From Geosiphon pyriformis uo1 (taxonomy: Eukaryota > Fungi > Glomeromycota): a stretch of 64,000 nucleotides of DNA. The stretch lies in NCBI GenBank assembly GCA_016748015.1, contig JAAOMT010000570.1, positions 438,043 to 502,042 of the forward strand, read 5' to 3'. Positions 1 through 64,000 of this stretch are shown piece by piece (position 1 is the stretch's first letter; each line of letters begins with the position of its first letter). The notes under the pieces were generated by a model. It did no database searches. It had not been told where the DNA came from and worked only from the letters and a program-made list of their open reading frames with translations. The position numbers and the translations under genes are program-made.

Positions 1-1163
1 GTGAATGGGCTTTTTCAGTTGTAGTGGTATCCAAGAAAGATGGAACACTACACTTCTGTGTCAACTACTGCCAATTAAATGCCATCACTGAAAGAGACAT
101 GTACCCATTTCCCAAGATTGATGCAATGTTAGACCAATTCAAAGATGCTGCTTTCTTCTCAACCATTGACTTAACTGCTGAATTCTGGCAAGTAGAGATG
201 GATCCAGAAAGCAGAAAGAAAACTGCCTTCATCACCAAGTATGGCACCTATGAATTCACAGTCATACTTTTTGGTCTCACCAACGCCCCTCCTATCTTTC
301 AATGCTTAATGGATAAAGTATTTGAATCAGTTAAGGAAAACTTTGTTCTAGTCTATTTGGATGACATAATGGTATACTCAAAAACCTGGGATGAACACCT
401 GGAACATTTGCAAAAGGTTTTTGACCTCCTCAGAAATGCTGGCCTCAAGATCAACCCAATCAAATCTTTCTTTGGAAGACAATCCACCCAGTTCCTTGGT
501 CATCTTATCACAAAAGATAGAATCTTTCCTGATCCAGCCAAAGTTGAAAAAGTCCAAAACATCAAACAACCAATGAACATTCATGAACTATGCTCTTTTC
601 TTGGTTTGGCCTCTTATTATCACAAATTTGTCAAGGATTTCTCCAAAATCGCCTCTCCTCTCAATCAGCTACTCAGGAAAAATGTCAATTACCATTGGGG
701 AACACATCAACAAAAAGCCTTTGAAACTTTAAAGAAAAAACTGGTTACAGAACCCATCCTCAAGCAACCTAATCTAGATCGACCCTTTATCCTCCACATT
801 GATGCATCTGGCTTTGGACTTGGTGCTGTTTTCTCCCAGAAAGATGAAAATGGCAAGGAACATGCTATAGTCTATGTCAGTAAAACTCTTTCCCCAGCAG
901 AACAGAACTATTCAGTTACTGAACAAGAATGCTTAGCAGTAGTATGGTCCACCAGTTACTGGAGTAAGTATCTTCTTGGTGTGAAGCTTTTGGTAGTAAC
1001 AGATCACCAAGCTTTGGTTTGGCTGCACAACAAAAAGAGGCTAAAACACAAATGGATAACTCACTGAATACTCCACTTGGATGAATTCGACTATAATATT
1101 CAACATCACAAAGGAGCTAATCATCAAAATGCTGATGCTCTCTCCAGACTTACCATCCAGTGA
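1..1163 (+). pseudogene. A1 reverse transcriptase-RNase H (degenerate)
   Basis: ORF 24..1067 has FGLTNAP, VYLDDI and DASGFGLGAV. Premature TGA at 1065; the frame continues to NADALSRLTIQ* at 1161-1163. Confidence 0.93.
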
Positions 1164-1229
1164 CAGAACAACCCTCTTAAACCAAACCAACTTAATTATT
1201 AGTAATTCCTCTTTTTGACAAACATGATA

Positions 1230-2418
1230 ATGGACTTGGACAACTACTCTGCCTTAATGGAATTTTTGGGTAAAGGACAATACCCACTGAAATACACATG
1301 ACAACAAAGAGAACAATTGTGCAAACAATCAAATTTCTATTTGATCCACCAGAACCAATTATATAAAAGATCTTGACCGCCCCCAGAGAGTCATCAGATT
1401 TGAAGAAAAAGAAATTGTGATCTACAATATGCACACTGATCCATTAGCTGGACACTTTGGAAAAACAAAAACAATTCAGAAAACTCTAGCTCGCTATTAT
1501 TGGCCTACCTTGGAAAAAGACATTGCTGAATACATCAAAACCTGTGATATCTGCCAAAGAAGAGGAAAACCCAATCGCAAAGAAGATATCCATCCAATCT
1601 CTGTTGGTCAACCCTTTGACAGAATTGGTATAGATGTTGTTGGACCTTTAACAATAACTCCTGATGGCAACAAATACATTATCACAGCTACTGACTATCT
1701 TACAAAGTGGGTAGAAGCAAGAGCCACTTCAGACCAAACAGCAGTCTCAATAGCCAATTTCATTTATGAAGATATCATTTGTCACCACGGCTGCTCCAAA
1801 GAACTTTTATCTGACAGAGGAAGAGCTTTTCTCAGTACACTTGTTGAAAAACTTTGCAGAAAAATGGGAATACGTCACAAACTTTCCTCTTCTTATCACC
1901 CCCAAACAAATGGCCTAGTGGAACATTTCAATAGAACACTATGTGAAACCCTAGCCAAAACCAGCAAAGAAACAAACTTATGGGACAAAGTACTGCCTTC
2001 AGCTTTGTTTGCTTATAGAACTGTGAATCATGACATAACAAGTTATGAACCCTTTTATCTACTCTATGGATGAATGGCAACCCTACCAATAGAAACTGAC
2101 ATTGAGACAATACCCTTTGAAGAAATAACAATAGGGAATTACAAAGACATTTTGCAAAGAAGACTTGGTACCATTCTTGAGAAGCTTAAGAAAAAAAAAA
2201 CATATAAAACACTTTTCTTAAGTGTTGGTGACTTAGTTTTAGAATACCGTTCAGACAGAGACAATGTCTATGGTGATAAATTCTCTAGCTGGTGGAAAGG
2301 ACCCTTTATAGTCAACAAAGTTTTGAACAATGGTTCTTATATCTTACAAGATCAATATGGAACAATCTTCAATGATCGCCCTGTTCATGGCACACGACTC
2401 AAGAAATATCACAAATGA
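1230..2418 (+). pseudogene. A1 integrase, stand-alone ORF (HHCC, DDE core, GPF motif, no chromodomain)
   Basis: H-x5-H...CDIC, PFDRIGIDVVGPL, LLSDRG, YHPQTNGLVE and WKGPFIV. ATG at 1230. Confidence 0.92.
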
Positions 2419-2519
2419 CCTGATTGGGTACCTATTGTGGTAATACTGACCCAAATGATCAACAAAAATCAGATATAAATAAATGCACTATTCCCAAAAC
2501 AGAGGTATCTTCAATCAAC

Positions 2520-3176
2520 ATGAACAATTATTTCTTAGATCAAAACATTCAAAACGCTTTCTATACTCTCTATAAGTACTGGATCAAAAATTATCCAAAT
2601 GTTACTCTGACCATTGGAAAACAAACCACCATAACTGATAACAGTGGAACACATACTGTTATTAAACCAAAGAAAACCACTACCAAAAGAGAAAGAATTG
2701 GTAGCAAAATGGATAAGTATTTGCTGAAAAGCATAACAGCAGCAATACTTATATCTTCCATGACAATTGAAAAAATGATTAAGGAAATCTTGCTTATAGA
2801 CAAAAACTTGTCATATGAAAGACAACTAAAACTCTATGGTCATCTTGGTAAAATCATAGAAGAAATGAAGCTCATGAAGAAAACAACTTCAGAGATACAT
2901 GTGGAAATTTTGGGCATTATATGTTTAGATGTCCCAAGAGTTTTGACCATTGTAAGAAGAGCCAAAACTCTTATACAAAGATTTGGTCTCTTGGATACAA
3001 AGCTTATTTCGCCTCAAGTACTATACACTCTATCCACAAAAGACTTCAACAAACTAGTTAGTTTTGAGTTAGACAAAACCCTTCAATTAGAATACCCTAT
3101 ATATAGCTTGATTTTGCCAGAGCTCAATCTCTTTGGAGAGAATGATGTTATGGTTGAAACCCATAATTTTTATTAG
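2520..3176 (+). CDS. A1 ORF3, 218-aa protein of unknown function downstream of integrase
   Basis: Open from AAC-ATG (MNNYFLDQNIQ...) through the PPT to a stop inside the LTR. Same 657-nt length in copies A3 and A4. Confidence 0.75.
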   Translation: MNNYFLDQNIQNAFYTLYKYWIKNYPNVTLTIGKQTTITDNSGTHTVIKPKKTTTKRERIGSKMDKYLLKSITAAILISSMTIEKMIKEILLIDKNLSYERQLKLYGHLGKIIEEMKLMKKTTSEIHVEILGIICLDVPRVLTIVRRAKTLIQRFGLLDTKLISPQVLYTLSTKDFNKLVSFELDKTLQLEYPIYSLILPELNLFGENDVMVETHNFY

Positions 3177-3835
3177 TTATTACATGTATTAGCCACTAAT
3201 GTCATATAATTAGCCACTCTATTTTTAGATAGTGATCATTGACCTGATCAATGACCTGACTGTTGACTTGATCATTGACCTGATCATTGACCTAGTCGTT
3301 GACCTGGTTGTTGATCACTTTCATTAGCTATATAAGCAATGAGTCTCTTAGCAGTAGAAAATCATCTCTCAAACAAGAATCAAATAAATAAAAATAACAA
3401 CTTTCATCTCAATCACTCTCTTATCACTAATTTCCCTTTCCCTACCTTCAAGTATCCGAACATCTTAGGATAAAAAATTACTTGTTGGTCTTTTTCTGAC
3501 ATATATAATTGTAGCATTTGAAGATTATTTGAATAAACATGACTGAAAAGCACAAGTTGATACCTGATATTGAATTCTAAGAGCACTAATGTGAGGCATA
3601 GAATTATACCAGTGGTGATCAATTGTTGACAGTATGGACTATCCCTCTACCTTCAGATTCCCCAGTTACCTTTGAAAAGAATAGTGATTGAGATATTTTA
3701 TAAGACTGATCTCGCACATTGAATCCATACTCATTCAATTCGCTCATTGAAGTTGAATTCCCTTTGATTATTTCTATCACCCTACAATCCTGTTCTTACT
3801 TGCTATTCATTAGCTTGTTACTCCAACCTGTAACA
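3146..3835 (+). repeat. Family A 3' LTR (690 bp) with 7 x 12-bp GATCATTGACCT array upstream of a TATA box
   Basis: TGTTA...TAACA termini; homologous to the LTRs at 4878, 8498, 15445, 29560, 30742 and 47669. Confidence 0.95.
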
Positions 3836-4854
3836 ATATAATAAATCAGTTCTCAATCCTTTTGTGAAGAAGTGGATCTTTTGCTCTTCAGTCCAGTTTC
3901 TACCAGAGTCTACACACTTGATGAGTTTTCTGATTGCTTTGGCATATTTGGTCACAACTTTACCAGGACCTTGGGTTCTTCTTTTTAATTCCATATGCCA
4001 TTTGGATATTAAGATGGGGATTCTGAATTTGTTTTCAAACTGGGTAGTGAAAGAGGTGTTGTTTTCTTCAATATTTGCTGGGATTCATCTAACAATTCTT
4101 TGTTGAGCACCAGCATTGGTTTCTTGTAAAAACCAGATAGCAGGGGAGCCTTGGAGGTAGCCACCAATGATTTGGAACTTGTATTCATCATCATACTAGT
4201 TTGCAGTGGCTGCTCTTTCAAAATTGTCCAACCATTCAATTGGATCTTGGGCATCACTTCTGAATAGGGGTAGTGGGGTGTTGTTTCTTCACCCCAAAGC
4301 AGTTTGTATGCCTTGGAGGGCGGCCAAAATGTTTGCTTGCATGGGGTCTTGGGCCATTGGTTCAGGGGTTACTGTTTGAGTGGAATGTTCTGATTCACTT
4401 AAAAAGAGATCAAAAATAGAAGCAGTTTGGTAACTTTCTTCTTCTGTTTCAAGGGGAGTTATAGTTGATTGGTGAGCAGCAACCCAAATGTGTATTTGAT
4501 GATTCAGATATTCGAAATCAGAGGGCTGTTGTGTGAAAGTTGTGGAGTATAAAAGCTGATTGATGCTATTATTTCTTTCTTCAAAGTTGTCTTCAAAATA
4601 AGCTTGGTCAAAGTAATAAGTTATATATGCTGTATAGGTTTCAGCTAAGTGCTCATTCAGAAACCAGTTCCAAAAGTCTTGGAATTGTCTACTAGATTGT
4701 TCTTCAAGAGGAAAGCAGATCAAGCAGGAGGGCAAGGGATTGAGTTTAATAAAGTCTAGATCATTTCTGTTGTGTGCTGCAAAGTGTTCTTCTGATTGCT
4801 GTGGCAGGTATAAATAATCACCCATACAATAAGGAAATAAGTGAATTTTGACAA

Positions 4855-4871
4855 CCTCACAGGGAGCACCA
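4855..4871 (-). promoter_or_regulatory. Family A primer-binding site TGGTGCTCCCTGTGAGG
   Basis: Starts with TGG (complement of tRNA CCA), 6 nt (TAAAAG) from the LTR end. Same motif at 31476-31492 and ~15422-15438. Confidence 0.8.
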
Positions 4872-5215
4872 CTTTTATGTTACGGGTTGGAGTAACAAGC
4901 TAACAGATATCAAGGAAGAACAGAATTGTAGGGTGATGGAAATAATCAAAGAGAATTTCAACTTTAAAGAGTGAATTGAATGAGTATGGATTCAATATGC
5001 GAGATCAGTCTCATAAAATATCTCAGTCACTATTCTTTTTAAAGATAACTGGGGAATCTGAAGGTAGAGGGATAGTCTGTACTGTCAACAATTAATCACC
5101 ACTGGTATAATTCTATGCCTCACATTGGCACTCTTAAAATTCAATATCAGGTATTAACTTGTGCTTTTCAGTCACATTTATTCAAATAATCATCAAATGC
5201 TACAATTATATATAT

Positions 5216-6089
5216 TGTTACTCATAGAATATAGGAAGTATATTAACATATAAATTAGCTAATCAGAAGGAGACATAGTAAATGTGGAATTCCAGGATTC
5301 CTCTCAGAGAAATTGCAGGATTCCAGGAATTCCAGAATTCTTAGTGTGAAGAATTGAGGAATTGAGGAATCTCAATTATGTATATATATAGCAGTAGTAT
5401 CAGAAGCTAGAAAATTAGAAAAAAAATAGACTCCCAAAAGTCAATTAGGCTCAAAGTTAAGAAGACTGAGAGTCAGTAGGACTCTCAGAGTCAATTAGAC
5501 TCACAGGTCATAATTATTAAATACCCTTCCTTCAAAAGATAGAATACTATAACTTGAAGTGAAATCACTTTTATATTAATGAAATTATCCATTATCTTCA
5601 AATTAATGTTATTATCCATTACTTAACCTGCTGGCACAATAGCTCTTGATCACAGCTATTGACAGAACACTTATTTCTTATTTTATTTTCTTATTTCTTT
5701 ATTTTCTTTTATTTTCTTTATTTTATTTTATTTTCTTTTGTTGTTTATTAAATTGATTAAAAGGATTAAGCACTGAGTTATTAATGTCAAGGATAGCCTG
5801 GTAAAAGACCCAGAAATAAGGGTAGAATTATATATATTAACAGATAGCTTACCAGAAGGGCACAACTGCCAGAATAAATCCGGCTGCCAAGCTAAGAAAG
5901 AAATTGGGCATAATTGTGACTCCAGAAAAACTACTATCATCACCACTGAATCTCTGTCATTATACAAAGAACTCAATCAAAACCTTCAGATAACAATACC
6001 TTCAGATATTACTAACAACATTATATCAATTGAGCACCAAGTTACGGGTTTGTTATTTGATTTGAGACCCCAAATAATCACCTGTAACA
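5216..6089. mobile_element. Solo LTR of a fourth family (D), 874 bp, inserted in the A2 LTR
   Basis: TGTTAC...GTAACA termini; 4-bp flanks ATAT/ATGT; the A LTR resumes exactly after it. Contains GAATTCCAGGA-type and GACTC...AGTCAATTA repeats. Confidence 0.85.
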
Positions 6090-6492
6090 ATGTCAGGAAA
6101 AGGCCAACAAGTAATCTTTTATCTTTAAGATGTTCAGATACTTGAAGGTAGGGAAAGGGAAATTAGCAATAAGAGAAGGATTGAGATGAAAGTTGTTATT
6201 TTATTTATTCTTAATTATTTAGATGCTTATTATTACATGCTTTTCTACAACTAAGAAATTCATCACTTATATTGCTGTCAAAAGTGGTCAATGATCAGGT
6301 CAATGATCAGGTTAATGATCAGGTCAATGATCAGGTCATTGATCAGGTCAATAATCAGGTTAACAGTCAGGTCAACGGTCAGATCATTGATCAGGTCAAT
6401 GATCACTTTCTAAAAATAGTGTGGCTATTCATATAACATCAGTGGCTAATACATGTGATAATTAATAAGAAGTATAGGTCTTAACCATAACA

Positions 6493-7414
6493 ATATTATC
6501 TGTTTCCATAGATTTAGGTTCTTCAGTAGTAAGACTACTTCAGCTACTCTGTTTTTTCACTTGTTTCAGCAATTTCATAATGGGTTTTAATGTTTTTTTG
6601 ATTTTTTTGATTTCCCTCTTTGGATTGTATGCCTCTTTTTCTTTAGCCAAGTTAGACTTAGATATAATACTCTGGCTTAGTAACCTATTCTCCACCTCTC
6701 TTTTTTCCTCTGAAATGTGGCTCTGCTGTTGAGTGACTATTATGTCTTTTTTCTTTTCTACTGTTACTCCAAGTTTGGCAGTTACTGCACTCAGCAGTTT
6801 GGCCATTTCATTGACCTGCTGTTTCAACTCATCAATTTCAGCCTTCCATAGTTGGTTGATTCCTTTTTTTTGTTGGTCTTCTTTGTTGTTTACTTGTGGA
6901 CCAGGTTTTTGAGATCTGTTTGAATTTGTGTTGTTTAAATTATGGAGAGGTCTAAGTGCAGCCATTTCAGCATATGATCTTCCACCAAAGACTTTGATGG
7001 TATTCTCTGGAACATTCCTCCTAACATACAGCTTTGCCAATCTAATACTGTTGGTAACTTTCTTGTTATCTCCTTCTTTTTTCTTGTGTAAAGTTGGACA
7101 TTTGAAGACTAAATGTCCTACTTGGTAACAGAAGTGATACTCTTTGGCATCAATAGGCATCCAGTGAACCAATTTGTCTCCAATTACTAAGGGCTTAGTA
7201 GTAGTATTGTTGCAACTAGCTTCACTATCAAAACCAATGTAAGCACAGCTCATTCTTGTGTAATTCTTGCTAGTTCTTGGGATGAAGCAAGATTGGGCTT
7301 TGATCTGATCCAGAGTGGTACTCAAGTAGTGAGCAGTACAGTTTTGTAGTAAACCTACTAGTTTAGCTTTCCAGGTTTTTTTCTGCTCAATAGTATTCTG
7401 GGTACCAATTATTA
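6493..7414 (-). pseudogene. Non-LTR (LINE-like) element L-b, ORF1 C-terminal part
   Basis: RRM-like SCFIPRT...CAYIGF, decayed zinc knuckle YHFCYQVGHLVFKC and a coiled-coil-like tail. Continues at 17564-18201 across the L-a insertion. Confidence 0.75.
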
Positions 7415-9134
7415 GTCTTTTAAAAAACTCTTTCTCTTCTAATTTTCATGACCACAAATAGAGCTAAGAGTAAAAAAGTTGCAAACATTGCTTTTTCTAT
7501 AGTAACTAATAAAGTTTTAACACAAGAAGGTCTCTCTGTTATTGAAGCAACTAGACAAAACATTCTGGCAACATTTTTTTAAAAAAATATTAGTGATAAG
7601 CTGCCTTTAGCAGCTTTTGGTTCATTTTCTTCTCTTTTGGCTGGAAGTTCTTCTTCAGTCAAAGTTCCTTCAAAAAAGCACACTCAGGTTAGTCTCAGTG
7701 TTGTCTCTACCACTTTAAAAAGCCCAAAAATTTTTAATAACAGACCAGTCAACAAGTTGGTCTTTCCTGCTCTCATCACTCCCACTACTATTTCTACTAC
7801 TACTGCTTCACAAATGGCCACAAAAGTGAAAAATTCCAAAAAACAGCAGCAGACAGTCACAACTGCTATGGTCACACTGAATCTCTGTGGTTCCAGATGA
7901 GATCTTTAGTAAGATCTCCACAGCAGCAGCCAGTTCTCTTCCTGATATAGATGGCAACAGCAGCAAAACATCTCCCAAGATGGGCCAAGATCAACCACTG
8001 GCTGTATTGCCAGATGTGGTACTCTCTGACAGATCATCACCAATCTTAGTAGCAAAACAGCCCATCAATTCAGATGATCTCAAAGATTAGGCTAATCAGA
8101 TGGAAATAGAATCAACTGTTCCTCCCCCAGTTTCTGGTGCTGCTAATAGTGGTGCTTGAGAAAATGTAAATGGTCATCAGAGATTCTCTGGTTGGGTGGC
8201 CTCCAATCTAGTACTTGATATTACATTTAAGATCAAAATGGCTCTGCTTGGTTCTTTGTTTCAGTTGCTGTCTGGTTGTATTGGGCTTAAGTCAGTTTCA
8301 CAAGATGCTGTTAAGTTGTTTTGTGTGAAATTTGCATCTCAGGAGAGTCTAAATGGTGCCACCAAAGTGGCCATCAGTGATGAGATTTTTTTGACCACTC
8401 TTAAGATTGCACAGTCTTCTGGTGTGGTCTCTGTTTTTTCCTCTTCCTTGTTAGTTGTACTGCATAATATATCTTTGGGTACCTCTTTTGATGATATTGT
8501 TATGAGTTGGAGTAACAAGCTAACAGATAGCAAGGAAGAACAAGATTGTAGGGTAATGAAAGAAATCAAAAAGAATTCAACTTTAAAGAGTGAATTGAAT
8601 AAGTATGGATTTAATGTGTGAGATCAGTCTTATAAAATATCTCAGTTACTATACTTTTCAAAAGATAACCAAAGAATTTGAAAATAGAGGAATAGTTCAT
8701 ACTGTTAACAAATGATCATGCCTGGTATAATTCTATGTCTCACATCAGCACTTTTAGAATTCAATATCAGGTATTAGATGTACTCTTCAGTTACATTTTA
8801 TTCAATAATCTTCAAATGCTGCAATTACATGTTTCAAAAAAAGGGTAAAGAATAACTAACAAGTAATTTTTTATCTTTAAGATGTTCAGATACTTGAAAA
8901 TAGAGAAAGGAAATTTAGTGATAAGAGAGAGATTGAGATGAAAGTTGTTATTTTATTTATTTAATTTCCTTAATTTCTTCATGCTTTTCTATAGCTAAAA
9001 GATTTATTGCTTATATAGCTGTCAAAAGTAATTAATAATCAGGTCAATAACTAAGTCAATGATCAGGTCAATAATCACTTACTAAAAATAAAGTGGCTAA
9101 TTTATATGACATCAGTGGCTAATACATGTAATAA

Positions 9135-9791
9135 TTAATAAGAAGTATAAGTTTTAACCATAATATCATCCTCTCCAAAGAGATTGAGCTCCAGCAAAAT
9201 TAAGCTATTCATGGTGTAATCTATTGGAAGGGTTTTATCTAACTCAAAGCTAACTAGTTTGTTAAAGTCTTTTGTGGATAAGGTATATAATACTTGAAAC
9301 AAAATGAGTTTTGTATCCAAGAAACCAAATCTTTGTATTGGAGTTTTGGCTCTTTTAGCAATAATTAAAACTCTTGGGACATCTAACCATATAATGTCCA
9401 AAATTTCTGCCTGTATCTCTAAAGTTGTTTTCTTCATGAGTTTCATATTCTCTATGATTTCACCAAGACAACCATAGAGTTTTAATTGTCTTCCATATGA
9501 CAAGTTTTTGTCTATGGGTAAGATTTCTTGAAGTGTTTTTCTAATTGTGCTGGAAGGTAGAAGTATAGCTGCTGTTATACTTTTCAACAGATATTTATCT
9601 ATTTTACTACCAATTCTTTCTTTTTTGATAGTAGTTTTCTTTGGTCTAATAACAGTATGTGTTCTGCTGTTATCAGTTATAGTGGTTTGTTTTCCAATGG
9701 TCAGAGTAGTATTTGGATAGTTTTTAATCCAATACTCATGGAGAGTATAGAAGGCATTTTGAATGTTTTGATTCAGAAAATAATTGTTCAT
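9135..9791 (-). CDS. A3 ORF3 (218 aa, open)
   Basis: Colinear paralog of 2520-3176 with no internal stop. Confidence 0.75.
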   Translation of the reverse strand: MNNYFLNQNIQNAFYTLHEYWIKNYPNTTLTIGKQTTITDNSRTHTVIRPKKTTIKKERIGSKIDKYLLKSITAAILLPSSTIRKTLQEILPIDKNLSYGRQLKLYGCLGEIIENMKLMKKTTLEIQAEILDIIWLDVPRVLIIAKRAKTPIQRFGFLDTKLILFQVLYTLSTKDFNKLVSFELDKTLPIDYTMNSLILLELNLFGEDDIMVKTYTSY

Positions 9792-9892
9792 GTTGATTGA
9801 AGATACCTCTGTTTTGGGAATGGTGCATTTATTTATACTTGATTTTTGCTGATTATTTGAGTCGGTATTACCACAACAGGCAGCCAATCAGG

Positions 9893-11102
9893 TCATTTAT
9901 GATATTTTTTGAGTTGTGTACCATAAACAGGACAATCATTGAAGATTGTTCCAGATTGATTTTAAAGAATATAAAAACCATTGTTCAAGACTTTGTTGAC
10001 TATAAAGAGTCTTTTCCATTGGCTAGAAAATTTATCACCATAAACATTGTTTCTGTGTTTTATAGATTTTTTTTTTTAAGCTTTTCTTAGAACTGTTTTA
10101 TTTTTTCAAAAGCAATTATTTGTGTTTCTATCAAGGAGTCAAGAATGGTACCAAGTCTTCTTTGCAAAATGTCTTTGTAATTTCCTATTGTGATCTCTTC
10201 AAAGGGTATTTGTTTCAATGTCAGTTTCTATTGGTAGTGTTGTCATGTATCCATAGAGCAGATAAAAAAGTTTATAACTTATTATGTTATGATTTACAGT
10301 TCAATAAACAAACAAAGCTGAAGGCAGTATTTTGTCTTATAAGTTTGTTTCTTTATTGGTTTTGGCTAAGGTTTCACATAATGTTTTATTAAAACGTTCT
10401 ACTAGGCCATTTGTTTGGGGGTTATAAGGAGAGGAAAGTTTATGACATATTCCCATTTTTCTACAAAATTCTTTAACCAGTGTACTAAGAAAAGCTCTTC
10501 TTCTATCAGATAAAAGTTCTTTGGGGCAGTCATGATAGCAAATGATATCTTTATAAATGAAATTGGCTATTGAGACTGCTGTTTGGTCTGAAATGGCTCT
10601 TGCTTCTACCCACTTTGTAAGATAGTCAGTAGCTGTAATAATATATCTGTTGTCATTAGGAGTAATTGTTAAAGATTCAACAACATCTATACCAATTCTG
10701 TTAAAGGATTGACCAACAGAGATTGGATAGATATCTTCTTTGTGATTGGGTTTTCTTCTTCTTTGACAAATGTCATAGATTTTAATATATTCAGCAATAT
10801 CTTTTCTTATAGTAGGCCAATAATAATGAGCTAAAGTTTTCTGAATTGTTTTTGTTTTTCCAAAGTGTCTAGCTAATGGGTCAGTGTGCATGTTGTATAT
10901 TATAATTTCTTTTTCTTCAAATTTGATGACTCTCTGGAAGTGATCAGGATCTTTTCTGTTTCTTTTGTATAATTGATTCTGGTGGATCAAATAAAAATTT
11001 GATTGTTTGCACAAATGTTTTTTTTTGCTGTCGAGTGTATTCAGGTGGGTATTGTCCTTTATTCAAAAATTCCATTAAAGCAGAGTAGTTGTCCAAGTCC
11101 AT
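9893..11102 (-). pseudogene. A3 integrase (degenerate, separate ORF)
   Basis: ORF 10337..11014 has MHTDPLARHFG and NPQTNGLVERFN. Confidence 0.9.
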
Positions 11103-11166
11103 TATCATGTTTGTTTGTGAAGGAGTTACTAATAATTAAGTTGGTTTGGTTTAAGAGGTTGTACTG

Positions 11167-13850
11167 TCACTGAATGATAAGTCTAGATAGAGCATCAGTG
11201 TTTTGATGATTTGCTTCTTTGTAATGTTGAATATCATAGTCAAATTCATCTAATTAGAGTATCCAGCAAGTTATTTGTTTGTGTTCCAGCTTCTTTTTAT
11301 TGTGCAGCCAAACCAAGGCTTGATGATCTGTTACCACTAAGAATTTTGCACCAAGAAGATATTGATCCCAATAACTAGTAGCCCAAACTACTACTAAGCA
11401 TTCTTGTTCAGTAACTGAATAGTTCTTTTCTGCTGATGTAAGGGATCTACTGGCATATGCTATGGCATGTTCTCTGCTATTTTCATCTTTCTGTAAAAGG
11501 ACAGCACCAAGTTCATAACCAGATATATCAGTGTAGAGGATAAAAAGTTGGTCCAGATTAGGTTGTTTGAGAATTGGTTCAGTAACAAGTTTTTCCTTTA
11601 GAAATTCAAAAGCTTTTTGTTGATGAATGCCCCAATGATAATTGACATTTTTTCTGAGTAGCTGGTTGAGAGGAAAGGCAATTTTGAAAAAATCCTTGAT
11701 AAATTTGCGATAGTGAGAGACCAAACCAAAGAAAAAGCATAGTTTAGAAACATTCATTGGTTGTCTAATGTTATAGACTTTTTCAACTTTAGCTAAGTCA
11801 GGGAAGATTCCATCTTTTATAATAAGATGACTAAAGAACTGGGTAGATAGTCATCCAAAAAAAGATTTGATTGGGTTGATATTAAGGCCAGCATTTCTGA
11901 GCAGGCTAAAAACCTTCTGTAAATGTTCAAGGTGTTCATCCCAGGTTTTTGAATATACTATTATGTCGTCCAAGTAAACCAGAACAAAGTTTTTTTTTAC
12001 TGATTCAAACACTTTATCCATTAGGCATTGAAAGGTGAGAGGAGTATTGATGAGACCAAAAGACATGACTGTGAATTCATAGATGCCATATATGGTAATA
12101 AAGGCAGTTTTCTTTCTGCTTTCTGGATCCATCTCTACTTGTCAGAATTCAGCAGTTAAATCAATGGTTGAGAAAAAAGCAGCACCATTAAATTTATTTA
12201 GCATTGCATCAATTTTGGGGAGTGGATATATGTCTCTTATAGTAATGGCATTTAGTTGGCAGTAGTCAACACAGAAGCATAGGGTTCCATCTTTCTTGAA
12301 TATTACTACAACTGAGAAAGCCTATTTACTCTTGGTTTTTTGTATGAATCCAAGATCTTTCATCTAAGTTATCTCTTTCTTAATAAACTTATCATTGTGT
12401 CGATTAGATTAATAAGGCTTTAAATGGATGGGATGTGTTTCTTTTATGGTGATGGTATGTTGTATTACATGGGTTTGTCCAGGGGTGTTACTTTCTTTTG
12501 AAATAACTGGGCTATTTCTAGCCAACAGATTTTCAATGTCTATTTTTTTTTCTTTAGGAGAAGGTTCTCTTTGTTTTACAACTAGTAATTGGATTTCAGG
12601 TGGTTCATTCTCAAAAGACTTTTGTACTTCTTTAAGTTTTTCTCGAGGTATCAAGCTAATTGGTTCCCAATCTTTGTAATAAATTAGGCAGGATTTGCAT
12701 TCATTACTTGGTGAATACAAAGGTTTATTACACCAGCACCATGTACAAGAGTCATGCCACTAATAACTGTATTTTGCTTTCTTGCTAGGTTTTCTGTCAA
12801 AAGTTCTTTTGAGGATATCATAGTAAGGCCAGCAGATCAGCTTGCCATTTATCATGATTCCTTTTTTGTTAGCTTTAACATTATCCAATGGTTTGCCATT
12901 GCTGGTAAAGATAGTATAAGCAAGTTTAGCAGTTTCTTCTGGTTCTTTTTGATCTTTATTATTGCTTTCATCATCATCTGATTCATCTGATTGTTCTTTT
13001 TCTTGGTTCTGTTTGGTTGCTGGAAAAGTTGTCCAATGATGGCATTTAACTACAATGGGTTTTTTACCACATTTGATGGTTAGCTTGCAAAGTTCATAGT
13101 CAAGTAGTGTTTTGGTTTTCTTAAGCCATTCATTACCAACAATGATGGTGTACTCTTTTGCTTCAGATACTTCCATATCTGTTTCAATGCTGATACTATT
13201 GATGCAGACAGGAATAGCTTTGGCTATGCTCAGGCCTTTCTTCTTGTCACCATGTACATTGGTTATTGGTCTTGTGGAAAGCTCATCTATTTTTTTGCCA
13301 ATTGCTTCAAGAAAATGTTTGGCAATTACACTAACAAATGATCCACTGTTTAGGATCAGATCAATGAAATAACCAGCCACTTGGGCTTTACAAATCAGAG
13401 GGGTGACATTGCTGTTATCAGCAATTCCAGCTTGGCGAGAGTGTTTGTTGGTCTTTGGTGTCTTTTTCTTTAGTATCAATAATTTGTGAAAATCTTTTCT
13501 GTGAATGAGTCATTAGTTGGCCAAATGTAATATGTGCTGAGGTTTTCATAAGATCTTTAACAACAGAATAGGTCCAGATTTTTGTATAATTTTTGGGGGT
13601 TTCAACTTTGGAGGATTTTTAAAAATCTTAGCTTTTGGTGGCTTATTGTTATTAGCAGATGATTTGGATGTTTTGTTTGGGTCCAAGACAAAATCAACTT
13701 TGGCTTTCTTCTTCTTTCTGGTTGATTCAGAAGTGTTGATTGCTAGTTCATCCATATCATGATCATCATCAGTTAAATTAAAAGTGAAAAAGGGGTTTTC
13801 TTCTGGTTGGCTTGTACTCTCACCCTTTAGAGGTGTACCTACTAGTTTAA
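11167..13850 (-). pseudogene. A3 protease-RT-RNase H (degenerate)
   Basis: LILNSGS (decayed DSG aspartic protease), YLDDI and AIAYASRSL. Confidence 0.9.
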
Positions 13851-13853
13851 AGG

Positions 13854-15392
13854 CTAATAAACAGTGGCTTCAACTAGGGGATCCTCTCCAAAGAAATTGA
13901 TGTTGGCATGATCTGGTCTTTGGTTGGGAATATTATTGTTGGTGGTTCTATTGTTTTGATTGTCATTGTTTCTAGGAGCTGGAGGGGACAATAGAGAATT
14001 GTTGTAGTCTCTTGAGAAGTGTCCAGTTAGTCCACAGCAATAGCACACAAGTGGGCCACAATTTTGCTGTCTTTGATATAGTGGTTGTTGAGACTAATTG
14101 AAGCAGGGTTCAAATCTGGGTCTTTGGGATTGTTGATTCTCTCTAACTGCTTGGGCCAAAGATTCTAATAGCTAGGCAAGATTTGCTGTAAGTTTATCTA
14201 TTAAATTTTCATTTGGATTTTGAGTTTGGGCAGCAAAAGAGGTAGCAGCCATTTGTGAAGCAGGAACCATAATAGTAGCAGAAGCAAAAACTGGTAATAT
14301 AGATCCCAAGTGCATCCTTTGGTTGTCTTTAATTTATTGGGCAAGTTCAATGGCCATGTCCATTTTTGGGTTGTCTTTTAAAGCCAAGAGAGACCAAAGA
14401 GCATATGATAGATCAGTTCTTAATCTTTTTGTGAAAGAATGGATCTTTTGCTCTTCTGTTCAGTTTCTCCCAAAATCTACTTGTTTGATTAGCTTTCTGA
14501 TAGCTTTGGCATATTCAGTCATTATTTTTTCAGGGCCTTGGGTTCTTCTTTCTAGTTCCATGCACCATTTGAATATTAATATTGGGGTTCTGAATTTTGT
14601 TTTAAACTGGGTAGTAAAAGAGGTGTTGTCTTTTCCAGCATTTGCTGGTGCCCATCTAATGATTCTTTGTTGAGCATTGGCATTGGTTTCTTGTAAGAAC
14701 CAAGTAGCAAGAGAGCCTTGGAGGTAGCCACCAATGATTTGGAACTTGTATTTGTTATCATATTGGTTTGCTGTGGCAGCTCTCTTAAAATCATCCAGCC
14801 ATTCAATTTGATCTTGGGCATCACCTCTGAATAATAGTAATAGAGTGTTGTTTCTTTGCTCTAAAGTAATCTGTATACCTTGGAGGGCGATTAGAATGTT
14901 TTGTTGTAGAGGGTTTTAAGCCATTGGTTCAGGTGTAACTGTTTGTGTAGAGTGTTCTGATTCACTTGAAAAGAGATCAAAAACAAGAGCAGTTTGATAG
15001 CTTTCTTCTTTTGTTTCAAGAGAAGTTTCAGTTGATTGATAGGCAGCAATCCAAATGTGGATTTGATGATTCAGATATTCAAAATCAGGGGGCTGTTGTT
15101 CAAAGATTGTTGAGTATAAAAGTTGATTAATGCTGTTGTTTCTTTCTTCAAAATTGTCTTCAAAATAAGCTTGGTCAAAGTAATAAGTTATATAAGCTGT
15201 GTTGGTTTCAGCTGAATGCTTATTCAGGAACCAGTTCTAAAAGTTTTGGAATTGTCTGCTAGATTGTTTTTCAATGGGAAAGCAAATCAAACAGGAGAAC
15301 AAAGGTTTGAGTTCAATAAAGTCTAGATCGTTTTTGTTGTGTGCTTCAAAGTGTTTTTCTGATTGTTGTGACAGATATGAATAATCACCCAT
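13854..15392 (-). pseudogene. A3 gag (degenerate) with CCHC knuckle
   Basis: CYCCGLTGHFSRDY knuckle remnant; homologous to A2 and A4 gag. Confidence 0.88.
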
Positions 15393-17563
15393 ACAATAGA
15401 AAACAAAGTGGATTTTGACAATCTCACAGAGAGCACCACTTTTATGTTACGGATTGGAGTAACAAGCTAATGGATAGCAAGGAAGAACAAGATTGTAGGG
15501 TGATGAAAGGAATCAAAGGGAATTCAACTTTAAAGAGTGAATTAAATAAGTATGAATTTAATGTGTGAGATCAGTCTCATAAAATATCTTAGTTGCTATA
15601 CTTTTCAAAGAATAACTGGGGAATCTGAAGGTAGAGGGATAGTTTATACTGTTAACAAATGATCATGCCTGGTATAATTCTATGCCTTATATCAGTGCTC
15701 TTAGAATTCAATATCAGGTATCAGATGTACTTTTCAGTCACATTTTATTCAATAATTTTCAAATACTGCAATTACACATTTCAGGAAAAGGGTAAAAAAT
15801 AACTAACAAGTGATTTTTTATCTTTAAGATGTTCAGATACTTGAAAGTAGAAAAAAGAAATTTAATGATAAGAGAGAGATTGAGATGAAAGTTGTTATTT
15901 TATTTATTTGATTTCCTTGATTTCTTCATGCTTTTCTATAACTAAGAGCTTCATCACTTATATAGCTGTCAAAAGTGGTCAATAATTAGATCAATGACTA
16001 GATCAATGATCAGGTCAATGATCAGGTCAATAATCATGTTATTGATTAGGTCAATGATCAGGTCAATAATTAGGTCAATGGTCAGGTCATTGATCAGGTC
16101 AATAATCACTTACTAAAAATAGAGTGGCTAATTTATGTAACATTAGTGGCTAATACATGTAATAATTAATAAGAAGTATAAGTTTCAACCATAACAATAT
16201 CAAAACTGCTCTTGGCATTTTTGGTGTTGTTACTTCTGTTAAGTTGAAGCCTGCTGGCTTATGGCAATATGCTGTGGTTAATTTTAAGAACATTTTTTCT
16301 GCTGCTGCTGCTCTCTCTAACTGGTCTGTATTGGTCAGAAAAAATAGTGTTAGGATTTTTCTTATCACCAACCAAAAGGAAATTATCTTCTCAAGAAATA
16401 CATTCAAAGCTAAGTTGGTTAATCTTCTATTTGGCTGTATTGCTTTTGAGATAAGTGATTTGGTCTTTCAAGTTGGTGGCCATACATGTTTCATTCCTCG
16501 CTTCCCTGAATCTTATTATTGTTAACACTTTGCTGTGGTTACCTTTGATTCTTTGAAATCTCTGAATGTTGCTGTGTCAAAAACTGGTATCTTGTATGGT
16601 TGTCACATCTGGTGGAAAACTTTTGGGTGTTGTCACTGCTACAGGTGTTAAGACTTGAATTATTTAGCTGTAAACTGTAAGAAGTTGCCTCCTCCTCCAC
16701 CTAAACTTCTTTCCAACACCTTTGGTGGCCCCAAAAATTTCAAACCTTCATTTGTTGGATCTAAATCTTATGCTAAGACTGCTGTTTTTGTGGTTCCTCT
16801 TAGTGCTGCTACTGCTAATATGGACTTGGATCTTGGTGGTCCTCCCAAAACTGTGACACCCATGTGCCTGCTGTCTCTTCTGTTTCCAATTCTGCTGTTG
16901 AATCTAAATTGGCTTCTTTTGAATTCTACCTTAGTGAACTATCTGTGTTGATAAAATCCTTAGTTAAATCTGTCGGTGCTCTGGTTGCATTGGTTATCAA
17001 ATTGCTGTCTACTCCATCTGCTGTAGATGTGTCAGTTAAAGAATGTGTGGATAAATTGGCTAAGCAAAACAAAAACTTGGCTGCTGTTGCCATTATAATA
17101 CAGAAAAGAATGACATGTCTTGAGAAAATATGTGAATGGACCTGCTTGGAGGATGAATCAGATGGTGATGACATGGTTGATAATGTTGATGATAATGATG
17201 ATGAAATTAAAGACTTTTCAGTTTATGATAATACCTTTGATGTTATAATACATCTATGAGAAGATCAGCCTTTCAGAATCAAATTCAGTCCTAATCAGAC
17301 TGCTAAGTGGATGAGTGGTATGGTTAAGAATAGTCATGAACTTGTTAGTATTATGGGTAAGATGTATGAATTAGATATGTTTGATATATTAGATAGCAAA
17401 GATAGTACTAGCATGTAGTTAGGACTTTCCACTTGTAGTTAGCTACATCTTGTAATTTTTGTATTATTGGGTAAACTGGCTTTGTGAAATTACCATATTA
17501 CTGTGACTTAACTAATAAATGACCAGCATGGCTACACATTAACATAAAAAAAAAAAAAAAAAA

Positions 17564-18201
17564 TGGGTACCAATCATTAAATAAATTCTGACTGCATTCT
17601 TCTTAATCATAGTTGACCATTGGTTCACAGCTCTGGTTGCCTCTTCTTGGTTGTTGTATTCAATTACTACTAATTGCCATTTTTCAGCCACTTTGATTTG
17701 AACATTTTTAATCTTACCAAATTCTTTCATGGTAGCTTTTACTTCTCTGTCTGAAATGCCTAAAGAGATATCTCTCACTAGGACTTTTTTTTAACTAGCC
17801 ACCTAATTGGTAATGCCATTAGTAGCTATCAAAAAGGATTTAATTTTTTTTCCTGCCAGGATTTTTCTGGCTTGATCTCTCCCTGCTACTTAGAAAAAAT
17901 CCATTCAGATTTTCTGGTTTCTCACCATCATAGCTCTTAAGAGGTAGCTAACATCTTCCAAAAGGTTGTAAATCCATCCTACTTTTTTTCCTATTACCTT
18001 TTCTGGTATATCCAATACCTATACAAAGAGCACATGTTTTTTGGTTCCATGTATTACAGTCTTCCATTTTTTCTCATGGTTTGGTTTTATAAGCATGAGT
18101 TTTTTGTTAAGTGTTTTGCTGCTATATTGCTCTGAATCTGGACTTCTCATTCTGCTTAACATGCCCAATTTAAAGTCTTCCATGTTTTCTGCATTGTCAT
18201 C
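17564..18201 (-). pseudogene. LINE-like L-b ORF1, N-terminal part
   Basis: RRM-like RDISLGISDREVKATMKEFGKIKNVQIK...VVIEY. Joins 7414 via the duplicated target. Confidence 0.75.
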
Positions 18202-19338
18202 TTTTTTTTTTGTTAATATGTAGCCATACTGGTTTTTTATTAATTTAGCCACACTCAAAAAGCATAACTTTTTTATAAAGCCAACTCACCCAATAAACTA
18301 AATTACAAGATATGGCTAACCACTAAGCAGTTATGTCCAACTACATGCTAGTATAACCAAAAAATTTATAAGGTATCCCACTGTTATGGTTTAAGAATTT
18401 AGTAAAAAAATCATAAAAATAATACAAACTATTCAATCATAATATAGTGCAGTAATAATCTTAGAAAGGTAATAATTAACATAGTAGCAAACACCATCTC
18501 GTGATAGTGGCAAACACCAGTTCACAATAGCAGCTAACACCAACTGGTAATAGCAGCAAACACCAGGTTGAAATATCAAAAAGAAAGTATTACAATGTGT
18601 TTTCTTATAGAACTACAAACATGTATATATACAGTAGCTTTAATATTGGGAAAAGACAATCAAGTAATAAAAATCATAATTTATCAAGCAATAGATCCAA
18701 TTTTATCCAACAAACTCCACTTTAAATCGTACTTTTAAATTAAATATTCTAAGAAACCTTTAAATCAAAAAAAAATGAAAAAAATATATTTAAAACTGAA
18801 TTATCACAACCCAAAGTATTAAGAAACTTACTTGTATTATTTATTAAATGAAACTATCATTCATCAGCTGAATCTTTTGAAAGAATAATCCTTGATCAAA
18901 ATTATTTACGTTGTTACTAATTGATAAAAGCTTTATTGTAAGAATTAAGAAAAGCACTAAAGACAATTAATATTCTGTGTTTCTAAATTAGAGAAACACA
19001 TCAGGCAATTGCAAGGATAGTCTCAGAGAAGACCCCAAACAGTGGGTAGATTTCAGTTTAGCCTCTGAGAAGGAATACATAAACACACACAACAATTAAG
19101 AATTGAGAAATAACTTACATCGTGACATTAAAAAGAAAGCCTTCAGTATAACAGTGCCATTATTACACAAATAGAATTAAAAAACTCACGAAAGACTGAT
19201 TGCAATTAAAACAGGATATCGGCAATTAAATATAACAAGAAGACCATTTCGTAACATTTGGTGAACTCTATGAGGAAAGAAAATCAAAAAGAAAATAATA
19301 ATTAGCAATAATTCATTGCTAAAAAGGAAGAGACAAAA

Positions 19339-22300
19339 GTGGCAACAAAAACCTCTAACCTTACTGTTCTTGAATTCTGCCATGCTATTTACACACAAAA
19401 TCAAAGTAATCTTGGATTACCAGAAGAGTGTTGTCCAGCAGAATCTGCCCTTACTTATTATATCAATGCCAGAATAAATTATCATATAGGAAAGGAAGAA
19501 GAACCACATGATACAAAACTTGGATTGTATAAAGAATTATCACAATACATTATAAAAGAAGTAGCAGTAATAGCCACAATTATTGTCAAAATCCATCAAG
19601 AAATTGAGCAATATGCCAACAAAAATTTTCCAATATCCACAGAAAACACTAGGAAATGCACCAACAAAACCAAAGAAAATTCAGAAACTAATCAGGAAAG
19701 TAACCAGCAAAAACTAGGAACATCTGCTCAAACACCAAAAAAAACTGTCACTTAATCAATAAAAAAACAATGTATTTATTCACCAGAAGATAAATCATAC
19801 CATTTTTCACTAGAAAATAAGATACAAATTCCATTAGGAGCTGCATCATCATCAACATCAACTTTACAAATGCCAAAAACTCCTAGTTATACTAATAAAA
19901 TTAAACAACGTAACTGGGGAGACATATCAATTATAGGAGGATATTCATCACTATTCCAAAATCCTTTTTTTCAGCCAAAATTTGGAACAGGGTTTGAAAA
20001 CTGTGAAGAGAAGTCTGAATTGGAATCTGAAAAAGAGACCAGTGAAAAAACAATCACAAGACCAGTCACTGGAACAAGCAGCCAATCCAGAAACCAAAAA
20101 ACTCGTAATCAAGAAGAAAAACCAGATATAAAGGAAGCCATCTTCAGGAATGCTCAAGAAAATATCATCCCACCTTCTCTTAGACCAATAAGCCCATTAG
20201 TAGAAAACGGCAATGAAATGGCCACACCATACATTGCAAGACTAACAGATTTTTCAGGAGAGGAAGAAGAAATGGATGTGCACACATGGCTCAGAAAAGC
20301 ACAAAAAGCCATCCAGGCAAATAACTGAAATGACCAAAGAGCAATTCAAACATTATCTTTCTTTCTGAAAGACACAGCCAACTTGTGGTATCAAAGCATG
20401 GAAACAAAACCCACAAGCTTCGCCGAATTTAAAAATGCACTTCTGGAGTATTTTAGCAACCCAAATACTGTAATCCAACTACAGAATGAATTCAATACTA
20501 TCAAGCAAAATACTGGTGAAACTGTCACCTAATACTTTGCTCAATTCAATCGAATTCGCCATCAAATTGAAGTGATTGAACAAAGATACTACACTGATCC
20601 TCAGGTTTTAAATCAGTTTATTAGAGGATTAAAAAACAGCATTTTAGGAAGAATATGCCCTGCCCACCCTAATTCCTTACCAGAAGCTGTTACACTCGCC
20701 AAAGCCCTTGAATCGGCTGAGAAAAAAGCTAACCATAGTCAAATAGTTAACATGGTAATAGAAAAAAATAAGACAGAAACATTAGAAAAAAGAGTAACAC
20801 AATTAGGGAAGGAACTCCCTAAGAAAATAGAAAGTTACCTCATCCCGGATCCAAGAAATACATACCAACCACCCCAAAAATGCAGCCAGGAAGTCAGCAA
20901 CAGTCAAAATAATCACTCGTCGCGCCAAAAATTCAAAACAGAAACGTGCACCTGCCATTTTTGCAAATGCATAGAACATTTGATTAGTCAATGTCGAATA
21001 CGAATGATGTAGGAAGCATGTGAAAATAATTACTACACACCACCCCAAATGCCCAGAAACTAGTACATGCCAATACCACATCAATATCCCACCACATATC
21101 AAAATCAAGGAACTTACCAGTAACAGCCCATAATAACCAATCTGTATTGGCATTCTGAGGCCCAAAATCAGCCCATGTGAAACCAAAACACATTGGTCCA
21201 AAGGAATCCAAACTGTGCTGGAACCAATCAGCAAACCAATCTAAACTACCAAAATTATTAACAAACTTACCTTAATATACTGGAAAATCCAATCATCAGA
21301 AACAATAATGGTAGAAACATAAACAGAACCAAAAATTCCTTCAACAAATTGAGCCAGACAATACCACCAGCAGTTGCCACCAAAGATAGCAGCCTTGCAG
21401 CTATTTTTCTTTTTGAATTAGAGAAAAACAAGGCTATGTTCAGTGGAGCAGTATTGAATAAAAAATGCCCAATCACTGCTATGTATATGAAAGCCACTGT
21501 AAACAATACCCCAATCAAACTTATCTTAAATAGTGGATTTGCTGGAAGCATCATAATGCTTCAACTAGTAAACCAACTAGGTTTCAAAGTTAATTGTGCC
21601 ATGATGTTTCAAATTATAACAGTCAATAGAAGTACAAAGCTGCCTCATGGCAAAATCGACTCATTCTCTTTTGAAATTAATGGCATAGTGATACCTGCAA
21701 AAGTGTTAGTAATGGATGCTACACAATATCAAGTGTTAGTAGAGAATAACTGGTTAACAAAAGCCAATGCCACCCTAAACTGGACCACCCAAGAGCTTCT
21801 GATCAATTATAATGGCCACCAGGCCAGAATTCTAGCCACCTGTGGCCACTTCCAAAAACCCAGTGCCAACCAAAGACCTACCTTCGAATTTGAGGAAAAT
21901 CCAGTACTACCAGCCATTGAAACCTATCAGCTCTTTTGGACTGATGACCAAAGAACAGGACTACTAGCCATACCAACATGGACCAGTAAAGAAAGATCTG
22001 AATAGAACCAAGGTAAGTCCATGAAGAAACCACCAGCAATGCAGACCAAAGCTAGAATGCTCGGTTTGCAAGAAAAAACTCTCGTCTATGACTGCATGCA
22101 GTGCACCAGATGAAGACCCAAGAAACCCCACCCACTACTATTATAACTATTATAACAAAGAAAAATACAATTACCTAGAAAGACATGGAAAATAGAACAA
22201 GGAATCATGCCTTGCTTGTGGAGAACTATTACCAAGAAGGTGCGACTGGAACGACATACCAGGCAGAGGAAGAACATGTAATGCAACTTGCCAATACACG

Positions 22301-25038
22301 ATCCTCATCTGTGACTGGGTAAGAGGAAGAACACCATTCAAAACAGCATTCAACAGAGCATTAAAAAGACTACAGCACTACCCACACAACAAGGACGAGT
22401 TGTACAACACCACACAAGCCAAAGTAAGAAGAAGAACCGTCAAAGAAATACGATGCTGGAAAGAGTCAGCCAAAGTAGCTGACGAAATCACCAGCTACAA
22501 CATGTTTGACCCAGTGGATGAATTCCAGGACTACTACCAACAACTATGCCCCACTCGACAAGAGCAAAAACAATATCTTGCCCAAATTAACACTTATCTC
22601 TGCAAAAACTGTCTTATTCCATGCCAAAATCAGTGCTATAAAGAGTGTCAAGACAAAAGGGACTTAGAAAAAAAAATAAAAATTGAGAATCAGCAGTCTC
22701 AAAATTAATCAATAAATTAACAAGGCTTATCTGATGGTCCCAAGTTAGAAAAATTTGTAGCCTATACCAACCTAAAACAGGTAATTGACATCCAATACTT
22801 TGACAATGGGCACTTAGAAATAATACTTGAAAGAATTCATCCAACTGATGCCAGATTCAATCTACGTTATTCAGAAGACCAATTCACAACATTACTACCC
22901 AGGAGCATTACCAAAATTGACCTAAAAATAGTGGTTAAAATTTCGCCAAGAATAATGGTTCAAATAGCATCGCGATTAAGCCTTGCAAAAAAAGGAATAA
23001 GTGTTCAAAGAGAAGTAATTGACTCTGGATACACTGAAAATTTGATGGTTTTGCTACAAAACAATTCAGAAAAGCCTTATACTATTGAATTTAAGAAAAA
23101 AATTGCACAAGCAATTTTCCTACCATTGGTAAAAATTGGGAAATTTGTGCCAGTAGAAAATTGTGAGGAATTGTCACAAACAACGAGAGAAACTTTTGGT
23201 TTTAGATTGACAAGAAAAGAAATTGAAGCAAATTTCGCTGAAACAATAGAGAAAAAAAGCAAAGTAATTAAAAATGAGCAGTCCATCATGTTCCTACCAT
23301 ATGAAAAATCAGAAATAAGAATAAAAAGAACAATTAAAGAAAAAGACCTAATATTTAAGCTTTATCCAAAAACTTGCCAACAGTTTTTCATAGGACTTAC
23401 TAACTTTTTTATTCCAGTTGATAAAGCTCAATGGATAAAAATTCCTATCACAAACACCACAGAAGAACTCATCTACATTCCGGAAGATACCATCATTGGA
23501 TACCTTGGAATGGAGCTAGAAAATGCATCAACACTACAAGAAATTCTAAATTTCCCAGAAATTGTCCTCTACTGTGAACTCACTTCAATAAATTGGCAAC
23601 AACCATTAGAATGCTATCAATTTATGCCAGAAGAATTGGCCAAATTAAACATTGGAACAATGGATCCTGACTAACAGCAACAATTAAAAGCATTAATTTT
23701 AAAATACTCTGATATATTTTCACAAAATGGCAAATTTGGAAGAACCAACTTGGTTCAACACCAAATCTCCACTGGAGACACCAGACCTAAAAAACAACAT
23801 GCTTACTGTGTTCCACCAATAGAGCATAATTTTATCAGAGAAGAAGTCCAAAGCATGTTGGAAAAAGGAATAATACAACCATCAATGAATCTATGGTCCT
23901 CACCAGTTGTTTTAGTAAGGAAAAAGAATGGAAAAATTAGATTTTGTGTTAATTATCACAAACTAAACAGCAAAACAACCAAAGACTCATATCCAATACT
24001 GTTAATTGACAAAATCTTCAATGTTTTTGGAGGAGCAAAATGGTTTTCTATATTGGACTTGACTAGTGAATACTGACAAGTGGAAATAGATCCAAAGAAC
24101 AGGCATAAAACAGCATTTACAACACAAAATGGCAATTATGAGTTCAATGTAATGCCATTTGGATTAACAAATGCCCTCACGACATTCCAAAGACTAATGG
24201 ACATAATTTACTCTGCAATCCATTGTTGTCTACTTGGATGATACAAATGTTTTCTCGTCAAAATTCACAGATCATCTCCAACATTTACAACAAGTTTTTG
24301 AAAGATTGAGACACACTGGACTTAAACTAAATCTAGAAAAATGTTTCTTTGAGAAAAATAAGTTGGCATTTTTAGGACACGTAGTTGGAAAAGATAGAAT
24401 AAAACCAGATCCATCAAAAATAGACAAAGTGAAAAATTTTCTAGTACTTCGAAATGTTTCAGAAGTTAGAAGCTTTTTAAGACTCACATCTTACTACTGC
24501 TGCTTTGTAAAAAAACTTTTCAAACATTACCAAACCTCTTAATTACCTACTATCCAAAAATGTGAAATTTGAATGAACTGAAGCACAACAAAAAGCTCTT
24601 GAGTATCTTAGACAAAAGCTTATTGAATCACCAATAATAATCTATTCAAATTTCAACAAGAAATTCATTTTGGCCACAGATGCCTCTGGAACTGGACTTG
24701 GAGCCATTCTGTCACAAAAAGATGATAATAGAAGAGAATGTGTAATCACTTATGCCAGCAGAAGTCTCAGTATGGCAGAACAAAACTATATAGCACATGA
24801 ACTTGAATGCTTAGTAGTAGTCTGGAGTTGTGTTTACTTTGACACATATTTACAGTACCAACTCTTTGAGATTACCACAGATTATAGAGGTCTGGTCTGG
24901 TTAAATAACAAGAAAGCACTAAAAAAAAAATATGCCAGATGGTTACAAACATTAGTACCATACGATTATATTATCAAATACAAAGAAGGTACCAAAAATG
25001 CTAATGCTGACTGTTTGTTAAGAATGAAACACACATAA
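19339..25038 (+). pseudogene. B gag-protease-(Cys-rich domain)-dUTPase-RT-RNase H (degenerate)
   Basis: Capsid-like LTDFSGEEE...W, knuckle CHFCKCIEHLISQC, protease LILNSGFAGS, RT (YL)DD at ~24230, RNase H TDASGTGLGA. Confidence 0.9.
22820..23215 (+). pseudogene. B dUTPase domain
   Basis: Decayed trimeric-dUTPase motifs: HPTDARFNL (motif 1), IASRLSLA (2), VIDSGYT (3), KIAQAI (4), TRETFGF (5). Confidence 0.88.
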
Positions 25039-25067
25039 AAATCACCAATCCACCTGCCACAACAACA

Positions 25068-26698
25068 ATGAACAACCACCTTTACAAAAACTTTAGCCAA
25101 TACTTGGAAACACTACAAATAGACGAAGAAATGCCAGTAAAAGAGCTAATTAAGCTCCAAAAATTAGCAAAACACTATTTTATCCAAAATCACATACTTT
25201 ATTACTGGAATCAACAAAATCCAGATAATCCATTAAGAGTTATAACCACGGATGAAAAAAAAACTATCTTATTTAACATGCACTCAGATATTCATTCAGG
25301 CCACTTTGAAAAAACAGCAACTATTCAACGTGCAACTAGCCATTACTATTGGCCAAAAATGAGTTCAGACATAATCCAATACATAAGAAATTGTAACCCA
25401 TGCCAACAAAGAGAAGGAGCAAAAACAACAGAATTATTAAGACCAATAAAAGTTGGACAGCCATTTGACAGAATTGGAATTGATTTAATTGGACTCTTAC
25501 CAATAACAACAAGAAACAACTGTTATATTGCAGTAGCCATGAACTATCTCACCAAATGGCCAGAAGCTAGAGCTATTAAAACAGCTGATGCTATTTCTGT
25601 AGCTCAATTTGTACATGAAGACTTAATTTGCCAGCATGAATGTTCACAAGAATTGCTATCAGATCAAGGCACACACTTCATAAACAGCACCTTAAAAAAA
25701 CTTAGCCAAAAATTTGGAATCAAACGACCACTGTCANNNNNNNNNNNNNNNNNNNNAACAAAATCCAGATAATCCATTAAGAGTTATAACCACGGATGAA
25801 AAAAAAACTATCTTATTTAACATGCACTCAGATATTCATTCAGGCCACTTTGAAAAAACAGCAACTATTCAACGTGCAACTAGCCATTACTATTGGCCAA
25901 AAATGAGTTCAGACATAATCCAATACATAAGAAATTGTAACCCATGCCAACAAAGAGAAGGAGCAAAAACAACAGAATTATTAAGACCAATAAAAGTTGG
26001 ACAGCCATTTGACAGAATTGGAATTGATTTAATTGGACTCTTACCAATAACAACAAGAAACAACTGTTATATTGCAGTAGCCATGAACTATCTCACCAAA
26101 TGGCCAGAAGCTAGAGCTATTAAAACAGCTGATGCTATTTCTGTAGCTCAATTTGTACATGAAGACTTAATTTGCCAGCATGAATGTTCACAAGAATTGC
26201 TATCAGATCAAGGCACACACTTCATAAACAGCACCTTAAAAAAACTTAGCCAAAAATTTGGAATCAAACGACCACTGTCATCACCATACCACTCTCAAAC
26301 AAATGGATTAGTTGAAAGATTTAATTGCACATTATGCAAATTACTGGCGAAAATTAGTAATGAACATGAAAAAAAATGAGATTTGTTTATACTAGCAGTA
26401 CTACTAGCATATAGAATAGTAAAACAAGATACTACACAATTTATACTATTAGAACTAGTTTATGGAAGAAAAGCCATATTACCAGTTGAACTTACTATCC
26501 CAACTTATCCAAGTGACACTATTATGGAAGCAACATTCCAGGAAACACTACTTAGAAGAACATACAAATTAATGGGAACTTTAGAAAACAAAAGAAGAAA
26601 AACAGCACAAAATATTGAACAATCACAAGAACAACAAAAAGTGAGACATGATAACCAGTTACTAGATAATATAATTAGCTACAAAATTGGAGATAAAG
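25068..26698 (+). pseudogene. B integrase, separate ORF (contains an assembly duplication and gap)
   Basis: ATG 25068 after RNase H stop at 25038. HSDIHSGH...CNPC, PFDRIGIDLIG, SDQG and QTNGLVERFN. Confidence 0.9.
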
Positions 26699-26718
26699 NN
26701 NNNNNNNNNNNNNNNNNN

Positions 26719-27351
26719 CAACAATTAGTTGAAAGCTTACAACAATTAAAATTCGATCTGGAAATCACAGTTAATAGCTCCAAAATAACATACATAAAAA
26801 AAACAATAGAAAATCCAAAAACAAGAAAAGAACATAATTTTGAACCATATAATATTACCAAACATAACAACAAATTTATCAGCAAAGTTATTGAAAAATT
26901 AGAGATAGCATTGGGCAATACATTAATAATAGAAGAAATAGAAATAAGTGAATTAACACCAAACACATTTAGCAACTTAAAAACAAAATTTCCAATTAAC
27001 TACTGTTATTATCAACTAGGAAAGCATTTGAACATACAAACATTATATTCAAAAAACTCAACTAGAGTGTTTGAAAAAACAACTATCCAACTATTAGAAT
27101 CTTTTATTGGAAAAACCAATACTACATTCCATTCAAAAACAGTTTACAGAATTTTCAAAGCATTTAAAAACTGTTACAAACTATTGTTAGACCCAACCAT
27201 AAACATAATAACAACCAACAGTATTGGATGACTTACCAACTCGCAATTTCAAGAATTACAACAACAAATTAATAACACAGTATTGAACCACTATAATAAC
27301 TTAGAATTTAATAAAGAAATTAACTTCGATTTCGATGGAGCTCAATCTTGA
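26719..27351 (+). pseudogene. B ORF3 (5' end hidden in N gap)
   Basis: YYQLGKHL...VYRIFKAF...SIG*LTNSQFQEL; aligns by eye with ORF3 of A and C. Confidence 0.7.
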
Positions 27352-29559
27352 AAAGAGGGGATAATATTACAGTTTAAGAATTTAGCAAAAAAATCATAAA
27401 AATAATACAAACTATTCAATCATAATATAGCGCAGTAATAATCTTAGAAAGATAATGATTAACATAATAGCAAATACTATCTTGTAATAGTGGCAAACAC
27501 TAGTTTACAATAGCAGCCAATACCAACTGGTGATAGCAACAAACATCAGATTGAAATATCAAAAAGAAAGTATTACAATGTGTTTTCTCATAGAACTACA
27601 AACATGTATATATACAGTAGCTTTAATATTGGGAAAAGACAATCAAGTAATAAAAATCATAACTTATCAAGCAATAGATCCAATTTTATCCAACAAACTC
27701 TACTTTAAATTGTACTTTCAAATTAAATATTCCAAGAAATCTTTAAATCAAAAAAAAATGAAAAAAGAATATTTAAAACTGAATTATCACAACCCAAAGT
27801 ATTAAGAAACTTACTTGTATTATTTATGAAATGAAACTATTATTCATCAGCTGAATCTCTTGGAAGAATAATCCTTGATCAAGATTATTCATGTTGTTAC
27901 TAATTGATAAAAGCTTTATTGTAAGAATTAGGAAAAGCACTAAAGACCATTAACATTCTGTGTTTCTAGATTAGAGAAACACATCAGGCAATTGCAAGGA
28001 TAGCCTCAGAAAAGACCCCAGACAGCAGATAGATTTCAGTTCAGCCTCTGAGAAGGAATACATAAACACACACAACAATCAAGAATCAAGGAATAACTTA
28101 CATTGTGACATTAAAAAGAAAGCCTTCAGTATAACAGTGACATTATCACACAAATAGAATTGAGGAACTCACAAAAGACTAATTGCAATTAAAACGGGAT
28201 ATCAACAATTAAATATAACAAGAAGACCATCCCATAATACCACTATTACATAAAGTAACTCTACCACAAAAAACATCAGCCAGTATTTTATTACATCATG
28301 TGAATCTATCACCTATCTTAACTTTAAATATGCTGTCATTATTACTACTATTCTCTAATATTATATGTATGTTAGATCTATTTGATAGGCTTTTTTTACC
28401 CTTATTATCAATACCCACTGATTTTTTCTACTCAGTTTGTGTTTTGCACTATTCTTTTCATAACATATTCCTTGCTTGAGTTACTGCTCATTTACAAACT
28501 TTAATTAGTATATTATTGTTAGTCTTTTGATTGATATCATCAAAGACATTGATTCTTCTAAATCACTTATTAATCAATTTTTTGCATAGCAGATCTATGT
28601 TGGGTGTCAACATAATATACTCTTTAGCCAAGACAATCTTCTTATCAGAGTTTATGGTTTTATGTTTCTCTCCCACAGCCTTTAACAAGCACTGTATCCA
28701 CTCATTTTTTATCTTATCCATTAGTGTTTTGCCTTTTTGAGCATTTAAGAAGTATTTTCAAAAGTGCTAATTGGTTTTTACTTCCATGTGACATACTTTG
28801 CAAAGATTGTTCAAATACATCAGAGAACATCTGTTATATAGCACCTCTGCTGTTGGCATTATGTTGTGAAATAATTTTATAATAAATGTACACATTGCTA
28901 AGGAACCAGCTGAGGTGAAGCCTGAAGACATTTTACCATCCCAGTTCCAAACCTTGATTGTGCACTTCCAGTTTATCTCTTGGTCCAAAGGCCCTAATGT
29001 CCTCTGGACTTTATCATTACTTATCCAATCTAAAGCAGCTTGAAACCCAGTTTGTTGGCTTAAGAAGTGTCTAATATTTAACTCCTCTGCAAAAGAGAAC
29101 ATAGCTGACATTCTTGGCATTATAAGCCCATTCCACTGTGTCAAAAGCAGTAGCTTTTTTGGCTAACTTATCTGTCTTTTCATTCTCAGGTACTCCAGTA
29201 TGTGCAGTCACTTTGTTTATAATAAGATCAATCTTCTTTTTACCTATTACCATTTTGATCGCATTCTATGTGCACCAGTTAGGAGTTTTGAGCTAATTCC
29301 TAATAGACAAAGGGGAATCCTTAGATAACCATGTTTGAGCTGTTAATACAACTGCTTGACTATCTGTGTTTAATATTAGTTTATATTTGTATGATACTAC
29401 CTCCAAAGCCAGTAATACAGCCTTAGCCTCAGTTTTTGTTGATAACAATGTTTCATCTACTGTTATACTATAGCTGGCTTCCATTCTATATGTTATAAAA
29501 GCAGCTGCTCTTTTAGCTTCCACACAACCAGCTTTTATCAATGAGTCATCTGTTGATAT

Positions 29560-30201
29560 TGTTACAGATTGGAGTAACAAGCTAATGAATAGCAAGGGAG
29601 AACAGGATTGTAGGATGATGGAAATAATCAAAGAGATTTCAACTTCAATGAGCAAATTGAATAAGTATAGATTCAATGTATGAGATCAGTCTCATAAAAT
29701 ATCTCAGTCACTATACTTTTTAAGAATAACCAGAGAATTTGAAGATAGAAGGATAGTTTATACTGTCAACAAATAATCATGCCTGATATAATTCTATGCC
29801 TTATATCAGCACTCTTAGAATTTGATATCAGATATTAGATGTACTCTTCAGTCACATTTATTTAATAATCTTCAAATGCTATAATTATTTGTTTTCAGAA
29901 AAAGATTAAGGAATAACCAACAAGTAATCTTTTATCCCAAGATGTTCAAATACTTGAAGGTAGAAAAAGAAAAATTAGTGATAAGAGAATAATTGAGATA
30001 AAAGTTGTTATTTTATTTATTTTCTTTTTTTGATTCTTACATGCTTTTCTATAGCTAAGAGATTCATCACTTATATAGCTATCAAAAATGGTCATTGATC
30101 AGATCAATGATTACTTTCTAAAAATAGAGTGGCTAATTTATATGATATCAGTGACTAATACATATGATAATTAATAAAAAGTATAAGTTTCAACCATAAC
30201 A
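29560..30201 (-). mobile_element. Family A solo LTR (642 bp)
   Basis: TGTTAC...TAACA termini; TSD ATAT on both sides; splits the L-c RNase H region. Confidence 0.93.
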
Positions 30202-31521
30202 ATATCTCTATTTCTTTTCTGTGCCTCAACTTTTCTCATATTTTTCTCCATTGTGGTATTAAGGTGTTAAGAATATGAATGTAAATAAAGTCACTTTGCA
30301 ATATTTCCAAATCATCTGGTATTTGGGTATTTAATTTGTGCATTCTCAGTGCTTCACATTGGGCTATATCAATATTCCTGTATTCATTCATAGTAATTGT
30401 AGATTCTAGTATTTTAAACCATCTGAGTATTCTACTACTGTTACTTTGTCTATACTTCCTTGTAAAATCCATTTATGTCATTAACAATCCATCCATGTTT
30501 TGTACCTGATGCAAATACAAAATGTTCTCCTTTCTCAGTAAGTCTTTAACTTTAGTGTAAGCTGCACCTGAAGCTATAATAGTCTCAATTAAATGTGTAT
30601 GTGGTCTTGAAAATTCAGAAACCCCATGTGTATTATCAAAGCTTTTGAATGAAATGCCCCTTTCTTCCATTATCTGCATAATATTTGCTATAAAATTAAC
30701 TCCTGACTTAGATCATTCCTTAGTGGGATATTCAAGTATACTGTTATGGTTGAAACTTATACTTCTTATTAATTACCACATGTATTAGCCATTGATGTCA
30801 TATAAATTAGCCACTCTATTTTTAGAAAGTGATCAATGACCTGACCATTGACCTAACCATTGACCTAATTATTGACCTAATTATTAACCTAATCATTAAT
30901 CTGATCATTAACCTAGTCGTTGATCTGATCATTGACCACTTTTGACAACTATATAAGCAATGAATCTTTTAGCTGCAGAAAAGCATGAAGAAATCAAGAA
31001 AATCAATTAAATAAAATAACAACTTCTATCTCAATCTCTCTCTTATTGCTAATTTCTTTTTTTCTACTTTCAAGTATCTGAACATCTTAAAGATAAAAGA
31101 TTACTTGTTGGTTATTTCCTACCTTTTTCCTGAAATGTGTAATTGCAGCATTTGAAGATTATTGAATAAAATATGACTGAAGAGTACATTTGATACCTGA
31201 TATTGAATTCTAAGAGTGCTGACATAAGGCATAGAATTATACCAGGTGTGATTATTTGTTAACAATATGGACTATTCTTCTACCTTCAGATTCCCTAGTT
31301 ACTTTTTGAAAAGCATAGCGACTGAAATATTTTATGAAACTGATCTCACACATTGAATCTATACTTATTCAATTCACTCTTTGAAGTTGAATTCTCTTTG
31401 ATTCCTTTTATCACTCTACAATTCTGTTCTCCCTTGTTATCTGTTAGCTTGTTATTCCAATTCATAACATAAAAGTGGTGCTCCCTGTGAGGTTGTTAAA
31501 ATCCACTCTGTTTTCTATTGT

Positions 31522-34500
31522 ATGGATGATTATTCATATCTGCCACAACAATCAGAAGAACACTTTGAAGCACACAACAAAAACGATCTAAACTTTATTG
31601 AATTCAATCCTTTGCCCTCCTACTTGATTTGCTTTCCCATTGAAGATCAATCTAGTAGACAATTCCAAGATTTTTGGAACTGGTTTTTGAATGAGCATTC
31701 AGCTGAAACCTATACAGCCTATACAACTTATTACTTTGATCAAGCTTATTTTGAAGACAACTTTAAAGAAAAAAACAACAGCATCAATCAACTTTTATAC
31801 TCCACAACCTTTGAACAACAGCTTCCTAATTCCGAATATCTGAATCATCAAATCCACATTTGGATTGTTGCCCATCAAGCAACTGAAACTCCTCTTGAAA
31901 CAGAAGAAGAAAGCTACCAAACTGTCCCTGTTTTTGACTTTTTTCAAGTGAATCAGACTCATCTACACAAACAGTTACACCTAAACCAATGACTAATGAT
32001 CCTATGCAAGCAAACATTCTGGCCACCCTCCAAGATATACAAACTGCTCTAGAAAAAAGAAACAATACTCCACTACCACTATTTAAAGATGATGCACAAG
32101 ATCCAATTAAATAGTTGGATGATTTTGAGAGAGCTGCCACAGCCAACCAATATGATGAAAAATACAAGTTTCAAATCATTGATTGCTATCTCCAAGGCTT
32201 TTCTGCTACTTGGTTCTCACAAGAAACTGATGTTGATGCTCACCCAAGAATCATTAGATAGACACCAACAAATGCTGAAGAAGAAAATACCTCTTTTACA
32301 ACCCAGTTTGAAACTAAATTTAGAACTTCCATCTTAATCTCAAAATGACATATGGAATTAAAAAAAAGAACTCAAGACTTTGGTGAAATTGTGACTGAAT
32401 ATGCTAAAGCAATTAAAAAGCTAATCAAACACATAAACTCTGGCAGAAACTGAATTGAAGAACAAAAGATTCACTCCTTTACAAAAAGATTAAGAACTGA
32501 TCTATCATATGCTCTCTGGCCTCTCTTGGCCCTCAAAGACAATTCCACAATAAATATGGTTATTGAATTAGCTCAAAGGATTGAAGATAACCAAAGAATG
32601 CATTTGGAATCTACACTTCCAGTCCTTGCTCCTGCTTCTATTTTGGCTCTTGCTTCCCAAATAGCTGCTATTTCTTTTACTGTCCAGACTTAAGATTCCA
32701 ATGAACAATTAATAGATAGACTTACAGCCAATTTTGCTCAGCTATTGGAACCTTTAACCCAAGCAGTCAGAAAAAATCAACAACCACAAAGACCTAGATT
32801 TGAGCTATGCTTTAATCAGTCCCAACAGCCCCCTTATCAAAGACAGCAAAATTGTGGCCCACCTGTGTGCTACCATTGTGGATTAACTGGACACTTCTCA
32901 AGAGATTACAACAATCTTCCCTTGCCCCTTCTAGTTCCCAGAAACAATGACAATCAAAACAACAGACCTATTAACAACAATGCTCCTAATCAAAGACCTA
33001 ATCATGCCAATATTAATTTCTTTGAAGAGGATCCCCTAGTGGAAGCCACAGTTTATTAGCCTTTAAATTGGTAGGTGCACTTCCAAAAGGTAAGAGTGCA
33101 AGCCAAACAGAAAAAAACCTCTTTTTTGCTTTTAACTTAACTGATAATGACCATAACATAGACAAACTGGCAATCAACACCTCAAAATCAACCAGAAAGA
33201 AAAAAAAAGCCAAGGTTGATTTCATACTGGATCCCAATAAAGCTTCCACATTAACAGCTGATAACAATAAACCACCAAAAGCCAAAGTTTTCAAGAATTT
33301 TTCAAAGTTGAAACCCCCAGAAATAGTGCAAAAATCTGGTCTTTATTCTATTGTCAAAGATCTCATGGAAACTCCTGCACACATTATCTTTGGCCAGTTA
33401 ATAACTCATCTCCAATTCAGAAAAGATCTTCACAAATCTTTGATTCCTAAAAAAAAGACACCAAAAACCAACAAGTGTCCACACCAAGCTGGATTTGCTA
33501 ACAATAGCAATGTCACACCTCTCATTTGTAAGGCCCAAGTGGCTGGTTACTTCATTGATCTAATTTTGAACAGTGGATTATCTGTTAATATCATTGTTAA
33601 ACACTTCTTAAAAGCAATTGGCAGAAAGATTAATGAACTATCCACATGACTAATAACCAACATACATGATGACAAGAAAAAAGGTCTGGGCATAGCCAAA
33701 GCTGTTTCTGTCTGAATCAATGGCATCAGTATTGAAACTGACATGGAAGTATCTGAAGCAAAAGAATACATCATAATAGTTGACAATGAATGGCTCAAGA
33801 AAGCAAAAGCCTTGCTTGATTATAAACTCTGTAAACTGACCATCAGATGTTATGAAAAACCCATTGTGGTTAAGTATCATCATTGGACAACTTCTCCAGT
33901 ACCCAAACAAAGCCAAGAAAAAAAGCAATCAGATGAGTCAGATGATGAAGAAAGTGATGAAAAAGATAAACAAGAAGAACAAGAAAAAACTGTTGAACTT
34001 GCCTACACTATCTTTATTAGCAATGGCAAATCATTAGATAATGTCAAAGCAGATAAAGAAGAAATCATGGTAAATGGCAAGCTAATCTGCTGGCCTTATT
34101 ATGATATCCTTAGAAGAACCTTTGACTGAAAGCCTGGCAAAAAAGTCAAATACAGTTATTGGTGGTATGGCCCTTGTACCAGATGCTGGTGCAATAAACC
34201 TTTGTATTTTCCCAATGATGAATGCAAATCTTGCCTGATCTATTACAAGGATTGGGAACCAATTAGTTTGATATCCAGGAAAGAAATAAAAGAAATACAG
34301 AAGTCCTTTGAGAATAAACCACCTAAGATCTAATTACTTGTTGTAGAACAAAGAAAACCTTTCCAAAGAGAAAAAAAAGTAGATATTGAAAACCTATTGG
34401 CTAGAAACAGCCCAGTTATTTTAAAAGAAGATGATACCCCTGGACGAATCCATGTAATACAACACACCATTACAACCAAAGAAACTTGTCCCATATATTT

Positions 34501-35755
34501 AAAGCCTTATCAATTCAATTGTTGTAATAATAAGTTTATCAAGAAAAAGATAAACAGGATAAAAGATCTTAAATTCATACAAGAAACCAAGAGTGAATGG
34601 GCTTTCCCAGTTGTAGTGGTATCTAAGAAAGGTGGAACCCTACATTTCTATATTAACTATTGCCAATTAAATACTATTACTATAAGAAACATGTACTCAC
34701 TTCCCAAAATTGATACAATGCTAGACAAATTCAGTAGTGCTGCTTTCTTCTCAACTATTGACTTAACTGCTGGATTTTGGCAAGTAGAGATGAATCCAGA
34801 AAGCAGAAAGAAAACTGTTTTCATCACCAAGTATAACACCTATGAATTCACAATTATGCTTTTTGGTCTCATAAATGCCTCTCCCATCTTTCAATGTCTA
34901 ATGGACAAGGTGTTTAAATCAGTGAAAGAAAACTTTGTTCTAGTTTACTTAAATAATATAATGGTATACTCAAAAACTTGGAATGAACACCTTGAACATT
35001 TGCAAAAGGTTTTTGACCTGCTCAGGAATACTAGCCTTAAGATCAACCCAATCAAATCTTTCTTTGGATGCCAATCTACCCAGTTTTTTGGTCATCTTAT
35101 TACAAAAGATAGAATTTTCCCTGACCCAACCAAAGTTGAAAAAGTTCAAAACATTAGACAACCAATGAATGTTCCTGAACTATGCTCTTTCTTTGGTTTG
35201 ACTTCTTACTATCACAAATTCATCAAGGATTTCTCCAAAATCACCTTTTCTGTCAACCAGCTACTCAAAAAAAATGTCAATTACCACTGGGGCACACACC
35301 AGCAAAAAGCCTTTGAAATCTTGAAGGAAAAACTTGTTACTGAACCAATCTTTAAGCAACCTAACCTGGACCAACCTTTTATCCTCCACACTAATGTATC
35401 TAGTTATGGACTTGGTGCTGTACTCTCACAAAAAGATGAAGATAGTAGAGAACATGCTATAGCATATGCCAGTAGATCTCTCACACTAGTGGAAAAGAAC
35501 TATTCAGTAACTGAACAAGAATGCTTAGCAATAGTTTGGGCTACTAGCTATTGGGATCAATATCTTTTTGGTGTCAAATTCCTGGTAGTAACAGATCATT
35601 AAGCCTTGGTTTGGCTGTGCAATAAAAAGAATCTGGAACATAAATGGATAACTTACTGGATACTCCATCTGGATGAATTCAACTATGATATTCAATACCA
35701 CAAAGGAGCTAATCATTAAAATGCTAACACTCTATCTAAACTTACCATCCAGTGA
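31522..35755 (+). pseudogene. A4 gag and protease-RT-RNase H (degenerate)
   Basis: CYHCGLTGHFSRD knuckle, LILNSGLS, YLNNI (decayed YLDD). Confidence 0.9.
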
Positions 35756-37929
35756 CAGTACAATCTCTCAAACCAAACCAACTTAATTATTAGTAACTCC
35801 CTTATAAACAAACATAATAATGAATTTGGACAACTATTCTGCCTTAATGGAATTTTTGGATAAAAGACAATACCCACCAGACTACACTTGACAACAAAGA
35901 GAACATTTATGTAAACAATCAAATTTCTATTTAATCTGCCAGAACCAGTTATACAAAAGAAACAGAAAAGATCCTGACTGCCCCCAAAGAGTCATAAGAT
36001 TTAAAGAAAGAGAAATTGTAATCTACAACATGCATACTAATCCATTAGCTGAACATTTTGGAAAAACAAAAACAATCCAGAAAACTTTAACTCGTTACTA
36101 TTGGTCTATCTTGGGAAAAAACATTGCTAAATACATCAAAACCTGTGACATTTGCCAAAAAAGAGGCAAATCCAATTGCAAAAAAGATATTCATCCAATC
36201 TGTGTTGGTTAACTATTTGACAAAATTGGTATAGATGTTATTGAACTTTTAACAATAACTCCTGATGGCAACAGATACATTATTACAGCTACCAACTATC
36301 TTACAAAGTGGGTAGAAGCAAGAGCCACTTCAGACCAAACAGCAGTCTTAATAGCCAATTTCATTTATAAAGATATCATTTACCATTATGGCTGTTCCAA
36401 AGAACTTTTATCTAATAGAGGAAGAGCTTTTCTCAGTACATTGGTTGAAGAACTCTACAGAAAAATAGGAATATGTCATAAACTTTCCTCCTCTTACCAC
36501 CCTCAAACAAATGGCCTAGTAGAATGTTTTAATAGAACACTATATGAAACCTTAGCCAAAACCAGTAAAAAAACAAACCTATGGGACAAAGTACTGCTTT
36601 CAGCCTTGTTTGCTTATAGAACTGTGAATCATGACATAATAAGTTATGAACCTTTTTACCTGCTCTATGAAAAAATAGCAACTCTACTAATAAAAACTGA
36701 TATTGAGACAATACCCTTTGAAGAAATTACAATAGGGAATTACAAAGACATTTTGCAAAGAAGACTTGGTACCATTCTTGACTTTTTGGTAAAAGCACAA
36801 ATAATTGCTTTTGAAAAGATAAAACAGTTTCAAGAAAAGCTTAAGAAAAAGAAAACCTATAAAACACTTTCTTTAAGTGTTGGTAATTTAGTACTAGAAT
36901 ACCGTTGTTACCAGACAAAATTAAAGATAATATTTAGCATAAAATTATTTTTATAAATCTTATTATTAATTAGCATATATTATCATTCATATTATCACTT
37001 ATTATATTAGCAAAATGTCCGAAATTATCATTTAATTAATAACCCAAATTGCACATAACATAAATGTAATTATGATGATTAATTATACAATACCCTAAAC
37101 TATATAACATTCAAAAAGTTCACTGAAATTGGTAGAAATTCACTGAAATAATTGATAGTTCACCGAAATATCTAATAGTTTGCAGAAATAACTTGTAGTT
37201 CGCTGAAATATATCTTTAGTTTAGCAAAATTGTAGAAAAAAGCAAAGTTCAAGTTCATAAAATAGTGTTACAACAAGTTGTATAAAAGAAGAACTTCTCT
37301 CTTCGAGAAAATATATCTTACTTCAGATTTAACAATTAGAATTAACTTTTTACACAAAAACAAAATAAATATCAAATAAATTCGAAAAATCAAATTCTTT
37401 AAATTATTGTACTTGGAAAATTCTCAAAATCCAACTAACGTTTTGGAATTGATTAGCTACCAATTTCAATAAACTGTTAATGACTCCAGGCCTGAATCAA
37501 AAACAATTTTCTTAACAGAATTCAATTTTCTTTTACATTTTTTTTATTTTTTTTATTTTATTTTTTTATCATAATCATTAAGATAATCTACAGATGAGAT
37601 TCCTGTAGAAAAGTTGACTTTCACAGCAAAGTAACTATACATTTTAGTGAGCTTCCAGACGAGCAATTTCTGGGAAAGAGTTGACGTTTACTACAACGTA
37701 ACTACACAAAGCAACTGGCACAGAATTGGCCATTCCACTTATAAGCCCAGCAGTTCAAATTATAGGAGATAATTTGAAGATAAAATTCAGTTATCGGAGG
37801 TTCAAACACTTCTCATAGTCGTGAATTAACAGCATTACAACAAACATACAAAAGCTAAGAAGAGACCAAAAACCTCTGGTAACATTTGGTGCTCTTCCAC
37901 AGAAACAACACAGCAAAAACAACTTCAAA

Positions 37930-40900
37930 GTGGCGACCACACCAGACACAACAACTCTAGAGTATTACCAATTAATTTACACCCACTGCAAGCAAAGATT
38001 CAACATTCCAGACGGAATTGAAGTTGTCAAGAAATCAGTATACCAATACATTGAAAATCACATCAACAATTATCTTTTTGGAAATTACAATATCTCAGAA
38101 GTTAAAAGCAATCTTTACAATAATTTAGTACACTATTCACAGTTGAGAACTGAAGACCTTAACAGTGAAACACTTGCCACTTATTTTCAAGAACTTAATT
38201 TTAACATTATCAAGTACTATGAAGAAACATATCCAGTGCAGTCTTAATACTCTATTGATTTTGAATCAGAGACAGAAACAAGCAACAAAGGCAAACAAAA
38301 ATTGAAGCAATACTCAAAAACCATCCCAAATACTCCAATACTACCAAAAACAACTGCCAAACACTTACAAACACCTAAACAAGGAACCAGTTCAAAACTT
38401 CTACTTACTATTACACCTTTTCCAGCTTCATTTGCACAAGCACAAACACCTAATTCACTCTTAAATTGATTTGCAAGACTAGAAGATTTTACATCACCCA
38501 GAAGTCCCACCAGACAACAAGAATCTCTTCAAACTAGTTCTAATCTCCTTGACTTTCTAGCTGAAAATCGAAGTAAACACTCTGAGACAGCAGCAAACGA
38601 AGAAAACGACTCTGAAATATCTGAAGAAGAATCAATAGACAGTGAAAACAAAGAAGACAAAATAACAGCATACATCGCAAAAATCCCTGAATTTAATGGA
38701 GAAGACATTGAGACCAGTCCTCAAGAATGGCTCAACTAAGTTACTAAAGCTGGAGATGCAAATAGATAGAATGCTGCTAGAATGTTAAGAACAATTCCCT
38801 ACTTTCTCAAAGAAACAGCAGGCAAATGGTTTGAAAACTTGACCACCCCTTTTAATAACTGGACAGCTTTCAAAACTGCCTTCTTAGAACAATTCACCGA
38901 TAACAACACTTCAATCACACTTTGAAATCGTTTTCACAATATCAAACAAGAACCCTCTGAATCTGTCATGACTTATATTGGGAAATTCAACAAACTTTTC
39001 AGATGAATCTGCCAACTTGAAACTAATAATTATTATTCCAATGCTCAAATCTTGGATCAATTTATCACTGGTTTAAAGGATAAACTGATTAAAAAGGTTC
39101 GCCCACATGTCCCAGAAGATTTAAACTCTGTCATTCAGCATGCAAAGAAATATGAAATGGCCATGGAAGAAGCCATTTGTACAAAACTCATAAACTTAGC
39201 CATTGGAGAAACCAGCTCAGCAGCTGAAAAGAAAATTGACCAACTCACAAAGAAAGTTGAAAACTATTTTACCAACCAATAACAACAACAAACCCAAAGA
39301 TATCAACCACCCCAAAGACAGAATCAAAACAACTTCGTATTATTCTCTAATAACCAGCCTCAGAATTGCCATTACTGTGGAATCTCTGGCCACTGGAAAA
39401 GAGATTGCAGAAAGCTACAACGAGACCAACAAAATAGGAGTAATCAACGTTACTCTCCACTACAGCAATTTTATTATCAACTACCATTACCAGCTTACTA
39501 TCCATCAAGACCCCAATACCAAAATAACTATTATCAGCCCACCCTACAACCAATCCAACAGCAATATCAACAATCACCCACACCACATTATCAGGTACCT
39601 GCTTGAAGATTGATTACACAAAATCAATTTACACTACAAAACCGATACCAAGTAAACAACAATAGAATCAGTTCGAACAACCAATTGGTTTCCCAAAATT
39701 CCACTCAACCAAGACCCAACCACTATCACACTCAACCCAGTTATTTAACAATACCTGAAAAACAGAATTTTTATCATACTGCACTTTCGGAAGGTAGAGC
39801 TGCAGCACGACAACAAAACCCTTCCTATATTCTTACCACAATCCCACCAGCCAGAATTGCTGAAAATGCCAATCTTTCAGATATATTCCCTTTTAAATTT
39901 GAAGCAAATAAATCACCATTCTTGCTTAGCAATGCAGTGGCTAATAAGCAAAAAGCCATCATTGCAATATACACAGAAGCTAAAGTAGAAGGAAAGCCAA
40001 TTCGCTTGATCCTAGACAGTAGATCCATTGGAAGCATTATCACATATCAATTGATGCAGCAGCTAAAGAGAAATGTTGACCGACCAGCTCAGACAATCAT
40101 TGTTACTGCCGATGGCATAAAAAAGACTCCAGTAGGAGAGATTGACAACTTCTCATTCACAATTGACAGAATCACCATTCCAGTCAAAGTTCTGGTCATG
40201 GATGCTCCCCAATACCAAGCTCTTGTTGGAAACAATTGGCTCCAAAAAGCCAATGCTAATCTGAATTGGGAGACACAAGAGTTAACAATCTTCTATTAAA
40301 GACAACACGCCCGAGTACCTGCCACTTGTGGTATATTCAACAAATGCTCCGAAAAAGCCCCGGCTTTTGAATTCGAACCAGAAGAAGAAAAACCAATAAT
40401 TGAAACATTCATGGCTCTTGAATCAACATCTAATTGGGCCAAGGAAACTGAACAAGAACATTTTACTTCACACTCTGAACCTGAAACCCCTGGATAGAAT
40501 ATCCCTTACTCAAAGCCTGAACCAAGGAAACAATGCCCCTACATTTCTCTTAAATGTAAGAACTGCCACAAGAAACTATCGTCAATGAGAGCTTGTATTT
40601 TACCTGAGGAAGAATATGAAAGTCATATCTGCTACTACTGCAAGGCCTGCCATTGAAAACAATGAGGCCACTTGATTAAAAGAAGCGGAAAATGGGATAG
40701 AACACCCTGTCTTACTTGTGGAAAGCAGCTTCTTGATGAATGTGACTGGATTGATGTTGTATTTAAAGGAGAAGTCTGCGATCAAACTTGCCAATATGCT
40801 CTTTCTATTGCAAAAAAGGTAAAACGTGGAACACTTTTCAATGCTGCATACAACAGTGCTCTCAGCAAACTCTATCACTATCCCCATGATGCCGAAATGA

Positions 40901-43549
40901 TCTATGAACTTGCCATGGTTTTAATTAATGAAAGAACCAAAGAAAATGTCCTTCAAATGAAGGAAGCTAAATATATTGAATATACATTGGAATTAACTGG
41001 ATTCAATTATGAAGATGAAATAGAAGTATACCACCAAATTGCAAGTTACACCTACCTGACCCAAGAAGCTCAAATTCAATGATTAAAGCAAATGAACATT
41101 AAATTATGTAAGGAGTGTATAATGCCATGTAATGAACAATAGTGTCCTGAATGCTATGCTCTTAGCATTCCATTACTCAGTAAAAATGACGAATATGAAA
41201 TTGAATTTGGTGAACTTGAAGCAACAGAAGAAATTGAAACAACACCCATCTATCTTATTGAAAATCAGCCTGTCTTACAACTCAAATACTTCAACAACAA
41301 TAGACAAGGAATAAAACCCAAAAAAACACATGAAATTGATGCTGGATATGACCTAAGATATCCAGACAAGAATACTCTTATTCTCAAACCCAAATTTTTC
41401 ACAAAAATCAACCTCAAAATTGCTCTCAAAATCCCACCAGAAGCAATGGTTCAAATCACCTCTCGGTCCTCTCTGACAAGCAAAGGAATCAATTTTAGAG
41501 GAGGAATAATTGATGCTGGATATACTGGTAACATAACAGTAATACTCCAAAATGAAACTGACAAGCCATTTAAAATTGAACATGCCGAAAAAATTGCCCA
41601 AGCCATTTATTTACTCTTAATTAACATTTCAGGTTTACAATTAGTCAATCAAAGAGAACTATTGGGAAAAAATGAAAGAAGAACTCAAGGTTTTGGTTCA
41701 ACTAGATGATTCACAGTTCCAGTAAACATAGCTCTTAATAAACAAAATGAATCTCACTAGATTCTACGACTTCCACAACCAATTATTATTTCATTCTTTG
41801 GAAAATATCCGGAAATCTACATCTGCTGAAAGCCAACAACCACACAACAAATTTTTGAATCCAATAAACAAGTCTGCTTGGAACATAATATCTCAATCCC
41901 AAACATTTATATTCCAGAAAAAACAAAGAAAGTTCGAGTTACTTTTTACAATTCCAACAATTATCCCATAGTTTTATTAAATAACTTAGAAATTGAAATC
42001 ATTTACAGTAACATCTTTTAACAAGAATTACCCCAAACAGTTCCTGATTTCTCTGAAATTATTGAACATTCACTACCAAAAATCAACCCAAACCCCAGCT
42101 CTGAAAACTACCATGTTGTCATGGAAAAACCATCTCAAATCAACATGGGACAACTTGAACCACAACAACAAAACCAGCTCAAAGAGCTAATTGCAGAATT
42201 TGCTGATATTTTTGCTGAAAACAACAATGACTTAGGAAGAACTGATTTGGTTCAACACCAAATCTATACAGGAGATGCCAAACCAAGATGACAGCAAGCC
42301 TACCGAGTTGCTTCAGAAAGCCACAAATTTATCCACAAAGAAGTACAATGGATGCTCAACAATGGGCTTATCCAACCATTAATAAGTCCATGGGCCTCAC
42401 TTGTAGTCTTAGTTAAAAAGAAAAATGGAAAGATACAATTTTGTGTTGATTATCAACAACTCAACAGTGTCACCATTGGAGATGTCTATTCCCTTCCCCG
42501 AATTGATAATATATTGAATGCCCTTGGAAAGGCCAAATATTTTTCAATATTAGATCTAGAAAGTGAATACTGGCAAGTTGCCATGAACCCCAAAGATTGT
42601 CCCAAAACAGCATTCACCACTCAAGAAAGAAATTACAAGTTCAACATAATGCTTTTTGGATTATGCAATATACCAGCAACATTCCAAAGACTCATGGATG
42701 TTGTTTACAAAGGCCTCCTTTGGAAATCAGTAGTCGTCTATCTCAATAATACTGATGTTTATTCACCATCTTTTGAATTATACTTAAAACACCTGTGAGA
42801 AGTTTTTCAATAATTACGAAAAGCAGGATTAAAACTGAACATCGAAAAATGCTACTTCGGAAAAACAAGTTTGGCCTTTCTTGACCACATTATGAGCAAA
42901 GATAGAATTAAACCAGACCCCAGAAAAATCAGCACTGTCAAGAACTTCAAGACCCCATGAAATACCACAGAATTGAGAGGGATTTATTGGATTAGCATCT
43001 TATTACCAAAAATTCATCAAAGGATTCTCAGAAATCACAAAACCCTTCAACCAGCTCACTACTAAAAATGTCAAATACAAATGGACAAAAAAACACCAAA
43101 AAGCTTTTGAAATTCTTAAGGAAAAGCTGACAACAGCTCCAATTCTCACCTACTCAGACTTCAGTAACCAATTTCGACTAGCTACAAACACTTCTTACAC
43201 TGCCTTTGGTGCTATTTTATCACAATTAAATGACAACAGAAATGAGCAAGTAATTACTTATGCTAGCAGAACATTAAAACCAGCTGAGAAAAACTACTCT
43301 GCCACAGAACTAGAAACAGCAGCAGTAATCTGGGTCTTATATCACTTCAACTTTTACCTCAGATCCAAAGAATTTGATATTATCACTGATAATATTAGAC
43401 TCAAATGGCTTCAGAACAAAAACACCCAGCTAAATACAAAACAAATCTGATGGACAGGATTTTTAGCCAACTACCAATATATTGTACATCACAAATCAGG
43501 AAAACTCCATACCAATGTTGATTGTCTCTCAAAAATGAGGCAAGATTAG
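37930..43549 (+). pseudogene. C gag-protease-(Cys-rich domain)-dUTPase-RT-RNase H (degenerate)
   Basis: CHYCGISGHWKRDC knuckle, LILDSRS protease, RT VYLNN, RNase H YASRTL; stop at 43547-43549. Confidence 0.9.
41310..41706 (+). pseudogene. C dUTPase domain
   Basis: DAGYDL, SRSSL, GGIIDAGYTGNI, KIAQAI and ERRTQGFGST: all five trimeric-dUTPase motifs in order. Confidence 0.93.
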
Positions 43550-43595
43550 AATACAAAACCAACATCCATTTGAATTAACAACAAAACAACAAACA

Positions 43596-44981
43596 ATGAA
43601 CCCCGAAAACTACAACAATCTTAAACAATATTTGGAGACATTAACAATCCCAACAGATTGGTTCCCAGATGAAAAACATCAGTTACAACAACAAGCCAAA
43701 TAATACTTCTTACACAACAACATTATTTATTATTGAAACTTTAGAAACTCAGACAATTCACTCAGATTAATACAAGAACATGAAAAAGAAACCATTTTAT
43801 ATAACATGTACTTAGACCTTTCATCAGCATATTTAGGAAAAGACAGCACCACTCAGAGAACACTAGAATATTACTTTTGGCCTCGAATGAGAAAAAACAT
43901 TCATGAATACATTAAATCTTGTGATAGTTGTCAAAGAAGAGAAGGAACTCACCCTACAGAATCTTTAAACCCAATCAAAGTTGAACAGCCTTTTGACCGA
44001 GTTGGTATTGATTTAGTCAGACCACTACTTATCACAAACCAAGGAAACCATTATATTGCAGTAGCTGTAGACTATTTCACTAAATGGCCTGAAGCCAGAG
44101 CCATTCAACGAGCAGATGCAAAATCAGTAGCAAATTTCATCTATGAAGACATTATCTGTAGACACAGATGTCCAATCGAACTTTTATCTGATCAAGAAAC
44201 ACATTTCGTGAACAATCTAATTCAAGAAATCTGTGAACAATTCAATGTCAAAAGACCTCTGTCTTTGCCCTATCATCCATAAACAAACAGACTTGTAGAA
44301 CATTTTAACAGAACATTGTGTGAGTCATTAGCCAAAGTCTCAACCAATTTTGAGCAAGAATAGGATATCTTTATTCCATCAGTGTTACTAGCATACAGAA
44401 CACTAAAACAAAATACCACAAAACACACATCATTTGATTTAACTTACGGAAAAACAGCAACATTACCAATTAGTTTCACAATGGAAACATACCCAGCACA
44501 ACCAATTAATAAAAACAATTTCCAGGAAACACTTCAATGAAGAGCTTACACTCTGCTTAGCACGTTAGAAAAAAAATGACAAATAGCAGCCACCTATATT
44601 AAACACTTCCAAGCTCAACAAAAAAAATGGCATGACAATAAATTGCCTTCAGTTATCAATGGATTTAAAATTGGAAACAAAGTTTTCTTACACAGAACTA
44701 AAGCTGAAAAACAATGGAGTGGGAAATTTGAAAATAAATAAAATAGACCATTCTTTATCCATGAAGTTCTAGGCAATGGATCATACAAGCTAAGACTTGA
44801 TAACAAAATTCTAGCAAAAGTTGCACATGGAGATTGTTTGAAACACTATAATTCAAGAAACAATCCTGAACTATTAAATTCACAAATTGGTACACATTCT
44901 CTTTTAATCAATTCCAAAGATATTTCCCAAAATTTAGAACCAATAATTGTTATTAAACAACCTCCCAACTTGAACACTTAA
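43596..44981 (+). pseudogene. C integrase, separate ORF
   Basis: ATG 43596. CDSC, PFDRVGIDLV, LLSDQ and decayed GPF...LGNGSYKL. Confidence 0.9.
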
Positions 44982-45103
44982 CTTAAATTTATTATTATAG
45001 TTATCTCTTTATAATTTAAAAACAACCTCACAAAAACAAAGCAAAAATAACATATAAACACATATGCCAAAAATAATTTTCTTTTATTTTTAAATCTTTT
45101 ATA

Positions 45104-45823
45104 ATGACTATTCCTCAAAACATTCAACAATTATCCCAAAAACTAATATTAGCTTTAAAAACAATACCCGAATTATCTATTACTGTCACTAGAAACCATA
45201 TTAATTATACCCAAACAAAAGTAGTTACAAATTTAGCCCCAAATTCATGAAAATATCACCCATATAAGAAGAACATAAGAAGTTATTCTGGAATTCACCT
45301 GCCAGAATTTTTAAAGCTTGCTTTAAGAGAAAACTTAATGCTCACTTCTATTAGTATTCTACCAAATACTACTATTTAACAAAAACTTCAACTGTGTCTT
45401 AACGAAGAAAACTATGACTATACTTCAATATATAGATATTTCTACATTGGAAAAACACTTCATGAATGAAAACAAGAGCTTACAGCAGCAAAACTTACAA
45501 AAAAAGCTATTCGGAAACAACTCCACAATGAATTCAAGACAACAGCTGGACCTACAAACAGTCATTATAAACTAAGAACTGCTTTTAGACTTTATGACCT
45601 ATTTCACACCTGTGAAAACGTCCTACAAAACCCAATTTTACAACCTTTGAAGATTCAATACATTGGAAAGCTCACAGAACTGAAATTTCAACAATTTTCA
45701 GACCAAATTTCTTCAATAATTTTGGATTATTATCTGGAAATTACAGACAGTACTTGGACTTTGATGGAGCTCAGTCTTGAAGAGAAGGTTATGTTACCAG
45801 ACAAAATTAGAGATAATATTTAG
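45104..45823 (+). pseudogene. C ORF3 (~239 codons, three in-frame stops; missed by the ORF track)
   Basis: MTIPQNIQQLSQKL...YFYIGKTL...AFRLYDLF...YIGKLTELKFQQF, reading into the 3' LTR. Confidence 0.72.
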
Positions 45824-48396
45824 CATAAAATTATTTTTATAAATCTTATCATTAATTAGCATATATTATCATTCATATTATCACTTATTATATTAACAAA
45901 ATGTCCAAAATTATCATTTAATTAATAATTCAAATTGCACATAACATAAATGTAATTGTGATGATCAATCATGCAATACCCCGAACTATGTAACATTCAA
46001 AAAGTTTGCCGAAATTAGTAGAAATTTGCCAAAATAATTGATAGTTCACCAAAATATCTAATAGTTTGTAGAAATAACTTGTAGTTCACCGAAATATATC
46101 TTTAGTTCAGCAAAATTGTAGAAAAGAGCAAAGTTCAAGTTCATAAAATAGTGTTATAACAAGTTATATAAAAGAAAAGCTTCTCTTTTCGAAAAAATGT
46201 ATTTTACTTCAGATTTAACAATTAAAATCACTCTTTTACACAAAAACAAAATAAATATCAAATAAATTCGAAAAATCAAATTCTTTAAATTATTGTACTT
46301 GGAAAATTCTCAAAACCCAACTAACATTTTGGAATTGATTAGTTACCAATTTCAATAAACTGTTAATGACTTCAGGCCTGAATCGAAAACAATTTTCTTA
46401 ACAGAATTCAATTTTCTTTTACATTTTTTTTATTTTTTTTATTTTATTTTCTTATCATAATCATTAGGATAACCTACAGACAAGATTCCTGTAGAAGAGT
46501 TAACTTTCACAGCAAAGTAACTATACATTTTTAGTGAGCTTCCAGACAAGCAATTTCTGGGAAAGAGTTGACGTTTACTACAATGTAACTACACAAAGCA
46601 ATGGCATGGAATTGGCCATTTCACTTATAAGCCCAGCAGTTCAAATTATAGGAAATAATTTGAAGATAAAATTCAGTTATCAGAGGTTCAAACACTTCCC
46701 ATAGTCATGAATTAACAGCATTACAACAAACATACAAGAGCTAAAAAGAGACCAAAAACCTCTGGTAACACCATTTAGACAGAGACAATGTTTATGATGA
46801 TAAATTTTCTAGCCAGTAGAAAGGACTTTTTATAGTCAACAAAGTTTTGAACAATGGTTTTTATATTCTTCAAGATCAATTCAGAACAACCTTCAATAAT
46901 CGTTCTGTTTATGGTACATGACTTAAAAAATATCATAAACAACCTGATTGGTTGCCTGTTGTAGTAATACCAACTCAAATAATCAGCAAAAATCAAGTAT
47001 AAATAAATGCATCATTCCCAAAACAGAGATATCTTAATTGACATGAACAATTATTTTCTGGATTAAAACATTCAAAATGTTTTCTATACTATTCATGAGT
47101 ATTGGATCAAAAACTATTCAAATGCTACTCTAACTATTGGAAAACAAACCACCATAACTGATAACAATGGAACACATACTGTTATCAAACCAAAAAAAAT
47201 TACTACCAGAAGAGAAAGAATTGGTAGCAAAATGGATAAGTATCTGCTAGAAAGCATAACAGCAACAATACTTGTATCTTCTATCACAATTGGAAAAATG
47301 ATTAAGGAAATCTTGTTCATAAACAAAAACTTGTCATATGGAAGACAACTAAAACTCTATGGTTGTCTTAGTGAAATCATAGAAGACATAAAGCTCATGA
47401 AGAAAACAACTTCTGAGATACAAGTGGAAATTTTGAGCATTATATGATTAGATGTTCCAAGAGTTTTGACCATTGCAAGAAGAGCCAAAATTTTTATACA
47501 AAGATTTGGTCTTTTGGATATAAAGCTCATTTTGCCTTAAGTACTATACACCTTATCCACAAAAAACTTTAACAAACTAGTTAGCTTTGAGTTAGATAAA
47601 ACCCTTCCAATAGATTACATCATAAATAGCTTGATTTTGCCAGAGCTTAATCTCTTTGGAAAGAATGATGTTATGGTTGAAACTTATACTTTTTATTAAT
47701 TACCATATGTATTAGCCACTGATGTCACATAAATTAGCCACTCTATTTTTAGAAAGTGATCAATGACCTGACTATTGACCTGACCATTGACCTGATCATT
47801 GACCTGATCATTGACCTAATTATTGACCTGATTATTGACCTAGTTATTGATCTGATCATTGACTACTTTTGACAACTATATAAGCAATGAATTTCTTAGC
47901 TGCAGAAAAGCATAAAAAAATCAAGAAAATCAATTAAATAAAATAACAACTTCCATCTCAATCTCTCTCTTATTGCTAATTTTTCTTTCTCTACTTTCAA
48001 GTATCTGAAAATCTTAAAGATAAAAGATTATTTGTTGGTTATTTTCTATCTTTTTCTTGAAACGTGTAATTGCAGCATTTAAAAATTATTGAATAAAACA
48101 TAACTGAAGAGTACATCTAATACCTGATATTGAATTCTAAGAGCGCCAACATAAGGCATAGAATTATACCAGGCATGATCATTTGTTAACAGTACAGATT
48201 ATCCCTTTACCTTTAGATTCCCTAGTTACTTTTTGAAAAGCATAGCGACTGAAATATTTTATGAAACTGATTTCACACATTGAATTTATACTTATTTAAT
48301 TCATTCTTTGAAGTTGAATTCTCTTTGATTCCTTTCATCACTCTACAATTCTGTTCTTCCTTGCTATCTATTAGCTTGTTACTTCAACCTGTAATA

Positions 48397-49368
48397 TTAT
48401 TATATAAAAAACAATTAAAACTTTATAGTTATTTTGGTAAAATTATAAAAAGCATAAAGCTCTTAAAAAAACATTTTCAAAAATACAAGTAGAAATTTTA
48501 AATATTATATAATTAAATATTATAAAAGTTTTAATCATTGTCAAAAAAACCAAAATTTTTATATACAAATTTAATTTCTTAAATATAAAGCTTATTTTGT
48601 TTTAAATTTTATATATTTTATTAACAAAAAACTTTACCAAACTAAGTAGTTTTAAATTAAATAAAACTTTTTAAATAAAATATTTTATAAATTGTTTAGT
48701 TTTACTAAGCTTAATTTCTTTAAAAAAAATAATATTATAGTTAAAAATTATAGTTTTTATTAATTATTATATATATTAGTTACTAATATTATATAATTAA
48801 TAATTTAATTATTATTTAGTTATTAATTTGATTATTACTCATTTTAAATAGTTATATAAGCAATGTATTTTTTAATTATAAAAAAACATATTCTAATATA
48901 CAAGATATATATAAATCAAAATAATAAAAATTATTTTTAAAATATTTAATTCTTTTCAATTTGCTTAAAATTTTTCCAATTTTTTTAAGTATTTGATCAT
49001 TTTTGTAATAAAAAATTACTTGTTAGTATTTACTTATAATTATTAATATTAAAAATTGTTAAATAAATATTATTAAAAAATATAATCAATACTTAATATT
49101 AAATTTTAAGAGCACTAATATAAAACATAAAATTATACTAATGTATTATTTTTTGTTAATAATATAAATTATTCTTTTATTTTCAGATTTTTTTGTTATT
49201 TTTTGGAAAAAATAATAATTAAGATATTTATAAAATTGATTATATATATTAAATTCATACCAATTTATTTTTGTTCTTTGAAATTAACTTCTTCTTTAAT
49301 TAATTTTTTTGATCATATAATCTTGTTTTATCTTGCTATTTATTAACTTATTACTTTAATTTATAATA
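48397..49368 (+). mobile_element. Extremely AT-decayed family A relic (ORF3 3' part plus LTR ~48733-49368)
   Basis: Aligns to 2808-3835 with nearly all C and G converted to T and A. Confidence 0.8.
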
Positions 49369-49866
49369 ATATTAAGAAAAAAGCTGGTTGTTATTAAAAA
49401 AATCTTAATTTAAAAACCATAAAAAAGTTTAACATAATAATAATAAATACAAGTAACTATTGTTTTTTGGATTTTTGGTCTTTTTAACTATTTGCAAATT
49501 AATAATAGTAATAATAATAATAACAGAAAAGACCAACTTGTTAACTGGTCTATTATTAGATATTTTAAGGCTTAAAAAAGATAAAAATAACATTAAAACT
49601 AATTTTGGTGTGTCTCTTAAAAGAAACTTTAACTAAAAAAAAACCACCAGCCAAAAATAAAAAATATGTTTTAAAAAATATCAAAAGCAGCTTTACAATA
49701 TCAATATTTAAAGAAAATGCTTTCAAGACATTTTGTCTAACTGTTTTTACAACAGAAAAATCTCTCTTGTTAAAACTTTATTAATTACTATAGAGAAAAT
49801 AATGTTTGAAACTTTTTTACTTTTTGCACTGGTTGTGATCATAAAATTAAGAAAGAGTTTTTTGTC
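49369..49866 (-). mobile_element. Decayed 5' fragment of an L-a-type retroposon
   Basis: Reverse-complement match to ~7420-7950 (e.g. AAAGACCAACTTGTT.ACTGGTCT), reaching about the same 5' end. Confidence 0.75.
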
Positions 49867-50032
49867 ATTAAATTAAAACTATATTAATAATTTTATTTAT
49901 TTATTAAATTGATATTTTGATTATTTAAAAAATGTATTGTTAAATATTCTTATTTGAAGTAAAAAATATATTTAATTAAAAAATATACCATTTTTCCCTA
50001 AATGATTAGCGCTAAAAAAGTTTTTTATGTTC

Positions 50033-50083
<51 letters not shown>
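50033..50083. repeat. (TCA)17 microsatellite
   Basis: Perfect trinucleotide run. Confidence 0.97.
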
Positions 50084-51025
50084 AGGCAATTCACGAGGTT
50101 CAATGAAATTTGGGAAAGTATAAAGTTTCAGTTTCAATGATTTTCATGCTGAAAATGGTGTTTTCCCAAAGAGTCATAGCAAAAATCAATTGTCCCGCCA
50201 AACAGTTCAAAATCAATCGGATTAATAATATGTCAAAATGTGATCGTTTTTTCAGTTTTTTTTTTCAGTTTTATTTTCAGGAGCCGAATTAATTTATGAT
50301 AATGGTGAAAATTGACGTCATCGTTTCAAAGCCCAAAATAATTTAATTTTAAACCCAAAAGTGATTTGATAAATGAAGTTTTTAATTGCTGGGAAAACGT
50401 GTCATAATTTTTAATTGAATCCGCCTAATTCTTCAATTATGGCGGCGCGGCGTAATATCAGACAGTGATTTACACATTGCATTTTTCCAGATCTTCTGAT
50501 TGAGTTTTTGAAAAATTTGTAATTCGAGTTCATTTTCCTCATTAATAATTGACATATCAGGAATGCCCGTCCATTGATTGCTTACTGTTTTAGCATCATT
50601 GAACGCAACGCACAGAGGGTTCATTATCTTTTATTTATAGCATTTAAATCATAAATTTGAAAATATGTAGAACCATCAAGAACGAATGGTGTAATGGGTA
50701 ATGGTATAACAAACGAATCGAAAAATTGTTTTCCCACGTTTACCAGGATAATAATTGATATGACATACTATTTCCATGTTGTATACTAAAACTCAAGATT
50801 TTTGTTTTTTGAAAGAAAATTTTTACAAGTTGACTCACGTATATGATAATTGCCTGCGGCAGGAGGATATTAATTAAATTACAAAATAGTTATATATTTT
50901 TTCTAATGTACAAAAAAAGCAAAAGGAAATGAGATAACCAAAAAAAGGTTACAATGTCCACCATAATTCTCAAATTTTCAAAGAGCCGAGACTAGGGTAA
51001 AAGGCACATTTTTCTCGAGTCAGAT

Positions 51026-52535
51026 TCAATTCTTGAAGCCCCATATTTCCAATCCTAAACATTCGAAATTTGGTGAGGATGATAAGGTCTCATTATCAAA
51101 GGTATCACAATGATCTGAATGCCCTCTCTCCAAATCTGAATCAATCCAAAGACCAACCCGTCCATCTCTATAGGTGTGAAAATTTTGTTAAAGTAAAACG
51201 AAGCTTATAATCAAATATTTGAAAAACAAAATTAATTGACTGACCCTCCACCTATAGCCACATAATCATGTTCGCTAAAGATAAGGTATTCATTACGACC
51301 AGTCCATAGGTAAAACCTAACGGGAAGTTTTGAAGATGTTGGATCTTGATCATTATGTTTTGTGCATTTCCACAAAAAGCTAGAGATATTATGAAAATAA
51401 GATAAATGGTTTATTCGTAAACTTTATAATCATATCAGAAAAGATCTTTAAGATGAATAATGTTATTGTACCATTCCCCATTTCCATAGTAAGATGGTCG
51501 TGGTTTGAAAGGTTCAGTGACAAAAGCTCCAAATACCTAGTAAGGCAGAATTGGATTTTGTTAATTTGAAATATGTTATTAAAATAGGAAAAAAAAAAAA
51601 GAAAATATTTTTTTACCTGATTTTCTTCATCCTTTATTGCCAATATCAATGGACCTTTATCTTTTATATTATAATACATTGTAGTCATACTTGTACCATC
51701 TTGGTCAATGCTATAGAGCAAGGTCCATGCGGGTTCTAATCTAAGACGACGGGGAAGTTGTTGTCTAATCTAGAAGAAAGGTTTTTCCATGACATTAAAT
51801 CACATGGGAAACATTTTATTATAAGCAAGGAAACAAGAAAGCAACCAATGAACCAACCTGTTCAGCTATGTTTGTATCTAATACGGGATCAGTGTCTGGT
51901 TTTCTATTAAAAAGTTTTACGGGTGACATTTTTTCCTCTGGTGCTATCAATTCTGGAACTTCTTGAGGTGGTGTCAAAGTTAAGTTAGAAGGTGAAGAAT
52001 TTTGAGATTCCCAGTCACCAAACAAAGTACTAGCAACAGTTGGAGATTCTTTTAAAGAGGAACGAGATTTAATGGTTGTAGTCAACAAGCTTATTGGATT
52101 TGGAACTGCCTTTGGAACCATAGTAGGAAGTGTACTTTGCGAAAATTTCTTGGGTCGCCAAGAAATATTTGCCAATTTTTGTGAAAAAGCCGTATTGAAA
52201 AAATCTTGAGCAGGAGGGGAAAAAGTATAACAGAGAACTGGGGAATTATTTAATGAAGTAGTATAATTATCACGACCGACAATGTCCCAGAAAAGTTGGT
52301 CAGAACTTTTTTTCAAGATGTCTTTTTTAACACGAGGAATAGTATTACGTGAATTATAAGGTTTGTTATATAAGTCGGTGTTATAATGGTTAGTAGAAGT
52401 TGATTGACTTCTTCTTGTTGAAGGCTTATCCTTATAAGTAGAACAAGAATCATAAAAGTTTATAGAAGTTGTTGTCGTGGTCGTTGAGGGAGGAATAATT
52501 GGAAAGTTGGTTTGGTTAAACCTCATTTTTGACAT
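51026..52535 (-). CDS. OXR1: TLDc-domain oxidation resistance protein, 5 exons
   Basis: Exons ~52535-51858, 51769-51617, 51536-51472, 51379-51245 and 51167-51026 with GT-AG introns. Motifs WTLLYSIDQDGTS, VFGAF, YYGNGECFLW, AIGGGDGRVGLWID and LEIWGF. Confidence 0.9.
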
Positions 52536-52980
52536 TATTTTAATTATAAAAAAAAAGTTGGGTAAAAAGAAAATTAGGAGACTTACAACTAATTTTTTTT
52601 TAAAAAAAAAAATTCAGACTGGTGGCCCTCAGCTTTTTAGCGGTTTTTTCGTGAACCGTGAACAAGGAGGTACATAATAATACCAGAAATCCAAACACAG
52701 ACACAGACACAGATACAGGGTAAACTGCGAAAGATAAAAAAAAAAACTATGATAAAAATGAAGTGAGGCGGGACCAAAGTAGTGATTATAAAAAAGTATT
52801 TTTAATGTTTGAAGTCAAAAAATTGGAAAGATGTAGAACATTTGAAAAAAAATCCCACGACTAAGACAAGAAAAGGTCAAACGAAATTTATATATTAGAT
52901 TTAAGGGAAACAATTAAATCATCTGCGGTCAAAGTTTATATCATTATGATTAGCAAAAAGTTGAATGTGGAATCAATATT

Positions 52981-52987
52981 CATATAC

Positions 52988-53029
<42 letters not shown>

Positions 53030-53034
53030 GTATA
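52981..53034. repeat. (TA)n microsatellite with CATATA/TATATG flanks (palindromic)
   Basis: Direct reading. Confidence 0.9.
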
Positions 53035-53364
53035 TTGTAAACTTTTTTGGCTATTTATATTAGGAGTCGATGCATAAATTTCAATCTAGTGAACGTTTAT
53101 ATAATCACTGCTAAATGTTGACCCTGCTTGCTCCATTTCACACTATTTTATAGTGATATCACGAGGTTAAATGAGGTGAGATTTACAAATTATTTAACTG
53201 AATGGCCTAATTCTGACTAAAACGAAAAATACGCCTAACCAATTAACCTTCCTTTCCATTTATCCGTTAAACGTCTAGTCATTCAAATATTCGATTTTTT
53301 AATAACACGCACACACACGTGAGCGATTTTCGATTGCATAGATTTTTTTTTAACAATGTATGTA

Positions 53365-54497
53365 CAATATCCCCAAAAAAGTAACGCTCGATTCGATACT
53401 TTTTCTGATTTACTTAATTTTTTACGATTTATGCACCCAAAAAATAAAAAAATTACTTCTAATTAATACTTTATCGGGGCCTCAATTTGACTCTAATACT
53501 GCTTGGCGTTTGAAGGTAATAGCTTCTTCCAGAACAGAGGTATCAAATTTCTCCCATTCTTCCTTTAGCGCAAATTTTTAAGTTCGACCACACACTTTTG
53601 GGGAAAGACTTTAATATTTTTGGATATTGTCCTTTGAACAGCTTCCAAATAAATGTTCTCGATTGGATTCAGATCTGGCGAATTCGATAGTCGTAATTTT
53701 ATTTTCAGTTAACCATTTCTTGATATTTCCCGCAGTATAGATCGGCGCATTAACTTGCTGAAAAATTACGTACCTTCCCAGTTAACAGGTTAATTGCTCT
53801 CTTAAATGGAAACAAGTTGGCTTTTTTAAGATTTCAAGGCATTTATTCTTTCACCATTTTTTTTTTTAGTATTTCATCACAAAAATACTAATGGTTCTTT
53901 TAATCCTCCCCAAACCATTATGGATTTTCGTCCACTTTTGAAAGTAAAGACTAAGGGATTAGCAATCAAACTTTTCTCCAGTGTGGCGCTAAACTCTTGG
54001 CTGTCTTGATTGCTTCCCAATTTCTACACTCGTGTCTCATCAGAGAAGACAATCGTAAAGCGGTTTTATTTTTCTTTTCCTCACATCACCTAACTCCTAA
54101 CACAATTATAAGCATGTGTTTCCTAGATATACATGAGTGAAGTCCAGAGTTGTAGAGCACATTTGCGACAGTTGATAAATTACGTTTTAGACCAAAATTG
54201 GTTACAATTTCGTGAAGTGGTGCATGTCGTTTTTCTTTGTTTTTCGTGGTTGCCAAGAATTTTTTGGTCTTCCAGAACTTTGTAAGTTTTCACTTTTTCC
54301 TGTTCTTTGATACTTTTCAATAAAGCGCCTTATTATTATTGTGAATACACGTCCAAGAATTTTTGTGTTTTTTAGCGAGGAATTTATGGTTTCCATGCAT
54401 GTCGGAATCTTTCCTTTGTCAATTTCTTTTAACTGTGTACGAGTGGGTGCCTTTTTTTTTTGAGGAGGGGGAGGAGAGGGGAGGGGAGGGGGTACTG
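53365..54497 (-). mobile_element. Tc1/mariner DNA transposon relic
   Basis: Minus-strand fragments SGRPK, IVFSDETR, KSIMVWG, IFQQVNAPIYTA and NSPDLNPIEN. Imperfect termini CAATATCCCCAAAAAA / CAGTACCCC...CAAAAAA, each flanked by TA. Confidence 0.82.
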
Positions 54498-54616
54498 TAC
54501 ATTACTGCACGATATTCTATGATTTGAAATAATGAATATTAGTACATGTATAACATTTTCAAAGGTGGAGTTTAAAATAAATATATTCTATTCATTTATA
54601 TATATATATATATATA

Positions 54617-54756
54617 GACGAATGGAGGTATTTTGTGGCAAAATTAATAATTTGTGACAGGTGATAAAAAATGCCATTTTGTACAAGTGAGAAAATGGCA
54701 TACTTTCACGCGTCTTATTTCTCACACGCGAATTTTGCCACAACACTCTATTCGCC
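54617..54756. repeat. 140-bp imperfect fold-back (MITE-like) element
   Basis: Outer arms GACGAATGGAG..TTGTGGCAAAATT / AATTTTGCCACAA..CTCTATTCGCC; inner arms ATGCCATTTT / AAAATGGCAT. Confidence 0.65.
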
Positions 54757-55249
54757 ACAATATCCCCTTTTACCTTATAAGCTAAAATAGTATGGGAGCT
54801 TTATTTTTTAAAAAAAAGTTTAATTTTAATCGACGATTTTTGATTTGTTAGATAAAATGAAATCTAAAAACCACTCTGTTATTCTCTAATATTATGATGA
54901 ATATATGATCACATTCAAAAAAAATATATTTAACCTTTTTAATTGATTGTAAATTTTATTTTTATTCTCTTTTTTCGCAGAGAAACACCATTAAATGTAA
55001 TCAAGTCGTCAAAATTTCACAAAAAAAAATATAAAAAGGAACATCCATGGGAATCTCACAAAAGTGTAAATCACAAGCTTTTTTTACCCAAAATAAGTTA
55101 CACCCTGTTTCTAAAAACTTGAAAGTTACTCTTCCCCTCAGGATATCATTCACCGGTAATCCAAAAATTACAATAAAATTATAACTTGGTACAATAATCC
55201 TTTACCTCTCTATAAATCTATTTGTAAAAACATTTCTCAAATCTTTCTT

Positions 55250-55806
55250 CTACCCAATAAAATTGACGACGAAAAAGTGAAGCAATACACTACAAAATAC
55301 GAAATCTGCGAATGCTCTAATTTTTAAAGTTTGACGGATTCGCGTGTGAATAAAAATTATGATATAGACTTTTGCTCGATAAAATTTTTATTTTTATAAT
55401 AAAATAAAAAATACAAACCTTTCAGGAGAGATAGTCTTGAACTCGCTAACATTTTGCAAATTAGTCTGTATACGTAAACCAGCTAATTTCATCATAAAAA
55501 GAAAAATATAAATAAAGTTAATGGACAAACTTCATGTGATCCTGAAGTCAGACTCACCATCCAATTTAAAAAACTAAATCGAATTTTTCCTCACTCACCA
55601 GCTAATACAAATTGCCCCACAGTCGCTATGAAACCAGCCAAGAATGCGTTATATGGATAAGTTCCCACTAAGCAAACGTACAAAAATTGGACAACCCCCG
55701 ACATAAGGATAAACGTCATATAGACATCAATGAGTTTGAGGTTTTGTGGTGTGTCCTTATTATAGGAACCAAGGAGTTTCTCTACAACAGGTCCTAACGA
55801 TGGCAT
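55250..55806 (-). CDS. OST2: Oligosaccharyltransferase subunit OST2/DAD1, 3 exons
   Basis: TPQNLKLID...VGTYPYNAFLAGF...GQFVLA|AGLRIQ...ISPER|AFADFVFCSVLLHFFVVNFIG*. Confidence 0.95.
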
Positions 55807-56126
55807 ACTTTCGAAAGGGAAAATAAGTGACTTGGTGTTAAAATAAAGGAAAACCAACTTATTATTAGCCTCCCAAAACTTTTGGCTTGGCGATAAACTT
55901 TCAAATTCCCAGATAAAAAATTAAATACCTGTGTCACCCTTGTATCTTAAAGTTTTATAAATTGTGATGGAGCTTTTTGGTTGGCTAGAAATTTAGCATA
56001 TTATCCAAGATAAATATTCAAAATATTTTCTTTTACTTTCTTGAGCGAGATCAAATCGTTTCAGAGTTTTCTCTAAAGTCCAAAAACGTCTTTCCAACAT
56101 CTTACCCCCCATCAAAAGCTGCCAAT

Positions 56127-56729
56127 ATGAGGTTGGCCAAAAAAATTTTCCCTCAATATGAAACTTTACTTGCATCTATTTTTATTTAATTGGGGGTTTT
56201 TTTTAGTACCAGTCTTTCTGGAAAGTCAAAAGCCGAAATGACCGAAGAAGAGCTCAAACAGCTAGAGGAACACGAGTTCAACACTGGTCCGTTGTCAGTA
56301 TTACAACAATCGGTTAAAAATAATACCCAAATATTGATCAACTGTCGAAATAATCGAAAATTACTTGCTCGAGTCAAAGCTTTTGATAGACACTGCAATA
56401 TGGTGCTAGAGAACGTAAAAGAAGTGAGTAGAAGGATTCATTAGGGAAAGCTATCGTTAATTGATCATCAAACTCATTTTAATTTCAAACTTGTTCCCAT
56501 TCTATCCTACACACAGATGTGGACCGAAACACCAAAGACCGGGAAAGGTAAGAAATCGAAGCCAGTTAACAAAGATCGTTTTATCAGTAAGATGTTCTTA
56601 CGTGGTGATTCCGTCATTCTTGGTGAGTAACTCGGTGTATATTTTATGAAACCTAATTGATTTAAAATATTTATTTATGTAACTTAATCGTGAAATATTC
56701 CATTCATAGTACTTCGAAATACAGTATAG
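56127..56729 (+). CDS. SMD2: Small nuclear ribonucleoprotein Sm D2, 4 exons
   Basis: Exons 56127-56131, 56207-56423, 56517-56622 and 56710-56729. [10 protein letters not shown]...[19 protein letters not shown]...[12 protein letters not shown]. Confidence 0.95.
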
Positions 56730-57240
56730 GATGTAAGAAATTTTATTATTTTTATTTTTTCCTATCTGTTTTGTTCTTTTGTCTTTTTTTTTATTGGCAA
56801 AAAAAAAGGTAAAGTATTACGATGGATGGGTGTTAGAAATTTCCTAAAACCTTCTTTGAAGCTTTTGGATTCGGTAAAACTCCCTTTATATCAGAAATCT
56901 GACTCCAAATATGGATTGGAATGTGTCGGCTGGGCTCGAACTTTTGAAAGATTTAGCTTTTAAAAGATTTATTGTTGATTGCTGAAAATAAATTGCAGAT
57001 TTGATGGAATGAGAAATATTTTATGTTTTTCGAGACATAATTATAGAGTTTTTTGGATCTATTCAGCTAATTCGTCTTTGATTATGTACGCTATCTTTCG
57101 CATTTTTTAAAAAGTTTAGCCTATTCTATTTTAACTGGATAAAAGTTTGAACCCGTGATCTAACAAAATTAAGTCAAATCTTTTTGTCGTATGTAAACCC
57201 GACGATCCCAGTGCACGTTTCATAGATCCACTTTTTCTCA

Positions 57241-58394
57241 ATGGATTCAGTATTGCTAGCAAATCGATTTCTGTTCGCGATACCTAAAAAAGGTAGATTG
57301 CATGACAAATGTCTCGAAATATTACGTGGGGCAGACATTGTCTTTCACCGGCACAGTCGTCTCGACATCGCACTTGTGCAAAACTTTCCAATTGCTCTAA
57401 TTTTCCTTCCTGCCGTTGACATTGCCAAGTTTGTAGGTGAGGGTAACGTTGACCTTGGCATAACAGGTCAGGACATGTTAGCAGAGGCTGAAGTTAATGA
57501 AAAAGTGGAAGAAATTTTAGAATTGGGATTTGGAAAATGTAAACTACAAGTTCAAGTACCCGAAAATGGGAAAATCACAACGGTAGAGGAATTATGTGGT
57601 AAAAGAATAGTGACAAGTTTTAAAACGTTGGCTACCAAGTTTTTCAATGACTTGGATCAAGAAAATTTGTCAAAAGCAGAATTAATCGAAGGAAAGGTCA
57701 CTCGTATTAGATATATCACTGGTAGTGTTGAAGCTGCTTGCACGTTAGGATTGGCTGATGGTATAGGTTAGAAATTTTGATTATGAATTATTAAAGAATT
57801 TTAAATTAAACATGCATGAAATGATTTATTAATTTCTAAAAATTTCTCCATCATCTCTGAATTTTCGATTTCCCGACTTGTTAAAATGGTGATTATATTG
57901 ATTTTGAGGATAGTTGATTTAGTTGGTGCGTAACAAATCCCTATTCTCCAGAAAAAAATTTTGATTCAAATCATATTAATATTTATTTTTAATTATCATC
58001 TCCGAATCAAAAAAAAATAGAGTCCGGTGAAACAATGAAAGCAGCTGGACTTCACCCAATTAGCACTATTCTAACCACGCAAGCGGTTCTAATTAGAAAT
58101 AAAAAATGTTCAAACCCAGATCTCGTAACGAAAATAACATCTCGTATTCGTGGTGTGATAGCCGCGCAAAAATATGTCCTACTCAACTATAACATATTAC
58201 GCGTAAAACTCAAGGAGGCCACAAGAATCACTCCTGGTCGTCAAGCTCCCACGATAAGCTCATTGGAGGATCCTAATTGGGTGGAATTACAGTCGATGGT
58301 TGAAAAAGCTAAAGTCGCTGAATTGATGGATCAACTTGAGACTATTGGTGCCAGAGATATTTTAGTATTCAATATCAATAATTGTAGAGTATGA
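57241..58394 (+). CDS. HIS1: ATP phosphoribosyltransferase, 3 exons
   Basis: FAIPKKGRL, DLGITGQD, GSVEAAC and ADGIVDLVESGETMKAAGL (via 12-nt exon 57914-57925); fungal-type C-terminus NCRV*. Confidence 0.96.
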
Positions 58395-58966
58395 AATTTT
58401 TCTATGATTCTAATCAATTCCGATATACATATAGAATTTTCGATCAGCTGGATAATCACGATTGTAATAAAAAATTCCATTATACATGTACAGTGAATAT
58501 TATCCTTATGATCGCTAATATTTTATCAAACAAATTTTTTTTAAAACGTATATAAAAAAACCAAAAATTTCAAATATAAATTTAATTAATAAATTTTTAT
58601 TACAAACATTTAAAAAAACAAATATATAATAAAATGAAATGAAATGAAAATCCTTTTGATTTTGATTTTTTATATATAATAAAAATCATCAATTTTATAT
58701 ATTAAAATTTTATCATTAATTGTTATTATTTGTTTTTAATTTAAAAAGATATAATAATAATAATAATAATATAGTTAATTGATTTTTTTAATATATTAAA
58801 AATTATTATAATATTAAAACTTATATATGTATATCAATTATTTATGCAAATCATAATAAAAAACGATTTTTTGTGTGTTGAAATCAGATAAAAATATTAA
58901 TTAGGTTGCCGATCGTAGAGAACTTTCACCCAAAATTTTGTTCCACCTTTGATTTGAATTTGTACC

Positions 58967-61900
58967 ATGAGCTCTTCAAATACCCCAAAAAGTAGAAAAC
59001 ATGGAAAAGAAGAAAGGGACCAAGGACCCAGTAAGAAATTAAAAAAAGGCAAGTTATAAATTGAAAAGCTCTATAAAGTGATCCTTTCATTATCGGAATC
59101 ATATTAAATACTTCAACTTCATAACAGATTATATTGCTATCAATAGAAGCATAGAGACACAACTTGATCAACTAGCAGGAACCAGCACAACTGGTACGTT
59201 TTGTTACTATGTCTGTTCAAAACTGAGATATCAAGACAAAATATACTTTACCTTAGTATCTAGTCTCGTTTATAATTATCCCTCATTCCCGTCAAAAATT
59301 ATGGGTCTATTGTTTGAGAATAGCCCAATTTTCACACTATTCATTCACTAGCATCCGAGAAATAACAATTTATCTCGGATTCTGGAAATAATCTGTTATT
59401 CCTTGAAATTCAGAAAAAAAATTCTACAGATTAGATAAAAATTACTTCAAATATGTAAAAAGTTGTACAATCTCAAATTAAGGCTTCATTTGGCTATTTT
59501 CCCTAATTCTATTGTGATTCCCTTTAAATAATCATGCTTAGGCATTAGAAATGCACCGCGAACAGTTAAAATAGTGGAGTTTGCAGAGGTTTGTCATTTC
59601 ATGATTTGCATTTTATTTTTCTTCCACTTAATCACTTCATAAAACCTTGTAAATTTAATAGGCACGTGCATTTGAAATCAACGCAATGAATGAGGCATTG
59701 GAGCGGAGCAGGTTGGTTGAATTTTCACAGCAATGGGAAATGTTGATCTTAGGAATCTCCTATTTACTGTTGAATATTCTATTTGGCTTATAATTTTTTT
59801 TTATAAAGACAGGCGAAAAACATTAAAGCATCACAATCGCTTCCATCCCATTTACGGAGACGAGCTGCTAGTCATAATGTAAAGCGACTGCCAGTACGTC
59901 TTCGGGAAAAGGCTCGAGAAGAGGTGTGTGAAAATTTATAATCAAGGTCATCTGTGGCTATCTCGGTGAATTATAAAGTTTGACTTCTTTTCAATATTTC
60001 TCCATTAGATGGAGCAAAATAATACCAAACCCAAGCCGGCAAGTAGAAGAAAGAAAAGGTACCCCGGTACATTGACTGAGGAATATACCAGGCGACAAGG
60101 TAGAAAAAGAAACCATCGTTTCAACATGAATCATGTGCTTTTTTTTTGAGACTTGTTCAACTAATTTTGATCCTTATCAATCTAAGCCACCAAAAGGTGG
60201 TTAGAGACACATATATGGCACACCAAAAGAATGAAGATGATTGAAATCTGGGGCTATAGATTGGTATTTATCTTAATGAATCTCATCAATAATAACCGAA
60301 GACGTTTATTAAAAAAATCACAACATTTAGCTTTGTCACCCTAACAGGCAGAGCATCCTAGCGAAAAAAGTATCAAGGCTTCTTATCGAGCTAGCTCGCA
60401 TTTATCAATTATTCATGATGCCTCTTATTTTGGATGGATTAAGTTAACCGGGGAAGCGACTGCCCTAATTTTTTTATTAAATTCCGTCACCGATCCCACT
60501 TCTCCGTCAGTAGGAAGTGAAAGGTATCTTCAATCGAGATACATTTTTCCTTTCAATCATAAATCCGATGTCATTCATCATTAATTATAATTAACAGATA
60601 TCTCAATGGTCAACGACATTATTCCAACTACTTGTACGCTTACGCGAAATATCCTACTGATTTAGTCGCGCCCATTGACTTAATATGGCAACCCAAGTTA
60701 GATGATGACGTCACGCGAAAAATTTTGATATGGATTCATCCATCAGCATTTGAAGAAGCCCTTCAGATATTGAATGATGCTATAGAACATTTAGGATTAA
60801 AAAAGGGTAAATTATAATGGAAAATTGATTCTAACTTCTCATTCTCTAAAGCATGATAAATATTTCAGCGATAACGTTGGAAAATTTGCAAAATGAATTT
60901 TTGATGTTCGAATTGACCGGTCCAAGATCTACTGCATTGCTACAAACGGTTCTGAATGTATGTGAAGAACTTACTCAATCTGAGAAACACCAATTCAATG
61001 CCCCTCGAATCAATTTAGAGTCCAATAAGGCATGCCATCATCATATTTATCACATGATATATTTTCGTGATGCCTATCCTCCTGACTTTCATCCTTCTCA
61101 AGGCTTGGAAAGCTTTAAGAGATTTACGCACTTCTGCATCATTACCTCCTGGTGTGGTTCTTGGATTAACGATTCATGATCCTCGACTAAGGTATCTAAA
61201 TTAAAATTCACACTTTTTCATGCGATGACCTTTCTAAATGCCTTTTTCGTTTCTCAGTTTTCCCAACAAAGTCCCACCTCGTTCTAATGCCATCTCCGAT
61301 GTTTCCCATCAAGAATTAATTCAAATCTTGGCTAATTGGCCAAATGAGGTGGCATTATCAGATATCTGGGATGATGGAAAAAGGAAATGTCTGAAGGAAA
61401 ATAAAATTTCTGATGGAGACTTAAATAAAAGAAGGAGCGCAGTAAGTTTTATACCTAGCTCTTGCGAAGAAAGTGATTTATTTTGTAAAACATCAATTAT
61501 AACAGTTGTCCTCTCGCTTGATTATTCTAATCTGGTAAACAAAGAACCTAATACCTGGGCAAAAATTAGAACCGCTTCCAGAGGATGCCAAGATACCAAT
61601 TTTGTTAATTCAAAGGGGAATAATTGGGCTTCAAAACCGCCAATTCCCTTCAGAATATCCAAATGGTTGGAATATAGTTATTCCTAGTGGATGGGGGATG
61701 TCCCTATGGAAAAGTTTCATATTCGCTGGTGCATGGGTTGGAGGTACTAGTCAACTTAATTTGAACTTTACAGCTCCTTGATTTTCCGCTTGCATATTCC
61801 TCTAATTCTCTCTTAGGACTTCGAGAACGGCACAATCACCATTTTGAAGCAGGCTTATCTTGCTTTCCTTACGATTTCCCTGGGACAAAAGCATTCCACA

Positions 61901-62834
61901 TCCATGCCCTCTCCGAAAAAGCGAAAGCTGAGGATTCTTACAGAAAACATCCACCTGCTAAACGACCCAATTATACAAAGCTTCAGGTGCCTTTTCCTTT
62001 TGAGACGCCGTTTGAGAACCTTTTGGGGCTATCGACAGCAGTTCCTGATGAAGCCTTGCAAGAAAGTGAGAAACCAGCTGTTGAACAAACGTGGATCCTT
62101 CAGGGCGATAAAAATTTAGAATTGCTTAGGAACCCAATGACTGATTCTAATCAACTCCATGAACTTCATCAAAAGTTAACAACCCATTTCATAGAGAAAA
62201 TGATCCTTCGTGTGAAGACCTTTAACGATGATGGTTTTATGATAAATTTATCCAAAGCGCTTGTTCGCGTAAGGATTACTCTACGTCCAAGAGGAGTAGT
62301 TAGTTCAAACGCAATAATATATAAGGCTGATAAAAAGTCGCTCAATTTTTGGGCTAACAAACAATTGAATAGTAAAAAGTCACAATACAACTATTCAGTG
62401 GGATCCGAAGATGAATCAGCCGAAGTTAATAGGGTAACGTGATCCTTTTGCAAGTTATATTGTCGTATCGATGTCTTACGGTTATTTCAACTCTGCGTAT
62501 TAGATTCCCCCAGCCTCTGATATAATTGGTTATATTACGACTGGCCAATACTCTTTCCATCAAGGGCATGGATTTGCTATTGGATGTTGTTCTCTCACGA
62601 TGGTTCATAATCTTCTGCAATCTCACACTGTGTAAGTTGTTTGATTTTGGATTAAGAGTATGAGATTGATAAATTTTATAATTCGTATCTTATACTTTAC
62701 ATTTTATTTTGAATAATTAAATATGGCTCGAACATAACAGAGATCGGGGAGCCAAGGGAAGCAACAATTTTGTTCTTGTGAGAAAAACCACTAGTTCTTG
62801 CTGTAAGCTTGCTACCCTTGACCTTTTGACATAG
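58967..62834 (+). CDS. POP1: RNase P/MRP protein subunit Pop1, multi-exon
   Basis: ARAFEI, QSLPSHLRRRAASHNVKRLP, WLETHIWHTKRMKM...WGYRL, IHDASY, FELTGP, FEAGLSCFPYDFP and IGYITTGQYS. Start and first two exons are less certain. Confidence 0.92.
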
Positions 62835-62855
62835 AAGTTCCTATTTAAAATTTTC

Positions 62856-64000
62856 TCAGGTACCAGAGTCATATATTGCTTCATACAAATATATTATGGA
62901 AAAAGCGATGAAAAGAACAGCTCCGCTAAGTGTGACTAGGTTTGTGAGAAAGTAATTTAATAAATAAGATTTGTACTCCAAAAAAAATATCCAAGATAAA
63001 AAATGCCCTTGCTCACCTGTTTTAAGTGAAATTTTCTGAGCTAGCATACGTCCACCTATCACTGCTAAACTAGTGCACATACTATGACCCAATATCGTTC
63101 CCAACATCACGAAGTAGACATCCTACAAAAATTGTATTTGATGACTGTAAATAACCAAGGGTACAACAAATAATCCAGTAGAATATTATGATCACCTGTG
63201 CAGCTGCTAAAGCTATCGTGGCAATTTGTGATCGATCACCCCATTCACCAAGAAAGGTGAGGACAAATGTTTGGACAAAAACGGGGGAAAACAGAAATTG
63301 ACATAAATTTGTTAATCCCTCAATTAAACCACCATCCTTTGTCTCATTTGTCATTCCACCAGCCTCGATCTCTTCCATGAGATGAACCTCTTTTCTTTCC
63401 TTTAATTCTGCAGTAACTTCCTCCAATTCCTGATTGGCTTCTTCCTCAGTCATATTACATCCTTCTGAAACCATTTTAATCCCAAAAAAAAGAAATAGAA
63501 CAGCTGCCATATAATTGGTATATATCTTCGGAATTAGATTTGGAACTACATGACCCAAAGTAGCAGAAAGCACCGACATAATTATTAAGGCACAGAACGC
63601 AGCAGAAAAAACTAATAGACGCGAATGTTGCATTGCCATAATTGCTGCAATCAAAAACGTTTTGTCTCCAATTTCGGAGACAATTATCATGAGGAAACTG
63701 AGGACAAAAGACCTTTGGTCTTCGGTGCTGAATTCTGGAAGAAATCCTTTATTAATGGACCCTTCAAAATTAAAATTAAGAACTGAGCCCCCTAATTCTG
63801 GATCTGAAGCTTCAACAATATTCCATTCTTTCTTCTTATCGAGGAAAGAATAAAAAGTTTTAATTTCCCCGAAGTATAACTTTAGAAATATAGAATGCTC
63901 AAGTCAGAAATCATCTTTCAGACCTGATCCTCAACGGTTCTAGTGATTTTATCTAGATTAAGCGGAATAAGTGCAGCAGAGTCCCCCAGGGATGCTACAC
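62856..64000 (-). CDS. GDT1: GDT1/TMEM165 (UPF0016) Ca2+/Mn2+ exchanger, 5' end beyond window
   Basis: Two E-x-G-D-(K/R)-(T/S) motifs (SEIGDKTF, GEWGDRSQ), acidic central loop, GT-AG introns. Confidence 0.94.

Follow-up and report, generated by a model that had tools for sequence, protein, structure and literature searches.

A conserved accessory open reading frame follows a separate integrase ORF in Gypsy elements of Geosiphon pyriformis

We analysed a 64 000 nt stretch of the Geosiphon pyriformis genome (hereafter the window), in which self-comparison and reading of the junctions resolved five Gypsy elements belonging to three families, designated A, B and C (Table 1). Pfam domains and a tblastn map placed gag, protease, RT, RNase H and integrase in this order between two LTRs, which is the order of Ty3/Gypsy. 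A fourth, heavily mutated A-type remnant was also present and had been missing from the initial annotation of this sequence. The region around it (48397–49860) was more AT-shifted than the other A copies, with a local GC content of 17 %, which suggests that this insertion is older or has mutated more heavily. More A-type LTR and gag fragments lay at 3836–5213, 6095–6500 and 29553–30205, and the A-type LTR at approximately 6095–6500 carried ten copies of the 12 bp unit. A different repeat family, probably of non-LTR retrotransposons, was represented by fragments at 6540–8621 (minus strand), 16819–17259 and 28767–29685 (minus strand), with an RNase H-like piece at 29293–29685. Host genes occupied the right end of the window; in addition to those tabulated, we take the gene at 51389–52613 (minus strand) to be a TLD-domain gene, and that at 61238–62442 is presumably POP1-like.

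Table 1. Coordinates of elements, ORFs and signals in the window and at metagenome locus L001
Feature	Position	Strand	Details
Element A1		+	5' part cut off by window start; 3' LTR 3146–3835
A1 integrase, separate ORF	1230–2418	+	RNase H stop 1161–1163, Met ~1230; frameshifted in A1
ORF3 of A1	2520–3176	+	Open, 218 aa; own ATG 101 nt past integrase stop; last 31 nt within 3' LTR
Box and polypurine tract of A1	3120–3145	+	GAGCTCAATCT
A1 3' LTR	3146–3835	+	TGTTA..TAACA; 12 bp tandem array 3233–3306
Element A3, complete	8498–16196	-	LTRs 15445–16196 and 8498–9165; target duplication ATAT; no dUTPase
ORF3 of A3	9135–9791	-	Open, 218 aa; 79 % identity to A1
Element B, complete	18382–28239	+	LTRs 18382–19256 and 27365–28239; target duplication CCAC; 23 bp LTR array
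ORF3 of B	26719–27351	+	One internal stop; start inside N gap 26699–26718; ends just upstream of polypurine tract
Element A2	30742–48396	+	LTRs 30742–31469 and 47669–48396; element C inserted in integrase tail
Element C, complete	36906–46770	+	LTRs 36906–37884 and 45792–46770; target duplication CCGT/CCAT; 20 bp LTR array
ORF3 of C	45104–45823	+	239 codons, three internal stops; own ATG 122 nt past integrase stop; last 32 nt within 3' LTR
ORF3 of A2	47043–47699	+	Three internal stops; 81 % identity to A1
Fourth A-type remnant	48397–49383	+	Heavily mutated; 3' half of ORF3 and LTR
Host genes at right window end	51389–63903		HisG 57226–58394; GDT1 63082–63903 (minus strand)
RNase H stop/integrase Met regions	1161–1230, 25040–25065, 43547–43580; L001 772–800		
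GAGCTCARTCT box sites	3120–3130, 9181–9191, 27338–27348, 45767–45777, 47643–47653; L001 3092–3102		

The LTR pairs within elements were 90–94 % identical, and the LTRs of all three families started with TGTTA and ended with TAACA or a one-base variant of it. A check for the primer-binding site and polypurine tract (PPT) found TGGTG 3' of the 5' LTR, and a PPT was present. Target duplications of 4 bp flanked three of the four complete elements (exact for A3 and B, with one mismatch for C), and no matching duplication was seen at the LTR flanks of A2. Each family had its own tandem array in the LTR, with units of 12 bp in A, 23 bp in B and 20 bp in C. Directly before the PPT, A, B, C and a metagenome locus described below (L001) shared the box GAGCTCARTCT. 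Ten sites in the window matched this box with at most one mismatch: four exact matches and one single-mismatch match all lay at ORF3 ends, and the remaining five were a different, LTR-internal word. The box was conserved across families with unrelated LTR bodies, and probably serves plus-strand priming as a cis signal. The initial annotation had regarded the LTRs as unrelated between families, which is true of their bodies but not of their ends or of the pre-PPT box. A C-terminal 'ELNL/ELSL' motif was discarded as protein evidence, as it proved to be this DNA box, which B and the subfamilies E, F and G introduced below translate in a different frame (GAQS/GAQF/GAQY). Because the box is translated in differing frames per family, the common C-terminal peptide reflects a constraint on DNA. 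We also discarded 120 box-pattern loci in viral contigs as relatives; these had neither integrase nor ORF3 and were therefore chance matches.

In all five elements of the window, as well as in L001, RNase H ended in a stop codon and integrase restarted at its own methionine. Presence in every element makes the split integrase a lineage trait rather than a product of decay, and bears out its mention in the initial annotation. How a stand-alone integrase is expressed and enters the particle is a question perhaps as interesting as ORF3. The Pfam scan of integrase core pieces detected no chromodomain, and the tails, judged by eye outside that scan, stopped soon after a GPY/F-type region. Integrase identity was 49–51 % between A and B/C and 56 % between B and C. 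A 524 nt duplication in the B integrase (25213–25736 and 25757–26280, 100 % identical, with an N gap in between) is probably an assembly artefact. B and C carried a dUTPase between protease and RT (22781–23215 and ~41317–41703, respectively), a placement described for fungal Gypsy elements (PMC6431247). In this respect B and C resemble the dUTPase-bearing fungal elements, whereas A lacks a dUTPase. Upstream of the dUTPase, both B and C had an extra uncharacterised cysteine-rich stretch (22196–22708 and 40666–41082).

Between integrase and PPT, each of the five elements carried a further ORF of 218–239 codons (ORF3). All five copies reported by the initial annotation were recovered, each lying between integrase and the 3' LTR, with that of A3 on the minus strand; the A1 and A3 copies were fully open as described, at 218 aa each, and the motifs that had been quoted were present in the ORF3 sequences. 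The reading frames of A and C continued through the PPT and 31–32 nt into the LTR. Other Geosiphon copies of B ORF3 started with a methionine approximately ten residues before the tabulated start. The A1 protein was 100 % identical to an NCBI G. pyriformis protein over 97 % of its length. A candidate splice signal upstream of the A ORF3 ATG was rejected, since its branch site was not conserved in the three A copies.

Homology between the B and C proteins was evident from blastp (25 % identity, E 3e-17) and hhalign (E 1.3e-6), and no DNA match between the two was seen in the window self-comparison. Database searches with A-type ORF3 yielded 128 proteins, and all 120 matches listed were G. pyriformis hypothetical proteins. 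B/C/D-type searches yielded 214 proteins, including a further subfamily, D, and all 120 matches listed were from Geosiphon (the subfamily letters D–G were coined in this analysis). D aligned with B at E 2.8e-12 and with C at E 4.5e-98 in hhalign. From 244 proteins, 64 A, 3 B, 56 C and 34 D sequences entered the profiles at cut-offs of 80 % coverage and 70 % identity, the others being excluded. A B/C/D profile, built with A left out, found 56 matches among 1.84 billion representatives, comprising 18 of type C, 11 D, nine E, six G, five B, four F and three single metagenome types. Twenty of the 56 were looked up, of which 17 were Geosiphon proteins and three were metagenome proteins; a further search added five more metagenome proteins. 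Core identity between types was 14–48 %, with the exception of C and D (77 %). Judged by these sequence comparisons, the B/C ORF3 family comprises six or more Geosiphon subfamilies and three metagenome types. The one metagenome contig recovered, L001 (one of 595 pattern matches), displayed an RNase H stop, an integrase ORF, ORF3 with its own ATG, the box, a PPT and TGTTA. This same gene order indicates that the ORF3 gene and its position extend beyond the Geosiphon genome.

Among the three A copies, dN/dS of ORF3 was 0.28–0.34 in frame and 0.42–0.67 in shifted frames, compared with control values of 0.28–0.35 for integrase and 0.18–0.21 for RT-RNase H, all by a simple counting method that is easily skewed by the C>T and G>A changes prevailing in these copies (80 of 122 private changes). 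Given this bias, the comparison with the controls outweighs the dN/dS value itself. A ratio near 1 had been named beforehand as grounds for rejecting the initial annotation; the value within A copies was approximately 0.3. On this evidence the A ORF3 is under purifying selection, like integrase. For B/C, the retention of a reading frame at 14–48 % core identity and the lack of a B–C DNA match point to selection as well.

ORF3 sits in the env position, and we therefore considered whether it could encode an Env-like membrane or fusion protein. Errantivirus Env, the ORF3 of Drosophila gypsy, is encoded after integrase in elements that make a 4 bp target duplication and have no chromodomain. The elements described here are alike in the post-integrase position and the 4 bp target duplication, and none of their scanned integrase core pieces showed a chromodomain. 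Their ORF3, on the other hand, has no membrane anchor and no cysteine-rich ectodomain, is about half the length and gave no sequence match to errantivirus Env. None of ten ORF3 proteins had a membrane span, the highest 19-residue hydropathy being 0.6–1.7; cysteines numbered 0–3 and the N-termini were polar, with no sign of a signal peptide. Together with the small size of the protein (218–239 aa), the soluble helical model detailed below and the absence of any Env family match in Pfam, these features make an Env-like protein very improbable. The initial annotation had likewise described ORF3 as helical, without a transmembrane span and not a typical Env, and the hydropathy maximum of 1.7 and the model agree with it. 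Its further description as basic suits A (pI 9.3–9.5) and C (8.9) but not the other six proteins tested (5.4–8.3), and hence not the family as a whole (5.4–9.5).

An AlphaFold model of an intact C copy, based on 59 sequences, had a pLDDT of 75 and a pTM of 0.61, with residues 71–210 at about 80–94. Its N-terminus comprised a helix (5–18), two strands (24–28 and 33–37) and a disordered basic stretch (38–59), followed by core helices at 63–76, 91–99, 108–128, 133–148, 153–167, 171–175, 184–189 and 192–229. Conserved core residues were Y110, G116 and L119 in helix 108–128, N152 in the turn at 149–152, and R162 and F167 in helix 153–167, and a further conserved cluster spanned residues 187–195. 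In the model, helices 133–148 and 153–167, with a conserved G-x-T-N turn between them, look like a helix-turn-helix-like pair.

A confident match to a described family had been named as a result that would count against the initial annotation, and none emerged: ORF3 had no match at the curated cut-offs of Pfam, PHROGs and NCBIfam, none among PDB sequences, and none with the C model in Foldseek at E ≤ 0.001 in PDB or BFVD. In a wide VIA structure search the best hit (Z 4.5) was a designed protein and scores were below those of unrelated helical models, a lack of fold match that does not in itself show a new fold. Below these cut-offs, DUF1016_N (PF17761) matched five of 59 members (best E 0.015, residues 109–173 of the first member), the score of the first member being 12.9 bits, far below the Pfam cut-off of 32.8. 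The Atlas listed DUF1016_N as well, at 0.89 and in rank 16 of 30. Structural rows in VIA included sigma-F (Z 4.0, rmsd 2.3, 57 aligned) and Spo0J/ParB (Z 3.2, rmsd 5.5, 93 aligned), neither above unrelated rows, and the CHD1 C-terminal domain (Z 4.0, rmsd 3.9, 79 aligned). The recurrent lead from profiles and model is thus a weak one, to a three-helix nucleic-acid-binding type. ORF3 shares with DUF1016_N (the YhcG N-terminal domain) and the ParB/Spo0J helical domain a weak profile, embedding and structural resemblance over a three-helix core; it differs in having neither the PD-(D/E)XK nuclease nor the ParB CTPase domain, in belonging to a eukaryotic retroelement and in scoring far below cut-offs. 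DUF1016_N is itself without an established function in the account consulted (PMC1189080). Weak, unexplained library matches were also returned to SNaCT12, FtsQ and phrog_23683; the last, a family of unknown function, was matched by 15 of 59 members (best E 1.4e-4).

The initial annotation had aligned ORF3 by eye across all three families. The alignment was upheld for B and C by the blastp and hhalign values above; for A, significant profile-profile similarity to B/C, whose absence had been set beforehand as refuting, was not found. No significant similarity of A to B/C was obtained with blastp or tblastn, and hhalign of A, whose alignment is shallow (Neff ~1.3), against B, C and D gave E 0.2–0.4, within the range of 30 column shuffles. 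Deeper alignments of B/C relatives (three alignments in all) still left A short of significance in hhalign. In hmmsearch the A median was 2.1 bits against a shuffle maximum of 7.0, and in a global PSSM comparison A reached Z 3.2 (column shuffle) and 1.7 (block shuffle), which overall did not exceed four unrelated ORFs of the window (up to 2.8 and 3.5); a true member, when left out, scored 7.0 and 5.8. Viral contigs contained no relative of A ORF3. The sole A-like sequence among the 56 profile matches (P0249) was rejected as a bridge to A because it is a chimeric gene model, composed of D residues 1–142 and A residues, that matched through its D part. These failures, and the absence from A of the dUTPase present in B and C, would fit a different gene having replaced ORF3 in A, or independently filling the same slot, with one protein shared by B, C and their relatives. 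Such a replacement has to contend with the position, length, ATG spacing and pre-PPT box of A ORF3, which are as in the other families, and with an anchored test using three blocks defined on non-A members. On A, these blocks landed in order on the motifs of the initial annotation, and the A median of -8 was reached by nine of 283 natural negatives and 13 of 300 shuffles (p ~0.03–0.04), left-out true members scoring 29–82. The A model, of low confidence (pLDDT 40) and too poor for fold searches, consisted of a helix, hairpin, linker and helices, and matched the order of elements in C up to the third core helix. With a borderline block test and failed profile tests, A is a plausible yet unproven member. 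We consider it somewhat probable that the A ORF3 is a strongly diverged version of the B/C gene, and replacement by another gene a serious possibility of lesser probability; the latter concerns membership and is compatible with any of the functions proposed below.

Additional ORFs between pol and the 3' LTR are well known in LTR retrotransposons (PMC7264820; PMC5408684). ORF3 has the properties that define such an aORF, lying past pol and ahead of the 3' LTR as an additional frame, recurring in many copies and being under selection. As in the aORFs of these accounts, it is a sense ORF found in most copies, conserved approximately as well as integrase and separate from gag-pol. The sense aORFs described there either resemble Env and have membrane spans or encode enzymes, namely a GDSL esterase or a DEDDy exonuclease (PMC7264820; PMC5408684). 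In contrast, the ORF3 product is helical and soluble and matches no family, and its host belongs to the Glomeromycotina. The combination of a split integrase and ORF3 was not described in the literature searched, and our search, which lay outside Repbase, subscription papers (the Geosiphon genome paper included) and supplements, found no published description of the protein. In the available text of a 2011 survey of fungal LTR elements, the terms 'ORF3' and 'third ORF' do not occur (PMC3248453). ORF3 thus appears to represent an accessory protein family new to the literature, carried by a distinctive Gypsy lineage with a split integrase, within the already known category of additional ORFs. 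That an accessory ORF defines this retrotransposon lineage, as initially suggested, accords with its conservation, selection and non-Env character and with the same layout in the metagenome element. These findings support ORF3 as a conserved, selected, non-Env accessory gene that marks a Gypsy lineage with a separate integrase ORF.

With regard to function, we tentatively favour a regulator that would bind DNA at the LTR repeats of its own element, a possibility suggested by the model and by analogy. The ORF3 protein would be produced from a spliced or internally started RNA, enter the nucleus and bind the family-specific tandem repeats in the LTR, where it might raise transcription or hold silencing off its own family. 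Such a regulator is favoured by the resemblance of the core to a helix-turn-helix, by the weak DNA-binding leads given above, and by the much faster divergence of ORF3 than of integrase while the LTR arrays differ per family. It is disfavoured by the failure to find a confident fold match, by DUF1016_N scores well under the Pfam cut-off, by a pI that is not uniformly basic and by the lack of a significant family link for A despite near-equal integrase identities. LTR tandem arrays are, moreover, common in retrotransposons without such a gene, which also counts against it. A precedent in its favour is the anti-silencing protein VANC of the Arabidopsis VANDAL transposons, described as acting via family-specific tandem motifs (PMC6719617). 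VANC is likewise an accessory protein of families with their own tandem motifs; unlike the elements here, VANDALs are DNA transposons, and as no sequence or fold link to ORF3 was seen, the analogy is functional only. A nuclear location has been described for maize Grande GENE23 (PMC7264820).

An integrase made outside the Gag-Pol polyprotein would need a helper, and ORF3 could instead be a partner in the particle or pre-integration complex that loads integrase, carries it into the nucleus or provides targeting in place of a chromodomain. The RNase H stop and fresh integrase methionine in all five window elements and L001, each with an ORF3, would accord with such a partner, as would the absence of a chromodomain from the scanned integrase pieces. 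Co-occurrence within one lineage is, however, expected from common descent alone, and the contrast between ORF3 (B–C identity ~25 %) and integrase (56 %) is less expected of a tight partner to a conserved enzyme; we regard this role as rather doubtful. Fast divergence would also fit a conflict with the host, and ORF3 may bind RNA or host proteins instead of DNA, for instance to help the downstream RNAs to be exported or translated, or to suppress silencing by small RNAs. The basic linker and small helical core of the C model are compatible with this role, and the Atlas neighbours of A included phage translational repressors (0.91–0.92, with 125–132 shared features and a low recognition score). 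As this Atlas match was within chance range and no RNA-binding family was matched in Pfam, PHROGs or NCBIfam, we consider binding to RNA or host proteins unlikely.

Returning to a regulator of the LTR repeats, its most far-reaching form would comprise an undescribed Gypsy lineage from early-diverging fungi with three separate products, namely a Gag-Pol that lacks integrase, integrase on its own, and ORF3. The last would be a DUF1016_N/ParB-like helix-turn-helix protein, possibly of prokaryotic ancestry, acting on the LTR array as a per-family transcription factor or anti-silencer, and would be a counterpart of VANC that helped to drive the expansion of LTR elements in Geosiphon. LTR sequences are reported to make up 41.2 % of the G. 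pyriformis genome (PMC11952901). As a whole this scenario is improbable, if conceivable. What the additional ORFs of retrotransposons do is an open question that ORF3 makes accessible: a small, intact, soluble protein with matching family-specific LTR arrays renders their role directly testable across families.

Hundreds of G. pyriformis 'hypothetical proteins' are the ORF3 retrotransposon gene. Many of the NCBI Geosiphon gene models are chimeric, with ORF3 pieces spliced to adjacent transposon sequence (P0249, P0250, P0281 and P0282), so that apparent fusions are inflated.
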